Origin: an uncultured Candidatus Hydrogenedens sp.
Lineage (GTDB): Bacteria; Myxococcota; UBA4151
Assembly: GCA_902574205.1 (NCBI GenBank)
Contig: CACGMS010000003.1
Span: 1-58,287, forward strand
Length of the DNA stretch: 58,287 nucleotides
Reading direction: 5' to 3'
Shown here: positions 1-58,287 of the stretch, piece after piece
How the letters are laid out: each line of letters begins with the position of its first letter
How positions within the stretch are numbered: the stretch's first letter is position 1
The notes under the pieces: model-generated
What the model was told of the DNA's origin: nothing
Database searches by the model: none
The model's input: only the letters and a program-made list of their open reading frames with translations
Translations under genes and position numbers: made by a program

Positions 1-2
1 GT

Positions 3-233
3 CAAACTGAGCGAGATGTCTACGTGCGGTTTGATACACCTAGACAGGCACGATCATATTTTCCAGAGCGTATGGAATGGGTCGAAGCTTATGGGTTGCG
101 CGTGGTGACACCTTTGCCGTTGATGCACAAAATACCGCTTGTTCGAGATGCGCTTCAAAGCCTTGAACATGGCCTGGCAAAGCCGTTGGCCCCTCTGGGT
201 TCATTTTACGATCTTGTGCTGCGTAAACTGTAA
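3..233 (+). CDS. C-terminal fragment of a probable class I SAM-dependent methyltransferase (5'-truncated by the window edge)
   Basis: Frame is open from the window start (QTERDVYVRFDTPRQARSYFP...GLRVVTP...GSFYDLVLRKL). The ending resembles myxobacterial methyltransferase C-termini as I recall them; the SAM-binding motif is outside the window. Confidence 0.45.
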   Translation, partial: QTERDVYVRFDTPRQARSYFPERMEWVEAYGLRVVTPLPLMHKIPLVRDALQSLEHGLAKPLAPLGSFYDLVLRKL

Positions 234-293
234 AAGATTTGCTGGCCAATGACTGGGCCGATATGTCGGGCGCTGTTAGGGAGTGCTTCTCAT

Positions 294-593
294 ATGGCTC
301 GTCGTTCACCGCAGCTGCGCTTGATTTCGTTACCGCAGGATACGGTGCCTCCGTACGATCTGGATGTGGAAGTCGACCGGGTTCATGATCTCGCGAGCTT
401 TAATCGCTTCGTGCGTGAGCTTCGACGCGACTACCATGATGCAGAAGAAGAGTGGTCAAATGACGACTTAGAACAGTTCTTGAGTGGACTGAGCGGTGCC
501 TGCGATGATTTGCAAGCGTTCCGCGGGCGTTCGCAATCAGGGGCATGGCGAGTCTTTGCTCGATTGTTGCTCGCTGCGACGGTGCGCGAATAG
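294..593 (+). CDS. Small helical hypothetical protein, resembling DUF7660-type immunity-like proteins
   Basis: AGGGAG lies ~10 nt before ATG294. Motifs F.RFV.EL..D...EW.N.DL.QFL and W..FA.LLLAA...E match this family as recalled. Confidence 0.55.
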   Translation: MARRSPQLRLISLPQDTVPPYDLDVEVDRVHDLASFNRFVRELRRDYHDAEEEWSNDDLEQFLSGLSGACDDLQAFRGRSQSGAWRVFARLLLAATVRE

Positions 594-629
594 GTCTATT
601 GAACGGCGTACATGTGCACCCGTTCTAAG

Positions 630-1346
630 CTATAAAGGAAGAACTTCAACGCCCGGCGGTGGTTGGAGCGTAAACAGCTGAGCGTCTGGCGGTGCGCCGC
701 TCGCATCGAATTCACTCAGTCTAAGGCGAACTTCATCGCTTTTCGACTTGATCAAAATATCGCGAAAGATCCCTGCCTTTGTTGGGTCTTTGAGGGTGAG
801 GTGAAGTTGCTCGTCGGGTAAGCTCCAAGTCCAGTGATTGGGTCCGTATCGGGTGACGATAATCGTACCTAGCGTGGAATGAGTCCCCGTGAGTTGTTGG
901 GCATCGCCTTTGGTTTGATAGCTTGTGGCATCGCTGGGCATGGGTAGCTGCCCGCGCAACAGGCTCACGGCGATTTCTGGTTCGACAGGAAGTGGGAGTA
1001 GACGCGCCATGCTTATTGGGTTCGCTTGACCTGAGTAGAAGCGTGGCCCCTCGAGCTCAAGCAGTGAGATCGTTCGACCATTACACGCAAAGGTTGAGAC
1101 CGGGTTGCCGCCCGGTCCTCGTACTTCCAGTAAGATCTTATCGGGTACCGAAATGATGAGTCCTAATTCACCTTTGAGCCTGCCTTGACCGCCAAAATAG
1201 GTCGCATTCATGCTTGCGAAGTAGAATTGAGGCGCATCGAGTGATCCGCTTTGCAAGCTGCCCTTTGCAGGCGCTTTACCGGCTTTCCAAGTCGAACACC
1301 CGATCGTTCCAACCAGACCAAGGATGATGATCATTGTACTTTTCAT
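630..1346 (-). CDS. Lipoprotein, DUF4292/LolB-like outer-membrane lipoprotein
   Basis: GGAG RBS and ATGA overlap at 1343-1346; signal MKSTMIIILGLVGTIG-C (lipobox); core PDKILLEVRGPGG...RFYSG.A.P..MARLLPLP is typical of this family. Confidence 0.65.
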   Translation of the reverse strand: MKSTMIIILGLVGTIGCSTWKAGKAPAKGSLQSGSLDAPQFYFASMNATYFGGQGRLKGELGLIISVPDKILLEVRGPGGNPVSTFACNGRTISLLELEGPRFYSGQANPISMARLLPLPVEPEIAVSLLRGQLPMPSDATSYQTKGDAQQLTGTHSTLGTIIVTRYGPNHWTWSLPDEQLHLTLKDPTKAGIFRDILIKSKSDEVRLRLSEFDASGAPPDAQLFTLQPPPGVEVLPL

Positions 1347-1612
1347 CGTCGCTCCAAAAAGGTCTTCCATGCGGCCTGAAGATACTCGTCTTTACGCGCT
1401 TGATCAGCGGCCAGGCTGAGCTCGCGTTCTGCTCGTTTGTGATCTCCAATTTGAGCAGCAAAGCGAGCACGGGCTAGTCGAATCAAAGGCGCTGTGGAAA
1501 AGACGCTCACGGGAGCTCTTTGCTTCAAAACTGGAACAAAAGAGACCTGTTTGGGCGTGGTGCAAGCCCCGACCAAACCTACAAGAATGCCGAGGATATA
1601 GAACTTCTTCAG
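1343..1612 (-). CDS. Small lipoprotein with a TPR-like helix pair, probable CTG start
   Basis: Extending ORF 1343..1576 upstream gives LKKFYILGILVGLVGA-C, a complete signal and lipobox. It begins at CTG1612, which overlaps the dxs stop (CTGA), and its stop overlaps the next ATG. Confidence 0.55.
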   Translation of the reverse strand: MKKFYILGILVGLVGACTTPKQVSFVPVLKQRAPVSVFSTAPLIRLARARFAAQIGDHKRAERELSLAADQARKDEYLQAAWKTFLERR

Positions 1613-3531
1613 TGGGATATCTCGTCGTTTCGACGTTGTCGTTTATGGTCTGCGGGTATGAGTTTTCGTGCAGCCTTGATAATCCCCTGCGCATCAAGGC
1701 CTTCGGCGGCGTATTGCTCAGCGACGCTTCCATGTTCAATGAATCGATCGGGTAGTCCAAGACGAATAACCGGCGAGCGCATCTGGTGCGCGTTGAGCAA
1801 TTCAAGAACTGCAGCCCCAAAGCCGCCTGCCAAGACGCCTTCTTCTAACGTGATGAAGGCCATGTCGGTCACGCTTGCCAGGTCGAGAATTGCTTCTTCA
1901 TCAAGAGGCTTAATAAAGCGCATATCGAGAACATTGACCGCAACCCCTTGGGCAGCAAGTTGTTCTGCTGCGATTTCTGCCTGAGCGACCATGGGTCCGA
2001 GCGCAAGAATACTGATGGTCGCATCATCGCTTGCTTTCAGCCAGCGGGCTTTGCCTAAAGGCCAAGGACTTGGGTTCGAGTCGATGGCAACTCCGGTGCC
2101 TGTTCCTCGGGGAAAACGAAAGGCGGTTGGTCCAGGTTGGCTAAGCGCTGTGGCGAGCGCTCCACCAAGTTCATTTTCGTCACTTGGCGCCATGCAAATC
2201 ATATTGGGGATCATGCGCAGATAAGTGATATCAAAGACGCCTTGATGCGTCGCTCCGTCCGCTCCCACGAGCCCTGCTCGATCCATCGCAAAGGTGACAG
2301 GCAGTCGCTGGAGCGCAACGTCATGAATGATTGAATCAATGGCGCGTTGCAGAAAGGTCGAATAGATCCCGCAAACAGGCCGAGCACCAGCCGCAGCTAA
2401 TCCCGCTGCGAAGGTCACGCCGTGCCCTTCGGCAATGCCGACATCATAGAATCGGTCAGGAAAGACTTGACCAAATTTACCGAGGGACGTGCCGTCAGGC
2501 ATCGCTGCGGTGATTGCCACAATTCGTGGGTCGCGTTCGGCTTCCGATATGAGCGCCTTAGCGAAGACGTCCTGATACTTGGGCAAGCCTGTTTTCGAGG
2601 GCGCATTGACGGGATCACCGTTCTCGTCCCGTTTGAAGGCGCTGACCCCATGCATGCACAGACGATCGCGTTCGGCTGGTGCATACCCTTTACCTTTGGT
2701 GGTCATCACGTGAATCAAAACCGGCTCGTCGAGTTGTCGAACACGATGGAAAATCTCCTCCATCGCAGCAATGTCGTGACCATCAACGGGTCCGAGGTAG
2801 GCAAACCCCAAGCCCTCAAACAGGATGCCTGGGGTGAGCATCGCTTTGGTGCTCTCCATCGTATGCTTGAGCAGCGATTTGATTCGATCGCCTTGCGGGA
2901 TGTTCGACAAGACGCCCTTGATCCCCTCTTTGACGCCTAGGTAGGTGTCACCAATGGTTAGCTTGCGGCTCAACCAACTGCTCATGGCGCCCACGTTAGG
3001 AGCGATGCTCATGTCGTTATCGTTGAGAACGACGATCAGTCCTGAGTCAAGGTTACCGGCATTAAACAACGCTTCGAAAGCCAGTCCGCCAGTCATAGCA
3101 CCGTCACCGATGACCGCAACGGCTCGACCGTCATGACCGGTGAGACGGTTACCTTCCAAAATGCCCAGAGCCGCTGAAATCGATGTCGATGCGTGACCCG
3201 CACCGAAGTGGTCGTGTTCGGACTCTTCACGATTGAGAAAGCCTGACGCGCCATCCGCTTGCCTCAGGCCCTGAAACAAGTCGCGCCGCCCCGTGAACAG
3301 CTTGTGGGCGTAGGCTTGGTGACCCACATCAAAGACGAGTGCATCGTTCGGACTTTCGAAGACTCGATGCAATGCGATGCACAGCTCGACGGTGCCTAGC
3401 GACGCGCCAAGATGTCCGCCATTGTGGGCACAGACTTCGATGATTTCATCGCGAACGGCTTGCGCTAGAGCGTCAAGCGCCTGAGCCGGCAGCGCCCGAA
3501 CGTCTTTCGGTGATTTGATCTGCTCGAGCAT
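1609..3531 (-). CDS. dxs: 1-deoxy-D-xylulose-5-phosphate synthase
   Basis: GGHLGASLG, DVGHQAY, GAGHASTS, TPP motif GDGAMTGG...NDN, IAEGH, DRAGLVGADG. Confidence 0.98.
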   Translation of the reverse strand: MLEQIKSPKDVRALPAQALDALAQAVRDEIIEVCAHNGGHLGASLGTVELCIALHRVFESPNDALVFDVGHQAYAHKLFTGRRDLFQGLRQADGASGFLNREESEHDHFGAGHASTSISAALGILEGNRLTGHDGRAVAVIGDGAMTGGLAFEALFNAGNLDSGLIVVLNDNDMSIAPNVGAMSSWLSRKLTIGDTYLGVKEGIKGVLSNIPQGDRIKSLLKHTMESTKAMLTPGILFEGLGFAYLGPVDGHDIAAMEEIFHRVRQLDEPVLIHVMTTKGKGYAPAERDRLCMHGVSAFKRDENGDPVNAPSKTGLPKYQDVFAKALISEAERDPRIVAITAAMPDGTSLGKFGQVFPDRFYDVGIAEGHGVTFAAGLAAAGARPVCGIYSTFLQRAIDSIIHDVALQRLPVTFAMDRAGLVGADGATHQGVFDITYLRMIPNMICMAPSDENELGGALATALSQPGPTAFRFPRGTGTGVAIDSNPSPWPLGKARWLKASDDATISILALGPMVAQAEIAAEQLAAQGVAVNVLDMRFIKPLDEEAILDLASVTDMAFITLEEGVLAGGFGAAVLELLNAHQMRSPVIRLGLPDRFIEHGSVAEQYAAEGLDAQGIIKAARKLIPADHKRQRRNDEISH

Positions 3532-3533
3532 GA

Positions 3534-3755
3534 TCAGCTTCCCTCAATCTCGACGTCTTGTCGGCTACCATCAGCGAGTAGCTTCTCCATACGTCCCTCT
3601 AAACCGGTTAGCCTGTCTTGCGCTTGTCGCAAGACCTTGTGCCCTTGTTCATACAGGTCAAGCGCCTGTTCTAATCCCAAAGGTTCATTTTCTAGCCGTC
3701 CGACCGTCGATTCAAGTTGCCGAACTAAATCTTCATATGCGGTAGGCTCAGACAT
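3534..3755 (-). CDS. xseB: Exodeoxyribonuclease VII small subunit
   Basis: YEDLVRQLESTV.RLE...LGLEQAL.LYEQG; directly follows xseA; start placed 6 nt after GAAGGAG. Confidence 0.92.
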   Translation of the reverse strand: MSEPTAYEDLVRQLESTVGRLENEPLGLEQALDLYEQGHKVLRQAQDRLTGLEGRMEKLLADGSRQDVEIEGS

Positions 3756-5121
3756 CTTCATCTCCTTCAATTCGTGCTTGGCGTTGACCATCGGCAAAGT
3801 GTAACTGAACGCTTTGTCCGCTAGTCGTGTCCTGCACGGAGGTCAGTGGTTTACCCGTTTCATCGACAATAAATGTGTAACCACGCTCAAGTACCGCTTT
3901 AGGTGAAGCAGCCTCAAGCCGCTGATGAAGCGTCTTGAGTTGTTCGGTTGCTCGGTCGAGTCGTTGAACACTTGCTCGCCCTAAGCGGTCGCACATTAGT
4001 TCCCATTGGCCACGAGCAGACGCAAGGCCTGTATGGGGCGACATTTGACCGAGGCGTTGGGCAAGTGCACTCAGCTCGTGTTGGCGAACACGCAGGCGTC
4101 GAGCCGGATGCGCTCGGGTCAGGCGTTCTAAACGAGCGCTCAGTAATCGTCGAGCATCGCTCAGCCGATTCGTGATCGCTCCACCAAGCCGATGTCGATT
4201 AAGATCTAGGCGCTGGTTTTGCGAATTAAGTTGTTGATACACGGGGCGCTTTAGACGCTCACCAAGCCCATCCAGATGAGCGATGTAGGCGCCAAGGTCC
4301 GGGAAGACACATTCAGCAGCATGAGTCGGGGTATGAGCCACCATATCAGCAGCACGCTCACAAATTGGATGGTCCGGCTCGTGACCGATCCCAACGACGA
4401 CTGGCGTCTGAGCAGCGGCGATTGCGCGGACCAGAACTTCTTCGGAGAACGGTAAGAGATCAGTCGAGGCGCCACCGCCACGGACAATAGCGATCACATC
4501 GCAAAGTCCACTTTGATCCAATCGCTCGAGCGCTGCTGCACAGTCCTCAGCAGCTGTTGCTCCTTGTACTGCGGCTTCTGCAAAGAGCACTGCGACACCC
4601 GGAGCTCGCAGGGCGCGTGAGCGAAGGAAATCACGCAAACCGTCGGCTTGCGATGAGCTGACCACGCCCACGCGTTTGGGTAGAGTGGGTAGGGACTTTT
4701 TGAGCGCTGAATCAAATAGACCCTCCTGAGCGAGTCGCTCTTCAAGCGCTTTGAGCGCAAGAGCTTGGAGCCCCTCACCTGCGGGAAACATGGCGTAGGC
4801 TTCAAAGCTAGCGCTGCCGCTTTTTTTGTAGACCTGTGCTCGTCCATTGACGAGCACTTGATCCCCAGCGCTTGGTTGCCATGCGAGCGTTCGCAGGCGG
4901 TCTTTCCACAACACACAGCGCATGGAGCATTTGCCATCACTCAGGACAAAATAAGCATGTCCAGAGCGAGCAACCGTCCATTCGCTCAGTTCGCCCATCA
5001 CCTGAACAGGGCCCAGTTGTCTTAGCGCTTGGTCCCAGCACGACACCACTTCAGACACCGAAATGGCTGCCTGCGGCTTTGTGTCTTGAGGACTAGGCGT
5101 TGCGAGCGGATGATGTTTCAT
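3748..5121 (-). CDS. xseA: Exodeoxyribonuclease VII large subunit
   Basis: N-terminal OB fold (GELS...SGHAYF.L.D), VIAIVRGGG, VVVGIGHE.D...D..A.TPT.AAE, C-terminal SP..VLERGY. Confidence 0.96.
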   Translation of the reverse strand: MKHHPLATPSPQDTKPQAAISVSEVVSCWDQALRQLGPVQVMGELSEWTVARSGHAYFVLSDGKCSMRCVLWKDRLRTLAWQPSAGDQVLVNGRAQVYKKSGSASFEAYAMFPAGEGLQALALKALEERLAQEGLFDSALKKSLPTLPKRVGVVSSSQADGLRDFLRSRALRAPGVAVLFAEAAVQGATAAEDCAAALERLDQSGLCDVIAIVRGGGASTDLLPFSEEVLVRAIAAAQTPVVVGIGHEPDHPICERAADMVAHTPTHAAECVFPDLGAYIAHLDGLGERLKRPVYQQLNSQNQRLDLNRHRLGGAITNRLSDARRLLSARLERLTRAHPARRLRVRQHELSALAQRLGQMSPHTGLASARGQWELMCDRLGRASVQRLDRATEQLKTLHQRLEAASPKAVLERGYTFIVDETGKPLTSVQDTTSGQSVQLHFADGQRQARIEGDEDV

Positions 5122-6071
5122 GAGCCCAGCGCAGGCGCATGGCGTGGTCGCCGGTCTAAACGAGCACCATCAAGCATTCTGAGGCAAAGGTCTGTAAACG
5201 ACAGCCCCGCTAGGCTTGCACATTTGGGGAGTAGGCTCGTCGACGTCATACCCGGGAGTGTATTGACCTCAAGGATCTTGATTTGGTCCTCGTAGACTAA
5301 GAAGTCGACACGGCATCCCCCCCGGCAAGAGAGCGCGTTCACTGCATTCTCAGCGAGTCGATGAAGCCGTTCAAGAGTCGCTTTCGATGCACGAGCGGGC
5401 GTATGGTAGCGACTTGCTCCCGCCGTGTATTTGTTTTTGAAGTCATAAAATCCGGTTAGTGGCTCGATTTCGGTCGAACCTAATGCCCTCCCTTCAAGAA
5501 CACCGACGGTCATTTCAACGCCGACTACGCGCTCTTCTACAAGGACTTGTTGGGTGACCGAGCGCAGTCGAGCCAGAGCTGCGCGTCGGTCATCTCCTGA
5601 CTCAAGTAATTCAATACCTACACTCGACCCACCCTCATTCGGTTTCATACACACTGCTTGATCACCGAATTCATTGTGAATCATCTCAACCGCGTTCGAA
5701 TCGCCCGTCGAGACGCAGATGCCTTTGGGGACGGGTAGTCCGGCCAAGCCTAAGATGCGATTCGCGACGTCTTTATTCATGGCAAGAGCGCTGGCAAGGA
5801 CGCCGCTGCCCACGTAGGGAATGCCCATCCATTCAAGCATACCCTGTAAGCAGCCATCCTCGCCATAGACACCGTGGGTGACCAGAAAAGCGACATCGAT
5901 TTTCGCTTGTGCAATCGTTTGCCATGGTGCGTCGTCGGTGAGTTCGACGAGATGCGCATCCAGCCCAGCGTCTTTGAGTGCTTTGAGAACTCCTAAACCA
6001 CTTGCTTTCGATACTTTTGCTTCTTCGCTCAGGCCGCCCGCTAAAACGCCTATACGTCGCTCACGCCACAT
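5118..6071 (-). CDS. ddl: D-alanine--D-alanine ligase
   Basis: GGLSEE..VS, HGVYGEDG.LQG.LE, KP.EGGSSVG, omega loop FYDFKNKY, EVNTLPGMT; start placed after AGGAG. Confidence 0.95.
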   Translation of the reverse strand: MWRERRIGVLAGGLSEEAKVSKASGLGVLKALKDAGLDAHLVELTDDAPWQTIAQAKIDVAFLVTHGVYGEDGCLQGMLEWMGIPYVGSGVLASALAMNKDVANRILGLAGLPVPKGICVSTGDSNAVEMIHNEFGDQAVCMKPNEGGSSVGIELLESGDDRRAALARLRSVTQQVLVEERVVGVEMTVGVLEGRALGSTEIEPLTGFYDFKNKYTAGASRYHTPARASKATLERLHRLAENAVNALSCRGGCRVDFLVYEDQIKILEVNTLPGMTSTSLLPKCASLAGLSFTDLCLRMLDGARLDRRPRHAPALGS

Positions 6072-6144
6072 GTTCATCTCCTGCCCCGCAGGGGCAGATA
6101 GAACTCGCACCCGTCATGGTCAAAGTGAAAATGCGAAATACAGC

Positions 6145-7863
6145 TTAATCGAGTCCGAGCATGCGACGGACTTGCGGCGCTTCATCCGAGTTGGGCGCTA
6201 AGCGGAGATATTCCATGTAATGTTTGCGAGCGTTTTCCGTATCTTGCAAGCTTGCGTAGGTGATACCCAAGCCTCGATGGATCTGGGCATTTCTCGGCGC
6301 TTTTCTGACGGCTTTGAGCAGCAAAGGTAGTGCAGCTTTGGGTTGGTTTTCAATTAAACGTTGGTTTGCTCGTGCAAGCAGTTGCCGTGCACTAAGATTG
6401 GTATTGCTTGATGCGGATTTTGCCGATTTTTTTCCTCGATTTGCGCTGGAGTTTGAGCTTCGACGCGGCGTATCCTTTGAGGTTGCTTCGGCGAGTCGGT
6501 CTCGTAGTTGCCGCACCTCGCGGCGGTCGGGCGCATAGATTTCGGCGTTGCCTAAGTGCCCTGCAGCTTTCGTGTACAGGTTTCGATCCAAGGCAGCCGC
6601 TGCGAGATCAAGCTCGAGCTGAACAAAAGAATTCCGTACCTCTTCGCGATGACGCTCTGCTTCTTCAAAGTAAACTGAGTTTTTAGGAATAGCTTGAAGG
6701 TCTTCCAGCGCCTCGGACCAGTTCTTCGCTGAAATTTTAGCTAAGGCCTTTTCAAGGCTTTCTTTATAGCGACGTTCATTGGTCAAGACAGCTTTGAGTG
6801 AACTTAGCTCGCGGCTTGGTACCTCTTTAGGTGCCTTGAGTAAGTGCTGGAGCGCTTCGCTCCAGCGTTGGTTTTGGCGTAATCGGTTCATGGTTTCGTG
6901 CCATGACTTTTGGTCGTCAAGAGCATTGGCGATTGACTGGTCGCTTTGGGACCGACCATTGAGCGCCCACCAGGCACCTGCAGCGAGCGCGGTGATAAAG
7001 ATCACCAGCAAAGCTGTCGGCATCAGGTTACCGACTGGTCGCCTTTGTTTGCTGAGTAGATCAGCGAACTCTGGGATCTGACCCGGGGCAAAGAAGCGTA
7101 ACTGGATATGACCCATATCGATGCGATCGCCGGGCTGGAGTCGCGTGTTCGCATAGTTTTCACCATTGACCTGAATTCCGTTCGCCGAACCCACATCTTT
7201 GATAATAAACTGGTTATCTTGAAACTCGATGGTCGCATGATGCCGGCTGATCGACCGATGCTCGACTCGTACCTCGCATTCAGCACCACGACCGAGTCTA
7301 CAGGGGGAGCGATCAATCGTATATTCTGTGCCCGCGAGCTGGGCGGAGACCACAACCAGCCGAGCAGGCGGTCCGTTGAGAAGTCCCTCGAAGCTCTCTT
7401 GTCTGAGCTGGCTGCCAAGACCTGCTCGCAGGTTGATCACCGCTGTTGGGTCCTGGTCTTCATCGTCGTCGATAATCGGCGCTGCGCGTGCCATCAATGG
7501 TGCAGCAGAACCTGGGATTGTATTGTCAATTTGAGTGACTTGGGAATCGTCCGGCTCGACCGCATGAACGCCTTCGCCCAGGATCCGGAGTTCGTAGTCT
7601 CCGATACTGACCACATCGCCGAGTATAAGAGGGCTCGTCCCCTCAAGTGGTTTGCCGTTGATTTGCGTACCGGTGTAGCTTGCCAAGTCTTCTAAGCGAA
7701 GTTTGTCTTCACTTGAATAAAGGACCGCGTGTTGTCTTGATACATTACGATCAGTCAAACGAATCACGTTGCCGTCTTGACGGCCTATGGTAATTTCGGA
7801 GCGTGTGACTGGGATAACGGAGCGGTTTCCCTCGTCGTCCTCAATCTCAACCTGAAAGACCAA
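6145..7863 (-). CDS. Tandem FHA domain - transmembrane - TPR protein
   Basis: FHA1 IGRQ...VSRQHA...SYTG; FHA2 LGRG...ISRHHA...GSANG; TM LMPTALLVIFITALAAGAWWAL; C-terminal TPRs (AQIHRGLGITYASL..A..HY.EYLRLAP). Confidence 0.85.
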   Translation of the reverse strand: MVFQVEIEDDEGNRSVIPVTRSEITIGRQDGNVIRLTDRNVSRQHAVLYSSEDKLRLEDLASYTGTQINGKPLEGTSPLILGDVVSIGDYELRILGEGVHAVEPDDSQVTQIDNTIPGSAAPLMARAAPIIDDDEDQDPTAVINLRAGLGSQLRQESFEGLLNGPPARLVVVSAQLAGTEYTIDRSPCRLGRGAECEVRVEHRSISRHHATIEFQDNQFIIKDVGSANGIQVNGENYANTRLQPGDRIDMGHIQLRFFAPGQIPEFADLLSKQRRPVGNLMPTALLVIFITALAAGAWWALNGRSQSDQSIANALDDQKSWHETMNRLRQNQRWSEALQHLLKAPKEVPSRELSSLKAVLTNERRYKESLEKALAKISAKNWSEALEDLQAIPKNSVYFEEAERHREEVRNSFVQLELDLAAAALDRNLYTKAAGHLGNAEIYAPDRREVRQLRDRLAEATSKDTPRRSSNSSANRGKKSAKSASSNTNLSARQLLARANQRLIENQPKAALPLLLKAVRKAPRNAQIHRGLGITYASLQDTENARKHYMEYLRLAPNSDEAPQVRRMLGLD

Positions 7864-7965
7864 TTGCCTCTTCCTGTACCCTTACTAAGGGGTTCACTCG
7901 TGGATATGCTAAGCGCGTATGCCCCTTTGACACAATCTTTACGAACGCAATGATCAAACGAATCT

Positions 7966-8766
7966 TTACTTTACCGGTTGGTCGCAGCCTGATGTCGTCC
8001 ATCGGCGGCCCGCCTGTTCACAAACAAATTCGCTCGGTGACGCCGGTAATGCTTGATCTGGTTGCACACCTTTTTCTTCAATAATTGCGCCGCTTGGTAG
8101 CTGCAGGGCTCCTGTGGTGATGAGAACGATTTCACCTGTGCTGAGATAAACTGCCGTTTGTACCGTGGTCTTACCCATGGTTCGCTCGCCGAGTACCTTT
8201 GCGTTAGCCGAGCGCTGCAATGCAGCCGCGATGAGTTCTGCCGCACTCGCAGTCCTTTGATTGACTAAGATCGATAGGCTGGCGTGCCGGACCGTGCGCT
8301 CGCCCGCACGGTGCCGAATGGCCTCGCCGCTTCGACGCTGTTCGAGAAGGAGGTCCTCATTAGCGACAAACAAATCGGCTAGACCGAGTGCATCACTCAC
8401 TTGACCGCCAGGGTTGTCACGAAGGTCAATGAGTACGGGCAAACCCTTATCAAGCCCTGGGCAAGCTTTGAGCCAACCTTGGCCGTCGCCGTTGAACCTC
8501 TTGATGGTCAGCCGAAGGATGCCGCGATCGATGAGACAGACGAACGACTGACCCTTTGACTGAGTTTTCGGTCCATCAATTCGACGACTCCAAGGGTCGA
8601 GACCTTCAAGCATGCCATCAATTGCCCGCCTGGCGACTTCTCTGGGTTCATCGCCTTGAAGATGGTCCTTGAGAATACTTGCAAAGACGCGCGCAACATC
8701 GCTCACTGAATCATAAGCCTGGGGCATGGCGCCCGCGTTGGAGAGCAAAAGGAGCAGCCTAATCAA
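7966..8766 (-). CDS. S41 family carboxy-terminal processing protease lacking a PDZ domain
   Basis: AIDGML.GLDP.S, IDLRDNPGG, catalytic TASAAE (Ser) and GERTMGK (Lys); lies in the usual ftsEX-envC-ctpA position. Confidence 0.85.
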   Translation of the reverse strand: MIRLLLLLSNAGAMPQAYDSVSDVARVFASILKDHLQGDEPREVARRAIDGMLEGLDPWSRRIDGPKTQSKGQSFVCLIDRGILRLTIKRFNGDGQGWLKACPGLDKGLPVLIDLRDNPGGQVSDALGLADLFVANEDLLLEQRRSGEAIRHRAGERTVRHASLSILVNQRTASAAELIAAALQRSANAKVLGERTMGKTTVQTAVYLSTGEIVLITTGALQLPSGAIIEEKGVQPDQALPASPSEFVCEQAGRRWTTSGCDQPVK

Positions 8767-9869
8767 TTTTTAGACCGACGAAGTGGCGCTTGAAACCAAC
8801 GCGTTGGGTTCACTGCGAGCGCATCGCTGCGAAGCTCAAAGTGCAAGACTCCCGAATCACCAAGTAATCCGATAACCGATCCAGCTTGAAGATCATCGCC
8901 CGGCTTCGCCTGAGTTTCTGAAAGCCCACCATAGACGGTGCGCCAGCCACGACCGTGATCAATAACCATCGCCAGACCCAAGCCGGGCGAGCGGCCTACA
9001 AAAGCGACTCTACCCTTTGCAGCGGCGACGACTGGCGCAGTTGCCAAGCCCTCTAAATCAATTCCACGGTTACGCCAGCGAGTGAGCCTATCTTTCGCCT
9101 CTTGCCAGCCGTAACCATTGACGACCTTTCCTGCTACCGGTGGGACTAAAGCACCTCGCTTTAGACCTTTATGAGGCATGTCGAGCATGGGTTTGACTTG
9201 GGCGAGCCAAGCGGCGAGCGCCAGTCGCTGTTGTTCCAGAGCGCGAGCATGGGCGACCGCACGTTTTCGATCGCGACGAACCTCGTTGAGTCGGACCTCA
9301 GCCAGGCGTCGCACTTCGGCACGCTCAGTAAAGAGACGGTCCAGATCGTTTTTCAGTCGTTGTTGTCCCAGCCGGACTTTGGCGAGCCGTGATGTGCTTT
9401 CTTTAAGTGCTAAATCGCTTTGCTCAGCTCGTCGCCATAACGCACTCGAGCGCGCTACACGTTGCCGTTCCATAGCTCTCATCAAAGGTTTATCCATGCC
9501 AACATGGTTCCCTCGAAGAAGTAGTCCGAGTGCTTGCCTCGCCTGCAGTAGTGCGGTTTCAGCGGTCTTTTGCAAGCCAGTCGATTGACTTTCGAGTTCA
9601 TCGAGTTGTTCATCTGAGTCGTTAAGACGCTCGTTGGCAAGACGAGCAGCTCGTTTGGCCTCGCTTAACGCAAATTCGAGATCCTCGAGTGTAGCGACCA
9701 TTCGCGTCTCTTGTTCGGCGAGATCTTTATCGGTCGCTTTACCTCGACTGAGACGGTCGCGTAATGTCTGCAGTTTTTCGAGTGTTATACGAACAGCTTG
9801 CTGATCGTTAATGGCCGTGAGCGCAGGTTGGGGTCCGGGTGATAGAGCGAGCAAAAACGCAAACGTCAT
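8763..9869 (-). CDS. envC: EnvC-like murein hydrolase activator (coiled coil plus degenerate M23/LytM)
   Basis: Long coiled coil; LytM domain with Zn ligands altered (NRGID, YGGL, VLHFELR); follows ftsX. Confidence 0.8.
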   Translation of the reverse strand: MTFAFLLALSPGPQPALTAINDQQAVRITLEKLQTLRDRLSRGKATDKDLAEQETRMVATLEDLEFALSEAKRAARLANERLNDSDEQLDELESQSTGLQKTAETALLQARQALGLLLRGNHVGMDKPLMRAMERQRVARSSALWRRAEQSDLALKESTSRLAKVRLGQQRLKNDLDRLFTERAEVRRLAEVRLNEVRRDRKRAVAHARALEQQRLALAAWLAQVKPMLDMPHKGLKRGALVPPVAGKVVNGYGWQEAKDRLTRWRNRGIDLEGLATAPVVAAAKGRVAFVGRSPGLGLAMVIDHGRGWRTVYGGLSETQAKPGDDLQAGSVIGLLGDSGVLHFELRSDALAVNPTRWFQAPLRRSKN

Positions 9870-10723
9870 TGTTCTAACTCCGGCTTATGTATTTCGGAGA
9901 GCATACCCAGACCAGTGCCTGCAATTTGGGTCAGCGCGCCCAGCAGCATGAGCCGAAAAGCGAGATGCGCAGGTGCTGCTACGATGAGATCTGTTGATTG
10001 CCGCATCCAATGCCCGAGAGCTGCACTCATCAAGTAGCCCCCGAGTCCGGCACTGATTCCGACAACGAGACCGGTAAGCAATAAGGGGCCGACTAATCGA
10101 TCTCTCGTCGCACCGAGCAGGCGAAGAACGGCAATTTCTTCACGGCGCAAACTCATGACCAATCGTCCAAGCGCCACGCCGAGAATAACGATCGTTACCG
10201 TCAGAAGAAGGCTCAGGAGATGAGCGCCCAGATAAATTTGACGGACTCGAGCGCGAGTTCGAAGGAGTTCTCGGGCGCCAGCGTCCACCGATTCAACGCC
10301 CGGTGCCGCACGTAAAATTGCGATCGCCGCTGGGGCAACTTGTCCACCATGTGGCGGCGTGAGGTGAATAGCCCGTGGCAAAAGAGCATCGGGAATTTCT
10401 TGCGCTGCTTGGGGATCGCGCAGTTCGCTAGCGAGTCGACGGCGAACCTGTTCGTTAGTGAGAAGCCGAGCTTGGCGAACTGATGGCAGCGCTTCCAATC
10501 GATTTAGGAGCCCCTTGATCGGCTCATCATCGACTTGTTCATTGAGAAACGCCCACACCTCGCCTGCAGGATCAAGTCGCTGAAGAATTTCGTTGGTCCC
10601 TTCGGCATGGGCGCGCACCCAACCAATACAGCCCAAACACAACGTAAGAGCGAGTAACCATGAACTGTGCGTCCAGGGACGCCTTCGAAATCCGAGGATG
10701 GCTTCTCTTATGCTCCACATCAT
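9866..10723 (-). CDS. ftsX: Cell division ABC permease FtsX
   Basis: 4-TM layout with periplasmic loop; RREEIAVLRLLGAT motif; coupled to ftsE. Confidence 0.85.
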   Translation of the reverse strand: MMWSIREAILGFRRRPWTHSSWLLALTLCLGCIGWVRAHAEGTNEILQRLDPAGEVWAFLNEQVDDEPIKGLLNRLEALPSVRQARLLTNEQVRRRLASELRDPQAAQEIPDALLPRAIHLTPPHGGQVAPAAIAILRAAPGVESVDAGARELLRTRARVRQIYLGAHLLSLLLTVTIVILGVALGRLVMSLRREEIAVLRLLGATRDRLVGPLLLTGLVVGISAGLGGYLMSAALGHWMRQSTDLIVAAPAHLAFRLMLLGALTQIAGTGLGMLSEIHKPELEQ

Positions 10724-11385
10724 CCGCTTCGCCGTTCCAGTTTACCCGCTTCGAGATGGTAGGTTGGATGAGGAAATCGCCTAAGGATTTCACTGTCATG
10801 GGTTGCGACCAGAACGGTTGCCCCGCGCGACGAGGCGAGATCGATCAACCCGAGCACCTGCAGACTCAACGCTTCATCGAGATTACCGGTGGGTTCATCA
10901 CACAGGAGCACTTGCGGGTCGCCCACGAGCGCCCGAGCAATCGCTACTCGTTGTTGTTCGCCACCAGAGAGTTGAGGGACTCGACGTTTGGCAAGGCTGC
11001 CAATGCCCACATCATCAAGGGCTTCCATCGCTCGACGATGCGCAAGTCTTCGATCAACGCCACGCAACTCCAAAACAACACGAACATTTTCGAGTGCGGT
11101 TCGAGTTTTCAGTAATCGGAAATCCTGAAAGATAACAGCAACTCGGCGTCGAACCATAGCGAGTGCCCGAGCGTCTTGAGGTCTGAGGTTGTGACCTGCG
11201 ATAGTGATATGACCATCGTCTGGCGAGTCAGCGCCGTACAAAAGTCGCAGCAGTGTCGATTTCCCAGCGCCACTCGCCCCAGTAAGAAACGCAAAGCTAC
11301 CGCGATCGAGTTTGAGACCAACTTCATCGAGGACGGGACGGCGTTGCTGCGGGAAGCGCCGCGTCACCTGATGTATTTCGATCAT
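10720..11385 (-). CDS. ftsE: Cell division ATP-binding protein FtsE
   Basis: Walker A GASGAGKST, IFQDFRLL, LSGGEQQRVAIARA, DEPTGNLD. Confidence 0.93.
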   Translation of the reverse strand: MIEIHQVTRRFPQQRRPVLDEVGLKLDRGSFAFLTGASGAGKSTLLRLLYGADSPDDGHITIAGHNLRPQDARALAMVRRRVAVIFQDFRLLKTRTALENVRVVLELRGVDRRLAHRRAMEALDDVGIGSLAKRRVPQLSGGEQQRVAIARALVGDPQVLLCDEPTGNLDEALSLQVLGLIDLASSRGATVLVATHDSEILRRFPHPTYHLEAGKLERRSG

Positions 11386-11509
11386 AACTCAGTCTCGCCT
11401 ACTCTGTGTGACGTCCCGTACGAATGTGCTCCGCGTGAGCGCGCGAGGTCAACCATAACGCGATGATGGTCGGTTTCAGGTCTCTTCTTTCTCTCGAGTG
11501 AAGCACTTG

Positions 11510-11526
11510 TCTGAACAGATGTTCAG
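11510..11526. promoter_or_regulatory. Putative LexA (SOS) operator, Myxococcus type
   Basis: Palindrome CTGAACA-GA-TGTTCAG. The minus strand CTGAACATCTGTTCAGA matches 16/17 of the M. xanthus LexA consensus CTRHAMRYBYGTTCAGS (consensus recalled from the literature). It is the only such palindrome I found in the window and is intergenic. Confidence 0.6.
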
Positions 11527-11791
11527 TGGTAAGGCCAAGAGTTTTCAACAGATCGCAAAACTACGCTTTTTATCGGGGTTGGGCCGCGGCCGCACTGGCT
11601 GGCCGTACTTTCAACGACTTGCGCATCAAAGCGTGAAGATGTGATTAAGCGCACAGCATCATTTTTTGCGCTTGGCTTGACGTCGTCGTTGCCTTGATTT
11701 CCTTCAGTGGCCTATCAACTGGCCATCGAGGCCAATTCGAAAGCTTCGATTTGGGAACTCTCTGAGGAACCCCCCAGTTGGAGAATCGATC

Positions 11792-11920
11792 ATGACGCTA
11801 TCAGAGCTTGCACAACATCTTACTCGTGAAGAGATGGCGGCCTTTGGAATGTGGCCGAGCGCGAGTGAGGAAGACGAGCACTTGAGCGATGATTGTCACC
11901 ACCAAGAAGAACTCAACTAG
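11792..11920 (+). CDS. Unannotated 42-aa acidic small protein
   Basis: GGAG lies 8 nt before ATG; MTLSELAQHLTREEMAAFGMWPSASEEDEHLSDDCHHQEELN; its stop overlaps the convergent sctT stop (CTAG). It is below the ORF-track size cut-off. Confidence 0.45.
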   Translation: MTLSELAQHLTREEMAAFGMWPSASEEDEHLSDDCHHQEELN

Positions 11921-12744
11921 CGCATCAAGCGAAGCAGTTCTTCAAGACGCTGAAGGAAGACGACGCCTTCAGCGGCGAGCACTTGAATGGTGGTCGCTAA
12001 ACCTAACGCAAACAACCAGACGCCTGCGATGGCTTTGGCGGGCAGACTCAAAAAGTAAGCTTGGATTTGCGGGGCTGTACGGTTGAGCAGGCCAAAGGTT
12101 AAATCGGTCAGAAAAACCGCCACAAGTATCGGCATCGCAAGAGCGACTGCGACCATGAGAATACGAGCAGCGCTGACCATGATGAGTTCTGCGAAGGCGC
12201 CGATCCCCGCGGCTTGAAATTGAGGCATCTCGGTCACGGGTAAACCCACAAAACTGGTGAACAGCGCTCCGAGAAAGAAGCGGTGTCCTCCGATACTTAG
12301 AAAGATGACGAGGAACAGTTGAAAGCTCAAATTACCAAAAACTGAACTTCGTTCTTTGAGTTCGGGAACGAGCGCCGTCGCCATATTGGTACCGCGCAGT
12401 AAATCGACCAATCGACCAAGCATGTCAGCGATCAAAAATAATTCGTATAAAATAAAGCCGATACAAAATCCGATAAACACTTCTTTGAGCATCAACACCA
12501 AGAAAGCGATGGGCGTCGTTGGTGGGGGCACTGTGTTGCCTGCAGAAACGACTGGGTAGACCAGCAGTGCGAGCAGCACGGCTAATCCAATCTTTACCGG
12601 CTCTGGTGCATTTTTACCGCCGAGAAATGGGATCATCACCACAACTGGCAAAAGGCGCCCAAGAATGAGACCAAACAGGACAAGTTGCTCGGTGCTTTGC
12701 CTGCTCAGCAGTAGCCTGTCTAAAACCCAACCTACGTCACTCAT
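11917..12744 (-). CDS. sctT: Type III export gate subunit SctT/FliR
   Basis: R...V..PFLGG...P..VKIGLA, KE.FIG..IG, G.LVD..RG, FL..GGH, LLNRTAPQIQAYFLSLPAK; start at the ATGA overlap with sctS. Confidence 0.92.
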   Translation of the reverse strand: MSDVGWVLDRLLLSRQSTEQLVLFGLILGRLLPVVVMIPFLGGKNAPEPVKIGLAVLLALLVYPVVSAGNTVPPPTTPIAFLVLMLKEVFIGFCIGFILYELFLIADMLGRLVDLLRGTNMATALVPELKERSSVFGNLSFQLFLVIFLSIGGHRFFLGALFTSFVGLPVTEMPQFQAAGIGAFAELIMVSAARILMVAVALAMPILVAVFLTDLTFGLLNRTAPQIQAYFLSLPAKAIAGVWLFALGLATTIQVLAAEGVVFLQRLEELLRLMR

Positions 12745-13019
12745 CGCAGCAAGGGCACAAAGCCAGTGAAACACAGATGAGCAAATTGAAGTAAGAAGCC
12801 GCCCACCCAGGCTCCTGTGATGGCGAGCAACAAAAATACCGCAATGACTTTGGGTACAAAGCTCAACGTGGCTTCTTGAATTTGAGTCGTCGCTGAGAAA
12901 AGTGCGACCGCCAAACCAACGACTAGGCTGCCAATAACAGTAGGCGCTGAGGCGAGCATGACGAGCATTAATGCCTCGTTGGTTACCTGCAGGACAAATT
13001 GTTCAATTTGGCCGTACAT
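12741..13019 (-). CDS. sctS: Type III export gate subunit SctS/FliQ
   Basis: SAP..IGSLVVGL.VALFSATTQIQEATLSFVPK. Confidence 0.93.
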   Translation of the reverse strand: MYGQIEQFVLQVTNEALMLVMLASAPTVIGSLVVGLAVALFSATTQIQEATLSFVPKVIAVFLLLAITGAWVGGFLLQFAHLCFTGFVPLLR

Positions 13020-13778
13020 TTATGTGTATCCCATCACTAAACCTTGAGTGAGAAGATGCCAGCCATCCACGAGCACAAAGAGAAGCAGTTTGAACGGTAA
13101 CGAAATCGTTGTCGGCGACAACATCTGCATACCGAGAGCCATCAAAATATTACTGACGACCATATCAATGACCAAGAAGGGCAGAAAGATAATGAAGCCA
13201 ATTTGAAAGGCTTCGGTTAGTTCGCTGACTACAAAAGCCGGGATAAGCACCATATAGTCATCAGCGCTAATACCTGCTCGCTGAGCCTTAGGCCGCATAC
13301 GCTTCGCCAGCATGTAAAACATCTTTCGATCTTTGGCGCTGGCATGTCGTTTGAGAAACTGTCGCATCGGCTCGGCACCGACAATCATCGCTTCTTTGAG
13401 GACACCGAAATTCTTTCCTTGAAGCAGATTTTCACCTTCTGCTTGTTTCGTGACCTCTTGAGCGTCGACGTACATCCGCTCCATCACCGGACTCATGGTA
13501 TAGACTGTGAGAATAATAGCGAGACCGGTAATGACGGTATTCGGCGGTATTTGCTGGGTGCCGATCGCTTGGCGAGCGATGGACAGTACGACCGCCATTT
13601 TAACAAAGCTGGTCACCATCATCAGGACGAAGGGGACGAGTGCTAAGCCAGCCAGCGCCGTCATCAGGATCAGCGGTCGGTTTGCTATACTGTCGTTACC
13701 CATCAACTCGCTGACGTTGAGATTCTGGGCGATAACCAAAGGAGGTGCCACCATGGCACTCGCGATCAAAAACCTCAT
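13020..13778 (-). CDS. sctR: Type III export gate subunit SctR/FliP
   Basis: MMVTSFVK.AVVLSI.RQAIGTQQIPPN; PAFVVSELTEAFQIGFIIFLPFLVIDMVVSNILMALGMQMLSPTTISLPFKLLLFVLVDGW. SFVK is the SctR-type variant (FliP usually SFTR). Confidence 0.96.
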   Translation of the reverse strand: MRFLIASAMVAPPLVIAQNLNVSELMGNDSIANRPLILMTALAGLALVPFVLMMVTSFVKMAVVLSIARQAIGTQQIPPNTVITGLAIILTVYTMSPVMERMYVDAQEVTKQAEGENLLQGKNFGVLKEAMIVGAEPMRQFLKRHASAKDRKMFYMLAKRMRPKAQRAGISADDYMVLIPAFVVSELTEAFQIGFIIFLPFLVIDMVVSNILMALGMQMLSPTTISLPFKLLLFVLVDGWHLLTQGLVMGYT

Positions 13779-14116
13779 CCGTTCTCAGTCTCCGAGACTT
13801 GAGATGAGTGAAGATGAGCCAAGTGCGTGATCGCTCCCTCGTTGGTGCCGATCAAACGACGCTCGCCCTCAATATTGATGATATGAACCGAAGCTTTGGG
13901 TGTGAGCGCAAGGGACTCTTCAATCTCAAGACGCTCACCTTTTCTCTGGCTAAGACCGGGAAAACGCTTGAGAAAGTGCGTTAATAAGAGCATTCCGCCG
14001 ACCACCAGAACGAGGACAAGAACCATCCACACAAGCATCCAGCCAAACGACGTTCCTGTATGGACGGGAACTGTTGGCGGCGGAATCGGATTGGTTGCTC
14101 CGATTAGACTGACCAC
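13775..14116 (-). CDS. fliO: FliO-like membrane chaperone of the export gate
   Basis: One TM followed by LEIEESLALTPKASVHIINIEGERRLIGTNEGAITHL (FliO pattern); canonical position before fliP/sctR. Confidence 0.8.
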   Translation of the reverse strand: MVSLIGATNPIPPPTVPVHTGTSFGWMLVWMVLVLVLVVGGMLLLTHFLKRFPGLSQRKGERLEIEESLALTPKASVHIINIEGERRLIGTNEGAITHLAHLHSSQVSETENG

Positions 14117-14419
14117 TGGCTTACTCGCACACCCAATTCGCCATCGATATTGAGCAACTCGCCTCGACCGACAAGCCGTCCCGCTAGCGTGAGATCAACT
14201 TCAGACCCAACAGGCTTCCCTAGACGTAAAACAGAACCGACTTCGTAGGTCGAGACGTGCGCTAGACTCAGACGAAGTCGACCGAGCTCAGCAGCTAAGG
14301 TCAGTTCGACATCTTCCGCGAGTACGGTCGATAAATCTGCTGCCTGCTGTATTTCCGAAGCTTCGGCCTCGTCGGTATCAGGTTCTGGGGTATGCACTGG
14401 CTCGCTCATGACGGCCTCC
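14104..14419 (-). promoter_or_regulatory. Internal RBS and in-frame ATG14409 producing a 101-aa SctQ-C (FliN-like) chain
   Basis: Minus strand reads GGAGG-CCGTC-ATG-AGC-GAG, in frame, in the linker just before SPOA2. Confidence 0.7.
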
Positions 14420-15225
14420 ATTAGATCGAGTTCGACAATGCGAAAGGCACCGTCTTCAGTGAGTTCACAATCAGCTCGGCGCCGAGCGCCGGGGGCTGAT
14501 AAACCGCAGCGTCCGCTGGGGTTTCCTTCGTCGGATAAGGTCAGGTTAGCATCATCTAATATGATGACATCGCCCGGTTCAATGCTCAGTAATTCCTCAT
14601 GGTTTAGCTTGGCTATGCCCACGCTTAAAGCCATCTCAAAGGGCAATGCATACAGCGGGCTATGCGAAGAGACTTGACGCGTGGTCGGTCGAGCTTCCGG
14701 GCAGTGATGAAAACGAATTTGAATTTGCCCAGCGACCAAGTCTCCGCGACCGGCCAAAATGACCACAGGGCCCTCGCCAAGATCATCGGTCGGCGGGCTT
14801 GATAGGTCAGTCAAGACAGGGACGGGTAAGACGGAAACCGAAGATCTTAGCTGCGACATCCAATCGAGGATGAGGTACTCAAAGACACCGAGTTCGACCG
14901 CTGTCAGCGAACGAGCAGGGCGGGCTTGGTCTTGGGTAGCACCGAGTACTTCATCCACAGCAGCTAGGGCTAGGGGACCTGCCACGCGAACCGAGACGTC
15001 CAGTCCATCGCCACGCCAGCGAAAGCCCACACATTGTTCCTCCGGCAAGGTCCAATCGCCAGCGATCCCGACGACAGACGGCAGATCCGAACATCCAGGC
15101 GGCTTGGGCAGAAGCGCTTGGTTTTCGGTCACCAAGCCAGGCAGACGCTCACGCAGCGTACTGGTTAGTTCCACTTGATCGCTCGTTAGGGAAGGAAGAC
15201 CCTCCCAATTATAGCCCTGTTCCAT
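14104..15225 (-). CDS. sctQ: SctQ (FliM/FliN-like) cytoplasmic ring protein with two SPOA domains
   Basis: GGAGG lies 10 nt before ATG15225; SPOA1 (L...ELL.IEPGDVIILD) and SPOA2 (AELGR..LSL..V.....G.VL.L...GRGEL..IDGELGVRV). Confidence 0.88.
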   Translation of the reverse strand: MEQGYNWEGLPSLTSDQVELTSTLRERLPGLVTENQALLPKPPGCSDLPSVVGIAGDWTLPEEQCVGFRWRGDGLDVSVRVAGPLALAAVDEVLGATQDQARPARSLTAVELGVFEYLILDWMSQLRSSVSVLPVPVLTDLSSPPTDDLGEGPVVILAGRGDLVAGQIQIRFHHCPEARPTTRQVSSHSPLYALPFEMALSVGIAKLNHEELLSIEPGDVIILDDANLTLSDEGNPSGRCGLSAPGARRRADCELTEDGAFRIVELDLMEAVMSEPVHTPEPDTDEAEASEIQQAADLSTVLAEDVELTLAAELGRLRLSLAHVSTYEVGSVLRLGKPVGSEVDLTLAGRLVGRGELLNIDGELGVRVSQWSV

Positions 15226-15322
15226 GGGCACTTGACCTCCCGTGTCTGCGCAGCGCGTGCACGACACCGTCGCAAGCTAGTGGCGCGAGCACAGACCGTA
15301 AAGGGGGCGCGCTCAATCCAGT

Positions 15323-16273
15323 TTAGGCTTGGTCCACTTTCAGTTCGTTGAGGTCGAGTCCTTTATCCCGAAACACAGCGGCTAACTCCGTGTGATGGGC
15401 GGCAAGCATACGGCTGCCTTCTTTGTTGTCGCCACTGATTTGAATGCGTACTTTGCCATCTTTAGCCTGGATGCTCAGGCGCAGTCCGGCCAGGAGATTG
15501 CCACCCAGTTCAATATCGAATCGTGCGTCTCCGTGTTGGTCGATTCCCACAAAGACCTTGCGCGCTAGCGCTTCGAGCAATGCCTGCGGGATTTTGGGGC
15601 CGCCAGCGGCCCCGGGTTTCCCTTCGGCCCGAGCGCTTAGTGAACCAATCCCTTCAATAGCCGAAGCAGTTGCACCAGCAACCGCTCGTTGAGCGCGTGC
15701 ACCTTTGAGTTGGGTTTGTCGCTCGTCTTGCGTTTCTCGACTACGCTCTTGGCGTTGCGTCGCCTCTTGACCGTGGCTTTGCTGAACGCCCTGTTGGCTG
15801 ATTTGACGCTGTGTTTCAACGCCTGTGCGTTGACGCTCTTGGCTCTGCGATGCCTTGCCTTCAAGTTCGCCTTGATGACTGTGCGCGTCGGTGGCTCGTT
15901 CTTTACCGACGGTATTCGCGGCGCGATGGGCTACCGCTCGTTGTTGACCGAGGGCTGACTTCTGTGAAGATCCTGGCCGTTGGCGCGCTGCATTGAGCAC
16001 GGCTCGCGCATTTTCTTTAGCCGTCTTTTTCTTCGGTTGGGGCCGGGTTTGTTTGGGTAACTGTTTGGTCTGGTTCTTGGTGTCAGTTTGTCGCGGTTGA
16101 GTCTGTTGTTGGCTTTTAGGGTTCTCTTGGGTTTTCCCGCTACGCTCCATGGCGGACTTAAATGCCTGTCGAGTTTCATTACGAGACTTTGTATCGCGAG
16201 CCTTGTCTTGACGGACTTGATCCTGTCTTTTGGCATCCGCACGTTTTTGGTCGCGGCGTCGAATTTCAGACAT
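15323..16273 (-). CDS. FliK/SctP-like molecular-ruler protein
   Basis: AGGAG RBS; Q/R/K/T-rich low-complexity N-terminus; C-terminal T3S4-like domain (FDIEL...L.GLRLSI...DGKVRI......L......L......GL.L..L.V); lies directly before sctQ. Confidence 0.72.
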   Translation of the reverse strand: MSEIRRRDQKRADAKRQDQVRQDKARDTKSRNETRQAFKSAMERSGKTQENPKSQQQTQPRQTDTKNQTKQLPKQTRPQPKKKTAKENARAVLNAARQRPGSSQKSALGQQRAVAHRAANTVGKERATDAHSHQGELEGKASQSQERQRTGVETQRQISQQGVQQSHGQEATQRQERSRETQDERQTQLKGARAQRAVAGATASAIEGIGSLSARAEGKPGAAGGPKIPQALLEALARKVFVGIDQHGDARFDIELGGNLLAGLRLSIQAKDGKVRIQISGDNKEGSRMLAAHHTELAAVFRDKGLDLNELKVDQA

Positions 16274-16309
16274 AGAAACAAACTCCTATCTCTTTATCGT
16301 CGCCAGAAC

Positions 16310-19300
16310 TCACGGGATGCTGACGCTAAAGCCATGACGATCGTTTGCGTTCGCCGGGAAGCTGCCGGTGAGTCCGCCTTGATCCGTCAACCGGATGGTC
16401 CAAGTGTAGTCGGAGTTATGGACCAAGGCTGCCTCTCCACTGAGAGGATCAGGCGGCGCTGCGTAGGCTGTATCCACCGGCACCCAAACGATCGGTCTTA
16501 GACCATGAACAGCGTGCCAAACCAACGCGACGACATCATGATTGGTGTCGCCACCCGCTAGGTGGTTTCCAATTCCATTGACGGTCAATCCGCCAGGAAG
16601 ATTCGCCGAAGACAACGTATCGTCACTAGGGTTTGCCTCAGCTGTGCCTAACCAGGCTTCATTGCCTCCAGAGAGGACGATATAGGTGGTGTCGCTTTGC
16701 GCCACAATACTGCAACCTTCGGTTAGCTCCAGGCTATCTCCTGTGCCGCTCGGAGTAATCGTCCAACTTGGCATGACCACCCCCGGGTTTAGTCGTCCGC
16801 CAAGGACTTGAACAGGATTTCCCGTTCCAGGTACGACTCGATAGTCGTCACTGGCTCCAAGACGTGTAGTTTGGAAGTCCGTAGCAACCGTAACCGGTGC
16901 TCCAGCAGGAATGGATGTGATGGTCCAGGGGTCGCCAGGAACCAACGGTTCATCAAGCACGTAGGTCAACAATTGAGCAAATGATGCGAGGACATGACTT
17001 CGACACCAAAGTAATGCTCGTGAGCCGTCTTCACCTAGAGTACTTAAGCGCACTGATGAACATGACGGAAATCCGGCAATCAGGTTTCGGTCATCCCAGG
17101 TGATTGTCCCGCCAGCGTCTGTACCGAGTAGGTGTTGCCCCGACTGGGTGACACGCAGCCATGTGCCATTCGATAAAGCAGTGATTCCGTCGTTTGAAGA
17201 CCAGGCTACTGGTGCTGCTAATCCCGCCATTTGCGCTAAACTGGATGTCCACACATTGTGGTCAAGGTTGAGAATATGAACCAATTGCGAGTTACCGTGA
17301 CTAAACCAGTAAATATCGTCGTTACGACGTACCGCATCGCCAGCCGCAGCAATTGCGATATTTGGTGGGCGCCAGCGCGGGAAGCGCGCCGTAAAGTCGA
17401 CACCACTGGCTAGGTCTGCCGAAAGGTTTCCGCTGCTCCAGATCACAGTGTTGGTGTTGTTCGAGTAGACTTGCACTTCTGCCGTTCGGCTTTGACTGAT
17501 CTGATTAGTCGTAACGTCAAAGGGATCATTACTGGTTGCAGTGAATTCAGGCCAAAGCTCGAGGCTCACGGCAGGGTCATTGGAGTCATTATCGACTCGC
17601 GGGTTCGTGGGGGTTTCGGGTGCAGTATTCGCCTTGTTGAAGATCGTGTTTCCTGAACTGGTTCGAATGCGATCACAAAAGCTTTCGCTCAGTCGCCAAG
17701 TACAATTTAAGCTGTTGTTTGAGCCTAAGCTCAAAGTGGTGGGTTCCGTGACTGTAAAGGACCCATTATTCGCTGTGGAGTCGGCTTGGTTCGTCTCTGT
17801 TCCGCATGTAAATTGACCGACAACTACCATCGACCCACCATTCGTATTCGATCGTGTCCCTGTCATGATGGGTTGATAATCAGCCAGGCCGGACGAGCGG
17901 TTGTTCACGGATGTGCTAAAGGTAGGGGTCGCTGTCCATGTACCGTCAACAGTATCACCTCGAAGCGTGAAACTTGTACCCGTTATTTGTTGGTTACCCA
18001 CGGCATCACGTGCGCGCAAAGTGACACTGTACTCGGTATGGTTCACCCAATTAAATCCTTGAGGCACAAAACTCCAAGCGCCGTTTACTTCGTTGACCGC
18101 AACATTGGACCCGTCGGCTGGGAATCCAGCCGGTAAAGGGCTAATTTGCACGTTGATCCCTACGGTGTCGGCCGTGCCTCTCAAGCCGGCAAGCGCTGTG
18201 GTTCCTGCATTGAGGCAACGAAAGTTACGCGCAACGCCAAATGTCGCTGCCACAGCGGGTGTGCTTAGACTAGGCGCTGTATCCGGCGCCGTGCTATCGA
18301 CGACCAGGGTAAACGGACTACCGCTGGTAAAACCGGTCGCTGCACTCACATCGTCCGCTCGAGGTGTGAGCACAAATTCATCACCATGGGATGCGCTACC
18401 GGGTACCTGATAGTTGACGGTGGTGGAGAAGTTTACGCCGCTGTTGCCAGCGGTTTCACCCACTAGGGTTGTATTGCCCCCAGCCAAAACACTCAGATCA
18501 ACGGTTTCAATGCCCGAGTTGGGATCGGTAGCACTCAGGTTAACCGCGATGGTCTCACCAGCCACAACCGCAAATCGAGCTCCGCCGAGTTGGCGATTGG
18601 CTCCCAACTGGGGAATCCCAACAATCGAAATGGGTGCAACGTCATCGAGGACACTGAGTAGAGTGGATGCAACGGCCGAGTCATTGGTTGCGACATCGGT
18701 TGATTGAACATGAACCGTGACTTGGGTGCCATGCGTGAGCGTTGATGCGACGGTGAGCTCAGAGTTGGTGGTGGTCGTTGTCGGCGCGCCGAGGATCGTC
18801 CGGCTTATTGGAGAAAAACTACCCTGAGCAGGAACGTCTAAAGAAAAGCTCAGACTTGCCACACCTGAGGATGCATCATTTGCTGTAGCTGTCATCGTCA
18901 CGCCATTGGTCAGACTGACCTGGGTTGGCGGTATAACCCAGCTCACGGTGGGGTTCGTGACATCTCTTATGGTGATGGTGACCGTTGCGGTTCCATCCGT
19001 ACTGAACGTGCTCTGATCCGTAGCGATAACGCTGACATTTTGGCTGCCAAGAGTTCGGCAATCAGCGGGAATGGTCCAGGTTCGCTGTACGCTCTGTTCT
19101 GTCGTCTCGCCGCCGAGGGTGACCGGATGAGGCGCAGAGATCGTTCCGCAGGGAACAGTGAACGACAATCCCGCCAGTCCGCTGCTTGCATCGGTTACGG
19201 TGGCGGTCATCGTGACCGAGGTTGAGACATCGACGGTAGTCCCCGAGAGAATGAGCGCCGTGCTCGGTGCTTCGTCGTCTCTAAGGGTGAGCTGATGTTG

Positions 19301-22300
19301 AACCGATGTTGCTGCATTCCCGGCGCCATCTTGTCCGCCTAAAGTCAGCGTGATCACGCCCGGGGGACAGCCTTGAAGACCACTCAGGGTAAAGGTTTGA
19401 TCGGATAGTGCCGGCCCGTTGCTAACTGCTAGTATGCCGCCGTTGCTGACCGTGCCGCAGCTGCTGTTTAGCGTGATGCGTGCGACCCCAGCGCCAGCGT
19501 CGGTCGCCCGAACTAAGATGTTCGCAGAGGCGCTCGAGTTAACCGTTGTTGGGGGGGATCGGAAACTCACTACTGGATCGGTTGCGTCGACAAGGTTTAG
19601 GCTGAGTGTAGCTGGGTTTGACGTATTCCCTGCAGCATCCACCATGCGGACTTGGACGTCTTGTATACCGACCGAGTCGCAATCGCTCGGTACCGTCCAA
19701 CTCTGACTGACCGACACGAGATTTTTCGGCTGATTATTAAAGCTGTAGGGGCCGGCGCTACCGCAAGGAAGCGTGAATTCAGCGGAGGCTAATCCTGAAC
19801 TCACATCCTGACCGCGGATTTGCAGTTGAATCGAGTCACCGGTGTTGATCTGCACCGGCAAGGGGTTGGTAATGGCGACTTGCGTCGGGGGTTCTACGTC
19901 ATCGACGAGTCGCACAGTTGCCGCTGGTGTGGTCGTGTTCGATTGAGCGGATCCATCGATCGCTGAGGCTTGAAGATTCACCGACAGTTGATGGGTGGCA
20001 TCTGAAGCAACCGGCAACGCAAAGGTGTGCGTGCACACTTCTGTGTTGTTGCAGTTGTGGGTCAACGTTTGATTCAGCTCCGCAGCGCTCAACTCGATCC
20101 GGGCGATACCACTTGAGCGGTCACGAGCCGTGACACGAATGGCGCTGCTGGCGCCCGTGTTGAGTTGATCGGGTAGCGAATTGATTGAGACTTGGATGGG
20201 AGCAGTTCGATCAACGACGCTGAGGCGCAGGTTTCCCGTCGCCGTCAATTGCGTTTGGTTGCCTTCACCATCGGTCGCAGTAAACAGAATGCTGTATTGT
20301 CCTTCTTCGGCATCGCTTGGAATCGCCACGGTGAAGTCTTGGTTCTGGCTGGCGACGCGATCGTTCGGCGTATAGTTGACAGTTTGAGTGCGCTCAATTT
20401 GGTTGTTTGAATTGAATTGATTGATGGTGGTGACATAACTCGTTTGCGCAACAACGCCATTGAGGTCACGCGCTCGGATACGAAGGTTGGCACTTCCACC
20501 GACGGTACCTTCCGTGACCTCAGTGACTGTGATGATCGGTCCAGCCTCATCGCGGATCGTACCCGACGCCGTGATGGTTCGCTGGTTTGACGCGGCAGCC
20601 TGATCGGTGGCGGTTACAGAGACCTCAACAGGCAAGCCCGTGCCGATCGAACCGGGGTTTTCGGCGACCGTACCTGTAAAGACGACTGTCCCTTGATTCA
20701 CTACACTCTGGTTGTTCCATGTAATGTGTTGAACGTTGCTCACTTGAATTCGGGCAATACCGGTTGAGTTGATGTCGGTTGCGTTGACTTCGAGTCGAAC
20801 CGGTCCACCGGGTACTAAGATGTTGGGGTTAAACATCGCCGAAACCGATGGTTGCACGTTATCAACCAGATTAAATTGCACACGTTGTCCATCGCTTGAA
20901 TTACCTGAGTCATCGGTAATCCGAGGGACCGCAGAAATCGTTCCTTCTTTTGCGGTGATAGGAATCGGAATGCTCACGCCAACAGCGTTTGCCTCTTGCG
21001 ATGTGTCGTCATCGAGAACTCTGGTCATCGATTGTGCTCCGACTTCGGTTTGACCCACGAGCAGATCGACGAGGCTGACCGAGGCGATGTAGCGAGCAGC
21101 GTCGGAGCCGCTAATCTGAACACTGGCTTGTCGACCATTGCTCAGATTGAGTGATCCTCCACCGCTCACTTGAGATAGCCTTGGTGGTTGGTTGTCTTGA
21201 GGTAAAAATGAGAGCGTTGAAGAGGATGGGTTGGGTGGAGTCGCATTATCCCAAACGGTGACTCGAGCGGTCCAATCTGTGATCGCTCTAAGATCGTTTG
21301 GCGTCGGTAGCTGAAGGATCATTGGACTGGCGTAAGCATCCAGCTGGTTTTGCGCCGGATCAATCGATTCGACCTCACTCTCGACCGCTGGATCACCTTG
21401 TGAGTTTTCGACGCGAAGTTGGAGCCGTGAGATGGCGCCAAAGGTATCGGTTGCGCTTACACTGACGCGTAAACGCCCGCCGACTTCAGGTTGCGCCGGC
21501 GAGCCTGACTCATCGAGCAAGACAATGTTCGTGATGCTGGGCGCCACATCGTCATTAATCTCAAGGTTAAACGGTTCGGCGAGCCCTGCGTTGTGATCGG
21601 CGCCAGTACCCACATCATCAAACCCGCCGGCGATGAGGTTAAAGCCCTGGCCGTCTGGACCGTCAGGTGCCTGAATTTGAAAATTTTGCTCCAGGCTGCT
21701 GCTCAGGTCTGGACAAGCATCTTCGTCAGGTGGTGGTGCCGGGGGAGAACCATCAACTTGTGTCCACAACTGGCGCATATTGCTGTGCTCATCGACGCCC
21801 TGGACTGTGACCTCCAACTGCGCCCCGGGATGGACCCCATCACCAGGGGTCAGTGCCCGCGCTGTTTGTCCATCAATTAGCCAGCGAACCCGGGTAATCG
21901 TGACCTCGGGTGCTGTTGTATCAGCACAGGTTCCAATACATAGTTGACGCGCTTCGATCGCCGTTTTGTTGGCGGTTGCAGCACGGTCGGCAACTTCGAG
22001 GAGGTCAATGGCTAAGGTGCCACTACGCAGTCCGACAGGAACCGGAACAGCGATGATGGCAATTTCATCATCAGCCTGCGGAACGAATCCAGTTAGACTG
22101 CCCGAGATGGTTTTTGTGATGCAGCCATTGCTCAAGATGCGCAGTCGGTAGTTCAGCGCTGCCGCTCCGCTGTGCCGATCATAGACGCGCACTCTCAAAG
22201 CAATCGCACGGTCTGGGATCAACCGCTCGGGTTGAAGCAGCTGAACTTCTGGTGCCGAGGTGTCGGCGACGGTTGCTTGGTGAACAGGCGAGCGAGCAAA

Positions 22301-22681
22301 GCGTCGAGCTGGACCGTCATCTTGAGCCTGAGCCTCAAACTGAAGGTTGCTTCCATCGCGGCCGAACTCGGCAGGTAGCTCCAGCACAGTGGTGGCGTCA
22401 CCACAATCGACGCTCGGATCGAGTCGAACACAGACGATGCCTTCACTCGTTCCTGTAATGGACGCGCTGAAGCGTTGGCTCGATCCACTTCGTGAAACCT
22501 CCAGGTGAAGACTACTAATCTGTCGCTCAAGCGGTGCGGTTGCGCTGAGCGTAAAGCGATTAGACTCCGCAGTGCGTAGTTCCGTGGGACCTTGGAGTGT
22601 GACGGTTGGACTGCTGGTGTCTACGACCACGGTCGGCGCAGAGCAGGATGCAAGAACCAAGATAGAGAACAGTTTTTTCAT
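16310..22681 (-). CDS. Giant surface lipoprotein with ~15 tandem Ig-like repeats and a C-terminal head domain
   Basis: MKKLFSILVLAS-C lipobox; repeats of ~100-120 aa opening with D-x-x-x-P (DTSSP, DTSAP, DTTAP, DDVAP, DNQPP, DNVQP, DEAGP, DRTAP, DDVEP, DATDP, DDEAP, DVTNP, DDVAP, DSTAP) and closing with A.D..GN-type strands. Confidence 0.85.
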   Translation of the reverse strand: MKKLFSILVLASCSAPTVVVDTSSPTVTLQGPTELRTAESNRFTLSATAPLERQISSLHLEVSRSGSSQRFSASITGTSEGIVCVRLDPSVDCGDATTVLELPAEFGRDGSNLQFEAQAQDDGPARRFARSPVHQATVADTSAPEVQLLQPERLIPDRAIALRVRVYDRHSGAAALNYRLRILSNGCITKTISGSLTGFVPQADDEIAIIAVPVPVGLRSGTLAIDLLEVADRAATANKTAIEARQLCIGTCADTTAPEVTITRVRWLIDGQTARALTPGDGVHPGAQLEVTVQGVDEHSNMRQLWTQVDGSPPAPPPDEDACPDLSSSLEQNFQIQAPDGPDGQGFNLIAGGFDDVGTGADHNAGLAEPFNLEINDDVAPSITNIVLLDESGSPAQPEVGGRLRVSVSATDTFGAISRLQLRVENSQGDPAVESEVESIDPAQNQLDAYASPMILQLPTPNDLRAITDWTARVTVWDNATPPNPSSSTLSFLPQDNQPPRLSQVSGGGSLNLSNGRQASVQISGSDAARYIASVSLVDLLVGQTEVGAQSMTRVLDDDTSQEANAVGVSIPIPITAKEGTISAVPRITDDSGNSSDGQRVQFNLVDNVQPSVSAMFNPNILVPGGPVRLEVNATDINSTGIARIQVSNVQHITWNNQSVVNQGTVVFTGTVAENPGSIGTGLPVEVSVTATDQAAASNQRTITASGTIRDEAGPIITVTEVTEGTVGGSANLRIRARDLNGVVAQTSYVTTINQFNSNNQIERTQTVNYTPNDRVASQNQDFTVAIPSDAEEGQYSILFTATDGEGNQTQLTATGNLRLSVVDRTAPIQVSINSLPDQLNTGASSAIRVTARDRSSGIARIELSAAELNQTLTHNCNNTEVCTHTFALPVASDATHQLSVNLQASAIDGSAQSNTTTPAATVRLVDDVEPPTQVAITNPLPVQINTGDSIQLQIRGQDVSSGLASAEFTLPCGSAGPYSFNNQPKNLVSVSQSWTVPSDCDSVGIQDVQVRMVDAAGNTSNPATLSLNLVDATDPVVSFRSPPTTVNSSASANILVRATDAGAGVARITLNSSCGTVSNGGILAVSNGPALSDQTFTLSGLQGCPPGVITLTLGGQDGAGNAATSVQHQLTLRDDEAPSTALILSGTTVDVSTSVTMTATVTDASSGLAGLSFTVPCGTISAPHPVTLGGETTEQSVQRTWTIPADCRTLGSQNVSVIATDQSTFSTDGTATVTITIRDVTNPTVSWVIPPTQVSLTNGVTMTATANDASSGVASLSFSLDVPAQGSFSPISRTILGAPTTTTTNSELTVASTLTHGTQVTVHVQSTDVATNDSAVASTLLSVLDDVAPISIVGIPQLGANRQLGGARFAVVAGETIAVNLSATDPNSGIETVDLSVLAGGNTTLVGETAGNSGVNFSTTVNYQVPGSASHGDEFVLTPRADDVSAATGFTSGSPFTLVVDSTAPDTAPSLSTPAVAATFGVARNFRCLNAGTTALAGLRGTADTVGINVQISPLPAGFPADGSNVAVNEVNGAWSFVPQGFNWVNHTEYSVTLRARDAVGNQQITGTSFTLRGDTVDGTWTATPTFSTSVNNRSSGLADYQPIMTGTRSNTNGGSMVVVGQFTCGTETNQADSTANNGSFTVTEPTTLSLGSNNSLNCTWRLSESFCDRIRTSSGNTIFNKANTAPETPTNPRVDNDSNDPAVSLELWPEFTATSNDPFDVTTNQISQSRTAEVQVYSNNTNTVIWSSGNLSADLASGVDFTARFPRWRPPNIAIAAAGDAVRRNDDIYWFSHGNSQLVHILNLDHNVWTSSLAQMAGLAAPVAWSSNDGITALSNGTWLRVTQSGQHLLGTDAGGTITWDDRNLIAGFPSCSSVRLSTLGEDGSRALLWCRSHVLASFAQLLTYVLDEPLVPGDPWTITSIPAGAPVTVATDFQTTRLGASDDYRVVPGTGNPVQVLGGRLNPGVVMPSWTITPSGTGDSLELTEGCSIVAQSDTTYIVLSGGNEAWLGTAEANPSDDTLSSANLPGGLTVNGIGNHLAGGDTNHDVVALVWHAVHGLRPIVWVPVDTAYAAPPDPLSGEAALVHNSDYTWTIRLTDQGGLTGSFPANANDRHGFSVSIP

Positions 22682-22758
22682 CGTGCAGGAAGTGTTGCGC
22701 ATGCGAGCGCGCACGGCAAGGTTGTCGATCGCTGATCTGCTCAAATTTTTTGATTTAG

Positions 22759-25341
22759 CTAAAATAAACCAGCGAGCGGGCGCATCACCCGTTTGAAGTC
22801 CAGACTAAAGCCGAGCGAAAATTGATGGTCACCAAAAGCGCTTGAATCGGCGCTGTCATGGGTTTGCCAGATTGTATGAGCAATCACGATCGCTGATCGC
22901 AGGTTTCCGGCGACGGGAATTGCGAGTTCGAGCCGTTCACCAACAGCCCAAAGCAGTGTGTTTGGCAGCGGCTCGTTTTCCGGAAGATAATAACGGGCAT
23001 CGATAAGCAGTCGAGCCTCGATACCAGCAACTTTACGTCGCCAGTCCATCAGGCCAGAGACGGCAAATCGCCAGCCCGGTAGGGCGGTCGTTGATGTGGG
23101 GTTAGGGGGAGTGAGGATGCGTGTGAGATCTTGAGATCCTGTGGCTGCCAATCGAGCTTCATGCAGTCTTTTTGTCTTGGGTATTGCCAGCCCTGTGTTG
23201 AGCTCGAGCCGTGTTTGACGGGGGGTTTCAACTTCCGAATTGGGATCTCCAGCTGTCCACTCACTATCCCAGACCACGTTGGTAAAGGGGCGCACTTTTC
23301 CTTTTGCGTGAATAGCTTCCAACGTTAGTGACCAGTCATCGAGCGATTCTTTATCGAGAGCAGCTACGCCGTTGTCTTCGGGAAAGAGGTCTCGTGTGTA
23401 CGCAGCGACACCACGCACGCTCACTTCGAGGTCTTTGATCGGTTGAATCAAGCGCAGATCCAGATGCCCGCCGATGCTCGTTCGGCTAGGTTGATTTGTG
23501 CGAGGGTCTTCGAGTGTTCGATGGGCTACGGGGGCTCGTAATTCCTGACTAAAGGCACTCAATTGCAGTTTGTCGATGCGCAAGACCGTACGAGTACGAG
23601 TCGCGGGCATGCGCATCAGGGACAGCACCCGAGTTCGAGGATCACTCTTGAGTTGCCTCTCAAGCAACGGAAGCAAAACACGCGGCAGCGTCTTACGGTC
23701 GCTTTTGTGACTGACTAGTCGACCGTTGGACAGGGTTACCCACTCTCGGTTTTGGTTGCCGATTCGACTCTTGAGTTGGTCCGCAATTTGGGCTGTAGTG
23801 ATCACCTTTACGGGGCGGCCTGAGCTCAGCTTTTCGCGGCTTCTCCAGGCGAAGACCTGCGACTTCAATACGGTAGCGATTGTACCTCCATCAGCTGTCA
23901 GGGAGACCAAGGGGGATGGGATAACGAGTCGCCCGAGAAGATCGAGGCGAGATAAACCACCTGGCAGGACTAAGAAGGGGTTCATCTTAGGTAAGACGAG
24001 CGCGTCAGCTTGAGCTGCGCGTAAGATCACACCAGCGACTAAGTCAGTGGTCCTCTCAGCGTCGTATTTCGTCTTGTCGAGGGCAGGGACCAGCGGTTTA
24101 GATAAGGTTGGATACAGGTTGTGACGCACTGCATTGACCTGTCGAGCAAGCGCAGGGGACGCTGGCACCCGCTCGTCGATTGTATGGACCTCAACCGAGG
24201 CATGCATGGCACCGAGCTTGAGTTCGGTAATTGCATTGGTCGGTATTCGAATGAGAACTGGCGACTGGCGATGGTGCAGCGCGTGCTTGTATTCGGGAAG
24301 AGCGAACGAACCGGTTCGAGGTTTGAGGTTCAAGCTCCCGGGGATCGCGATTAGTTGGATCCGTGAGTCATCAAGATAAGGTGCCGCATCTTGTGCGCTT
24401 CGTGCCAGCATAATCACGCGATGGATCGGACCCTTCTGGCTGAGGTGTTTCAGCACCTTATCAATACGTTTACTGTGTTCTTTATGAGGTATTTGTTTCC
24501 CGATTGAGGTGATTGCCAGTAAGGCCACGCGTTGGTTTCCTCGCACGATGATAGCACCTTGCTGCTCAATCGGGTTGTCTTTGCCAAAGGTGTTCAGTGC
24601 ACTCGTTCTTAAGCGTGAAAGTTCAGCTTTGAGTTGGCTTGGTGCAACCACCGAATCGTTCGGTCCGAGTAATAGGTATTCTGGACCTTTTTGGGCGAGC
24701 CCATTGACGGTTGTTTCACGATGTAGGCTGGGTCCATCACGAACCCACGACCAACCTTCGAGTAAGTTTCCTAAACTAACCCACAGGTTCATCGGGTCCT
24801 GCCGTCTCAGTTGATCCAAAGCGTAAAACCGACGCGACCCATCACCAATCGGTCGCGAAATCTCAGTAATTGGGCCCGTGGTTCCAAGTTGGCCTTCCGC
24901 TCGCCAGCGGATCTCCCATTGGTCCAGCTGTTGGTTAAGTGCGTGATCTTGAGCCGATGAACTATTGCTCAAAACAAAGCACTTCAGTGGCGGAGTGTTT
25001 GTCGCTGACCACTGTTCTTGGATGGCTTCAAGCCAGTGGGGTTTAACTCTTAAAACGGTCGCAAGCCTAAGGCTTTTCTTCCGTGTAATGAGCCATGATA
25101 GTGGCGTTTTTAATACCCAAATCTTTTCGCTAACGGTGCGTTTAAGCGGTATCTTTAATTGCCGCTGAAACGCATGGAGATCGCTCGATAGGCATGCTCG
25201 GCCGCCATGTGTCATCGCTCCATAACCCGTTTGTTCGAGCCGAACATCCTCTAATGCCGGCAAAATAGGTACAAACTGGCGCCCTGAGACTCCATCACTA
25301 TCAGCTGTAATTAGGAGCGATAAGCTTGCCAACCAGACCAT
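22759..25341 (-). CDS. Degenerate 5'-nucleotidase (UshA-like) domains fused to a C-terminal outer-membrane beta-barrel
   Basis: Spacing of metallophosphoesterase motifs is kept but the ligands are lost (VSLGNLLEG, LLGPND, MLARS, IAIPGS). A nucleotidase C-domain follows (DLVAGVILRAAQADA..., G.LSRLDL....), then ~270 aa of amphipathic strands ending FSLGFSLDF. Confidence 0.6.
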   Translation of the reverse strand: MVWLASLSLLITADSDGVSGRQFVPILPALEDVRLEQTGYGAMTHGGRACLSSDLHAFQRQLKIPLKRTVSEKIWVLKTPLSWLITRKKSLRLATVLRVKPHWLEAIQEQWSATNTPPLKCFVLSNSSSAQDHALNQQLDQWEIRWRAEGQLGTTGPITEISRPIGDGSRRFYALDQLRRQDPMNLWVSLGNLLEGWSWVRDGPSLHRETTVNGLAQKGPEYLLLGPNDSVVAPSQLKAELSRLRTSALNTFGKDNPIEQQGAIIVRGNQRVALLAITSIGKQIPHKEHSKRIDKVLKHLSQKGPIHRVIMLARSAQDAAPYLDDSRIQLIAIPGSLNLKPRTGSFALPEYKHALHHRQSPVLIRIPTNAITELKLGAMHASVEVHTIDERVPASPALARQVNAVRHNLYPTLSKPLVPALDKTKYDAERTTDLVAGVILRAAQADALVLPKMNPFLVLPGGLSRLDLLGRLVIPSPLVSLTADGGTIATVLKSQVFAWRSREKLSSGRPVKVITTAQIADQLKSRIGNQNREWVTLSNGRLVSHKSDRKTLPRVLLPLLERQLKSDPRTRVLSLMRMPATRTRTVLRIDKLQLSAFSQELRAPVAHRTLEDPRTNQPSRTSIGGHLDLRLIQPIKDLEVSVRGVAAYTRDLFPEDNGVAALDKESLDDWSLTLEAIHAKGKVRPFTNVVWDSEWTAGDPNSEVETPRQTRLELNTGLAIPKTKRLHEARLAATGSQDLTRILTPPNPTSTTALPGWRFAVSGLMDWRRKVAGIEARLLIDARYYLPENEPLPNTLLWAVGERLELAIPVAGNLRSAIVIAHTIWQTHDSADSSAFGDHQFSLGFSLDFKRVMRPLAGLF

Positions 25342-25391
25342 GGTTTTGACCTATCGAAGCTCGTTTCTATCGACAAGAGATATGCACTTGC

Positions 25392-25417
25392 CGGTCGGCC
25401 GCTAAATCAGTCCTTTA
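25392..25417 (-). promoter_or_regulatory. Weak candidate sigma28-type promoter for the 8-gene minus-strand block
   Basis: Minus strand TAAA-N14-GCCGACCG, ending 51 nt before ATG25341; the -10 matches only 5/8. Confidence 0.3.
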
Positions 25418-25565
25418 GGTTGCCCTTCTTTCAGTAGAGTTAGTCCTCAAAAGTGAAAATTAAGCAGAAAAAAAGTTTTTGAGTAAATGCTGGGGCGGCC
25501 GCGTGCCGATCGCCTTTGAAGGGACGCGAATAAACACACAGGATTTAGGAAAGGCCATAGCGATC

Positions 25566-28265
25566 ATGGAGCGAAGCATCGAGACCAAGGCAACCGAAAC
25601 TCAATCAATAAATGAGTGGACTATTCAGCGATTTTTTACCCAGGCTGGTGAATCAGTTTGGGATACTGTGACCTGGGTTCGTCGAGAGGCGAAAGTCACA
25701 GGCATGAATGGCGAAACGATCTTTTGTCAAAAGGATGTCGAGTTCCCTGAGTGTTGGTCTCAAACTGCGGTCAACGTCGTCACAAACAAATATTTCCGAG
25801 GGGCACTTGGTAGTCCTGAGCGTGAATATTCGGTCAAACAGTTGATTGGTCGTGTTGCGAATACGGCTGCTGATTGGGGCATCAAAGCGGGTTACTTCAA
25901 GACCGCTGAAGAAGGTGAGATTTTTCGCGACGAACTTACATGGATTTTGTTGCACCAGCACGCAGCGTTCAACAGCCCGGTCTGGTTCAATATGGGTGTC
26001 GAAGAAAAACCTCAGGTGAGCGCCTGTTTTATCAACGAGGTCAAAGATACCATGGGTGACATCATGGACCTGGCGAAGACCGAAGCGATGTTGTTCAAAT
26101 ATGGTTCTGGAGCGGGTTGTAATCTGAGTACGATTCGCTCATCTCGTGAGTTTCTCAAAGGTGGAGGTGAAGCGAGTGGACCGGTCAGCTTCATGCGAGG
26201 CTATGATGCCTTCGCTGGTGTGATCAAAAGTGGCGGAAAAACTCGACGAGCGGCTAAGATGGTTATGCTCGATGCCGACCATCCTGACATCATGGAATTT
26301 ATTCGCTGCAAAAAGGAAGAGGAGCAGAAAGCTTGGGCGCTTATCGATGCGGGCTATGATGGCGGCTTTAACGTCCCCGGTGGTGCCTACGATTCGGTGT
26401 TCTTTCAAAATGCGAATCATTCGGTGCGTGTTTCGGATGAGTTCATGCAAGCGGTTGTCGATGATACGACCTACAGCACCAAAGCGGTGGGCGATGGTTC
26501 ATCGGTTGAGGAACTAAAGGCTCGCGAAACGTTGATGGAAATTGCAGAAGGTACGCACGTTTGCGGTGACCCTGGTGTTCAGTACGATTCGACGATCAAT
26601 GATTGGCATACGTGTTCGAATACAGATCGTATTTATGGATCCAACCCGTGCTCGGAATACATGTTCTTGAACTCGACCGCGTGTAACTTGGCGAGTTTGA
26701 ACTTGATGAAGTTTCGTCAGGCCGATGGTCGCTTTGATATCGATGCCTTTGAGCACGCCGCAGAGCTCGTCTTTATGGCTCAAGAGGTCTTTGTTGATGA
26801 GGCGAGTTATCCCACGCCTTTGATTGGCGAAAATAGTCGTAAGTATCGTCCAATTGGTTTGGGTTACGCGAATCTTGGTGCTCTTTTGATGAGTAAGGGA
26901 ATGGCTTACGATTCGGATCAAGGTCGTGCGTATGCTGGCGGGATCACTGCGCTGATGTGTGGAGCTGCCTACCGGACCTCTGCGCGGCTTGCGGAGCGTA
27001 TGGGCGCCTTTGAAGCGTTTGATTACAACGCCGAGCCGACCATGGATGTGATGCGCAAACATCGCGCTGCCGTTGATGGTATCGACTTGGCTTATGCCCC
27101 TGCTGATTTGGTTGCTGCGGCGAAAGTGGCTTGGGACGAAGTCATCGATAAAGGCGAGAAAACCGGGTTGCGTAATGCTCAAGCTACGGTACTCGCACCG
27201 ACTGGAACCATCGCCTTCATGATGGATTGCGATACGACCGGTGTTGAGCCGGATATCGCCCTGGTTAAATACAAGAAGCTCGTCGGTGGTGGCTTGATGA
27301 AACTGGTCAACGGTACGGTTCAGATGGCGCTTGAGGAACTCGGTTACAGCTCAGATGCTATCGGGAGGATCAATGCACATATCGATGCGATGGACACGAT
27401 TGAAGGTGCCAAAGATCTTAAAGATGAGCATTTGAGCATCTTCGATTGTGCCTTCAAGGCAGCCAATGGTGAGCGAAGTATTCGTCCTGAAGGTCATCTG
27501 CGTATGATGGGGGCTGCTCAGCCCTTCTTGTCAGGAGCAATTTCAAAGACGGTCAATATGCCAGAGGATTGTACGGTCGAAGAGATCTTTGATGCCTACG
27601 TTGAGGCTTGGCGCCTCGGGATTAAGGCCGTTGCCATCTATCGTGATAATTCCAAACGGACACAACCTTTGAATACGAGTGCTCAGAATGATGACGAGCC
27701 AGCGAAAGAAGAGATTCGACAAGTCACCAAACCGCAGCGACGGCGCTTGCCCGATACACGCAGCTCGATCACGCACAAGTTTAGTATCGGCGGTAACGAG
27801 GGCTACGTGACGGTCGGTTTATACGATGATGGCACGCCGGGCGAAGTCTTTACGGTGATGGCGAAGGAGGGATCGGTTGTCTCTGGTTTGATCGATGGAT
27901 TCTCGACGATGACGAGCTTAGCCTTGCAGTATGGGGTTCCGCTCGATGTGATGGTCCGTAAGTTTAGTCACACGCGATTCGAGCCCAGTGGCTTTACTGG
28001 GAATCGTGAGATACCGATGGCGAAATCGGTCCTCGATTACATGTTCCGTTGGCTCGATCGACAGTTCCATGCACCAGCACCTGTTGAGGGAAAGGCGGTT
28101 CAACCTGATCTTCCGGGTACGTCACCTGAGCCGATACACGTTAAACTCAAAGCTGCTGGTGAAGCAGCGACCGGTCCACTTTGCAGCAATGGCTGCGGAC
28201 CCACGGTGCCCAATGGGGGCTGCTACATCTGTCCAAGTTGTGGTGAAACGACCGGTTGCGGCTGA
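25566..28265 (+). CDS. nrdJ: Class II (adenosylcobalamin-dependent) ribonucleotide reductase with C-terminal TSCPD domain and Zn ribbon
   Basis: FNSPVWFN, SACFI, GGKTRRAAKM, SNPCSEY, CNLASLNL, APTGTI; C-terminal SITHKFSIGG..GY.TVG.Y.DG.PGEVF and CxxxC...CxxC. Confidence 0.96.
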   Translation: MERSIETKATETQSINEWTIQRFFTQAGESVWDTVTWVRREAKVTGMNGETIFCQKDVEFPECWSQTAVNVVTNKYFRGALGSPEREYSVKQLIGRVANTAADWGIKAGYFKTAEEGEIFRDELTWILLHQHAAFNSPVWFNMGVEEKPQVSACFINEVKDTMGDIMDLAKTEAMLFKYGSGAGCNLSTIRSSREFLKGGGEASGPVSFMRGYDAFAGVIKSGGKTRRAAKMVMLDADHPDIMEFIRCKKEEEQKAWALIDAGYDGGFNVPGGAYDSVFFQNANHSVRVSDEFMQAVVDDTTYSTKAVGDGSSVEELKARETLMEIAEGTHVCGDPGVQYDSTINDWHTCSNTDRIYGSNPCSEYMFLNSTACNLASLNLMKFRQADGRFDIDAFEHAAELVFMAQEVFVDEASYPTPLIGENSRKYRPIGLGYANLGALLMSKGMAYDSDQGRAYAGGITALMCGAAYRTSARLAERMGAFEAFDYNAEPTMDVMRKHRAAVDGIDLAYAPADLVAAAKVAWDEVIDKGEKTGLRNAQATVLAPTGTIAFMMDCDTTGVEPDIALVKYKKLVGGGLMKLVNGTVQMALEELGYSSDAIGRINAHIDAMDTIEGAKDLKDEHLSIFDCAFKAANGERSIRPEGHLRMMGAAQPFLSGAISKTVNMPEDCTVEEIFDAYVEAWRLGIKAVAIYRDNSKRTQPLNTSAQNDDEPAKEEIRQVTKPQRRRLPDTRSSITHKFSIGGNEGYVTVGLYDDGTPGEVFTVMAKEGSVVSGLIDGFSTMTSLALQYGVPLDVMVRKFSHTRFEPSGFTGNREIPMAKSVLDYMFRWLDRQFHAPAPVEGKAVQPDLPGTSPEPIHVKLKAAGEAATGPLCSNGCGPTVPNGGCYICPSCGETTGCG

Positions 28266-28271
28266 GTTCTA

Positions 28272-28706
28272 TTAGTCGAAATCGGACGGGCGTTTTCGCC
28301 CCTGTTTGGTGTGGGCGCGTTGGCGCTTGCCTTCAAGCCGGCGTTCTTTTGAGCGTCGGCTTGGTTTGGTTTTCAGGCGGGGCTTATCTCGCTTGAGAGC
28401 ATGGACAATCAGCGCAGTTAGTCGTTGCCGTGCTTCGGCTCGATTTCGGTGTTGACTACGATGGGTGTCGACATGGACTTGGATGCTACCGTCTTGAGTG
28501 AGACGATGACTCAAACGAGTGTTTATGCGAGCCTTAGCACTGGCACTGAGAACGGCGCTATTTTGTGGCTTCCAACTGAGTGTGACTCTTGAGTGTGTTT
28601 TGTTGGTGTGTTGCCCGCCAGGACCACCGCTCAGACTGGTTTGTTCAATAAGTTCGGCCTGCGGAATGAGCCCATGAATACCGAGATCAAGACCGTCGCG
28701 ACTCAT
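28272..28706 (-). CDS. arfB: Alternative ribosome-rescue peptidyl-tRNA hydrolase ArfB
   Basis: SGGPGGQHTNK (GGQ), RSQHRNR.EA..RL, basic tail TKPSRRSKERRLEGK. Confidence 0.93.
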   Translation of the reverse strand: MSRDGLDLGIHGLIPQAELIEQTSLSGGPGGQHTNKTHSRVTLSWKPQNSAVLSASAKARINTRLSHRLTQDGSIQVHVDTHRSQHRNRAEARQRLTALIVHALKRDKPRLKTKPSRRSKERRLEGKRQRAHTKQGRKRPSDFD

Positions 28707-28708
28707 CC

Positions 28709-29266
28709 TTAGTAGGCTATAAATTCGGCAAAGACCACGGCGAGTGGTCCAAGGGCAGTTCCAAGCAAAATACCGAGCAGTACATCAAATGGGAAGTGTA
28801 CCCCAAGGTAGATACGACTCAGCGCAATAGCCAGCCCAAGACAATACAACGGCAAGGCGACGTTGGGATACAATACAGCAACTGCGGTCACGATCGTCAT
28901 TGCTTGTGTGCTGTGACCCGATGGGAAAGAATTTCCAAAAGGTTCATCGATGAGCCGTCTATCCAAGCCCGCTTCGAACGGGCGCGGGCGCTGAACAGCG
29001 AATTTGAGCAAGTTGGTTGAGGTCACTGATAAGAGACCACCGAGGACCATGATCCAGGCGAGTTCCTGGCCGGCAGGCCCTGAAAAAGCGCAGACCATTC
29101 CGAGCACGACCCATGCGCGTGTATCCCCCAAACCCGTGATCCATTCGACCAGGTTGGTCAGGCGTTCTGGTCGGAAGGTCGTGCAGGCACGAAATAGCGC
29201 ACGATCTAGACGGATCAGTTGACCCAGTAGATCATCGCGCTGGTGTGGAGGAACCGGCTCAGTCAT
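28709..29266 (-). CDS. PAP2-family phosphatase
   Basis: K..VQRPRP, SFPSGHS, SRIYLGVHFPFDV. Confidence 0.92.
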   Translation of the reverse strand: MTEPVPPHQRDDLLGQLIRLDRALFRACTTFRPERLTNLVEWITGLGDTRAWVVLGMVCAFSGPAGQELAWIMVLGGLLSVTSTNLLKFAVQRPRPFEAGLDRRLIDEPFGNSFPSGHSTQAMTIVTAVAVLYPNVALPLYCLGLAIALSRIYLGVHFPFDVLLGILLGTALGPLAVVFAEFIAY

Positions 29267-29272
29267 TGCTCA

Positions 29273-30031
29273 TTAAATGTTCATTCCACCATCAAGTTCA
29301 AGACAGCGACCGGTGAAGAAATCGTTTTCGAAGATAAATTTCACAGCCGTGTACACTTCTTTAGGGTCGGCGAAACGTCCTAATGGGACCATTCGACTTA
29401 AGCCTGCTCTGGCTTTTTCAGGCATTTGCAACAGGATGGGTGTGTCAACAGGACCAGGAGCGATAGCGCCTGTACGAATGCCGTATCGGCTCAGCTCTTG
29501 GCTCCATAATTTCGTCATGGCGACCAAGCCCGCCTTTGCAGCGCTGTAGTTCGTTTGCCCGACGTTACCTTTACGGCTGATTGAGCTAATGTTGATCATG
29601 CATGCTGGCCCGACTTCGTGACGCGCCGCCATGGTGGCAAACTCACGAGCACACAGAAAGGGACCGGTGAGATTGACGTCAATGACTTGTTGCCACTTTT
29701 TCATGCTCAAATTACTGATCTCGCCGGTATCTCGGTCCTTTTTGATCAGTAAACCGTCACGAATGATTCCTGCATTGTTGATCAGTCCGTTGACTGAACC
29801 CATATGCTTGTAGGCCACCTCAAATAGGCTGGCAACGCTTGCCTCGTCGGCAACATTGCATTCGACTCCAAAGACCGCTCCATCGGATGCCTTAGTGATT
29901 TCAGTGAGTGCGTCCGTATTGACGTCAGCGGCAACGACCTGAGCCCCGGCTGCGGCTAATTCGAGGGAAAAGGTTCGACCCATACCGGATGCTCCTCCGG
30001 TGACGATGACTTTAAGTTCTTCGATGCGCAT
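29273..30031 (-). CDS. Short-chain dehydrogenase/reductase (FabG-like)
   Basis: TGGASGMG, NNAGI, YSAAK; AGGAG RBS before ATG30031. Confidence 0.92.
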   Translation of the reverse strand: MRIEELKVIVTGGASGMGRTFSLELAAAGAQVVAADVNTDALTEITKASDGAVFGVECNVADEASVASLFEVAYKHMGSVNGLINNAGIIRDGLLIKKDRDTGEISNLSMKKWQQVIDVNLTGPFLCAREFATMAARHEVGPACMINISSISRKGNVGQTNYSAAKAGLVAMTKLWSQELSRYGIRTGAIAPGPVDTPILLQMPEKARAGLSRMVPLGRFADPKEVYTAVKFIFENDFFTGRCLELDGGMNI

Positions 30032-30201
30032 GGCAACTCCTTCTTGATGGTGGTGCAAGGGCGCTACCGCAAAGCATCGTTTCTGCCCATATGGATTTAA
30101 AAATCATTGGTTTGAAAGGTGGTGATTTCGTTGTGGGCTCGACGAAAAGAATTGGTAATACAAGAGGTTATGGTGTTGGTGTTTGGCCTTTTATCTAAAG
30201 G

Positions 30202-30228
30202 TGAACTCTGATAAACTTCGGCCGATAA
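30202..30228 (+). promoter_or_regulatory. Sigma28 (FliA/SigD)-type promoter of the flagellin gene
   Basis: TGAA-N15-GCCGATAA against consensus TAAA-N15-GCCGATAA; perfect -10 ends 45 nt before the flagellin ATG. Confidence 0.75.
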
Positions 30229-30230
30229 CG

Positions 30231-30266
30231 GTTGCATGGACGCAACTGTAGAAACGACCGCAAGGA
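30231..30266 (+). promoter_or_regulatory. Two CsrA/RsmA-type ANGGA sites in the flagellin leader
   Basis: GTTGC-ATGGAC-GCAAC (ANGGA in a hexaloop on a 5-bp stem) and AAGGA overlapping the Shine-Dalgarno, 26 nt apart. Confidence 0.5.
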
Positions 30267-30273
30267 AGATGGC

Positions 30274-31080
30274 ATGAAGATTCAGTCCCCCGCTTCAGCC
30301 CTAAGCTCAAAGCAAGTTGCTCAAACTCAAGAGCGCATGAACCAACTGTTTGATAAAATCAGTTCTGGTGCACGGATCACCAAGGCTGCAGATGATGCGG
30401 CTTCGCTCGCAATTTCGTCGGCGATGGAGAGTCAGATTTCGGCGCTGCGTGTCACGCGCCAGAACGCGAATGAGGCCGATAGTTTGCTTCAAGTAGCTGA
30501 CGTCGGTGCCGAGCAAGCGAGTGAAATTCTTGGGCGAATGCGAGAGCTCGCTGTTCAGGCGTCCACGTCGACACGATCCGACGCTGAGCGCGCCGCAGCT
30601 CAAATTGAGTTTGGCAGCTTACAAAGCCAACTCAATGATGTGGCGACGAACACGGAGTTCAACGAGCGGTCGGTGCTCGATGGTGCTCAAACCTTTCAGT
30701 TTCAGGTCAGCACCGACGGCACGCCCGTTGAGGTGACGACTACCGAAGGCGTGAGCGCATCGGATTTGGGCATCGAGGGGAGCAGTGTAGCGTCGCAGGC
30801 CGGTGCTCAGGCAGCTTTGGCAGCCATTGACGAAGCCGTTACGAAAGTCACCGAAACACGCAGCCGCTTGGGTGCAGGCTCAGCGCAGTTACGATCAGTA
30901 AGTTCATCAATCGAATCTGCCGTAGAGAATACAGTGGCTGCGAACAGTCAGATGCGCGACCTCGATATGGCGGAGGCGATATCTGCTCAGGCTCGCGAGT
31001 CGATCCTGCAGCAAAGCAGCGTCGCTATTTTGATTCAGGCAAACGCTCAGCCGCAGGCAGCATTAAGTCTGATTGGTTAG
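30274..31080 (+). CDS. fliC: Minimal flagellin (D0/D1 only, 268 aa)
   Basis: ISSG.RI.KAADDAASLAIS, LGRMRELAVQAS, NTEFN...VLDG, RS.LGA, RDLDMAE, ILQQS...IL.QANAQPQAALSLIG. Confidence 0.93.
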   Translation: MKIQSPASALSSKQVAQTQERMNQLFDKISSGARITKAADDAASLAISSAMESQISALRVTRQNANEADSLLQVADVGAEQASEILGRMRELAVQASTSTRSDAERAAAQIEFGSLQSQLNDVATNTEFNERSVLDGAQTFQFQVSTDGTPVEVTTTEGVSASDLGIEGSSVASQAGAQAALAAIDEAVTKVTETRSRLGAGSAQLRSVSSSIESAVENTVAANSQMRDLDMAEAISAQARESILQQSSVAILIQANAQPQAALSLIG

Positions 31081-31108
31081 CTCGACACAGCAGCAGTTTA
31101 GTGGTGTT

Positions 31109-31142
31109 GCGGCGAGCCATGGGCTCGTCGCCTCACTTTTTT
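31109..31142 (+). terminator. Intrinsic terminator after flagellin
   Basis: GCGGCGAGCC-ATG-GGCTCGTCGC (10-bp stem, one G-U) followed by CTCAC and T6. Confidence 0.7.
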
Positions 31143-31193
31143 ATCATCTTCCGTGATGTTTGTGCGTAAAGAGCATCTCGCCGGAGGACGACG

Positions 31194-33830
31194 ATGAAGA
31201 CCATGGGCGCCGATGAACTGCGTAAAGCCTTTTTGGATTTCTTTGCGAACCAACAACACAAAATTCAGCGCTCGGCACCGTTGGTGCCGCAAGGTGATGC
31301 CACTTTATTGTTCGTCAATGCGGGCATGGTTCCATTCAAAGAGATTTTCACAGGGCGCCAGAAGCGACCGTCTGCCCGGGCGACGTCTTCGCAAAAGTGC
31401 GTTCGAGCTGGCGGCAAGCATAATGACCTTGAAAATGTTGGCGTGACCGCAAGGCATCACACCTTCTTTGAAATGCTCGGGAACTTTAGTTTTGGTGATT
31501 ATTTCAAGTCAGAGGCTTGCGCTTGGGCGTGGGAGTTTTTGACTCAAGAATTGGGGTTACCGCAGGATCGGTTGTGGATCACCATTCATGACAGCGACGA
31601 TGAAGCGCATGAGATCTGGTCCAAAGAGATCGGTGTTCCCGAGGAACGTATTTTTCGCTGCGGCGACGAAGATAATTTTTGGGCGATGGGCGATACAGGG
31701 CCATGCGGACCGTGCACCGAGATTCATTGGGATCGACGTCCGGATGAAGGGGGTGACCCGCTCGCTGATGACACGCGTCTGCTCGAGTTATGGAATCTGG
31801 TGTTCATGCAGTTCGAGCGCAGCGCCGATGGGCAACTCACAGAGCTTGCAGCTAAGAGCATCGATACGGGTATGGGGTTGGAGCGAATCGCTGCGGTCCT
31901 GGTCGGTGAAGAGAGTAACTACCACACGGATGTGTTCCTGCCGATCATTGAGGGAACCGCTGCTGACGCAGGCGTCACATACGGTCGAGCTGATTCGCCG
32001 ACCGATATTGCGTTGCGCGTGGTGGCTGATCATGCTCGCGCAACGACGTTTTTGGTCGCTGACGGCGTTCTGCCGTCGAACATCGGGCGTGGATATGTCT
32101 TGAGGCGAATTATGCGCCGCGCCATTCGCCAGGGTCGAACGCTTGGGTTTGATACCAATTTCTTCGCTGCCGCTTGCCAGCGCGTGATCGAGCGCATGGT
32201 CGGTGCATACCCGGACCTGAAGGACGCCAAAGAGTTGATTCTTAAAGTCGCTGACAACGAGGAGACAGCATTTCGCCGAACGCTCGATCGAGGTTTGGGT
32301 TTGTTGAATGAATCGCTTGGCGCGCTGAAGGCCGGGGATTCACTGCCCGGTGATACGGCTTTTATGCTGTATGATACCTTTGGTTTTCCAATTGATCTGA
32401 CCCGTTTGATCGTCAGTGAGCAGGGTTTTGTTGTTGATGAACCCGGCTTTGAATCGGCTATGGCAGCGCAACGTGAGCGCAGTCGCGGCGATTTAGGTGT
32501 GGCGGGTACGGACGCGATTTACCACCGTTTAGCTGGTGAGTTAGGACCGACCAACTTTGTGGGTTACCCGACGGCCGAGGGGCCGGGCTTGGAGGCGGTG
32601 AGTGAAGTCGTTGCATTGGTTGTTGATGGCGCCGATGCTGGGCGTTTAGCGACGGGTGCTCATGGCGTAGCTTTACTCAAAGATACCCCCTTTTACGGCG
32701 AGAGTGGTGGTCAGATCGGCGATGCGGGCACGCTATCTTGGGATGGTGGTTGTGCAACGGTTCATCACACTGGCAAAAATGAAGGTCTTCATACGCTTGA
32801 GATTAAGGTGATTGAGGGCGCGCTCACTGTTGGGCAGCGCGTGGAACAACGCGTGGACGGCGACCGCCGTCGGTCGATTCGGTCGCATCACAGCGCAACG
32901 CATCTGCTGCACTCTGCTCTGCAGGAAGTCCTCGGTGAGCATTGTAAGCAGGCAGGGTCAGCGGTTCATCCGGACCGCCTGCGTTTTGATTTTACGCATT
33001 TCTCTGCCGTTACGCCCGATGAGATTTGTCAGATTGAAAGCCGCGTTAACGCGTGGATTTGTACAAACGCTGCGGTGGATACGGTCGTCATGGATCTCGA
33101 TAAGGCTAAAGAGGCTGGCGCGACCGCTATGTTTGGCGAAAAGTATGATGAACATGTGCGGACGGTTCGTATCGGACCGGAGAGTTTTGAACTGTGCGGT
33201 GGAACCCACGTGGATCGTGCAGGGGATATTGGATTCTTTCGCATCGTGACTGAGAGCGCGCTCGCCGCAGGTGTTCGGCGTATTGAAGCGGTAACGGGTT
33301 TATCGGCCTTAGCGACCGTTCATGCCGATCAAGAGCGAGCCGTGCAGACCGCTGCGTTACTGAAGACGACTCCTGCACAACTGGCTGAACGTATTCAGGG
33401 TATGCAAGCGCGACTCAAAGAGACAGAGGCTGAACTCACTGAACTGCGTCGCCAGATGGCAGCGTCTCAAAGTACCGGTTTGCTGGATCAGATTGCAGAG
33501 GTTGAGGGCTTCAAAACCTTGAGCGTTGTGGTTCCTGATGCCAAACCGAGCGATCTCAAGGAGCTCGCCGAAAATCTTCGCGATCAAATTGGTGATGGTG
33601 TGATCGTCCTAGGTAGCGCACATGGCCCCAAGGCCTTTCTGCAGGTCGTGGTCAGCGGCGCTGCAGGGAAGCATCTCCATGCCGGGCAATTGGTCAAGAA
33701 GTTAGCTAGTCATATTCGTGGAGGAGGCGGAGGACGCCCTGATATAGCTCAAGCCGGTGGAGGTCATCCGGACGGTTTACCTGGAGCCATCGACGCCGTT
33801 GCCGACGCCTTGCGAGAGCAGTTGAGCTAG
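31194..33830 (+). CDS. alaS: Alanine--tRNA ligase
   Basis: LLFVNAGM..FK, HHTFFEMLGNFSFGDYFK, IDTGMGLER, editing HSATHLLH and ELCGGTH, GGGGGRPDIAQAGG; GGAGG RBS. Confidence 0.99.
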   Translation: MKTMGADELRKAFLDFFANQQHKIQRSAPLVPQGDATLLFVNAGMVPFKEIFTGRQKRPSARATSSQKCVRAGGKHNDLENVGVTARHHTFFEMLGNFSFGDYFKSEACAWAWEFLTQELGLPQDRLWITIHDSDDEAHEIWSKEIGVPEERIFRCGDEDNFWAMGDTGPCGPCTEIHWDRRPDEGGDPLADDTRLLELWNLVFMQFERSADGQLTELAAKSIDTGMGLERIAAVLVGEESNYHTDVFLPIIEGTAADAGVTYGRADSPTDIALRVVADHARATTFLVADGVLPSNIGRGYVLRRIMRRAIRQGRTLGFDTNFFAAACQRVIERMVGAYPDLKDAKELILKVADNEETAFRRTLDRGLGLLNESLGALKAGDSLPGDTAFMLYDTFGFPIDLTRLIVSEQGFVVDEPGFESAMAAQRERSRGDLGVAGTDAIYHRLAGELGPTNFVGYPTAEGPGLEAVSEVVALVVDGADAGRLATGAHGVALLKDTPFYGESGGQIGDAGTLSWDGGCATVHHTGKNEGLHTLEIKVIEGALTVGQRVEQRVDGDRRRSIRSHHSATHLLHSALQEVLGEHCKQAGSAVHPDRLRFDFTHFSAVTPDEICQIESRVNAWICTNAAVDTVVMDLDKAKEAGATAMFGEKYDEHVRTVRIGPESFELCGGTHVDRAGDIGFFRIVTESALAAGVRRIEAVTGLSALATVHADQERAVQTAALLKTTPAQLAERIQGMQARLKETEAELTELRRQMAASQSTGLLDQIAEVEGFKTLSVVVPDAKPSDLKELAENLRDQIGDGVIVLGSAHGPKAFLQVVVSGAAGKHLHAGQLVKKLASHIRGGGGGRPDIAQAGGGHPDGLPGAIDAVADALREQLS

Positions 33831-33925
33831 GCCCGAGTATACGAAAACGTAGGCTGCCATCTTGTCAAAGCAGTTATCGGCGGCCAGGATCGCCGCACGC
33901 AGCCCTTCTGGCTCGGTGGTGGTGT

Positions 33926-34396
33926 GTGAAGAAGACGGTCAGTTTGACCCTAATGCTCTTTGCTCTCTGGCTTCTCTGGTCAGGTATCTACACCTTTATG
34001 ATCACGAGTTTCGGTGTCGCTTCGGTGATTCTTTGCGTTTGGCTCGCTCACCGCATGAACATCGTTGATAGCGAGGGGCACCCGGCTCATTTGGCGCTCG
34101 CTCACATCACCTATGGCCCATGGTTGTTGTGGCAGATCGTGCTCGCCAACATCGATGTAAGTAAGCGCGTGCTTTCTGGAAACATCAACCCATGCTGGGT
34201 TCGGATCAAAGCGCCGCAAAAGACACCTTTAGGGCGAGTGATCTACGCCAATTCGATTACGCTGACTCCGGGGACGACGACGGTTCAACTAAGTGGCGAC
34301 GAGTTGCTGGTTCACACGATCCATCGCGAAGTCGGTGAGGACCTGGCTCGTGGTGCGATGGCGAGCCGGGTGTCCAAGCTGGAGGGGCAGGACTGA
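33926..34396 (+). CDS. mrpE: Mrp/Mnh Na+/H+ antiporter subunit E
   Basis: YANSITLTPGT, LLVH. Confidence 0.9.
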   Translation: MKKTVSLTLMLFALWLLWSGIYTFMITSFGVASVILCVWLAHRMNIVDSEGHPAHLALAHITYGPWLLWQIVLANIDVSKRVLSGNINPCWVRIKAPQKTPLGRVIYANSITLTPGTTTVQLSGDELLVHTIHREVGEDLARGAMASRVSKLEGQD

Positions 34397-34674
34397 TGTT
34401 CGTTGTCGCCTCCATCGGGATTTTGGTGTGCATGAGTTTGGCTCTTGTGCGCGCCGCCAAAGGTCCAACTGTTTTTGATCGCATTCTTGCCGTCAACAAC
34501 ATGGGGACCAAGACGGTGCTGTTGATTGCGGTGCTGGGTTACTTAACTGGGCGCCCTGACTTTCTCGATCTTGCGATGATTTATGTCCTGATCAATTTCA
34601 TCGGTACCTTCGCCATCCTTAAGTTCGTGAAGTATGGTGATCTGGCACAAGCCGCCCCGCCGGAGGGCGAATAA
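34396..34674 (+). CDS. mrpF: Mrp/Mnh subunit F
   Basis: GPTVFDRILA, LINFIGT.A..KF. Confidence 0.9.
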   Translation: MFVVASIGILVCMSLALVRAAKGPTVFDRILAVNNMGTKTVLLIAVLGYLTGRPDFLDLAMIYVLINFIGTFAILKFVKYGDLAQAAPPEGE

Positions 34675-34997
34675 TGGGCGGTGTCGTCGATATTTTGAGT
34701 TGGATATGTATCGGCGGAGGTCTGTTTTTTAGTCTAATGGGTGGCATCGGTTTGCTGCGTTTTCCCGACTTTTACGCACGCTGTCACGCGGCGGGAATTA
34801 CGGATACCCTGGGCTCGATTCTAATTCTTTCAGGGTTAATGCTGCAAACGGGTATCGAGTTGAACTTGGCTCGTCTGATACTCATTCTTTTGTTTCTTTT
34901 GTTTACAAGCCCGGTTGCCGGTCACGCGATCGCCCGCGCCGCGCACCAGCATGGCTTAGAAGCTCAGGTTGATGGGGAGGACGTCACCGATGCCTGA
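34674..34997 (+). CDS. mrpG: Mrp/Mnh subunit G
   Basis: GLLRFPDFYAR.HAA...DTLG, TSPV.GHAIARAA. Confidence 0.9.
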   Translation: MGGVVDILSWICIGGGLFFSLMGGIGLLRFPDFYARCHAAGITDTLGSILILSGLMLQTGIELNLARLILILLFLLFTSPVAGHAIARAAHQHGLEAQVDGEDVTDA

Positions 34998-35541
34998 GTT
35001 AATTAACATCGCCTTATTGACGTTTCTGGTGGTCATTTCGGTGGTGATTATCCGGGCGAAAGACGTCTTCACTGCAGTGATGTTATCAGGCATTTTTAGT
35101 CTCTTGTGTGCGGGTTTGTTTACCGTGATGGACGCGGTCGATGTGGCCTTTACCGAAGCGGCGGTCGGTGCCGGGGTGTCGACGGTTTTGATGCTGGCAG
35201 CGTTGAGTATGACCACCAGTCAAGAGAAGGAGCGCCCAACCAACTGGGGTGCATTGGTCGTTGCCGTTTTGACCGGGGCTTTGCTGGTTTACGGTACGCT
35301 CGATATGCCTAAGTATGGGGACCCTGCGGCGCCGGTGCATACCCATGAGCAGGTGGCGAAACGCTATGTTGAGACGTCCCTTGTCGAGATTGATGTCCCG
35401 AATATGGTGACCTCATTGCTCGCCAGTTATCGAGGTTTTGATACGCTTGGCGAGACCACGGTGGTGTTGACGGCGTGTATCGGCGTGCTGTTGTTGCTGG
35501 GGGGTCGGCGGCGAGAGGAGGATGAACATGAAGGATCATGA
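34990..35541 (+). CDS. DUF4040 / MrpB N-terminal subunit (detached MrpA C-terminal part)
   Basis: AVDVAFTEAAVGAG.ST, PN.VT..LASYRGFDTLGET.V. Confidence 0.88.
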   Translation: MPELINIALLTFLVVISVVIIRAKDVFTAVMLSGIFSLLCAGLFTVMDAVDVAFTEAAVGAGVSTVLMLAALSMTTSQEKERPTNWGALVVAVLTGALLVYGTLDMPKYGDPAAPVHTHEQVAKRYVETSLVEIDVPNMVTSLLASYRGFDTLGETTVVLTACIGVLLLLGGRRREEDEHEGS

Positions 35542-35953
35542 TATTCTCCGCGTCACGGCGAAGGCGCTCATTCCTTTGATCTTCTTGTTTGGTTTGTACG
35601 TTCAATTTCATGGTGATTTTGGACCAGGTGGCGGCTTTCAAGCGGGGGTTATTTTCGCAGCTGCAATTATTCTCTACGCGCTGATCTTCGGATTGGATGA
35701 AGCCAAAGCCGTAGTGCCTCCGCGGGTCCTTGAGATTATCGCATCGCTTGGTGTTTTGCTCTATGCTGGAGTGGGCGTCGTAACGATGATCAAGGGCGGT
35801 ACGTTTTTGGCGTACAATGCGCTCGATCCAGCACATCCCACGCATGGTCAGCACGTGGGCATTCTTTTGGTTGAACTGGGTGTCGGTCTAACAGTTACAG
35901 CGGTGATGTGCGCGATCTTCTTTGCTTTTGCTGAGCGAGGGCGACGCACATGA
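35528..35953 (+). CDS. mrpB: Mrp/Mnh subunit B
   Basis: HG..GPGGGFQAG; GGAGG RBS. Confidence 0.9.
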   Translation: MKDHDILRVTAKALIPLIFLFGLYVQFHGDFGPGGGFQAGVIFAAAIILYALIFGLDEAKAVVPPRVLEIIASLGVLLYAGVGVVTMIKGGTFLAYNALDPAHPTHGQHVGILLVELGVGLTVTAVMCAIFFAFAERGRRT

Positions 35954-36306
35954 ATATTGATGTCGGCCTGTTCAATTATTGGGTGGTCGTCATTTTGATG
36001 GTCGCCGGTCTGTACACAGTGATCTCCAAGGGTCATTTGATCAAGAAGATCATTGGCTTGAACATTTTCCAAGTGTCGGTGTTCATGATGTACATCACCA
36101 TGGGCAAAGTTGAAGACGGCACAGCGCCTATCTTCTCTGAAACGGCGGTGGCGTATTCCAATCCACTGAACTCGGTATTGATTCTTACCGCCATTGTTGT
36201 CGGTGTGGCGACGACAGCTGTCGGTCTTGCTTTAGCTGTACGCATTCACGAGGCCTACGGCACGCTTGACGAGTCGGAAATCATTGAGATGGATGGTGGC
36301 GAATGA
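35950..36306 (+). CDS. mrpC: Mrp/Mnh subunit C
   Basis: LIKKIIGL, NPL...LILTAIVVG.ATTA. Confidence 0.92.
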   Translation: MNIDVGLFNYWVVVILMVAGLYTVISKGHLIKKIIGLNIFQVSVFMMYITMGKVEDGTAPIFSETAVAYSNPLNSVLILTAIVVGVATTAVGLALAVRIHEAYGTLDESEIIEMDGGE

Positions 36307-37781
36307 TCGATCATTTCCCTGCGATCCAGGTGGCTTTGCCCATGATTGCGGCAGCGGTCGTCGTGATCGTTCGAAATCCATTGGTCTCGCACTTGATCGC
36401 AACCGGTGTGGCATGGATTTCAGCGGTGATTGCTTGGACCTTGCTGCAGAGCGTGTTGGCGTCAGGGCCCATTTCTTATCAACTGGGTGGTTGGGCGCCG
36501 CCAACGGGCATTGAATACTACATTGATCCTCTAAACGCCTTCGTTTTGTTTCTGGTGAGCGGGATTGCGGCGGTGGTGTTTCCGTTTGCTGGGGCGAGTG
36601 TTGCTGCCGAGGTCGACGAGAACAAGCATCACCTGTTCTATGCGTGCTTGTTGCTGTGTTTGACCGGCATGCTTGGGATCACGATTACGGGCGATGCGTT
36701 TAACATATTTGTGTTTCTAGAAATTACGTCCCTGAGCTCCTACGCCTTGATTGCGATGGGTAGAGATCGTCGAGCATTGTCGGCGTCGTTCAACTATCTG
36801 GTTTTAGGAACTTTGGGCGGAACAGCTATTCTTATCGGTGTGGGTTTGTTGTTGATGCAAACCGGCACCCTGAACATTGCCGATTTGCATATGCGCTTAG
36901 AGGGCGCGCACGCAGCGAGTAAAACGGTCTTAGTTGCGCTTGCCTTTTTAACCGTGGGGAGTAGCCTGAAAATCGCGCTGTTCCCGCTTCACGCATGGTT
37001 GCCAAACGCTTATGCTCATGCGCCCTCCGCCGTGACGGCACTGATCGCTGCGACATCGACCAAGGTGTCTTTGTACGTTCTGATGCGTTTCATCTTTACG
37101 CTCTTTGGTACTGCGGTCGTCTTTGACGTCTTTCAGTTGCAGCGCGTGTTGTTACCGCTTGCGGTCATTGGTATGTTTGTGGGTTCGTTGGTCGCCATTT
37201 ATCAGACCAACATCAAACGTATGCTGGCGTACTCAAGCTTAGCGCAGATCGGCTACATGGTCCTAGGTATTAGCCTTGTGAACGAAAGCGGTTTAGCAGG
37301 TTCGATTGTTCACATGTTCAATCACGCCGTGATCAAGGGTGGTTTGTTTATGGTCATGGCGGCTGTCGTGTTGCGAACGGGTAGTGCAGACCTTTCGGCG
37401 ATGCGCGGTTTAGCTAAGCGTATGCCTTTGACCTATCTCGGGTTCGTCATCGGCGGCTTAGGGCTTATCGGTGTACCTTTGACGGCCGGTTTTATCTCGA
37501 AATGGTATTTAGTCCTCGGCGCAATTCAAAATGGCATGTGGCTCATTGTTGCTATGATTTTGCTGAGCTCCTTGCTCGCCGTCATTTACGTTTGGCGGGT
37601 GGTTGAGGTCGGCTTCTTTGAGGAGCCCGATCCGGAAGCGCCAGAGATCAAAGAGGCACCGCTGTCGATGTTGATTCCGACATGGATCATGCTGGGTGCA
37701 TCGCTCTTCTTTGGTGTGATGACGGATACGACTGCAGGCGTTGCGCTTGAGGCTGCTCGCCAGCTGATGGGGGCACCATGA
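36303..37781 (+). CDS. mrpD: Mrp/Mnh subunit D (NuoN/M-like antiporter)
   Basis: DAFNIFVFLEI, K.ALFPLH.WLP.AY, KRMLAYSS..Q, GVPLTAGFISKW. Confidence 0.92.
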   Translation: MIDHFPAIQVALPMIAAAVVVIVRNPLVSHLIATGVAWISAVIAWTLLQSVLASGPISYQLGGWAPPTGIEYYIDPLNAFVLFLVSGIAAVVFPFAGASVAAEVDENKHHLFYACLLLCLTGMLGITITGDAFNIFVFLEITSLSSYALIAMGRDRRALSASFNYLVLGTLGGTAILIGVGLLLMQTGTLNIADLHMRLEGAHAASKTVLVALAFLTVGSSLKIALFPLHAWLPNAYAHAPSAVTALIAATSTKVSLYVLMRFIFTLFGTAVVFDVFQLQRVLLPLAVIGMFVGSLVAIYQTNIKRMLAYSSLAQIGYMVLGISLVNESGLAGSIVHMFNHAVIKGGLFMVMAAVVLRTGSADLSAMRGLAKRMPLTYLGFVIGGLGLIGVPLTAGFISKWYLVLGAIQNGMWLIVAMILLSSLLAVIYVWRVVEVGFFEEPDPEAPEIKEAPLSMLIPTWIMLGASLFFGVMTDTTAGVALEAARQLMGAP

Positions 37782-39277
37782 GCGCAACCGTACTCATCGT
37801 CCTGAGCATGTTCATGCCTTTGGTTGCAGGTTTGGTGCTTCGAGCTTTTGATAAAGAACCCAATATTCGCGACGGGTTTTCCCTCCTTGTTGCCGTGGGA
37901 ACCTTCGCTTGCGTCTGTAGTTTAACGCCAATGGTTATGGCTGGAGAACGGCCAGCGTTCCAGTTGTTGGAGATGTTGCCTGGACTGAGTCTAGCATTCG
38001 AGATTGAGCCTTTGGGAATGCTCTTTGCCTTGATCGCCTCTGGGCTTTGGATCATCACGACGGTCTATGCCATCGGCTACATGCGCGGTCATCATGAAAG
38101 CAATCAGACACGCTTCTTTACCTGCTTTGCGGTAGCCATTGGCGCAGCTGTAGGCGCCGCCTTTTCTGCGAACTTACTGACACTGTTTACGTGCTATGAA
38201 CTGCTCAGTGTTTCGACCTTTCCCTTGGTGGCGCATCACCAAAGCGCCGAGAGTCGAAAGGCGGGACGTATTTATCTCGGTATTTTGCTCACCAGTTCGG
38301 TGCTGTTCTTCTTACCTGCCATCGTTTGGACCTGGCACCTGACCGGAACGACCGATTTCGTCGCAGGTGGTATCTTGATGGGTAAAATCCCCGATGCTGC
38401 GGTGCCTTTGTTGCTTGCCTTGTTCATCTTTGGCGCCGGCAAGGCGGCGGTGATGCCGTTGCACCGGTGGTTGCCTGCAGCCATGGTCGCGCCCACACCT
38501 GTCTCTGCTCTTTTGCATGCCGTAGCGGTGGTCAAAGTCGGTGTCTTTACGGTGGTCAAGGTGGTGACCTACACCTTTGGTACGAAGCTGCTCACCGATA
38601 CAGGTGGCTCGGTTTGGTTGATGTACGTGGCATCCTTTACGATCCTCGCTTCCTCAGTGATTGCGCTCGGTAAGGATAACCTGAAAGCGCGCCTGGCGTA
38701 CTCAACGATATCTCAGCTCAGTTATATTGTACTTGGCGCTGCCTTTGCCAATGAACTCGGTATCATGGGTGCAGGCTTTCACATCGCGATGCACGCGATG
38801 GGTAAGATCACTCTATTCTTTGCAGCTGGGGCTTTGATCGTTCTGGTTCACAAGACTGAGATTTCAGATATGGCGGGAATTGGTCGCAAGATGCCGTGGA
38901 CGATGGGTGCATTCTTCGTGGGCAGCCTGTGTATCATTGGTATTCCGCCCACCGGCGGTAGTTGGTCGAAGTGGTATTTGTTGATGAGCGCCGCCGATGC
39001 CAATGTGTGGTTGATGGGCGTGTTGTTGATCTCGTCGCTGTTTTCGATCGGGTATTTGATGCCCGTCGTCACCACGGCTTTCTTCAAGCCGTTGCCACCG
39101 GAATCGGATCATGATCATCACGATGATCACCATCACGAGGGTAGTGGTAACGTGGAGTACGATCATATTCTCTGCGTCATCCCCCCGGTTCTGACGGCGG
39201 CTGGTTGCGTGCTTTTGTTCCTCTTCTCTGACCAACTCTATGCCTTGCTAGAGCCCGTTATGGCGGCGAATCGATGA
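37778..39277 (+). CDS. Second MrpD/NuoL-like proton-conducting subunit with a His-rich C-terminal loop
   Basis: KAAVMPLH.WLP.AM.APTPVSALLHAVAVVK, KARLAYSTISQ; DHDHHDDHHHE. Confidence 0.88.
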   Translation: MSATVLIVLSMFMPLVAGLVLRAFDKEPNIRDGFSLLVAVGTFACVCSLTPMVMAGERPAFQLLEMLPGLSLAFEIEPLGMLFALIASGLWIITTVYAIGYMRGHHESNQTRFFTCFAVAIGAAVGAAFSANLLTLFTCYELLSVSTFPLVAHHQSAESRKAGRIYLGILLTSSVLFFLPAIVWTWHLTGTTDFVAGGILMGKIPDAAVPLLLALFIFGAGKAAVMPLHRWLPAAMVAPTPVSALLHAVAVVKVGVFTVVKVVTYTFGTKLLTDTGGSVWLMYVASFTILASSVIALGKDNLKARLAYSTISQLSYIVLGAAFANELGIMGAGFHIAMHAMGKITLFFAAGALIVLVHKTEISDMAGIGRKMPWTMGAFFVGSLCIIGIPPTGGSWSKWYLLMSAADANVWLMGVLLISSLFSIGYLMPVVTTAFFKPLPPESDHDHHDDHHHEGSGNVEYDHILCVIPPVLTAAGCVLLFLFSDQLYALLEPVMAANR

Positions 39278-39543
39278 GTGATCCGAACAAGAAAGAAGGT
39301 TGGTTCAACCAGCCTGAGAACGTCGATAAGTTGATTAAGGGACTGTATGTCGCTTGTGCGCTATCGATCTTGCCGGAATTGCTCGACAAGGTCTTTCATT
39401 GGCACTTGATGCATCCTTATTACGCGGTCGAGAAGATTCCTGGATTTTATGGGATTGTTGGCTTTGTCGCTTTTGTGGTGATCGTTCGCGGTGGCGAGCT
39501 GCTGCGCAAAGTGATCAAGCGAGACGAGAACTACTATGACTAG
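39274..39543 (+). CDS. Small 2-TM Mrp-operon-associated protein
   Basis: W...PENV, PGFY...GF, KR.ENYYD; coupled on both sides. Confidence 0.8.
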   Translation: MSDPNKKEGWFNQPENVDKLIKGLYVACALSILPELLDKVFHWHLMHPYYAVEKIPGFYGIVGFVAFVVIVRGGELLRKVIKRDENYYD

Positions 39544-41266
39544 TCTCGCTCCCGGTTTGATCTTGTGTCTTGGTGGCTTGCTGATTCCGCTGCTCAAAGG
39601 CAACGTGCAGCGCGCGTTGGCGCTTGCTCTTCCCGTATTTAGCTTTGCCAACCTTGTGGGTTGGGGCTTTACGGGCATTGAAACGGGTATTAGCCATCAG
39701 TTTGAAGTGATGGGCTACACCTTAGTGATGGCGCGAGTGGACAAACTCAGCCTGATCTTTGGCTACATCTTCCATATCGCAGCTCTGCTCAGTGTCATTT
39801 ATTCGCTTCACGTCGACGACGCCAAGCAGATGGCAAGTGGTACGATCTACGCCGGCGCTGGAATCGGCGCTGTGTTTTCGGGTGATTTGATCAGTCTGTT
39901 TATCTTTTGGGAAATCACTGCGTTTACATCCGTGTTCTTGATTTGGGCGGCTAATAATGAGCGCGCAAACAAAGCAGCGATTCGCTACCTCGTGGTACAA
40001 GTGGCATCAGGCGTCTTGCTCCTAGCCGGTGCGATTTTACATTATCAAAGCACGGGTAGTTTAGCGTTTGGTTCCCTTGATCAAGTCGGCGCTTTTACCG
40101 AGCATATTGGCCAAGCAGGTGTTCAACTGATCCTGCTTTCCTTTGCCATCAAGTGTGCGTTTCCGTTTCTCCACAATTGGCTTCAGGATGCTTATCCCAA
40201 GGCGACGGCGACCGGCACGGTCTTTCTGTCGGCATTTACCACCAAGCTCGCTGTATACACACTGATTCGTGGGTTTGCTGGGTTTGAGCCGCTCATTTAT
40301 GTGGGTGTGGTGATGACCTTGTTCCCGATCTTCTTTGCCGTGATCGAGAACGATTTGCGCAAGGTACTTGCCTACAGCCTCAACAACCAACTTGGGTTCA
40401 TGGTGGTGGCGGTTGGCGTCGGCTCGGAGATGGCGATCAATGGCGCTTGCGCCCATGCCTTTGCGCACATCCTGTACAAAGCCTTACTGTTCATGAGTAT
40501 GGGCGCGGTTCTGCATCGAGTAGGTACGACGAAAGCATCGCAACTGGGTGGTTTGTATCGATCGATGCCGGTGACAGCGATCTGTTGTATTATCGGCGCA
40601 GCGTCCATTTCCGCATTTCCGCTAACGAGTGGTTTTATCTCGAAGGCCCTGACCCTCCAAGGCGTGATCGATGCGGGGCACGCCTGGATTTGGGGTGGTT
40701 TGTTGATCGCTTCGGCAGGCGTGATGGAGCACAGCGGGATTAAGATTCCGTTCTTTGCTTTCTTTGGTCATGATTCTGGAATTCGTTGCGAGCGAGCGCC
40801 ATTGAACATGCAGATCGCCATGGTGATCACTGCTGCTCTGTGCCTTGTTATTGGTTGTATGCCAGGACAGCTTTATGCGTTGCTTCCGTATGCCACGGAC
40901 TACAAGCCCTATACGGGTGCACACATCGTCACGCAGTTTCAGTTGCTGTTGTTTGCGATGCTCGCCTTCGTCATTCTGATGAAGTACTGGGGTTACCCCG
41001 ATGAAGAAGAGTCAGAAAACCTCGATTCAGACTGGCTTTATCGCCGAGCGTTCCCAGCGGTTTGGCGTCAGAGTGTAGTCGCTGTGAACAGTGCGCGATC
41101 CATTGTAGTCACCGGTGCCTTAGCTGGGGTAAGCAGCGTGATGTCTGGAGTGCAGCGTCACCATGGACCCGGGGGTTTGCTCTCGAAGACGTGGTCAGCG
41201 GGCACGATGGTAATGCTCGGTAAGATCGCCCTCGCCTTCTATTTGATTCTTTATCTTCTGACTTAG
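39536..41266 (+). CDS. Third antiporter-like subunit (MrpA/NuoL-like core)
   Basis: K.AFPFLH.WLQDAYP, SAFTTK, END.RKVLAYS..NQLG, FPLTSGFISK. Confidence 0.88.
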   Translation: MTSLAPGLILCLGGLLIPLLKGNVQRALALALPVFSFANLVGWGFTGIETGISHQFEVMGYTLVMARVDKLSLIFGYIFHIAALLSVIYSLHVDDAKQMASGTIYAGAGIGAVFSGDLISLFIFWEITAFTSVFLIWAANNERANKAAIRYLVVQVASGVLLLAGAILHYQSTGSLAFGSLDQVGAFTEHIGQAGVQLILLSFAIKCAFPFLHNWLQDAYPKATATGTVFLSAFTTKLAVYTLIRGFAGFEPLIYVGVVMTLFPIFFAVIENDLRKVLAYSLNNQLGFMVVAVGVGSEMAINGACAHAFAHILYKALLFMSMGAVLHRVGTTKASQLGGLYRSMPVTAICCIIGAASISAFPLTSGFISKALTLQGVIDAGHAWIWGGLLIASAGVMEHSGIKIPFFAFFGHDSGIRCERAPLNMQIAMVITAALCLVIGCMPGQLYALLPYATDYKPYTGAHIVTQFQLLLFAMLAFVILMKYWGYPDEEESENLDSDWLYRRAFPAVWRQSVVAVNSARSIVVTGALAGVSSVMSGVQRHHGPGGLLSKTWSAGTMVMLGKIALAFYLILYLLT

Positions 41267-41342
41267 CCTGGGTGAGCCCTTTGCGCGTGGCGCGTAACCA
41301 CGCTAAGCTGTCAGGGCACTAGTGCGCTAAAAGGATGTAGCT

Positions 41343-42983
41343 ATGAGTTCCTGTTTGCGTTGGCTCGTTTTGTGTTCGTGTATGATTTATGCAGGGTGTC
41401 CCACGCCCAGCGCACCGAACTTGCCAGGTCGAGCGGATGCAGGAGGCGGAGGCGTAGTTGCCTGCACGGAAACTAGTCAGTGCGAGGCTGACCAAATCTG
41501 TGTTGATGGAGCGTGCGAAGCACCATTTACAGGCTGTCGAACCGATCGTGATTGCGATGACGGGTCCATGTGTTTCGATGGGATCTGTATCCGTGACTGT
41601 AGCGATGGGGGTGAGTCATGTCCCGATGGTATGACGTGTGTTCGTTCTGATGGAGACGGTCTGTGCTTGATCACCTGCCGCAGTGATCGAGATTGTCCGG
41701 AGCGTACGGAGTGTAAAGAAGTCGAACGGGATCAAAATGTTTGCGTTCCGATGGAGGGAGAGGGTGTTAGCTGCGGAAATGATGGCGCCTGCCCGCGTGG
41801 TCAGGTGTGTGACGAAGAGACAAATCAATGCGTTGAAGACGGTGTCCAGATTGAGGGCTGTCTTGAGGACCGTGATTGCGGTGATGGAGAGCGCTGCATC
41901 GATGAAATGTGTCGTGAGGTCGATGGTCGTTGTCGCGGTGACCGCGATTGTGGCGACAACGCCGAGTGCATTGATAACTGGTGTGTGAGTCAGGGCGATG
42001 ACCCAGAAATTTGCCAAGACAACGGGGATTGCCCAGATGGTATGATCTGTCATGATGAGTACTTCCGTTGCATCAGCGACCCGCGCCAAGGATGCCAAAG
42101 TAACCGCGATTGCGACGAAGAATTCGTCTGTATTGCTGGGATGTGTCGCCTTGAAGATTTCGAACCTTGCGGCGAAGGATTTGGTCCGTGTGAGCCGGAT
42201 TGGATGGTCTGTGATGATCAGCTCGGCGTCTGTATGCCGCCATCATGTGCCAATGGCCAAGATTGCCCCGATCGAATGACCTGTCGAGAAGACATTTTCT
42301 GTGTACCAGGTGGCGGCCCGCCTGGGCGCTGCCAAGACAATAGGGACTGCGAGGATGGACAAGTCTGCCGACGAGGTCGTTGCCAGGAGGACAATGGCGG
42401 CGGCGGAGGCGGTCCTGAACGTTGTCAAGACAACGGCGATTGCGAACGAGATCAAGTGTGTCGCAATGGTCGCTGCTTCAACGAAAATATTGGTCAAAAT
42501 TGTCAGGATAATGCCGATTGCGGCGAAGGTTTACAATGCCGAGACGGTCGCTGTGCACCGCAACCACCACCGGGTCGCTGTCAACGAGCGGCGGACTGTG
42601 ATGCGGGACAGATCTGCCAACGCGGTCGGTGTCGTGATGGTGGTGGTGAAGGTGATCGATGCAACAACGATCAACAGTGCGGTAATGGGTTTAGTTGCCG
42701 CAATCGTCAGTGTCGCGCCGATAATGGTGGCGGTAACCCGAATCCTGAATGTCAAGATGATCTAAATTGCAACCAAGGCGAACGATGTGTCGATGGGAGT
42801 TGCGTTCGAGATGGTGGTGGTGGCAACGCAGGTCAGTGCCAAAGTAACAACGACTGCGGTGATGGACAACTGTGTCACGATCAAAACTGCCGAGAACGAT
42901 GCGACGAGAACCGACCTTGCCCGCAGGGGCAGCGATGCCAGAGTATTGGATTTGGGGGGTCCTCTGTCTGTGTGGAGCCCTAG
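41343..42983 (+). CDS. Cys-rich repeat lipoprotein (~19 four-Cys modules)
   Basis: Signal ending YAG-C; repeats C-x2-D/N-x-D-C-x2-G-x2-C-x2-G-x-C with Gly-rich linkers; no catalytic domain seen. Confidence 0.85.
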   Translation: MSSCLRWLVLCSCMIYAGCPTPSAPNLPGRADAGGGGVVACTETSQCEADQICVDGACEAPFTGCRTDRDCDDGSMCFDGICIRDCSDGGESCPDGMTCVRSDGDGLCLITCRSDRDCPERTECKEVERDQNVCVPMEGEGVSCGNDGACPRGQVCDEETNQCVEDGVQIEGCLEDRDCGDGERCIDEMCREVDGRCRGDRDCGDNAECIDNWCVSQGDDPEICQDNGDCPDGMICHDEYFRCISDPRQGCQSNRDCDEEFVCIAGMCRLEDFEPCGEGFGPCEPDWMVCDDQLGVCMPPSCANGQDCPDRMTCREDIFCVPGGGPPGRCQDNRDCEDGQVCRRGRCQEDNGGGGGGPERCQDNGDCERDQVCRNGRCFNENIGQNCQDNADCGEGLQCRDGRCAPQPPPGRCQRAADCDAGQICQRGRCRDGGGEGDRCNNDQQCGNGFSCRNRQCRADNGGGNPNPECQDDLNCNQGERCVDGSCVRDGGGGNAGQCQSNNDCGDGQLCHDQNCRERCDENRPCPQGQRCQSIGFGGSSVCVEP

Positions 42984-44158
42984 TTGCCGGGTGTTCTAGT
43001 CCTCAACCCGAACGCTTGATTGAACCACGAGCTGGCTCGGCAAAGGTCGGGCAAGTGCCTGCTTCTCTTGCCGCCGCCGCCGCCTCACCGGTGGCCTGCT
43101 TTGGTGATTTGGTTTGTTTGGCGCAAATCCAGCTCCCCAAGGATCCGATCAAAGCCGGGCAGCGCTTTAAGGTCACGTACGTTTGGTCAGTTCAAAGTGA
43201 CCCGGGGCGTTCATGGAAAGTCTTTGTCCATGGCGCAACCTCTGCCGATGTTGCTCATCTCTTCAATGATGATCATGAGCCAGGTCAGTCGGGATATCCG
43301 ATTGCCCGTTGGCGACGTGGTGACTTGATACGGGTGCAGCGAACCATGCGGTTAGCGAGAGACTTGCCCAGTGATCGTTACGAGCTGTGGGGGGGGTTCT
43401 TTCAGGGGAACGAACGCTTGGCTGTGAGTCGCGGACTTACTGACGGTCGAGATCGTGCGCGCTTTGGTGTCTTACGGGTAGAAGGTCGTAAGGTACCCAC
43501 ACCCAGAGCATCGATTCCTAAACGCAAAGAAGCGATCGTGATCGACGGTAAAATTAATGAAAATGATTGGAAGAATGCGCCACGCTTAGGTCCGTTTCAG
43601 CGCTACGATGGTGTCGGTACTGGTCGCTATAAAACCTATGCGCGTATGCTCTGGGATGACCACGCGTTGTATTTAGCTTTTGAAGCCCCTGATGACGATG
43701 TGCACACACCTTATTCGAAACGTGATGATCCGATCTATGAGTCGGAAGCCGTTGAGATTTTCATCGATGCTGACGGCGATGCCGATGAGTACATTGAGCT
43801 GCAGGTGGCGCCGAATGAAGTGCAGTTTGATGCTCGGTTTAGAGGCGGCGCGAGAAAGAATATGGATCAGGCGTGGAATCATACCTATGAGGCAAAAACG
43901 AGCGTCGATGGTACCTTGAACGATCCGAGTGATAAAGATCGTGGATGGGTAGCTGAGTGGCGTATTCCTTACGACGGTATGCCGGATTTAGCGCGTGCGC
44001 CAAGCCCGGGGCAAAGCTGGAAGATTAATCTCTTTCGATTGGATCGGCTGCGTAAAGAAGGAAAGGTCATCAAGACTGACGCTACGGCTTGGAGCGCACC
44101 GCTAAGTGGCGATTTTCATCGGCTTGAGCGCTTTGGCGTGATTACTTTCGTCCCTTGA
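42935..44158 (+). CDS. Lipoprotein with an Ig-like domain and a CBM9-like carbohydrate-binding domain
   Basis: MPEYWIWGVLCLCGALVAG-C; IVIDGKINE.DW, WDD.ALYLAF...D, E.VE.FID.DGD...Y.EL.V.P, W.AEW.IP, W.INLFR, W......FH..ERFG. Confidence 0.8.
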   Translation: MPEYWIWGVLCLCGALVAGCSSPQPERLIEPRAGSAKVGQVPASLAAAAASPVACFGDLVCLAQIQLPKDPIKAGQRFKVTYVWSVQSDPGRSWKVFVHGATSADVAHLFNDDHEPGQSGYPIARWRRGDLIRVQRTMRLARDLPSDRYELWGGFFQGNERLAVSRGLTDGRDRARFGVLRVEGRKVPTPRASIPKRKEAIVIDGKINENDWKNAPRLGPFQRYDGVGTGRYKTYARMLWDDHALYLAFEAPDDDVHTPYSKRDDPIYESEAVEIFIDADGDADEYIELQVAPNEVQFDARFRGGARKNMDQAWNHTYEAKTSVDGTLNDPSDKDRGWVAEWRIPYDGMPDLARAPSPGQSWKINLFRLDRLRKEGKVIKTDATAWSAPLSGDFHRLERFGVITFVP

Positions 44159-44196
44159 CGGTAGCGCTTCATACAGTAAGCACTTTTCAGTGCAGA

Positions 44197-44230
44197 TCAG
44201 GGTCACTGGCTTAGGTTGCGATGACCCTGA
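44197..44230. repeat. 9-bp perfect inverted repeat (possible terminator or operator)
   Basis: TCAGGGTCA-N16-TGACCCTGA, intergenic, preceded by a small GCACT-TTTC-AGTGC hairpin. Confidence 0.4.
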
Positions 44231-44315
44231 ATGTTATTCCGAGATGTTTACGAGATGACGCCTAAAAGCCTACAGAAAATCAGCCAACTTACGGTGTAGA
44301 TCTACGAGGACGATT

Positions 44316-44846
44316 ATGACGGTTTCTATTTTAGTCTTAAGTACGAGCCTCAACGCCAATTCAAAGAGTCGCACGTTGGCAAAGAGCTTTCAATCGCAGC
44401 TAGAAGCAGCAGGAGCAGTTGTTGATTGGTTAGACCTTCAAGAGCATGAGTTACCTTTTTGTGGTGTTGAAGATTCATGGGACCAGCCGGAAATTAGGGC
44501 ACTTCGTGCGCGGGTTGACGCGTGCGATGGGATTCTCGTTGCTTCACCGATCTACAATTATGATCTCAATGCTGCTGCCAAGAATTTTATTGAATTCACT
44601 GGCGGCGCGTGGACGCAGAAGGTCGTCGCCTTAGCCGTAAGCGCAGGGGGTTTGCGATCGGGGATGGCGCCCTTAGGTTTTATCAACTCGTTGATGTTGG
44701 ATTTCCGCTGCATCGTGTTGCCACGGTATGTGTATGTCGTCGACGAAGGTTACGATGAGGCTGGGCAGCCCAACGAGAGCACTTCGGCGCGGATTGCTGA
44801 TGTGAGCGGTGAGTTGGTGCGCGTGACGAAAGCCCTGAGCGCCTAA
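44316..44846 (+). CDS. NADPH-dependent FMN reductase
   Basis: S.SL..NS.S..LA, DG..VASPIYN......KNFI. Confidence 0.88.
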   Translation: MTVSILVLSTSLNANSKSRTLAKSFQSQLEAAGAVVDWLDLQEHELPFCGVEDSWDQPEIRALRARVDACDGILVASPIYNYDLNAAAKNFIEFTGGAWTQKVVALAVSAGGLRSGMAPLGFINSLMLDFRCIVLPRYVYVVDEGYDEAGQPNESTSARIADVSGELVRVTKALSA

Positions 44847-45733
44847 GCGGGCACGAGAGCGTCGTCGCCCTGAGCGAGTAGGTACTGACGCATTTTTCCT
44901 AAGCCACGGGCTTCGAGTTGTCGGGCACGCTCACGAGAAACGCCGAGTTCCTCGCCCAGCTCCGTTAGCGTTTTGGGGTCCTCACTCATCGCTCTGGCTT
45001 CGATGATCAGTCGTTCTCGAGGGTCCAACTGTTCGACGGCTTTGTCGATCGCTTGTCGACGTACGTGTTCAATCTGAGCATCAGCCACCATCTCTTCGGG
45101 CGTATCATCATGGTCGTTCGTCAACACCTCGATCATGGAGCTGGATTCGGAATCACTGCTCATCGGAGCGTCAAGACTGTAGTCTTTGCCCGCTAAACGC
45201 ATTTCCATTTCATCAACTTCTTCCAAAGAGACACCCAGCATCTTTGCCATGTTCTCACGGGTCGGTTCGGCGCCCTGCTTGAGCAGGGTGGCGCGGGCTT
45301 TACGTCGCCCAAAGAAGAGCTTTCGCTGCGCTTGTGTCGTTCCGAGTTTGACCATGGAGATCGAGCGCATCACGTAGGCTTGGATGTAGGCTCGGATCCA
45401 CCAGACTGCGTAGCTAATCAAACGGTAGCCGCGCTGGTGGTCAAACTTTTGGACAGCGATCATCAGCCCGAGATTACCTTCTTGAACCAGATCGATGAGC
45501 TTGAGGCCGTAACCACGATACTCGTTGGCGATGCGCACGACGAAGCGTAAGTTTGAAACGACAAGGCGGTGAGCGATCGCAGGATCCTGGCTTTGCGCAA
45601 ACGTTGAGGTCAGATCGTCTTCTTCTTGACGGGTCAGCAAGGGAATGCGGTTCACTTCGGACATGTACTGCTCAAAGGTATCGCGTGGTGCTAACGCATG
45701 ATTCGCCACTGGCGCCCTCCGTTCGTCCTTCAT
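44843..45733 (-). CDS. rpoH: RNA polymerase sigma factor, RpoH/sigma32 family
   Basis: SNLRFVV.IA..Y.GYG....DLVQEGN.GLM.AV.KFD, RLISYAVWWIRA, RpoH box QRKLFF, region 4 TL.ELG..LGVSRERARQLE. Confidence 0.88.
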   Translation of the reverse strand: MKDERRAPVANHALAPRDTFEQYMSEVNRIPLLTRQEEDDLTSTFAQSQDPAIAHRLVVSNLRFVVRIANEYRGYGLKLIDLVQEGNLGLMIAVQKFDHQRGYRLISYAVWWIRAYIQAYVMRSISMVKLGTTQAQRKLFFGRRKARATLLKQGAEPTRENMAKMLGVSLEEVDEMEMRLAGKDYSLDAPMSSDSESSSMIEVLTNDHDDTPEEMVADAQIEHVRRQAIDKAVEQLDPRERLIIEARAMSEDPKTLTELGEELGVSRERARQLEARGLGKMRQYLLAQGDDALVPA

Positions 45734-45877
45734 GATAAGTCCTCATTTTAACTATGCAAGTGTTTGGTTGAATAGTTTAATTGTTATCGCAGAGTGAACA
45801 TAACATTGACAGCGCAGCTCCATTAGGGAAGGGAGCCGAACCTCTAATGCGCAAGCTTCCTGCCGGAAAGTAATGAC

Positions 45878-46069
45878 ATGGGCGACAAGAAAATTATTCC
45901 CGAACTGATTGATAAGCGTTTGCAAGAGCGTTTGGTTGACCGTGGTGACCTGACAGCAGAGACATTGTCTCAGTATCTTGAGCAGTTGCCCGATCTCGCT
46001 GATGAGGTTGAGACCATCAGTCTTGGTGGCGAACCTGAGCCACCAGCTGAAAACGGGGAAACCGCTTGA
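45878..46069 (+). CDS. Small conserved hypothetical protein
   Basis: DKRL.ER...RG......Y...LPDL pattern recalled from deltaproteobacterial small proteins; its stop overlaps the next start. Confidence 0.65.
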   Translation: MGDKKIIPELIDKRLQERLVDRGDLTAETLSQYLEQLPDLADEVETISLGGEPEPPAENGETA

Positions 46070-46308
46070 GTTTACCCAAGCCTGAACTGGGTGATTTAGG
46101 CGAGTTTATTGCTGCTTTAGCGCTCGGTGCCATGGGCAAGCTCGAGGTTCCTGGGGAGCAGGTGCCTGTCGATGATGAGCGTGCCCGGTGGTTTATTGAT
46201 CTCCTTGATATTTTGCTCGAGAGTTTGTCGGATGACGTACCTTCTGACCAACGAGCTCGTATTGAGCAACTCTTGACGCAGTTGCGTCTGGCCGCTGTTC
46301 AGGAATGA
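46066..46308 (+). CDS. DUF1844-like protein
   Basis: F...LA..A...LG...P........AR..ID.L..L, L..LL.QLRL..V. Confidence 0.7.
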   Translation: MSLPKPELGDLGEFIAALALGAMGKLEVPGEQVPVDDERARWFIDLLDILLESLSDDVPSDQRARIEQLLTQLRLAAVQE

Positions 46309-46943
46309 GTCGAGCGCTCATGGTTCTGGCCATTGCTGGCCTCGGGGCTTGCGATGGTAGTCTTGCTGCCCTCTGGGAACCGCCGCCGGGATGGCAAGCG
46401 AAGACGGTTCCGAGCGTCAAGGTCATCTCAGGCCGAATCAGCGCTCTTATCAATGAGACCGTTCCGCGCCAGGTTGCGCCAACGCTCGATGAGCGTATCA
46501 ATGTGATCGACCACGTGGGTCTGGGTAACAACGTGTGGATCGTTCGTACACGCATCCCCTTGTTGCGCTCCACACGTGAGCTTCGTCTTGCCGATGGACG
46601 CATCGTCGATGATCAACAGTTGAGCCGTTTACTTGACGCCGTACCCAGGCAAATACTGGGTCTGAAGCTCGACGATTCGCTCAGTGTGATCACTGATCAA
46701 AAAGGTTTAGGTCGAAAGGGACGCGTGGTGACTTGCGATGGTGACCCTGTGGATTCCGCGTTGGCATTGAGAGCGTGTTTGGCTCTTGCTTTCGATCGCA
46801 GTCAGCCGATTCTGACTTTTGATGCGCCTACAACCATGAAAAACGAGACACGTTTACTTGATGCAGGACCAACCCTTGTCGATCAGTCGATTACCACCGA
46901 TGGTGGTGTATCGAAGATCGTCGATGGGGGAGCGTTGCGTTGA
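46305..46943 (+). CDS. Hypothetical lipoprotein, possibly with a degenerate PDZ-like C-terminus
   Basis: MSRALMVLAIAGLGA-C lipobox; coupled on both sides. Confidence 0.65.
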   Translation: MSRALMVLAIAGLGACDGSLAALWEPPPGWQAKTVPSVKVISGRISALINETVPRQVAPTLDERINVIDHVGLGNNVWIVRTRIPLLRSTRELRLADGRIVDDQQLSRLLDAVPRQILGLKLDDSLSVITDQKGLGRKGRVVTCDGDPVDSALALRACLALAFDRSQPILTFDAPTTMKNETRLLDAGPTLVDQSITTDGGVSKIVDGGALR

Positions 46944-47977
46944 AAACAGCGGTTGTTCTAAACGGCAACGCAAAACGAGTTGGCCCGCGTCTCATCGCTA
47001 ACTTTCGCCAGCTCGTTCCCGAGCGCGATTTATACATCTCGACGTCCATTGATGAAGCCAGAGCGATTATCGTCCGTCTCGTTGACGATGGTTACGATCG
47101 TATCATGTGCGGTGGTGGTGATGGGACTTTTGTTCAGATCGTCAACGATGTGGTTGATCGTATCCGCGCGGAAAACTTGGCGCACCCGAACAACACACCT
47201 CGTCCTTACCCACAAATCGGTTTGCTGCGGTTGGGTACAGGCAATGCCGTGGCAGGTATGACGGGAGCGAGTCGGCCGACACGCGATCTGATGCGGTTGC
47301 GCGATGGTCGCTTAGGACCGCCCATTCCGGTGGATATGATCGTCGCAGAGGGCAAACGGTTCCCCTTTGCTGGTTTTGGCTACGACGGTGAGTTGCTCAA
47401 CGATTATCTCTGGCTAAAGGAACGAGTCGAAAATCCAATTCTCAAGAAATTGTTTCACTCAGCAGCCGGTTACTTTCTTGCTCTCGGGCTCAAAACGGTA
47501 CCCAGGCACATGCGTGGGCGAGGCATTTCAACGACGATGCGCATTACTGCGCTTGAGCCCGCGTGGTACATGGATCCGCTCAATCATGACGAGCCGGTTG
47601 AACATCCAGCAGGAGCGATCCTGTTTGAGGGCGCGGCTACTGTTGCCTCGGTGGGTTCAGTTCCTTTCTATGGCTATGGGATCAGGATTTTCCCCTTTGC
47701 TGGCCAGAAGCCTGGAACGTTTCAACTGCGAGTGGCGAGTGTGAGTGTGTTTCATGCGCTCGCTAATTTGGGTGCTTTATGGCGAGGTAGTTATCGTAAC
47801 CCGCAAGGCTGCTTTGATTTCTTATGCAGCCGTATTCGGATCGAGAGTGATGCACCGCTTCCTTATCAAGTTGGCGGTGATGGCGCAGGTTGGCGCACCG
47901 ACCTCGAGTTTTCTGTAGATGAATTGCCGGTCCCTCTCGTGAATATGCGACCTGCGCTGACGTCGGGCAATGGCTGA
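46940..47977 (+). CDS. Diacylglycerol kinase family lipid kinase
   Basis: VVLNG.A, GGGDGT, LGTGNA, YQVGGD. Confidence 0.88.
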   Translation: MKTAVVLNGNAKRVGPRLIANFRQLVPERDLYISTSIDEARAIIVRLVDDGYDRIMCGGGDGTFVQIVNDVVDRIRAENLAHPNNTPRPYPQIGLLRLGTGNAVAGMTGASRPTRDLMRLRDGRLGPPIPVDMIVAEGKRFPFAGFGYDGELLNDYLWLKERVENPILKKLFHSAAGYFLALGLKTVPRHMRGRGISTTMRITALEPAWYMDPLNHDEPVEHPAGAILFEGAATVASVGSVPFYGYGIRIFPFAGQKPGTFQLRVASVSVFHALANLGALWRGSYRNPQGCFDFLCSRIRIESDAPLPYQVGGDGAGWRTDLEFSVDELPVPLVNMRPALTSGNG

Positions 47978-48935
47978 CCAGCAGCAGCCGACCAAGCAGT
48001 TTCAGGGCGCTGTTGCCGTCCGCTTCGTCGTGGGTCGTCATGAAGCCCGTATGCGCTTAGACCGCTATCTATGCAGCAAGATCAAACGATTGAGCCGTAA
48101 CCGTGTTCAGCGAACGATCGGGCGTGGTGATGTTGAGGTCAACGGATCAGTCGCTGTCGCTTCTCACCGTTTGTATGCGGGAGACCATGTCGCCCTCTGG
48201 CGTGTTCCTCCTCCTGAGCCGCTCGCTGACGGCTGGCCAATTGAGATTTGTCGCGGGTGGGATTGGGTCGCGCTGAACAAACCTGGCAATCTAACGGTTC
48301 ATCCGACGGCGCGTTACTTTCACCAGACCGTCACCGCGTGGATGGAGCGTCAAGAGAATGGTTTCGATGACGCTCGGCTCGTCCATCGTCTGGATCGCGA
48401 AACAAGCGGTGTCCTTTTAGTTGCCCTTGGATTGGCCGCTGACCGTCGATTGGGCATCGCTTTTGAGCGTAAGCAGGTACGAAAAGAATATTTGGCCATC
48501 GTTGAAGGATTAGCGCCGAGTAAGCTCGAGTGCGATGGTCCGATAGGTTATGATCCGACCAGTTCCATCATCCGAGTTAAGCAAGCGGTCACTCGTGATG
48601 GTGCCTCGGCGCGTACTCGAGTGGAGCTTGAGCGACACCTGCGCAGTGGTCGTAGTTTGGTGCGTTGCTTCCCCGAAACAGGTCGAATGCATCAGCTTCG
48701 CGTGCATCTTAGTCACCTCGGGCATCCGATTGTTGGTGATAAGATCTACGGACTGGCTCCTGACGAAGCGTACGATGAATTTTGTGAAACGGGCGGATCT
48801 GACGAGTTGAGCGCGATCTTTGGTGCGGACCGACAACTGCTGCACGCAGCAGCCCTTGAGTTCCCTGAAGCACCGGACGGCCATCGTCGTGTGGAGGCCG
48901 CGTTGCCTCAGGATTTTCTGTCCTATTTGGGATGA
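47970..48935 (+). CDS. RluA/RluD family pseudouridine synthase with S4 domain
   Basis: RLDRYL, LNKPG.L.VHP, HRLDRETSG (catalytic Asp), TGR.HQLRVHL..LGHPIVGD..YG, QLLHA..L. Confidence 0.93.
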   Translation: MADQQQPTKQFQGAVAVRFVVGRHEARMRLDRYLCSKIKRLSRNRVQRTIGRGDVEVNGSVAVASHRLYAGDHVALWRVPPPEPLADGWPIEICRGWDWVALNKPGNLTVHPTARYFHQTVTAWMERQENGFDDARLVHRLDRETSGVLLVALGLAADRRLGIAFERKQVRKEYLAIVEGLAPSKLECDGPIGYDPTSSIIRVKQAVTRDGASARTRVELERHLRSGRSLVRCFPETGRMHQLRVHLSHLGHPIVGDKIYGLAPDEAYDEFCETGGSDELSAIFGADRQLLHAAALEFPEAPDGHRRVEAALPQDFLSYLG

Positions 48936-48945
48936 AGTTTTGGTG

Positions 48946-48951
48946 TATAAT
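48946..48951 (+). promoter_or_regulatory. Possible sigma70 -10 element of the moxR-bat operon
   Basis: Perfect TATAAT in the intergenic gap, ~70 nt before GTG49020 (AGGAG RBS); no good -35. Confidence 0.35.
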
Positions 48952-49019
48952 GTTGGTGTCGCTTGACGGGCGTCGGCGCACGCGCTTTGTCAGCAAACCC
49001 GAGAACAGGAGAGTAGTAC

Positions 49020-50009
49020 GTGAATGCTGCTTTAGGAGAACTCACTGAGGTTGTGAGCAGGCAAGGCGCCGTGCTTGTAGCTATCCGTGAGCAAGTTGCT
49101 AAATCGATCGTTGGACAAACGGTTTTAGTCGATCGCTTGCTTGCCGCCTTGTTAGCCAGAGGGCATCTACTCGTCGAAGGGGTACCTGGTTTAGCAAAAA
49201 CACGAACAATCAATGCGCTTGCGCAGGCGGTTGCACTCGATTTTAAGCGTATTCAGTTCACGCCTGACTTGCTGCCGTCTGACTTAACAGGGACGACCAT
49301 CTACCGACCACAAGATGGCCAGTTTGAGACGCGAAAGGGTCCCGTCTTTGCCAATCTGGTCCTTGCTGATGAAGTGAACAGGGCACCGGCGAAGGTACAG
49401 TCTGCTTTACTTGAGGCGATGGCTGAACGCCAGGTCACCCTTGGGAATGGGACGCATGAGCTTCAGCGACCTTTTGCTGTGATGGCGACTCAGAATCCGA
49501 TCGAACAAGAAGGCACATACCAACTGCCCGAAGCACAACTCGATCGCTTCTTACTCCATGTGTATGTTGACTATCCCTCAATCGAGGAAGAACGACGGAT
49601 TGTTGATGCTGTGATCACGCCGACAAGCTCTGCTGTAGAGCCCGTGGCATCTGCTCAAGAGCTTGAGAAGTTGAGTGATTTGTTGCCGCAGATTTATGTG
49701 GACGATCGGGTGCGTGATTACATGGTTGATTTGGTCTTCGCTACCCGTGACCCCAAAGCGTTTAAAGTTCGAGATTTGGATGGTCTGCTCGAGTATGGCG
49801 CCTCGCCTCGTGCGAGCATTGGGCTTGGACTGGCTTCACGTGCCCAGGCGATTTTAGCTCGCCGGGCGTATGTCACCCCTGATGATGTGAAGACGATGGC
49901 TAGCGATGTCCTGCGTCACCGAATGGTCTTAAGTTATGAGGCGCGCGCTGAGGGGGTCTCGGCGGATGAAATCGTCAACCGAATCCTCGCAGCGGTACCT
50001 GTGCCTTGA
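49020..50009 (+). CDS. moxR: MoxR family AAA+ ATPase
   Basis: [67 protein letters not shown]. Confidence 0.96.
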
Positions 50010-50905
50010 CCAAAGTAGGTGGCACAACCGAAGAGCGAACGCGCGACCTGCTCGCACGCGTCCGACGCGCCGTGGCGCTCGCATCGCGTATGAGCAGCGC
50101 GGAAGCAGCGGGCGCTTATCGCTCGACCTTTAAAGGTCAGGGCCTCGATTTTGCTGAACTTGACGAATACAGCCCCGGCGATGACGTGCGCCATATCGAT
50201 TGGAATGCGACTGGGCGCATGGGTAAGCCGTTTGTTCGACGTTATCATGAAGAGCGCGAAGGTACGGTGATGTTGGTCGTTAACCGGGGCCGGCAGATGC
50301 ACTTTGGCTCGAGGCCAATGCGCAAGGTCGACACTGCGGCTGAGGCGGCAGCGCTCCTCGCTGTTTTAGCGGTGCGTAACCGTGATCGAGTGGGTTTGGT
50401 CACTTATGGTGAGGAGCATCCGATGGGGCTGGCGCCCGCCAAAGGCATGGACCCTGCGATGCGCATTATCCGAGAAGTGCTCGTTCCGCCTGAGGTGACG
50501 GACGTGGTCGAACCTTTAGGTCGAGCCATCGAGCGCTGTGGTCGGCTTTTGAGACGCAACGCGATGGTCATCTTGATCGGCGATTTATTAGCGGCGCACG
50601 AGCTAGCCGATTTACCCCTGCTCGCCGCTCGACATGAGGTCCTTTGTCTCGCTGTTCGCGACCCGCTTGAGCGAGAATTACCCAATGCGGGCTTGATCCG
50701 TCTCGAGGGCGTAGGGCTCGTCGATACCAGCGATGCTGGTTTGCGAGAACGTTACCACCAACAGCGACAACATGCGGAAGCTGAGGTCCGTAAGGCGGTT
50801 GCTCGCTGCGGTGCTGGGTTGGTTGAGCTTGTGGCGGGTGATGATCCCTTACCCGCTGTAATGTCCTGGTTGAGACAACGCGCAGCGGGTCGGCGAGTCG
50901 CTTGA
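50006..50905 (+). CDS. DUF58 (VWA-like) MoxR partner
   Basis: G.G.DFAE..EY.PGDDVR.IDW.ATGR...P.VR.Y.EERE. Confidence 0.92.
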
Positions 50906-51861
50906 TGAAGTGGTTGTTGCTTCTCGCTCTTGATGCCGGTCCGATCGTTGACGTCTCGGGCGGCCGAACAGCTGTAGCCGATGTGCACACGGCTGATGCA
51001 GGTTCGGTTCCTGATTATGGATTGCAGGTAGCTGTGGAAGCGGATGGCGCTCGGCCCGGGGATCAGGTTTGGTTAGTGTTGTCGCTGCGCTACGATAAAA
51101 GCTTAGCCGTTGAGCTTCCTGAGACCTTGCCGGACGGTAAGGGACTTGCGCCGCTTGGTGCTCCGGAACGCACACCTGAAAATGAAGGTGAATCGCTTCG
51201 AGAAACGTTACGGTTCCCCTTTGTTTTGTTGGCAGTGACGGGGGTGCATACGCCGGCTTTTACTTTGCGTATCGGTGAGGATGAGATCGCTGTACCCGCC
51301 TTACCTCTTGCGGTTGCCGATGCAGGACCTTCCGCAGAGCCTCCAGATCCCGATTTGGAGGGCATGGTGGTTTATCGACCTGGTCCGGCGCCTTGGATCC
51401 TTCCGACGATCGGTTTATTGATCGGCTTAACTCTTCTGATCTTGGCGATGCGCCAGCTCTTGGCTCGACGCGCCGACGTTGTTGAAGAGGAAGAAGTGGT
51501 TGTTGATGCGGGAGCAGACTTCATGGCGTTGGTTGCCCGATTGCGTGCTCGGCTCAGCGATGACCCTGAAACGCTTCGGAGTTGCTGGTTTGAGGTGCTC
51601 AGCGGCCTGCGTATTTATTTGGACCGCCGGTTTGGTTTGCAGTCGGAGAAATCAACGACCGAAGAGTTGCTTAGCGCCTTAGCTGCGACCCGTATTGTTG
51701 GAATTCCACGAGTCGGGCTTGCGGAGTTGCTCAATCAAGCGGATGCGGTGCGCTACGCCGCCGCAGAGTCCAGCCGTGAGGCGATGGCCGATTTGCTCGA
51801 TCAAGTCGAAGTTTGGGTAGACACGGCGGAACAGGCTCAGCGGCAAAGGGATCGATCATGA
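50902..51861 (+). CDS. Bat-operon membrane protein (Ig-like domain, TM, DUF4381-like helical tail)
   Basis: Short signal, beta-rich domain, TM, then LR.YL..RFG......TT.E.L...L and AD.V.YA. Confidence 0.7.
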   Translation: MMKWLLLLALDAGPIVDVSGGRTAVADVHTADAGSVPDYGLQVAVEADGARPGDQVWLVLSLRYDKSLAVELPETLPDGKGLAPLGAPERTPENEGESLRETLRFPFVLLAVTGVHTPAFTLRIGEDEIAVPALPLAVADAGPSAEPPDPDLEGMVVYRPGPAPWILPTIGLLIGLTLLILAMRQLLARRADVVEEEEVVVDAGADFMALVARLRARLSDDPETLRSCWFEVLSGLRIYLDRRFGLQSEKSTTEELLSALAATRIVGIPRVGLAELLNQADAVRYAAAESSREAMADLLDQVEVWVDTAEQAQRQRDRS

Positions 51862-52916
51862 CCGTTGAGTTGACGCCTTTGTTCGGGGTCCTTTGGGAGC
51901 GTCCCTTGGTGTTAGTTCTCGGAGTTTTTCCGTTGTTGCATCTCTGGCGAAGTGGGCGACAGCGTCGTCTCGCCTTAGCGACCTCGCCGGTCTTTCGAGA
52001 GTTGGGTCGCGGCTTAGGTTGGGCAAGAGTTGTTCATGGATTCACTCGCTTCATTTTGGTCGCAAGCTTTGTTTTGGCATCGGTTGCATTGGCTGGGCCT
52101 CGAGCACATCAGCAAGGGCAGCAGCAACGCAGTGGTATCGATCTGGTTGTGGCTTTGGATTTGTCGACTTCGATGAACGCACTCGATCTCGCTGGCGATG
52201 ATGTGCTTCATCGAGCCATGACCCTCAAGGAGGCACGAATGCGGACGCGCATCGCCGCTGCGCGTCGGGTCGTCGATGAATTTGTCGAGAGTCGACCGCG
52301 CGATCGGATCGGTCTGGTCGTCTTTGCTGGCGATGCCTTCCCTCAGGTGCCACCGACATTCGATCATCAGTATTTACGAGAAGTTCTACGTTACTTGCGA
52401 CCAGGCCTGCTGCCCGACGGCACGGCGATTGGAAATGCGCTGCTTGCGGGGGTCGCGCGGCTTGAAGAAAGCGAGGCGCACACCAAGGTGATGGTCCTCG
52501 TGACAGACGGCGACAACACCGCAGGTAACGTCGAACCCAAAGACGCAGCGCAAACGGCCGCTGAAAAGGGTGTTCGCGTGGATACCGTTTTGATCGGCGA
52601 AGGCCAGGGCGTTGTTCCTGTCCTGTCGGACCAAGAAGGTGAAATGGCTCGCATTGGCCAAGCTGCCCTTCCGGCGAACCCTGAATTACTCAAAGCCATC
52701 GCTGCGGTCACCGGTGGAGAAAGTTATCAAGCCAGCGCAGAAGATGAGCTTCGTAAACGTTTCCATGACATCTTGAACGGCTTACAAAGAAGTGAGCTTG
52801 AAGACCAAGCGGCTTGGGCGCGGAGTCGAGATTTGGCGCCTGGCGTGTTGCCATGGATCGGCCTAACCTTAGTGGTGGGCATGTTGCTTCGTGCCGCCGT
52901 TCCGGTGAGGGTCTGA
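51858..52916 (+). CDS. batA: BatA-like VWA protein
   Basis: N-terminal WERP..L, MIDAS DLSTSM, DRIGLVVFAG.AF...P.T.D, GTAIG.AL, LVTDG.N..G. Confidence 0.85.
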   Translation: MTVELTPLFGVLWERPLVLVLGVFPLLHLWRSGRQRRLALATSPVFRELGRGLGWARVVHGFTRFILVASFVLASVALAGPRAHQQGQQQRSGIDLVVALDLSTSMNALDLAGDDVLHRAMTLKEARMRTRIAAARRVVDEFVESRPRDRIGLVVFAGDAFPQVPPTFDHQYLREVLRYLRPGLLPDGTAIGNALLAGVARLEESEAHTKVMVLVTDGDNTAGNVEPKDAAQTAAEKGVRVDTVLIGEGQGVVPVLSDQEGEMARIGQAALPANPELLKAIAAVTGGESYQASAEDELRKRFHDILNGLQRSELEDQAAWARSRDLAPGVLPWIGLTLVVGMLLRAAVPVRV

Positions 52917-52918
52917 GC

Positions 52919-54715
52919 ATGCGTTTTGCCGAACCTTACTGGCTGCTTCTGTTGGTTTTTCTACCCTTTCTATGGCGATGGGGTTTTGGTTTGGTCGCAG
53001 GAACTCCCGATGCCATTGAGGCTTTAGGAGATGCGACTAGCTTACGAAGTAACCAAGGGGCGTCTGGGCATAATCGGCTCGTCCGCACGTTGGCGGCTTG
53101 TGCCTTTGTTTTAGTGGTCGGAGGACTTGCCCAGCTAGAAGGTGCCCCTGAAGCTACGGTGGTTCCAGGCCGTGGGCTTGATGTCTTGGTTGCTGTGGAT
53201 ACCAGCCGTTCAATGGCTGCTCGCGACTTAAGTCCTGATCGATTGGTGGCAGCACGTATTTTGGTGGAATCGTTGAGTCAGCGCTTACAGGGCGATCGAA
53301 TGGGCTTGATCGCTTTCTCTGGTGTTGCGCACCTCCAGTGTCCCTTCACTGCGGACCTGTCGATCTTTCGTCGCTATTTGCAGCAGCTTGAGCCAGGTAA
53401 GTTGCCGGTCGGTGGTACCAATCTATCTCAGGCGGTAGATCTCGCCTTAGATATCTTCGAGCGCGCCGGCGAAGGGGATCGAGTTTTGGTGCTTTTGACC
53501 GATGGCGAAGATCACAGCGGTGAAGAAATGGAGGCGCTAGGTAAGCGTCTCAAAGCCGCTGGCGTCAAAACGCATTTGGTAGCTGTCGGTTCAGACCTTG
53601 GCGAGCCTGTGCCAGATACCGAGGGTGGCTATTTGCGTGATCGCCAAGGTCGGCCGGTGGTGAGTCGTACCGATCGCAAGGGTTTGGATGCCCTGGGTTC
53701 AGCAGCGGGTGGTTTGGTCTTAGGATTGCAGCCAGGATCTCCTGCTGCCGATCGTTTGGAGCGAGCTATCCTTGAACTTGATCGTCGAGCGAATCGTCCC
53801 GCTCGTCATGAGCGACGGCCGCGATGGTACCTTGGTCTCTTGGCGGGTGCTTGGTTGCTGGGTGCTTTGGCTCGGCGTTTGCCGACCCAGGTAGTGGTGT
53901 TGGCTTTGCTTCCCTTGCTCTCCGGTATGACCGGGATGCGTCATGAGGACCCGGACGCCAGACGCGGTTTGGCATTGCTCAAAGAAGGTAAAGCTGAAGA
54001 GGCGTTCGCCGCTTTTGATGCGGCCGCTAAGCGAGGCGCGAGTCCGGCGCTCTCCTACAACAAGGGCCTCGCCTTGATGGGTAAAGGGGAGTCCCAGAAA
54101 GCAGCCGCTGAATTCGCTCGCGCTGCTGCGCGACTGGACGGCGAACGTCGCGCCGATGCAGAGGCTGCTCGTGGGATGGCGCTCGCTCGCGGCGGTAAAA
54201 AAGACGAGGCGCTGAAAGCCTTGAGTCGAGCGCTGCGCATCAAACCCAATCATCCGGTCGCTACGCCATGGCTGCGCCATTTGCTCGCACCGAAACCTGA
54301 GCAGCCCAAACAGGATGAGGATCAAAAGAAGGATGACCAGGGCGATGGCTCGCAGGATCCTCAGTCAGGTGATGGCGGTCCTCAACCCGACACGGGGCCG
54401 TCCGATAACGATGGAGGGTCTTCTCAAGACAATGACTCGTCTTCGGCGGGCGATCAGGGGCGACCTGAAGCAGGACCACAGCCCCAGCCCGATCCATCAC
54501 AGAGCGACTCTGCAGGCGATACTGGCGCTCAACCACAAGGACTCGACGCAGGTCCATCGCCCCAGCAACCAGCTGGTGCCGAAGCGAACCCTGACGCCGG
54601 CCCTGAGTCCGACCAAGAAAACCTTTTGCGGAACTATCGGGCACGAGAACGGCTTTTGCCGCTGGATCTCTGGAAGGGCACTCGTCAGCGGCGCCCGGTG
54701 GAGAAAGACTGGTGA
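52919..54715 (+). CDS. batB: BatB/BatC-like VWA-TPR fusion with acidic Q/G/P/D linker
   Basis: MRFAEP.W, DTSRSM.A.D..P.RL, LLTDGED, TPRs (YNKG.AL), low-complexity tail ending VEKDW. Confidence 0.8.
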   Translation: MRFAEPYWLLLLVFLPFLWRWGFGLVAGTPDAIEALGDATSLRSNQGASGHNRLVRTLAACAFVLVVGGLAQLEGAPEATVVPGRGLDVLVAVDTSRSMAARDLSPDRLVAARILVESLSQRLQGDRMGLIAFSGVAHLQCPFTADLSIFRRYLQQLEPGKLPVGGTNLSQAVDLALDIFERAGEGDRVLVLLTDGEDHSGEEMEALGKRLKAAGVKTHLVAVGSDLGEPVPDTEGGYLRDRQGRPVVSRTDRKGLDALGSAAGGLVLGLQPGSPAADRLERAILELDRRANRPARHERRPRWYLGLLAGAWLLGALARRLPTQVVVLALLPLLSGMTGMRHEDPDARRGLALLKEGKAEEAFAAFDAAAKRGASPALSYNKGLALMGKGESQKAAAEFARAAARLDGERRADAEAARGMALARGGKKDEALKALSRALRIKPNHPVATPWLRHLLAPKPEQPKQDEDQKKDDQGDGSQDPQSGDGGPQPDTGPSDNDGGSSQDNDSSSAGDQGRPEAGPQPQPDPSQSDSAGDTGAQPQGLDAGPSPQQPAGAEANPDAGPESDQENLLRNYRARERLLPLDLWKGTRQRRPVEKDW

Positions 54716-56298
54716 GATGGTTCCTACTCGGTGTGCTCATCAGCACTCCTGTACACGCCTTGGAGGTCGCTGCTGAAATTGAGCCGGCTCCGGCACGTGC
54801 TGGTGAGCGTGTTCAGCTGACGCTTCGAGTCACGAGTAATTCAAGACAAGCGGTTAACGTTGAGGATTTGGGACTGGGTCGCTTTGTGCTGGTCTCCAAG
54901 GGGGGTTCAAGCAGCAGCACACAGATGACCTTTTCAGGTGGTCAACGCTCCGTCGTTCATTCCAGCGTGTTTCGGTTTGTATTACGAGCGCCGAAAAAGC
55001 CTGGCGATTATCCTCTGGGACCGGTCAAGGTGCGAGCCGGAACTCAAGCCGGACAGTCGGCTCAAGTGCCCGTGCGCGTGATCAGCTCATCGGCCAGTGT
55101 TCCTGCTACGAGTCGAGCTTCGGAAGACTTATTCGTCGATTTTACCGTCGATCCAGAAGAGCCTTATGTCGGTCAACAGTTTACGGTCACTGCGCATGTG
55201 TACAGCCGTGTTCGTCTCGAGGGTGTGGCTGACTTGGATTACCCTGAAGCGAACGGCGTGTGGTGGGAACAGCTTGAAAATCCCTCCCGCGCAGGCAGCG
55301 AGGTTGTGGTGTATTCAGGACGCAGATATCGACGTCATATGATCGGTCGTATTGCCGGTTTCGCAGAAAAATCTGGCGACTTAACCTTGAGCGGCGGTGA
55401 GGCGGTTGTTCAAGTTTTACAAGGCGACCGCTTCTTTGGTGGAATGACCGAAAAGACCTTGCAAGCCAATCCTGTTACCCTACGTGTCAAAGAATTGCCT
55501 GGGGGCGTACAACCCATACAAGTCGGTCGCTACAGAGTGCGTTACGGTTATATTCCCGATCGCCTTGAGCTGGGCGATGTCATTGAATTCAAAGTGACGG
55601 TAAAAGGGGAGGGTAACATCAAAGCGTTCCCATTGCCTGAAGTACGCTTGCCACCCGGTTTGCGAGGCTTTACGCCCAAGCGAGACGTGGTCATGAATGA
55701 GGACACTCCGCTCCTAGGAGGGACTTTGACCTGGGTGCTCCCCATTCAGGCTACCGTTCCGGGCAAGCATAGGCTTCCTGCGATGGTCGTGCGTTGGTTT
55801 AACCCTGACAAGATGGACATTCGAGAAACCCGGGTGGGACCTTTTGAATTCGAAGTGACCGGTACTCTGTCCAACCCGCTCGATGAACCCACTGCGGAAG
55901 CGACTCAAACTGAGTCATCTACACTGCGCGGACCCATCGGGAGTTTTCGTGCACGTCGACCCGCCTTATCGTGGCTAGCGGAGCGCTCGTGGTTACTCGG
56001 TTTGTTCGCACTGCTTGTTGTCCTGTGGTTACCTAGGCGTCAAATCCAGCAACAAACTGTGGAAGAACATCGTCGGGGTGAATTAGAATTGGCTCTCGAG
56101 CGTGCGTTAGGTGTTCCGGTGCGTGGTTTGGGTCGGGATGAGTTAATTGCTCAAGCAAAAAAGGCTTTGGGTCCTGATCGAGCTGAACATCTCAATGCAC
56201 AGCTTAGTGCGTTGGATGCGGCTACTTATGGTCCATCTGATCGAGCGGCTGAGGCCATGAAGGCTCGATTGGTGTCGTGGCTTGGTGAATCATCATGA
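54712..56298 (+). CDS. batD: BatD-like protein
   Basis: Signal peptide, repeated Ig-like BatD modules (PYVGQQ..V, VG.Y, V.GEGN), C-terminal TM. Confidence 0.82.
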   Translation: MRWFLLGVLISTPVHALEVAAEIEPAPARAGERVQLTLRVTSNSRQAVNVEDLGLGRFVLVSKGGSSSSTQMTFSGGQRSVVHSSVFRFVLRAPKKPGDYPLGPVKVRAGTQAGQSAQVPVRVISSSASVPATSRASEDLFVDFTVDPEEPYVGQQFTVTAHVYSRVRLEGVADLDYPEANGVWWEQLENPSRAGSEVVVYSGRRYRRHMIGRIAGFAEKSGDLTLSGGEAVVQVLQGDRFFGGMTEKTLQANPVTLRVKELPGGVQPIQVGRYRVRYGYIPDRLELGDVIEFKVTVKGEGNIKAFPLPEVRLPPGLRGFTPKRDVVMNEDTPLLGGTLTWVLPIQATVPGKHRLPAMVVRWFNPDKMDIRETRVGPFEFEVTGTLSNPLDEPTAEATQTESSTLRGPIGSFRARRPALSWLAERSWLLGLFALLVVLWLPRRQIQQQTVEEHRRGELELALERALGVPVRGLGRDELIAQAKKALGPDRAEHLNAQLSALDAATYGPSDRAAEAMKARLVSWLGESS

Positions 56299-56948
56299 TT
56301 CTTGCTTTGGTCATCATGGCGACGGCGCCACAGGAACGATTTGAAGCAGGCGACCCAGCCGCGGCGCTTCACCTGCTGGAGAAGGCGCCTCAGCCCAATG
56401 ATGCCGTTTGGCGCTACAACCGAGCCTTGAGTGCTCATGCTGCAGGGCGGTTAGGCAGAGCCATTGCAGACTACGAATGGATGACACTCAGAGACCCGGA
56501 GGATGATGCCGTACGCATCAACCGGTTACTGGCTCGCTTAGATCGCGGTGCAGGAGACGATGCGGAGCCCCCGCTGGGGCAGTTGGCTCGAATACCGCTT
56601 CGAACCCTTCTGGTTATTGCTTTGTTGACAGGGTTGATCGCGCTGCTGCGCCAGCGCGTTGGTGATGCGCTGTTTCGGGCAACGCGTATGGTGTGCAGCC
56701 TTTGCTTTGTGCTTTTGGTTTTTCATCAGTTGCTGCTTGTAGTGGACGACCGTGCGGTGGCCAAGCATGAAGGGGCACTGGTCGAGCGACCCGAGGCAAA
56801 TGCACGCAGTGTTCTTGAGATTCCTGAAGGAAACCTCTTAGATGTTGTTGAGCGGCAAGACGATTGGGTTCGTGTACGAACAGGTACTGGCGTTATGGGT
56901 TGGATGAGAAGCTCTGATTTGGTGAGCTTAGATGGAGTTGGGCGTTGA
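56295..56948 (+). CDS. batE: BatE-like TPR plus SH3 protein
   Basis: YN.AL.....G.LG.AIA.YE, P.D...R.N..L, two TMs, SH3 (EG..L.V.E...DWVRV.....GW). Confidence 0.78.
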   Translation: MILALVIMATAPQERFEAGDPAAALHLLEKAPQPNDAVWRYNRALSAHAAGRLGRAIADYEWMTLRDPEDDAVRINRLLARLDRGAGDDAEPPLGQLARIPLRTLLVIALLTGLIALLRQRVGDALFRATRMVCSLCFVLLVFHQLLLVVDDRAVAKHEGALVERPEANARSVLEIPEGNLLDVVERQDDWVRVRTGTGVMGWMRSSDLVSLDGVGR

Positions 56949-57742
56949 AGGTGTTTTGGATCGCTTCCTTGTGGTTAGCTCAGGTCAGTAACCCGATGCT
57001 CAATATGGAATCCGATGGGTTGGATCGCCAACCTGAGCGTATTGAGGCGGATCAAGAGACCGATCCCATCAAATATCGTCAAAAGGCAAAGAAACTCTAT
57101 GATCGGGCTCAGCAGTTGTTGGCTAATGAATTGGGTATTGAGGCGGCACAGAGCTTTCGAACAGTGATCGAAAAGTACCCCTTCTCTCGCTATGCGGTCC
57201 TGGCTGAACTTGGCCACGCTCAAGCCTTGGCCGCTCAAGGAGAAGCCGAGGGAGCGCTTGCTGGATTTACGCGATTTTTGAAGCAGCATCCGGGCCATCC
57301 TAAAACCGGTGACGTACGTTACGCGATTATTGAAACCAACTGGGCCGAGCGGCCAGGCGATTTTGCGTTGTTGCCGCCAGCTTATGAGCGCGACCTAGAA
57401 GATGCGCGAGCGACGGTCCTATCAGCCAATGCATTTCTTGAGTTTCATGCCGATGATAAGCGAGCCGGAAAGGTACGCAACATCAGAACGGCTGCCCGCA
57501 AGATGTTGTACCAACAAGCGGTTTTCCTCGCACATTGGACCGCAGATCAAGGTCGACATCACGCCGCGCTTGCTCGTTGGAAGGCTGCTCGACAAGAGTA
57601 TGCTGACTTTCCGACTACAGATCGAGACAAAGCTTGGCTCAAGATGGTTAAACAACTGACGAAGGCTCATCCGGTCGAGCGACCCCAAGAGCCGAAACTG
57701 TATCCGGAAGCTTCAGTTATGGCTAAGGAGCCTACACCATGA
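56945..57742 (+). CDS. bamD: Outer-membrane protein assembly factor BamD-like protein (no lipobox Cys)
   Basis: A...F..V..KYPFSRYA.LAEL, F.K.HP.HP, P...ERD...AR, LY....F.A..Y-like helix, AA..R. Confidence 0.75.
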   Translation: MKVFWIASLWLAQVSNPMLNMESDGLDRQPERIEADQETDPIKYRQKAKKLYDRAQQLLANELGIEAAQSFRTVIEKYPFSRYAVLAELGHAQALAAQGEAEGALAGFTRFLKQHPGHPKTGDVRYAIIETNWAERPGDFALLPPAYERDLEDARATVLSANAFLEFHADDKRAGKVRNIRTAARKMLYQQAVFLAHWTADQGRHHAALARWKAARQEYADFPTTDRDKAWLKMVKQLTKAHPVERPQEPKLYPEASVMAKEPTP

Positions 57743-58287
57743 CCGCTCATCAACTTCGCTTTATCAGTGGTAAATACCAAGGCGGTAGCTATCCATTATC
57801 TGATGGTGATCAAGTGGTGATGGGTCGGGGGATGGATGCTGGATTGACCCTTTTTGAGGAGATGGTCAGTCGTCATCATGCGCGGTTTAGTGTCGAAGAC
57901 GGCGTAGTGGTTGTCGAAGATCTCGGCTCGAAAAATGGTACTTTTGTCAACGGCGAGCGAGTTGAGCGACGTGAGCTTGCTGTCGGTGATCGTATTTTGA
58001 TGGGGACATCGATTCTTCGCCTTGAGGAAGGGAGTTCGGGCGACGCGGTTGAGGAATCAGTCGTTGTGGCTTCAGCTGCGGCGGTCGCCGAGTTAGAGCC
58101 CGACGAGGCCGAACAGGCAGCAGCTCTGGAAACCATGGTTCCTTCGATGGATGATCTCGATGATCTCGATTTTGATGAGTCAAGCTTGACCGCAACCACG
58201 GTTGCAGCGGTCTTGGGAGCCAAGTCTGCAGCGGACGGGGCGGTTTCTGAAGAGGTTGAGGCGGTCGAAGCGGACGAAGCAGTCGAA
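57739..58287 (+). CDS. FHA domain protein, 3'-truncated by the window edge (absent from the ORF track)
   Basis: AAGGAG RBS and ATGA overlap; MTAHQLRFISGKYQGG...MGRG...MVSRHHA...DLGSKNGTFVNG...GDRILMGTSIL, then an acidic linker open to the end. Confidence 0.88.
   Translation, partial: MTAHQLRFISGKYQGGSYPLSDGDQVVMGRGMDAGLTLFEEMVSRHHARFSVEDGVVVVEDLGSKNGTFVNGERVERRELAVGDRILMGTSILRLEEGSSGDAVEESVVVASAAAVAELEPDEAEQAAALETMVPSMDDLDDLDFDESSLTATTVAAVLGAKSAADGAVSEEVEAVEADEAVE

What the first reader, a model, noticed from the sequence alone, without database searches (positions are those of the whole stretch)
11917..25341. Candidate new contact-dependent surface system: dead nucleotidase-beta-barrel, giant Ig-stalk lipoprotein and needle-less type III export gate in one block
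Seen: eight co-directional genes with short or overlapping junctions (about 77 nt barrel to Ig protein, 36 nt Ig protein to FliK-like with no terminator, about 97 nt FliK-like to sctQ, then overlaps), starting from a promoter region divergent from nrdJ. Known: M. xanthus uses a needle-less T3SS* with a Tad-like apparatus for contact killing, and in type III clusters the genes before SctP/FliK are normally SctN and SctO/FliJ. Here those slots hold two exported envelope proteins instead. Inference: an adhesin/receptor plus export-gate module, in which the barrel and Ig stalk could supply outer-membrane and prey-contact functions that a secretin- and needle-less T3SS lacks. Chance juxtaposition is not excluded.
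Basis: partly seen in the sequence, partly recalled or inferred. Interest (0 to 1): 0.82.

Follow-up and report, generated by a model that had tools for sequence, protein, structure and literature searches.

The report
Split needle-less T3SS beside envelope genes
The eight-gene block is real, but it looks like a fragment of the known myxobacterial needle-less type III secretion system that landed behind two family-specific envelope genes when the operon broke up, and nothing yet shows that they work together.

Summary
Eight minus-strand genes lie at the stated coordinates with the stated junctions. They are a catalytically dead 5'-nucleotidase-like domain fused to a 12-strand outer-membrane barrel, a 2,123-aa lipoprotein with about 14 Ig-like repeats, and sctP(FliK-like)-sctQ-fliO-sctR-sctS-sctT.

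The type III genes belong to the needle-less T3SS* found across Myxococcota. SctR is 60-65% identical in most families. In 10 of 10 other loci with a detectable sctP, sctN and/or sctO lie just upstream. In this family the system is scattered over at least four loci, and the barrel and Ig genes sit at the sctO|sctP break.

The functional reading is not supported beyond adjacency:
- Both envelope genes are confined to this one family.
- None of 20 other T3SS* loci carries them.
- None of 18 loci of remote barrel homologues carries type III gate genes.
- Other lineages have clearly unrelated genes (kup, terC, a molybdopterin oxidoreductase) at the same position.
- The surrounding housekeeping synteny is conserved just as well.
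- The junction lengths are ordinary for this genome.

Interest is moderate.

The parts
22759..25341 (-). 860-aa pseudo-5'-nucleotidase fused to a 12-strand outer-membrane beta-barrel
   Evidence: No Pfam or NCBIfam hit. AlphaFold model: pLDDT 89.9, pTM 0.80, with 12 long strands at residues 586-853. Foldseek matches the N-terminal ~580 aa to NadN/UshA (E 3.5e-12 to 1e-9) and the C-terminus to NanC, OmpG, FapF and porins (E about 1e-6). A family profile hits CD73 and bacterial 5'-nucleotidases at E 9e-18, with the metal-ligand motifs replaced. The N-terminus is an atypical 12-residue uncharged hydrophobic stretch that overlaps beta-strand 1.
16310..22681 (-). 2,123-aa lipoprotein: about 14 Ig-like repeats followed by an all-beta C-terminal region of about 650 aa
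   Evidence: Lipobox LVLASC. Repeat-boundary motif xxDxxxPxV about every 105-120 aa from residue 19 to 1460. Pfam DUF4625 (46.7 bits, cut-off 27), DUF7743 and Big_3_4 weak; NCBIfam OmpL47-type domain (43.7 bits, cut-off 40). The C-terminal 622 aa occur only in family f1, in 6 of 301 genomes. The C-terminal model was unusable (pLDDT 39).
15323..16273 (-). sctP (FliK-like; T3S4 switch/ruler protein)
   Evidence: Charged, Q-rich N-terminus plus a conserved C-terminal domain of about 90 aa. Orthologues sit between sctO and sctQ in 10 other Myxococcota loci. 6 of 11 hit Pfam Flg_hook and 4 of 11 hit HpaP. The window protein itself has no Pfam hit.
14104..15267 (-). sctQ (cytoplasmic-ring protein; probable start at the ATG at 15225)
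   Evidence: TIGR02551 SpaO_YscQ 102.3 bits (cut-off 100.8); Pfam FliMN_C E 5.6e-21.
13775..14116 (-). fliO-like small membrane protein
   Evidence: Pfam FliO E 2.1e-8, 34.6 bits (cut-off 22). TIGR03500 is below its cut-off.
13020..13778 (-). sctR (export gate)
   Evidence: NF009438 263.7 bits and TIGR01102 236.9 bits, both above cut-off. 60-65% identical orthologues in most Myxococcota families.
12741..13019 (-). sctS (export gate)
   Evidence: Pfam Bac_export_3 E 3.7e-24.
11917..12774 (-). sctT (export gate)
   Evidence: Pfam Bac_export_1 E 8e-50.
8763..11385 (-). ftsE-ftsX-M23 peptidase (EnvC-like); housekeeping genes lying between sctT and the S41/FHA pair
   Evidence: Pfam ABC_tran, FtsX plus FtsX_ECD, and Peptidase_M23. 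ftsX is single-copy in the available assembly.
7966..8766 (-). S41 peptidase; a recurrent T3SS* neighbour in other families
   Evidence: Pfam Peptidase_S41. Homologues lie directly upstream of the tandem-FHA gene and sctN in L050, L051, L054 and L059.
6145..7863 (-). Tandem FHA - transmembrane helix - TPR protein; candidate SctD-like component
   Evidence: Two FHA domains (also Yop-YscD_cpl hits), a hydrophobic segment at about residues 285-305, and C-terminal TPR. Homologues lie next to sctN in four other families.
25342..25478 (.). 137-nt divergent intergenic region between the barrel gene and nrdJ
   Evidence: An in-frame TAG lies four codons upstream of the barrel ATG. No sigma-70-like or GG-N10-GC site was picked up here. 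In genus g2 nrdJ is inverted and lies 76 nt upstream of the barrel gene on the same strand.

Best explanation
The block is a mosaic operon. Its downstream six genes (sctP, sctQ, fliO-like, sctR, sctS, sctT) encode the substrate-switch protein, cytoplasmic ring and core export gate of the needle-less 'Myxo' type III system (T3SS*). In this family that system works together with three other loci: sctJ-orf299-sctL-sctN-sctO, sctU with a TPR chaperone-like gene, and a solitary sctV. A tandem-FHA/TM/TPR protein 4 kb downstream probably also belongs to it.

The ancestral operon order was sctJ...sctN-sctO-sctP-sctQ...sctT. It broke between sctO and sctP, and the sctP-T fragment now lies 36 nt behind two family-specific envelope genes. 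One of these is a catalytically dead UshA/CD73-like two-domain module fused to a 12-strand outer-membrane barrel; it probably binds a ligand or serves as an anchor and is not an enzyme. The other is a Lig-like giant lipoprotein with about 14 Ig repeats and an all-beta head, most likely a surface adhesin.

Shown here: the gene identities, the scattered T3SS*, the break point, the dead active site, the barrel fold, and the family-restricted distribution.

Inferred: read-through transcription from the barrel/Ig promoter probably now drives, or helps drive, sctP-T. The coupling is therefore at most regulatory. The envelope pair acts as its own surface module and is not the missing outer-membrane part of the T3SS*.
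For: Gene identities.

Ancestral order: in 10 of 10 other Myxococcota loci with a detectable sctP, sctN and/or sctO lie upstream on the same strand (both in seven). Two further loci have sctN-sctO upstream of sctQ.

Scattered system: in the window's own genome sctJ-x-L-N-O are on contig C36 and sctV is on C126. In relatives, sctV is flanked by unrelated genes and sctU sits with a TPR chaperone-like gene.

Distribution: barrel close homologues occur only in family f1. The Ig head occurs in 6 of 301 genomes, all f1. There is no barrel or Ig hit in 20 T3SS* loci from other families.

Remote barrel homologues: none of 18 loci carries SctJ, L, P, Q, R, S, T or V, and they share no conserved neighbour.

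Unrelated insertions at the same place in other lineages: kup between sctP and sctQ; terC; a molybdopterin oxidoreductase plus an ERG4/24-like gene; a PLP enzyme.

Synteny between the two genera is collinear from alaS and the flagellin gene through nrdJ to ddl, so the adjacency is no better conserved than that of housekeeping genes.

Dead enzyme and barrel.
Against: The Ig-to-sctP spacing is 27-36 nt (depending on the start chosen) in both genera, although the Ig and barrel proteins have diverged to 30-39% identity. No terminator-like site lies at any junction. sctP-T has no obvious promoter of its own in a 36-nt gap, so co-expression is likely and could reflect shared function.

The T3SS* lacks any known outer-membrane component (PMC10433427, PMC3459982), so an outer-membrane partner is a real open slot.

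The family is small (six genomes, two genera). Lack of the genes elsewhere cannot exclude a lineage-specific innovation.

No expression data could be examined.
Confidence: 0.6

Rival explanations
1. One reading: barrel, Ig stalk and the T3SS* gate form one contact-dependent surface system. The barrel supplies the outer-membrane element and the Ig lipoprotein the prey-contact element that a secretin-less, needle-less T3SS* lacks.
For: The operon-like arrangement is conserved in both genera of the family, with a 27-36-nt Ig-sctP gap and no terminator. T3SS* has no known outer-membrane part and gathers at prey contact sites (PMC10433427). Both proteins are envelope proteins of suitable type.
Against: Barrel and Ig are absent from 20 T3SS* loci in other families. 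None of 18 loci of remote barrel homologues has gate genes. Unrelated genes occupy the same position elsewhere. Neighbouring housekeeping synteny is equally conserved. The junction lengths are ordinary for this genome. In G002 the barrel-Ig spacer is about 740 nt and holds an extra ORF.
Confidence: 0.2
2. Three unrelated units lie side by side: the barrel gene, the Ig lipoprotein gene and the T3SS* fragment each act independently. Barrel and Ig are not partners of each other either.
For: Remote barrel homologues are stand-alone genes with no conserved neighbour and no giant lipoprotein next to them. The barrel-Ig spacer varies from about 52 to about 740 nt within the family. In genus g2 nrdJ lies 76 nt upstream of the barrel gene on the same strand, which shows that tight co-directional packing of unrelated genes is normal here.
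Against: Barrel and Ig are adjacent in every family genome where the contig allows. Both are restricted to the same family.
Confidence: 0.15
3. The barrel protein is itself a T3SS* substrate. It lost its normal Sec signal peptide in this family, is exported to the periplasm by the needle-less system encoded downstream, and is then inserted into the outer membrane.
For: 32 of 41 remote homologues have at least 15 residues with a hydrophobic signal-like stretch before beta-strand 1. Family f1 proteins have only 8-9 residues before it, and an in-frame stop lies 4 codons upstream of the ATG. Abby and Rocha proposed that Myxo systems may translocate proteins only as far as the periplasm (PMC3459982).
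Against: The f1 N-terminus (MVWLASLSLLITA|DS) is still a 12-residue hydrophobic run with a small residue at -1. It resembles the very short, uncharged signal peptides of the remote homologues, so it may still work as a Sec signal. No signal-peptide predictor was available. No T3SS substrate of this kind is known.
Confidence: 0.05

Closest known systems
Myxococcus xanthus T3SS* / 'Myxo' non-flagellar T3SS (Abby and Rocha 2012, PMC3459982; reviewed in PMC10433427)
   Same: It has the SctP-Q-R-S-T, SctJ, L, N, O, U and V gene set and an LcrH-like TPR gene. No secretin, needle or translocon gene lies in any of the four loci. SctR is 60-65% identical to orthologues across Myxococcota, and the gene order within fragments is the same.
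   Different: The system is scattered over at least four loci, where other families have one operon or a long and a short locus. The organism also carries a full flagellar export cluster. The sctP-T fragment lies behind two family-specific envelope genes. ftsEX-envC is wedged between sctT and the S41/tandem-FHA pair.
Chlamydiales scattered T3SS loci (described in PMC3459982)
   Same: A functional type III system encoded at about four separate loci.
   Different: The chlamydial system has a secretin and a needle. This one is the needle-less Myxo type.
UshA / NadN / CD73 5'-nucleotidases
   Same: A homologous two-domain fold (Foldseek E 3.5e-12; profile E 9e-18).
   Different: The metal-ligand and catalytic motifs are replaced: DAGD becomes SLGN, GNHE becomes GPND, and the His motifs are lost. 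A C-terminal 12-strand membrane barrel is fused to it. No such fusion is in Pfam or NCBIfam.
Leptospira LigA/LigB-type Big-domain lipoprotein adhesins (from general knowledge, not tested)
   Same: An N-terminal lipobox, a long run of Ig-like repeats, and a large non-repeat C-terminal domain as in LigB.
   Different: The repeat family differs (DUF4625, OmpL47-type and Big_3_4-like, where Lig proteins have Big_2). It is much longer, and the head domain has no detectable relatives outside the family.
12-strand outer-membrane barrels with an N-terminal extra domain (type Va autotransporters, FapF, NanC/KdgM)
   Same: A C-terminal barrel of 12 strands preceded by short helices and a large N-terminal domain. 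Foldseek hits NanC and FapF.
   Different: No autotransporter barrel is among the top 50 Foldseek hits. Whether a linker helix sits in the barrel lumen could not be checked, because no model coordinates were available.

Membership tests
Myxo-type needle-less T3SS (T3SS*) | Export gate SctR, SctS, SctT plus SctU and SctV | tested here: met
   SctR, S and T are in the window. A second, non-flagellar SctV is in the window's genome and SctU copies are in relatives.
Myxo-type needle-less T3SS (T3SS*) | ATPase complex SctN/SctL/SctO and inner-membrane ring SctJ | tested here: met
   C36 carries sctJ (PF01514), orf299, an sctL-like gene, sctN (TIGR01026 562.9 bits) and an sctO-like gene. SctL and SctO are assigned by position and by homology to the same genes in other Myxococcota loci, not by a curated model.
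Myxo-type needle-less T3SS (T3SS*) | Orthology with the T3SS-like cluster conserved across Myxococcota | tested here: met
   SctR is 57-66% identical in 264 of 301 phylum genomes, against 37% to the genome's own flagellar FliP.
Myxo-type needle-less T3SS (T3SS*) | No secretin, needle (SctF), tip or translocon | tested here: inconclusive
   None was seen in the four loci examined. No genome-wide search for PF00263 or SctF was run, and small ORFs were not all scanned.
Myxo-type needle-less T3SS (T3SS*) | SctD (FHA - TM - periplasmic domain) | tested here: inconclusive
   The tandem FHA-TM-TPR protein at 6145-7863 has the right topology and is a conserved T3SS* neighbour in four families. No SctD periplasmic-domain hit was found.
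Myxo-type needle-less T3SS (T3SS*) | Role in prey lysis at contact sites | not testable with these tools
   Uncultured MAG.
FliK/SctP/HpaP (T3S4 proteins) | C-terminal T3S4 (Flg_hook-type) domain | tested here: inconclusive
   The window protein has no Pfam hit at E<=0.01. 6 of 11 aligned orthologues hit Flg_hook (best E 7.9e-7) and 4 of 11 hit HpaP. A profile search against PDB sequences found nothing.
FliK/SctP/HpaP (T3S4 proteins) | Position between sctO and sctQ | tested here: met
   Orthologues occupy that position in the seven other Myxococcota loci where sctO, sctP and sctQ were all detected.
5'-nucleotidase / metallophosphoesterase (UshA, CD73) | Two-domain fold and sequence homology | tested here: met
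   Foldseek prob 1.0, E 3.5e-12. Profile E 9e-18.
5'-nucleotidase / metallophosphoesterase (UshA, CD73) | Dimetal ligands and catalytic Asp-His (DxH, GD, GNHE, His motifs) | tested here: not met
   In the profile alignment with CD73 the family has 'daGn' where CD73 has DAGD, 'PGatE' for GNHE, and no His at the GH or GGHS motifs. No ligand column is invariant in the 48-sequence alignment.
Outer-membrane beta-barrel protein | Even-stranded transmembrane barrel with a C-terminal aromatic residue | tested here: met
   Twelve strands of 10-17 residues at high pLDDT. Foldseek hits porins, NanC, OmpG and FapF. The protein ends in ...RPLAGLF.
Outer-membrane beta-barrel protein | Cleavable Sec signal peptide | tested here: inconclusive
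   Only 8 residues precede beta-strand 1, and there is no basic n-region. The remote homologues have short signal peptides. No predictor was available.
Slam-type surface-lipoprotein translocon (DUF560 barrel next to its lipoprotein) | DUF560 barrel domain | tested here: not met
   No Pfam family hit the barrel protein at E<=0.01.
Big/Ig-repeat lipoprotein adhesins (Lig-like) | Lipobox plus tandem Ig-like repeats | tested here: met
   LVLASC lipobox. About 14 repeats. DUF4625 and OmpL47-type domain hits above cut-off.
Big/Ig-repeat lipoprotein adhesins (Lig-like) | Surface exposure and adhesion | not testable with these tools
   Needs experiments.

The most novel reading that the evidence does not exclude
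In this flagellated Myxococcota family the sctP-T gate genes were captured into an operon headed by a pseudo-nucleotidase outer-membrane barrel and a giant Ig lipoprotein. These two proteins have become the outer-membrane and prey-contact parts that the needle-less T3SS* otherwise lacks. In the boldest form, the barrel protein has lost a normal signal peptide and is itself exported by the T3SS*.
Probability: 0.18. Interest if true: 0.8.

Novelty: new variant of a known kind. Interest (0 to 1): 0.4.

Why it matters
How the needle-less myxobacterial T3SS* gets anything across the outer membrane is an open question (PMC10433427, PMC3459982). A lineage in which its gate genes are fused behind outer-membrane and surface proteins would be a natural place to look for the missing partner. 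The present evidence says this is more likely a rearrangement scar.

Three things are still useful:
- The T3SS* can be scattered over at least four loci and stay intact, and it coexists with a flagellum.
- A tandem-FHA/TM/TPR protein and an S41 protease recur as T3SS* neighbours in several families, which makes them candidate components.
- The pseudo-5'-nucleotidase-barrel fusion defines an unannotated protein family found so far only in Myxococcota-type MAGs (about 50 clusters among 1.8 billion representatives).

Tried and rejected
- The first genome-contig scan with the barrel protein found nothing. The 48-sequence alignment was too divergent to scan with. A 16-sequence alignment of remote homologues worked.
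- The AlphaFold model of the Ig C-terminal 700 aa was unusable (pLDDT 39.4, 5-sequence alignment). No fold search was run on it.
- A profile of the sctP orthologues against PDB sequences gave no hit.
- No shared sigma-54-type or sigma-70-type promoter was found upstream of the barrel gene, sctP, sctJ or sctV.
- No inverted repeats were found in the sctT-ftsE spacer or the nrdJ-barrel spacer.
- Rfam found nothing in the whole window.
- A search for a conserved neighbour of the remote barrel homologues found only antisense shadow ORFs.
- The Slam-like idea (barrel as translocon for the adjacent lipoprotein) is not supported. There is no DUF560 hit, and remote homologues have no adjacent lipoprotein.
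- 'Missing signal peptide means cytoplasmic protein' was rejected, because a 12-strand membrane barrel is predicted with high confidence.

Full report
**1. What is in the sequence**

Pfam and NCBIfam identify five of them:
- sctQ: TIGR02551 at 102.3 bits, cut-off 100.8.
- A FliO-like gene.
- sctR: NF009438 and TIGR01102, both above cut-off.
- sctS.
- sctT.

The 316-aa gene upstream of sctQ has no Pfam hit of its own. Its orthologues in other Myxococcota align over a conserved C-terminal domain. Six of 11 hit Flg_hook (FliK) and four hit HpaP, so it is an SctP/T3S4 protein.

The 2,144-codon ORF most plausibly starts at the ATG at 22681, giving MKKLFSILVLASC with a lipobox. It has about 14 repeats of 105-120 aa with DUF4625, OmpL47-type and Big_3_4 signals.

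No terminator-like site falls in a junction.

**2. The 'dead nucleotidase-barrel' is real**

The 860-aa protein has no Pfam or NCBIfam hit. An exhaustive search found close homologues only in the window's family, plus about 40 remote homologues of 850-1000 aa at 17-22% identity.

An AlphaFold model built on that alignment is confident: pLDDT 89.9, pTM 0.80. It shows an alpha/beta N-terminal part followed by 12 long strands at residues 586-853.

Foldseek matches the N-terminal ~580 residues to NadN and UshA (E 3.5e-12 to 1e-9). It matches the C-terminus to NanC, OmpG, FapF and porins.

A profile of the family hits CD73 and bacterial 5'-nucleotidases at E 9e-18. In that alignment the DAGD, GNHE and histidine motifs are replaced. 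None of the ligand columns is invariant.

The family is therefore a pseudo-enzyme fused to an outer-membrane barrel.

One oddity remains. Family f1 proteins have only 8-9 residues before beta-strand 1, and an in-frame stop lies four codons upstream. By contrast, 32 of 41 remote homologues carry a short, uncharged signal peptide. The f1 N-terminus is still a 12-residue hydrophobic run. I could not decide whether it works as a signal.

**3. Which type III system this is**

The genome is a 2.0-Mb MAG, 60% complete. Its phylum contains 9-13-Mb genomes with two SctR copies. Remote barrel homologues come from MAGs titled Myxococcota or Deltaproteobacteria. The phylum is therefore Myxococcota.

The window's SctR is 57-66% identical to an SctR present in 264 of 301 sampled genomes of the phylum. 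It is only 37% identical to the genome's own flagellar FliP on contig C9, where a full fliPQR-flhBA-flhFG cluster lies. This is the conserved 'Myxo' needle-less T3SS, called T3SS* in M. xanthus (PMC3459982, PMC10433427).

**4. Where the 'missing' genes are**

- The window's own genome carries sctJ, orf299, an sctL-like gene, sctN (613 aa) and an sctO-like gene on contig C36.
- A second SctV sits on a 2.6-kb contig. In a relative it lies alone between a BY-kinase and an FAD protein.
- The second SctU in relatives is followed by a small ORF and an LcrH-like TPR protein.

The system is complete but scattered over at least four loci.

**5. The ancestral arrangement and the break**

I fetched 20 SctR neighbourhoods from other families.
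- In all 10 loci with a detectable sctP, sctN and/or sctO lie upstream on the same strand (both in seven).
- Two more loci have sctN-sctO upstream of sctQ.
- In four families an S41 peptidase gene and a tandem-FHA gene directly precede sctN.

In the window's family the break is exactly between sctO and sctP, and the barrel and Ig genes sit there. The S41 and tandem-FHA/TM/TPR genes are still nearby (7966-8766 and 6145-7863), separated from sctT by ftsE-ftsX-M23.

**6. Does adjacency mean shared function?**

Evidence for a link:
- The order barrel-Ig-sctP-...-sctT holds in all six family genomes as far as contigs allow.
- The Ig-sctP gap is 27-36 nt in both genera, depending on the start chosen, although the two proteins have diverged to 30-39% identity.

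Evidence against a link:
- The whole neighbourhood of about 30 kb, from alaS and the flagellin gene through nrdJ to ddl, is collinear between the genera. The adjacency is no better conserved than that of housekeeping genes.
- The minus-strand run extends from 630 to 25341 and includes dxs, xseA, ddl and ftsEX.
- Gaps of 36-97 nt are ordinary or long for this genome, where the median co-directional gap is 9 nt. In genus g2, nrdJ itself lies 76 nt upstream of the barrel gene on the same strand.
- The barrel and the Ig head are confined to this family. Neither has a hit in the 20 other T3SS* loci.
- Eighteen loci of remote barrel homologues have no SctJ, L, P, Q, R, S, T or V and no shared neighbour. 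One has a 34%-identity hit to the SctN query, which I read as another ATPase paralogue; this was not checked.
- In other lineages the same stretch of the operon is interrupted by plainly unrelated genes. These are a Kup potassium transporter and TerC between sctP and sctQ, a molybdopterin oxidoreductase with an ERG4/24-like reductase, and a PLP enzyme between sctN and sctO.
- In one genome of the same genus the barrel-Ig spacer is about 740 nt and holds an extra ORF.

**7. Conclusion**

The most likely account is a mosaic operon produced by fragmentation of the T3SS* locus. The sctP-T fragment probably depends at least partly on read-through from the envelope genes. No comparative evidence makes the barrel or the Ig protein a part of the secretion machine.

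Fully independent units get 0.15, and the idea that the barrel protein is a T3SS* substrate gets 0.05.

The Ig head could not be modelled.

**8. Novelty and interest**

- The T3SS* part is a new member of a known kind, in an unusual scattered layout and in a flagellated lineage.
- The pseudo-nucleotidase-barrel family is unannotated and rare.
- The proposed 'new contact-dependent system' is not established.
- Overall this is a new variant of a known kind, with interest 0.4.

Noticed in passing
window 6145-8766; L050, L051, L054, L059: An S41 peptidase gene and a tandem FHA - TM helix - TPR gene sit directly upstream of sctN in four other Myxococcota families. In this family they stay within 4 kb of sctT. 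They are candidate T3SS* components, with the FHA protein as a possible SctD equivalent.
   Followed up: partly
own genome C9:32-8288 and window 30232-31080: The MAG has a full flagellar export cluster (fliPQR, flhB, flhA, flhF, flhG) in addition to the T3SS*. A lone flagellin-like gene lies in the window. The same flagellin-alaS arrangement is present in genus g2 (L011:656-1468).
   Followed up: partly
L056:8731-10638; L050:7232-8338; L068:8921-12269 and 13982-16959: T3SS* operons of other Myxococcota are interrupted around sctP by unrelated genes: kup, terC, a molybdopterin oxidoreductase, an ERG4/24-like reductase and a Cys/Met PLP enzyme. An M10 metalloprotease lipoprotein with PPC domains also lies between sctO and sctN.
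   Followed up: partly
own genome C36:6080-7921: SctN is 613 aa, with an extra N-terminal coiled, charged region of about 170 aa that usual SctN/FliI proteins lack. Open frames of 614-649 aa are seen in all family genomes.
   Followed up: no
proteins P0016-P0058 (alignment A3): Remote pseudo-nucleotidase-barrel homologues carry very short signal peptides without any basic residue (for example MLTLALALTLTAAATPQ, MLLALIGAALSQEP). They end in ...GAFEL or similar.
   Followed up: partly
L014:14569-15310 (G002:C75): One genome of the same genus has a spacer of about 740 nt between the barrel and Ig genes. It contains a 167-aa ORF with a hydrophobic segment that is absent from the window.
   Followed up: no
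L097:5026-11133 (G002:C74): The non-flagellar sctU is preceded by three tandem AIM24-family genes and a metallo-beta-lactamase-fold gene. It is followed by a 142-aa ORF, a 148-aa TPR (LcrH-like) gene and a 365-aa ORF without family hits; these may be a chaperone and substrates.
   Followed up: no
L017:6505-7827 (G004:C1): An FHA-domain sigma-54 activator lies 2.3 kb from the solitary sctV. No sigma-54-type promoter was recognised upstream of the T3SS* loci in the window's genome.
   Followed up: partly
window 11386-11916: A 531-nt gap without a convincing ORF lies between sctT and ftsE. Another first-stage note places a LexA-like box there. I found no inverted repeat and no Rfam hit.
   Followed up: partly
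window 25342-25478: No Rfam family, including cobalamin riboswitches, was found upstream of the B12-dependent nrdJ or anywhere else in the window.
   Followed up: yes
window 36303-41266 and 49020-58287: Three Mrp/Nuo-type antiporter subunit genes and a MoxR-VWA-TPR-BatD (Bat-like) operon lie here, with cysteine-rich DUF7107 and CBM9 secreted proteins between them. None is related to the finding.
   Followed up: no
L084, L085, L088, L092, L094: Several public MAGs titled 'uncultured Enterobacterales' carry the Myxococcota-type pseudo-nucleotidase-barrel gene. Their taxonomic labels look wrong.
   Followed up: no

What the first reader, a model, noticed from the sequence alone, without database searches (positions are those of the whole stretch)
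11917..16273. Stripped-down hybrid type III module: SctRST, SctQ, FliO and FliK-like, without SctU/V/N/J
Seen: the cluster ends at sctT with no sctU/flhB downstream and no ATPase or MS-ring gene in the window. It mixes injectisome traits (SFVK-type SctR, single fused SctQ) with flagellar traits (FliO, and an N-terminal signal-like extension MRFLIASAMVAPPLVIAQ on SctR, as FliP has). Known: myxobacterial T3SS are regarded as intermediates between flagellum and injectisome. Inference: either a split T3SS* or a reduced gate with another role.
Basis: partly seen in the sequence, partly recalled or inferred. Interest (0 to 1): 0.62.

Follow-up and report, generated by a model that had tools for sequence, protein, structure and literature searches.

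The report
Split needle-less type III secretion module
These six genes are the inner-membrane gate and sorting-platform part of the already described "needle-less" type III secretion system of myxobacteria. In this uncultured, flagellated marine relative the system is scattered over at least four genome sites, so it is real and intact but an ordinary member of a known family.

Summary
Window 16273..11917 (minus strand) encodes an SctP/FliK-like protein, SctQ, a FliO-like protein, SctR, SctS and SctT. No sctU, sctV, sctN or sctJ lies in the window.

The module is not stand-alone. The window is one contig of a 60%-complete MAG.
- sctV lies on contig C126.
- sctJ, a fliG-like gene, sctL, sctN and sctO lie on C36.
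- sctU is missing from this assembly. All five genomes of the same family (85-94% complete) carry it at a fourth locus.
- A separate flagellar cluster with its own fliPQR-flhBA lies on C9.

A FliP/SctR tree puts the window's SctR deep inside the Myxococcota SctR clade, with Myxococcus, Corallococcus and Archangium. It is cleanly separated from FliP, including the genome's own FliP. No SctC-class secretin or SctF needle was found in the family.

The "hybrid" traits are clade-wide features of this system: FliO, a signal peptide on SctR, and a FliK-type C-terminal domain. FliO in Myxococcota T3SS was published in 2025.

Verdict: a scattered copy of the "Myxo" NF-T3SS / T3SS*, and a new member of a known kind. 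The lineage-specific oddity is operon linkage to an outer-membrane barrel protein and a 2,144-aa lipoprotein.

The parts
15323..16273 (-). SctP/FliK-like protein (316 aa). It has a low-complexity, charged N-terminal two-thirds and a conserved C-terminal domain of about 90 aa, the T3S4 substrate-specificity-switch type.
   Evidence: It has no Pfam hit of its own. It is homologous (BLAST E 1e-17 to 1e-88) to the gene between sctO and sctQ in 21 Myxococcota T3SS loci. Of those family members, 18 of 22 hit PF02120 Flg_hook and 17 of 22 hit PF09483 HpaP.
14104..15267 (-). SctQ, the cytoplasmic sorting-platform / C-ring protein, of the single fused FliM-FliN type
   Evidence: TIGR02551 scores 102.3 bits (cut-off 100.8). 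PF01052 FliMN_C covers residues 318-385, E 5.6e-21. The best solved relatives are FliN and YscQ-C. Relatives carry either a fused FliM+FliN protein (L038) or separate FliM-like and FliN-like genes.
13775..14116 (-). FliO-like single-pass membrane protein, the presumed assembly chaperone for the SctR pentamer
   Evidence: PF04347 FliO scores 34.6 bits (cut-off 22) and TIGR03500 E 5.6e-12. The same slot is filled by FliO-family genes in other Myxococcota loci. FliO in Myxococcota NF-T3SS is published (PMC12403147).
13020..13778 (-). SctR, the export-gate pentamer subunit, with an N-terminal cleavable-looking signal peptide
   Evidence: TIGR01102 scores 236.9, above its cut-off of 208.6, and NF009438 scores 263.7. 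The fliP model scores below its cut-off. The tree places it in the Myxococcota SctR clade, split from FliP with SH-aLRT 100. It is 37% identical to the genome's own FliP and about 60% to Corallococcus/Myxococcus SctR. The signal peptide is clade-wide.
12741..13019 (-). SctS, an export-gate subunit (FliQ family)
   Evidence: PF01313 E 3.7e-24. The fliQ and SctS equivalog models score about equally and both fall below their cut-offs. It is 98% identical to the same-genus orthologue.
11917..12774 (-). SctT, an export-gate subunit (FliR family)
   Evidence: PF01311 E 8e-50. TIGR01401 SctT scores 148, above fliR at 130.6. It is only 23% identical to the genome's own FliR.
16310..22744 (-). A 2,144-aa lipoprotein with repeated Ig-like modules, 36 nt upstream of sctP on the same strand. 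It is probably in the same operon, but a functional link to the T3SS is unproven.
   Evidence: It has a lipobox, LVLASC, and DUF4625/DUF7743 hits. The order p860-giant-sctP-sctQ-fliO-sctRST is conserved in both genera of the family. No homologue sits next to T3SS genes outside this family.
22759..25341 (-). An 860-aa protein ending in a 12-strand outer-membrane beta-barrel, the first gene of the same-strand run. A functional link to the T3SS is unproven.
   Evidence: It has no Pfam hit and only 6 homologues in 5.8 billion proteins. The AF2 model shows 12 long strands at residues 586-849, mostly pLDDT 72-90 with lower-confidence loops. The top Foldseek hits are OM barrels: OmpG, FapF, Tsx, NanC and the NalP translocator. 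The protein ends in ...LAGLF.
6145..7863 (-). A 572-aa FHA-FHA-TM-periplasmic TPR protein. It is a possible equivalent of the FHA-type inner-ring partner (SctD), with low confidence.
   Evidence: PF00498 FHA occurs twice, and PF16697 Yop-YscD_cpl scores 98 bits. A TM helix lies at about residues 279-301. Its position is conserved in the family. Double-FHA relatives sit beside sctV in Cystobacterineae loci and beside sctN in L017. Against this, the only solved-structure hits are generic FHA domains.

Best explanation
[quoted passage not shown] This is the 'Myxo' NF-T3SS of Abby & Rocha 2012, called T3SS* in Myxococcus xanthus. The host is a small-genome (about 3.4-3.9 Mb), flagellated, probably marine lineage of uncultured Myxococcota.

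The window supplies these parts:
- the helical export-gate core SctR5-SctS4-SctT1;
- the FliO-like membrane chaperone that helps SctR assemble;
- the SpoA-domain sorting-platform protein SctQ;
- an SctP/FliK-type protein whose C-terminal T3S4 domain would act on SctU.

The remaining parts are encoded elsewhere.
- Own contig C126: the SctV ring.
- Own contig C36: the SctJ lipoprotein ring, a FliG-like protein, and the SctL-SctN-SctO ATPase complex.
- Same-genus genomes: SctU with an LcrH-type TPR chaperone.

Together they would form an ATP- and PMF-driven apparatus that moves unfolded substrates across the inner membrane only. By analogy with M. xanthus, onward delivery probably depends on another envelope machine, and a Kil-like Tad locus is present.

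Shown here: gene identities, paralogy to the flagellar set, phylogenetic placement, conservation of the split layout, and purifying selection.
Inferred: assembly into one machine, its substrates, and a role in prey lysis.
For: Gene identities come from curated HMMs.
- SctR, SctQ and SctV (832 bits against a cut-off of 692) exceed the NF-T3SS equivalog cut-offs, as does SctU of same-genus genome G001 (369 against 358). The SctR, SctV and SctU proteins fall below the corresponding flagellar cut-offs.
- SctJ is a 265-aa lipoprotein: 128 bits on the SctJ model against 21 on FliF.

A second, flagellar set lies on C9.
- It carries its own FliP/Q/R, FlhB and FlhA.
- It also carries FlhF, FliA, FlgF, FlgG, FlgH, FlgI, FlgK, flagellin and FliS.

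Counts in relatives support two systems per genome. Each genome of the family that is 85-94% complete has two FliP-family genes and two YscJ/FliF genes (a 525-537-aa FliF plus an SctJ read in a 275-320-aa open frame). All have two FlhB-family genes, one of them split across contigs in G003. Four of the five show two FHIPEP genes; G002 shows one.

In the tree, the SctR side (with Rhizobiales SctR references) and the FliP side (with alphaproteobacterial FliP references and the genome's own FliP) are split with SH-aLRT 100 on each side. The window's SctR nests with Myxococcota SctR, including Corallococcus, Myxococcus, Archangium and Cystobacter.

In most Myxococcota the same genes form one block: sctJ-fliG-like-sctL-sctN-sctO-sctP-(fliM-like)-sctQ-fliO-sctRSTU...sctV. 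In this family the block is broken in the same way in both genera.

Selection: dN is 0.02-0.19 against saturated dS (above 1.7). Where dS could be estimated (sctQ, fliO, sctR, sctT), dN/dS is 0.02-0.09, like the neighbouring ftsE.

No secretin reaches the SctC cut-off and there is no SctF hit in the family.

The literature describes the same gene set for T3SS* (PMC10433427; PMC12075869; PMC3459982).
Against: - sctU is not in this 60%-complete assembly. Its presence is inferred from same-genus and sister-genus genomes.
- Physical and regulatory unity of the four loci is not shown. A shared 14-nt motif lies upstream of sctJ and sctV but not upstream of the window operon.
- The absence of a secretin, needle and canonical SctD periplasmic domain rests on HMM searches without a positive control among the control genomes.
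- The function in predation is an analogy only. This lineage is flagellated and has a small genome, unlike M. xanthus.
Confidence: 0.85

Rival explanations
1. It is an ordinary dispersed flagellar operon: fliK-fliMN-fliO-fliPQR that became separated from the other flagellar genes.
For: The gene order mirrors fliK-fliM/N-fliO-fliP-fliQ-fliR. FliO and a signal peptide on the FliP-family protein are flagellar traits. The genome is flagellated. The best solved-structure hits of SctR are FliP chains.
Against: The genome already has a complete fliPQR-flhBA set inside its flagellar cluster on C9. The window's SctR is only 37% identical to that FliP. It lies on the SctR side of a split supported at 100/100. 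The SctR, SctQ and SctV equivalog cut-offs are passed, and the fliP and flhA cut-offs are failed. In relatives the same genes are contiguous with sctJ/sctN/sctU/sctV and never with rod, hook or filament genes.
Confidence: 0.02
2. It is a stand-alone reduced gate: SctRST+Q+FliO working without SctU/V/N/J, for example as a membrane conduit or nanotube platform.
For: There is no sctU/V/N/J within 58 kb, and the cluster sits among housekeeping genes (ftsEX, ddl, dxs, RNR). CORE-like roles of fT3SS parts have been proposed in other bacteria (PMC6456723, listed).
Against: NF-type sctV, sctJ, sctL, sctN and sctO are present and intact on other contigs. sctU is present in all five family genomes. In sister lineages all of these genes form one block, so the simplest reading is one machine encoded in pieces.
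Confidence: 0.04
3. It is a decaying relic of a T3SS cluster that has been broken up by rearrangements.
For: The cluster is fragmented. The M. xanthus loci were once annotated as relics (PMC3459982).
Against: All six ORFs are intact. The orthologues in the same-genus genome G001 are 75-98% identical, with dN/dS at or below about 0.1 where it could be estimated, equal to ftsE. The identical split layout is retained in two genera whose synonymous sites are saturated.
Confidence: 0.03
4. This is an extension rather than a strict rival. In this family the gate operon has been fused to an outer-membrane barrel protein and a giant Ig-repeat lipoprotein. These two would provide the missing outer-membrane or contact part of the needle-less system, making a lineage-specific envelope-spanning device.
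For: p860, the giant lipoprotein and sctP-sctT lie on the same strand, with a 36-nt gap between the giant's stop and sctP, and about 14-75 nt between p860 and the giant depending on which start codon is used. The order is conserved in both genera. p860 ends in a 12-strand OM barrel. Both genes sit exactly at the breakpoint between sctO and sctP.
Against: The linkage exists only within one family, so inherited synteny cannot be separated from function. The giant protein carries a Sec-type lipobox signal, so it is not a T3SS substrate. There is no sequence or structural link between either protein and any T3SS component. Co-transcription was not tested.
Confidence: 0.12

Closest known systems
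Myxococcus xanthus T3SS* (MXAN_2434-2464), i.e. the 'Myxo' NF-T3SS group of Abby & Rocha 2012 (PMC3459982; PMC10433427; PMC12075869)
   Same: - The gene set matches: SctJ, SctL, SctN, SctQ, SctR/S/T/U/V and an LcrH-type chaperone.
- A FliO homologue is present (PMC12403147).
- There is no SctC secretin and no SctF needle.
- SctR branches inside the same clade, at about 60% identity.
- An FHA-domain sigma-54 activator sits beside sctV here, and FHA-domain proteins sit beside sctV in the Cystobacterineae loci.
- A Kil-like Tad locus is present in the genome.
   Different: - The genes are scattered over at least 4 loci instead of one cluster of about 30 genes.
- The host also has a complete flagellum and a genome of about 3.5 Mb.
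- The gate operon starts with an OM-barrel protein and a 2,144-aa lipoprotein that are unknown from Myxococcus.
- The SctN ORF has an N-terminal extension of about 175 aa.
- The function (prey lysis) was not tested here.
Flagellar export gate FliO-FliP-FliQ-FliR with FliK and FliM/FliN
   Same: The gene order is the same. A FliO-family gene is present, the FliP-family protein carries a signal peptide, there is a FliK-type C-terminal domain, and SctQ has a SpoA (FliN) domain. FliG- and FliM-like partners occur in the wider clade.
   Different: It is a paralogous second set. The window proteins fail the FliP equivalog cut-off, and SctV on contig C126 fails the FlhA cut-off. SctR lies on the non-flagellar side of the tree. 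No rod, hook, filament or stator genes are linked. The ring protein is a short SctJ lipoprotein, not FliF.
Scattered NF-T3SS of Chlamydiales
   Same: Both are functional NF-T3SS encoded in several separate loci, three or more of which hold core genes (PMC3459982).
   Different: The chlamydial system has a secretin, a needle and a translocon, and injects eukaryotic hosts. It belongs to a different T3SS family.
Canonical injectisomes (Ysc, Inv-Mxi-Spa, Hrp, Rhizobiales Rhc)
   Same: The SctR/S/T/U/V/N/L/O/Q/J core is homologous. The NF-T3SS equivalog HMMs for SctR, SctQ, SctV and SctU are passed.
   Different: There is no SctC, no SctF and no detectable canonical SctD periplasmic domain. FliO and a FliG-like protein are retained, with the FliG-like protein in the SctK slot. 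SctR has a signal peptide.

Membership tests
Myxococcota needle-less NF-T3SS ('Myxo' group / T3SS*) | Non-flagellar-type export apparatus SctR/S/T/U/V | tested here: met
   SctR scores 236.9 against a cut-off of 208.6. SctV scores 832 against 692. SctU scores 369 against 358 in same-genus G001. SctS and SctT are assigned at family level only. SctU is absent from the genome's own 60%-complete assembly.
Myxococcota needle-less NF-T3SS ('Myxo' group / T3SS*) | Phylogenetic placement with Myxococcales T3SS genes, outside the flagellar clades | tested here: met
   In the SctR/FliP tree of 70 sequences, the window's SctR nests with Corallococcus, Myxococcus, Archangium and Cystobacter SctR. The SctR/FliP split has SH-aLRT 100 on each side. 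Only one gene was used, and the only outgroup SctR sequences were from Rhizobiales.
Myxococcota needle-less NF-T3SS ('Myxo' group / T3SS*) | ATPase complex and small inner-ring lipoprotein (SctN, SctL, SctO, SctJ) | tested here: met
   They lie on the genome's own contig C36. SctJ is a lipoprotein (128 bits). SctL is present. SctN scores 602 bits against a cut-off of 604.75. A YscO-like protein is present.
Myxococcota needle-less NF-T3SS ('Myxo' group / T3SS*) | No dedicated secretin (SctC) | tested here: met
   The genome's own three secretins are a PilQ type, a GspD beside gspE/F, and a Tad-type beside an FHA-TadA ATPase. No hit exceeds the SctC cut-off in 9 genomes, including four of the family that are more than 92% complete. 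No control genome holds an SctC.
Myxococcota needle-less NF-T3SS ('Myxo' group / T3SS*) | No needle subunit (SctF) | tested here: inconclusive
   There is no PF09392 hit at E<=0.1 in any family genome. The model is short and there was no positive control.
Myxococcota needle-less NF-T3SS ('Myxo' group / T3SS*) | FliO homologue inside the T3SS operon (PMC12403147) | tested here: met
   PF04347 scores 34.6 bits against a cut-off of 22, between sctQ and sctR.
Myxococcota needle-less NF-T3SS ('Myxo' group / T3SS*) | Works with a Tad-like Kil system to lyse prey | not testable with these tools
   A Kil-like locus exists on C75: a secretin, an FHA-TadA ATPase and an FHA protein. Function cannot be tested in silico.
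Flagellar type III export gate (FliOPQR) | FliP equivalog score and FliP-clade placement | tested here: not met
   TIGR01103 scores 206.1, below its cut-off of 217.45. The protein lies on the SctR side of the tree, while the genome's own FliP from C9 lies on the FliP side.
Flagellar type III export gate (FliOPQR) | It is the only such set in the genome and is linked to flagellar structural genes | tested here: not met
   A second set sits in the flagellar cluster on C9. The window set is flanked by ftsEX and a giant lipoprotein.
Canonical injectisome | Secretin SctC, needle SctF and an SctD ring with periplasmic RBM domains | tested here: not met
   None was detected in the genome itself or in relatives. 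The SctF and SctD searches had no positive control, so the absence of those two is only indicated.

The most novel reading that the evidence does not exclude
In this family of marine Myxococcota the export-gate operon is transcribed together with two other genes. One encodes an 860-aa protein ending in a 12-strand outer-membrane barrel. The other encodes a 2,144-aa Ig-repeat surface lipoprotein. In this reading the two proteins are the missing outer-membrane or contact half of the needle-less T3SS. The locus would then be a new kind of envelope-spanning, contact-dependent device built on a flagellum-like gate that still carries FliG-, FliM/N- and FliO-type parts.
Probability: 0.12. Interest if true: 0.75.

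Novelty: new member of a known kind. Interest (0 to 1): 0.3.

Why it matters
The finding adds little to what is known about what the machine is. The needle-less myxobacterial T3SS, its basal position between flagellum and injectisome, and its FliO gene are all published.

It does add three modest points.
1. The system is not confined to soil Cystobacterineae. It occurs together with a full flagellum and a Kil-like Tad locus in small-genome, probably marine Myxococcota. That bears on the published claim that T3SS*/Tad co-occurrence is restricted to Cystobacterineae (PMC10849154).
2. It can be scattered over four or more loci, as in Chlamydiales. Annotation pipelines that look for one cluster will therefore call it incomplete.
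3. The wider clade keeps FliG-, FliM- and FliN-like proteins. This contradicts the 2012 statement that Myxo systems lack FliG, and it makes the flagellum-to-injectisome transition more directly testable in M. xanthus.

Tried and rejected
- **Sigma-54 promoter (TGGCAC-N5-TTGCW) in the window.** There were 31 matches against about 35 expected by chance, and none upstream of the operon. Rejected.
- **Sigma-28-like TAAA-N14/15-GCCGAC.** It lies upstream of p860 and of sctJ in the genome itself. It is not conserved in any relative. Rejected as chance.
- **Promoter/terminator scan of 11-26 kb.** Counts were at or below shuffled expectation, so the scan says nothing about operon borders.
- **The FHA gene next to sctV as SctD.** In full length (G001) it is an FHA + sigma-54 AAA+ + HTH activator, not SctD.
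- **The 572-aa double-FHA/TM/TPR protein as SctD.** Only generic FHA hits were found among solved structures, and there was no canonical SctD periplasmic domain anywhere (no positive control). Left as a weak candidate.
- **Homologues of p860 and the giant lipoprotein beside T3SS genes in other lineages.** None were found.
- **The upstream region of p860, own genome against the sister genus.** No conserved block was found.
- **The Thiery et al. 2022 paper.** It is not held in the library.

Full report
**1. What is in the window**

Six consecutive ORFs lie on the minus strand between 16273 and 11917. Pfam and NCBIfam identify five of them directly.
- SctQ (15267..14104): TIGR02551 102.3 bits against a cut-off of 100.8. 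One FliN-type SpoA domain at residues 318-385.
- FliO-family protein (14116..13775): PF04347 34.6 bits against a cut-off of 22.
- SctR (13778..13020): yscR equivalog 236.9 bits, above its cut-off of 208.6. The fliP equivalog scores 206.1, below its cut-off of 217.45.
- SctS (13019..12741).
- SctT (12774..11917).

The first ORF (16273..15323, 316 aa) matches no family by itself. Its last ~90 residues align with the gene that sits between sctO and sctQ in 21 other Myxococcota T3SS loci. Of those 22 proteins, 18 hit Pfam Flg_hook (FliK, best E 3.4e-13) and 17 hit HpaP. It is therefore an SctP/FliK-family protein with a T3S4-type C-terminal domain.

After sctT comes a 530-nt spacer, then ftsE, ftsX, an M23 peptidase and an S41 peptidase. 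There is no sctU.

**2. The rest of the genome**

The window is the whole of contig C3 of a 2.02-Mb, 141-contig assembly estimated at 59.8% complete. Absence from the window or from the assembly therefore proves little.

Whole-genome HMM searches gave these results.
- FHIPEP: two genes, on C9 and C126.
- FlhB/SctU family: one gene, on C9.
- T3SS ATPase: one gene, on C36.
- YscJ/FliF family: one gene, on C36.

C9 is a large flagellar cluster.
- Reading the ORFs, it runs fliO-like-fliP-fliQ-fliR-flhB-flhA-flhF-flhG-fliA-...-flgF-flgG-flgA-flgH-flgI-...-flgK-flgL-...-flagellins-fliD-fliS.
- Curated models confirmed FlhF, FliA, FlgF, FlgG, FlgH, FlgI, FlgK, flagellin and FliS.

C126 is a 2.6-kb contig. 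It carries an SctV (hrcV equivalog 832 bits against a cut-off of 692; FlhA model below its cut-off) followed by the start of an FHA protein.

C36 carries, between housekeeping genes, an operon with these products:
- a 265-aa SctJ lipoprotein;
- a 299-aa protein;
- SctL;
- a 613-aa SctN;
- a YscO-like protein;
- an 80-aa protein.

So the organism has a flagellum with its own export gate, plus a second, non-flagellar set of which the window holds one piece.

**3. The missing sctU**

Thirty related genomes were searched. The three same-genus genomes (85-93% complete) and the two sister-genus genomes (93-94% complete) gave these counts:
- two FliP-family genes each;
- two FlhB-family genes each (in G003 one of them is split across two contigs);
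- two FHIPEP genes in four of the five; G002 shows one;
- two YscJ/FliF genes each, namely a 525-537-aa FliF and an SctJ read in a 275-320-aa open frame.

In same-genus genome G001 the second FlhB-family gene passes the SctU equivalog cut-off (369 against 358; flhB below its cut-off). It lies at yet another locus, behind three AIM24-family genes and a metallo-beta-lactamase-fold gene. It is followed by a 142-aa protein, an LcrH/SycD-like TPR chaperone and a 366-aa protein.

In G001 the gene after sctV is, in full length, an FHA + sigma-54 AAA+ + HTH activator. It is a regulator, not SctD. sctU is thus most probably in the unassembled 40% of this MAG.

**4. Which system it is**

The nearest relatives of the window's SctR are all from Myxococcota:
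- 88% and 78% identity to two marine/polar MAGs;
- about 60% to Corallococcus, Myxococcus, Pyxidicoccus, Archangium, Cystobacter, Hyalangium and Vitiosangium.

Database homologues that carry a name are called SctR.

I built a maximum-likelihood tree of 70 FliP-family proteins. It included Rhizobiales SctR and alphaproteobacterial FliP taken from symbiont or environmental plasmids as labelled references.
- It splits into a FliP side and an SctR side, each with SH-aLRT 100.
- The genome's own C9 FliP and the FliPs of its relatives fall on the FliP side.
- The window's SctR falls deep inside the Myxococcota SctR group.
- The window's SctR is only 37% identical to the genome's own FliP, and SctT is 23% identical to FliR.

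**5. Layout in relatives**

In most Myxococcota loci the genes form one block: sctJ, a ~300-aa gene, sctL, sctN, sctO, sctP, (a ~305-aa gene), sctQ, fliO-like, sctR, sctS, sctT, sctU, two ~155-aa genes..., sctV, an FHA gene.

In the window's family the block is broken in the same way in both genera and in two further MAGs. The order is p860, the giant lipoprotein, sctP, sctQ, fliO, sctR, sctS, sctT, and then ftsE, ftsX, M23, S41 and an FHA-TM-TPR protein. The split is therefore old and stable.

Between the window and G001, synonymous sites are saturated (dS above 1.7) while dN is 0.02-0.19. Where dS could be estimated (sctQ, fliO, sctR, sctT), dN/dS is about 0.02-0.09, the same as for ftsE. 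The genes are under purifying selection and are not relics.

**6. Needle and secretin**

The genome's three secretins are:
- a PilQ type;
- a GspD next to gspE/gspF;
- a short one next to an FHA-TadA-type ATPase and a double-FHA protein, which is a Kil-like Tad locus.

None reaches the SctC cut-off in this genome or in eight relatives. No SctF hit occurs in the family, and no canonical SctD periplasmic domain was found. The last two searches had no positive control, so they indicate rather than prove absence.

This is the gene content described for the 'Myxo' NF-T3SS (PMC3459982) and for M. xanthus T3SS* (PMC10433427; PMC12075869).

**7. The 'hybrid' traits**

- FliO in Myxococcota non-flagellar T3SS operons was reported in 2025 (PMC12403147).
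- The signal-peptide-like N-terminus of SctR is present, usually in clearer form (...LAPAVAHA|KK...), across the 120 nearest SctR homologues.
- The fused SctQ is one of two states in the clade. Some lineages have separate FliM-like (PF02154, 30-82 bits) and FliN-like genes, and others have a FliM-FliN fusion.

These are ancestral characters of the clade, consistent with its basal position. They are not a local mosaic.

**8. Things found on the way**

*FliG-like protein.* The 299-aa gene between sctJ and sctL on C36 belongs to a family in which all 8 sampled members hit FliG_M (best E 4e-11) and FliG_C (best E 7e-9).
- Its AF2 model (pLDDT 72.5) has FliG as its top ten PDB matches.
- A profile of the family also matches the N-terminal ~310 residues of the gene that follows sctJ in Corallococcus, Archangium, Hyalangium and Vitiosangium (E 1e-24 to 1e-30).
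- Abby & Rocha stated that Myxo systems lack FliG. Earlier agents of this scan had noted the same FliG-like gene in other genomes.

*Shared upstream motif.* A 14-nt motif, GGTAGWC-N10-AAGRGCG, occurs at only two intergenic places in the assembly. These lie directly upstream of sctJ and of sctV, and both are conserved in G001. This hints at co-regulation of two of the four loci. The window operon lacks the motif.

*The two genes upstream of sctP.* They are specific to this family.
- p860 has a confidently modelled 12-strand C-terminal barrel, and its best structural matches are outer-membrane barrels.
- The 2,144-aa protein has a lipobox and Ig-like repeats.
- Their tight spacing with sctP and their conserved order suggest one operon. 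Nothing else ties them to secretion.

**9. Verdict**

- The 'split T3SS*' reading is supported.
- The 'reduced gate' and 'flagellar operon' readings are not supported.

The locus is a scattered copy of a described system in a new host lineage, so it is a new member of a known kind and of modest interest. The most novel reading still open is that the co-operonic barrel and giant lipoprotein form an outer part of the machine in this family. I put that at about 0.12.

Noticed in passing
own genome contig C36:8454-9353 (-) (locus L009); also L038:3224-4369, L083:3951-4943, L046:2046-4124 and others: A FliG-like protein occupies the SctK slot between sctJ and sctL of the Myxococcota needle-less T3SS. 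All 8 sampled members hit FliG_M and FliG_C, and the AF2 model's top PDB hits are all FliG. A family profile also matches the gene after sctJ in Corallococcus, Archangium, Hyalangium and Vitiosangium. Abby & Rocha 2012 stated that Myxo systems lack FliG.
   Followed up: yes
L083:8222-9139 and 9143-9529; L061:6807-7721 and 7742-8278; L038:8003-9289: Some Myxococcota T3SS loci carry separate FliM-like (PF02154, 30-82 bits) and FliN-like genes before fliO. Others, including the window's type, carry a single FliM-FliN fusion annotated as SctQ.
   Followed up: partly
window 22759-25341 (-) and 16310-22744 (-): An 860-aa protein with a 12-strand outer-membrane barrel at its C-terminus, and a 2,144-aa Ig-repeat lipoprotein, lie directly upstream of sctP on the same strand. 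The order is conserved in both genera of the family. Neither gene is found next to T3SS genes in any other lineage.
   Followed up: partly
window 6145-7863 (-): A 572-aa protein with two FHA domains, one TM helix and a periplasmic TPR region keeps its position downstream of ftsEX-M23-S41 throughout the family. Double-FHA relatives sit beside sctV in Cystobacterineae T3SS loci, so it may be the SctD-equivalent. This is unproven.
   Followed up: partly
own genome C36:10185 (-) and C126:66 (+); G001 loci L165:530 and L116:10634: The motif GGTAGWC-N10-AAGRGCG occurs at only two intergenic sites in the 2-Mb assembly, just upstream of sctJ and of sctV. Both sites are conserved in a same-genus genome. 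It may be a shared regulatory site of the dispersed T3SS loci. It is absent upstream of the window operon.
   Followed up: partly
own genome C75:1385-6792 (locus L162): A short secretin, an FHA-TadA-type ATPase and a double-FHA protein lie in a row, forming a Kil-like Tad locus. T3SS* and a Tad-like system therefore co-occur outside Cystobacterineae, contrary to a statement in a 2024 review (PMC10849154).
   Followed up: partly
own genome C36:6080-7921 (-): The SctN ORF is 613 aa. About 175 coiled-coil-looking residues precede the ATPase core, and the ORF starts right at the end of sctL. Relatives have SctN of 441-457 aa.
   Followed up: no
G001 locus L115:10080-13036 (-): In same-genus genomes sctU is preceded on the same strand by three tandem AIM24-family (TIGR00266) genes and a YtnP-like metallo-beta-lactamase-fold lactonase gene.
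   Followed up: no
L054 (JABDBI010000001.1), L025/L038/L084, L064: Several public MAG records that carry this Myxococcota-type T3SS are labelled Methanobacteriota archaeon, Bdellovibrionales or Terriglobia. Their SctR nests within Myxococcota SctR, and some are identical to SctR from genomes placed in the window's own phylum. The labels are probably mis-binned or outdated.
   Followed up: no

Follow-up and report, generated by a model that had tools for sequence, protein, structure and literature searches.

The flagellin gene at positions 30274 to 31080 most probably serves an uncultured marine member of the Myxococcota as its fifth, accessory flagellin, in a flagellum that is conventional and fully encoded. 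The gene lies in a window of 58,287 nucleotides, by which we mean the whole stretch of DNA that was analysed, corresponding to contig C3 of the metagenome-assembled genome G000 (2.02 Mb, 141 contigs, 59.8% complete). The flagellin unit is self-contained between an SDR gene and alaS, with its own leader hairpin, Shine-Dalgarno site and terminator. The features of the locus are as follows.

29273..30031, minus strand: SDR (short-chain dehydrogenase) gene, divergent neighbour outside the unit (Pfam adh_short_C2, 5.9e-48).
30202..30228, plus strand: sigma-28-like match TGAA-N15-GCCGATAA, with the -10 box at 30221-30228, read directly.
30209..30217, plus strand: extended -10-like element TGATAAACT (TGnTAnnnT), a candidate promoter from the ortholog alignment.
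30229..30248, plus strand: leader hairpin (7-bp stem, loop AUGGAC) with an invariant GGA in its loop; candidate upstream CsrA site.
30262..30268, plus strand: Shine-Dalgarno sequence AAGGAAG, which includes the second GGA and stops 5 nt short of the ATG.
30274..31080, plus strand: flagellin paralog, D0/D1 only, 268 aa (ATG at 30274, stop at 31078-31080).
31109..31142, plus strand: intrinsic terminator from the terminator scan, with a 10-bp GC-rich stem (31109-31131), CTCAC and T6 (31137-31142).
31194..33830, plus strand: alaS, downstream neighbour outside the unit (Pfam tRNA-synt_2c, 1.3e-202).

What the preliminary description had read from the letters was found in place: TGAA (30202-30205)-N15-GCCGATAA (30221-30228), the two ANGGA sites (ATGGA at 30236-30240 and AAGGA at 30262-30266) and the terminator, with both its 10-bp stem and its run of six Ts. 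Profile matches agreed on the SDR gene and alaS as flanks, while the reading frame, the Pfam matches and the full-length alignment agreed on a 268-aa flagellin without D2/D3. The gene had also been called solitary, which is true of its neighbourhood only, since contig C9 carries a canonical flagellar cluster along with the other five Flagellin_N genes.

Matches to Flagellin_N occurred at six places in the genome, namely the window gene and five positions on C9. The first stretch of C9 encodes, in order, FliO, FliP, FliR, FlhB, FlhA, FlhF, a MinD/FlhG-type ATPase, a sigma factor, FliJ and FlgF; the next one FlgG, FlgA, FlgH, FlgI, FlgJ, FlgM, FlgK, FlgL, FliW and one flagellin; and the last one FliD, FliS, three more flagellins, FlaG, a Maf-type protein and PseB-type sugar enzymes. 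csrA is located between flgL and fliW. The sigma factor passed the FliA models (TIGR02479 with 212 bits, cut-off 189.6, and also NF005413), FliP passed the flagellar model TIGR01103, CsrA scored 75.9 bits against an equivalog cut-off of 73 and FliW (PF02623) reached 99 bits. The search for flagellar genes elsewhere that the preliminary description had proposed therefore recovered fliA, fliW, csrA, fliS, fliD and flgK/L in this genome, and fliF in G002. FliG was not found in G000, which is 60% complete and in which C9 is cut just upstream of fliO, and neither fliE-N, flgB-E nor the hook genes were seen in this incomplete genome itself. FliG was present in 5/5 other genomes of the order; a contig end of G002, from the same genus, encodes a sigma-54 activator, FlgC, FliE, FliF, FliG, FliH, FliI and FliK; and MotB_plug proteins were found in 6/6 genomes of the order. 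The premise of a flagellin with no flagellar genes around it thus does not extend to the genome, as the gene is no orphan: the cluster lies on C9 and fliE-K are found in relatives. A regulon elsewhere with several ordinary flagellins had been expected to make the gene routine, and C9 does carry the flagellar cluster and four more flagellins. Between the alternatives put forward at the time, that of a flagellated Myxococcota lineage was supported, with rod, ring, export-gate and regulatory genes encoded together with the flagellins.

Several other observations were made on the flagellar loci of the order. After the flagellins and flaG, C9 carries a flagellin glycosylation island (25464-30068; L010:5464-10068) that encodes a PseB-type dehydratase as well as a Maf-like protein of 838 aa with an MptE-like domain. 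The FliO reading frame (C9 32-1141, L009) encodes 369 aa, of which only residues 237-299 form the FliO domain, after a long unannotated N-terminal part; Myxococcota FliO proteins with extra domains have been described (PMC12248157). A perfect sigma-54 match, TGGCACGCACTTTGC, was found at C9 ~9470-9490 (L009), just upstream of flgF-flgG-flgA-flgH-flgI-flgJ, and a sigma-54 activator (a response regulator with Sigma54_activat and HTH_8) precedes flgC-fliE-fliF in G002 (L125:3777-5252). Directly after fliW, C9 encodes a more divergent flagellin, fla1 (18510-19343, L009), with 29-31% identity to the others, in which RSQMAATFTQLN replaces LGAxQNRL; it is kept in the genus, forms its own deep clade and has a leader with two GGA hairpins. 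In the second genus, reading frames of 732-736 aa (G004:C15:7765-8322 and G005:C136:7383-7940) have an N-terminal region that resembles the flagellin N-domain, matching query residues 3-186 with E ~1e-14, and could encode a giant flagellin or a FlgL-like protein.

Model myxobacteria are non-flagellated. Among the sampled Myxococcota genomes, 21/41 encoded FliG. Flagellar assembly genes have already been reported in uncultured Myxococcota genomes (bioRxiv 10.1101/2021.07.06.451402; PMC12248157) and the Myxococcota have been counted among the motile phyla (bioRxiv 10.64898/2026.06.16.732483), while none of these cited surveys shows a flagellated Myxococcota cell. Inferring a flagellum from genomes of uncultured Myxococcota is not new.

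Conservation was analysed across the order, which comprised six species genomes from two genera with five flagellin paralogs per genome. The order RNR - RF-1-domain protein - PAP2 - SDR - flagellin - alaS was kept in 6/6 species, and both genera shared a collinear block that takes in ftsE and SctT/R/Q and reaches as far as alaS. The syntenic SDR/alaS flagellins formed a single clade (support 100/100) on a long stem branch. When outgroup flagellins were included, the support of the clade was 99, and it was sister to the order's own fla2/3/4 with support 80. This position, together with the conserved synteny, indicates an old internal duplicate rather than an insertion. The GC content across the locus was uniform (0.49-0.57), and the word "inserted" used for the gene found no support in either composition or gene order. 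Horizontal insertion was rejected on the uniform GC, the kept synteny and the sister relationship to the order's own flagellins. As the tree and the gene order show, the window gene is the product of a duplication of the lineage's own flagellins that preceded the split of the two genera, and it has kept its position between SDR and alaS ever since. Within the genus, dN/dS of the SDR/alaS flagellin was 0.05-0.12, with dS saturated, and the gene is therefore considered functional; it evolves faster than the cluster flagellins while still being under purifying selection. A metagenome scan added three further orthologs only (96, 76 and 48% identity), the remaining 76 loci being generic flagellins with ~36-43% identity, so that the covariation statistics given below rest on six sequences.

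At the protein level, the window flagellin matched Flagellin_N (PF00669) with 105 bits (cut-off 26.6, E 4.5e-30) and Flagellin_C (PF00700) with 63.9 bits (cut-off 23, E 1.8e-17), and it aligned end to end with PDB filament flagellins of 270-280 aa, the best being 6t17 (2.3e-39). The AlphaFold2 model (pLDDT 79.1) displayed the D0/D1 helices and a beta-hairpin, and Foldseek matched it to the filament cores of Kurthia, Caulobacter, Shewanella and E. coli with TM values of 0.77-0.81. Both the D0 helices and the C-terminal ...QANAQPQAALSLIG are canonical. The motif changes that had been noted, LGAGSAQL for LGAxQNRL and the N-terminus MKIQSP, were confirmed, and so was the retention of the '..EN..' motif in the alignment, whose Asn may correspond to the putative FliW contact N255 of B. 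subtilis Hag. All orthologs in this genus carry a degenerate form of LGAxQNRL, and IGAVQNRLE is intact in the second-genus orthologs and in the cluster paralogs fla2-4; LGAGSAQL thus reflects a change at the level of the genus rather than a trait with which the clade began. Among the nearly invariant flagellin sites, G44S, G68A, E76D and G77x are changed in the clade in both genera, whereas R122D, Q203S, N204A and N212S are changed in this genus only. The N-terminal segment is 2-3 residues shorter.

These substitutions at invariant sites, QNR included, could reflect an altered or non-filament role, to judge from the alignment. The protein would then be a secreted factor similar to Campylobacter FlaC, a decoy or sensor that titrates FliW, or a substrate of the needle-less type III system. 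Such a role would explain why the clade sits on a long stem branch and evolves fast, why D1 positions that are invariant elsewhere have changed and why this genus has lost QNR. The shortened N-terminal segment also fits it, as does the fact that SctR/T/Q share a conserved chromosomal block with the gene in the two genera. We consider it very unlikely, however, given the canonical D0 helices and C-terminus, a full length that matches filament flagellins by sequence and by predicted fold, second-genus orthologs that retain QNRLE and a leader design identical to that of the cluster flagellins. As for the Sct genes, the export genes nearby had been described as T3SS*-like, and SctT/SctR/SctQ (window 11917-15267; FliP-, FliR- and FliN-like) indeed matched the non-flagellar models, in a block collinear with that of the second genus (G004:C9 40064-43308). 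Since the FliP encoded on C9 is flagellar, there are two separate type III gates. SctR/T/Q lie ~15 kb from the flagellin with no operon link to it, and the housekeeping genes RNR, PAP2 and SDR stand in between; because the collinearity reaches ftsE and alaS, it represents general synteny and not a linkage between Sct genes and flagellin. The earlier suggestion that the flagellin is a substrate of the needle-less T3SS* received no support, as a dedicated FliP/FlhA/FlhB gate and FliS are encoded. As an accessory flagellin, the protein would instead be exported by the flagellar type III apparatus of C9, with FliS as chaperone, and would form a minor part of the filament or occupy a specific position in it.

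At the 3' end of the unit, the terminator folded with -24.7 kcal/mol (z = -3.1), its stem was 100% paired over the six orthologs with compensatory changes in 4/9 pairs, and the T-run was present in all sequences of the genus. No T-run terminator was found ahead of alaS in the second genus. At the other end, the leader alignment comprised six genus-level sequences, in which 97.6% of the cells of the leader hairpin were paired, compared to 29-41% pairing in slid controls, with compensatory changes in 4/7 pairs. The hairpin also belongs to the minimum-free-energy fold (z = -2.6). The GGA of its loop occupies positions 30238-30240 and that of the Shine-Dalgarno site positions 30264-30266, the latter within a CAAGGA that was invariant in the six sequences. 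Similarly, the leaders of the four C9 flagellins present one GGA in a 4-7-nt hairpin loop and another near the start codon (AAGGAGGA in three of them and AUGGAGCC in fla1). The leader of the SDR/alaS flagellin in the second genus is different. The genome thus has csrA and fliW, and the leader has two GGA motifs, the first in the loop of a hairpin and the second overlapping the Shine-Dalgarno site, all of them sequence marks of a target of the FliW-CsrA partner switch. Because this CsrA-type design is found in all five flagellins, control by FliW and CsrA is the best reading of the leader, and the switch is most likely what controls the window flagellin, with binding predicted from the leader sequence. 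Of the regulatory reading offered earlier, the part concerning CsrA and FliW gained support from csrA, fliW and the covarying GGA hairpin. Translation would then be blocked, as in the four cluster flagellins, by CsrA bound to both GGA motifs, that of the hairpin loop and that of the Shine-Dalgarno site, and FliW would relieve this block while flagellin is being exported. The segment protected by FliW lies in the D1-C region (PMC6070490), and the EN motif of the window flagellin aligns with that segment.

Transcription, which would stop at the gene's own intrinsic terminator, could be started either by FliA or by the housekeeping sigma factor through the extended -10 element. If the gene were a class III FliA (sigma-28) unit, its transcription from the TGAA-N15-GCCGATAA promoter would have to await completion of the hook-basal body and export of FlgM. 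The -10 box agrees with the consensus at 8/8 positions and the -35 at 3/4, with the canonical 15-nt spacing, and an exact GCCGATAA is expected only ~0.007 times in the 240-nt spacer (the 2.02-Mb assembly has 119 exact copies, both strands counted). The box was kept in 8/9 orthologs as GCCGATAA/G, CCCGATGA, GCCGATGG/GA or ACCGAAGA, with 0-3 changes, the maximum of three being in G004. Both fliA and flgM are present in the genome, and a canonical CTAAA-N15-GCCGATGA site on C2 indicates that the sigma-28 consensus may apply in this organism. On the other hand, the -35 TGAA was kept only in the window and in L042, a metagenome contig with 96% identity, and the box is absent from the other four flagellin genes. 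G003 has no recognisable -10 box, yet it keeps TGnTAnnnT, the hairpin and the Shine-Dalgarno site. Moreover, the leader hairpin starts one base after the box. As sigma-28 promoters start transcription ~7 nt downstream of the box, the 5' arm of the covarying hairpin would be lost from such a transcript. Regulation by FliA from this site is consequently possible but rather doubtful. The fully wired sigma-28 promoter described earlier is a candidate promoter, with a mostly conserved box and with fliA in the genome but with a TGAA -35 that is not conserved.

Recognition of TGATAAACT (30209-30217) by the housekeeping sigma factor as an extended -10 would place the 5' end inside the GCCGATAA stretch, so that the mRNA would open almost directly with the hairpin. 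All five defining bases of TGnTAnnnT (T, G, T, A and the last T) were invariant in 9/9 orthologs from both genera, G003 included, while the flanking bases varied, and a start 3-5 nt before the hairpin would leave both of its arms in the transcript, which the covariation calls for. This reading is a plausible one that we would still place below an even chance, since no conserved -35 is found at 16-18 nt and the model does not account for why GCCGAT is so strongly conserved. A generic sigma-70 scan returned no promoter (-35/-10 pair) upstream of the window flagellin. Were the extended -10 to be used, transcription would be independent of FliA and the coupling to the flagellum would be purely translational, through CsrA and FliW.

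Genome-wide, the combination of a TAAA-like -35 with a GCCGATAA-like -10 gave 131 matches, mostly inside coding sequence, from which no FliA regulon could be defined without gene calls. No common sigma-28 or sigma-54 promoter was apparent upstream of the four cluster flagellins, either by eye or by regular expression. flgM and fla1 share CTAAA-N16-GTCGTWGA (C9 14596-14624 and 18425-18453, respectively), with the fla1 copy invariant in three genomes, and this may be the real form of the FliA promoter in the lineage. Apart from these elements, the motif TTTGGCCTT (window 30185-30193) was present in most orthologs of the genus, ~15 nt upstream of TGnTAnnnT, as TTTGGTCTT in G002 and with only AGGCCTT left in G003. 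GGCCTAAAC recurs upstream of fla1 and flgF on C9, and the motif may be a regulator binding site.

Altogether, these results correct a tempting misreading, as there is no flagellin stranded in a non-flagellated myxobacterium. They document, in a small marine order of the Myxococcota, a complete flagellar regulon with five flagellins, a glycosylation island and a FliW-CsrA module, which coexists with the kind of needle-less T3SS that is typical of the Myxococcota. The fifth flagellin, conserved yet divergent, provides a modest lead on the composition of multi-flagellin filaments, and the uniform GGA-hairpin leaders a modest lead on the reach of the FliW-CsrA switch, although neither is a new kind of system.

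Several D0/D1-type paralogs, as found here, are also present in Caulobacter crescentus (FljJ-O, from two loci), Shewanella (FlaA/FlaB), Vibrio cholerae (FlaA-E) and Campylobacter (FlaA/FlaB). In these multi-flagellin systems too, at least one paralog lies away from the main cluster with its own promoter and terminator, and the predicted fold of the window flagellin compares to the FljK/L/M/N and Shewanella FlaA/FlaB filaments with TM values of 0.77-0.81. They differ from our case in that the host is here an uncultured member of the Myxococcota and that invariant D1 sites have diverged, with QNR lost in this genus. C. jejuni FlaC is a secreted, non-filament flagellin-like protein. Like the window flagellin, it is short, has conserved termini and is encoded apart from the main flagellin genes, but all flagellins in G000 are equally short, so that a small size is no distinguishing mark, and, unlike in FlaC, nothing here points to secretion of the window flagellin without polymerisation. 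The flagellar surveys of the Myxococcota (10.1101/2021.07.06.451402; PMC12248157; 10.64898/2026.06.16.732483) were similarly built on gene sets from metagenome-assembled genomes, whereas this order and this paralog are without description there.

The closest parallels for the regulation are the flagellin-FliW-CsrA mechanisms (PMC6529632, PMC6070490, PMC4894983) of Bacillus subtilis, with Hag, FliW and CsrA (PMC6529632, PMC6070490), and of Campylobacter jejuni (PMC4894983). As in those systems, csrA and fliW are located here near flgK/flgL and a flagellin gene. The likeness to Hag-FliW-CsrA extends to the leader, in which a hairpin presents one GGA in its loop while the other belongs to the Shine-Dalgarno site, and to the kept EN motif. 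Unlike in that system, the hairpin directly follows a putative -10 box, the gene order is csrA-fliW, the partner switch is predicted from sequence and five flagellin mRNAs, one of them from an unlinked gene, appear to share the design.
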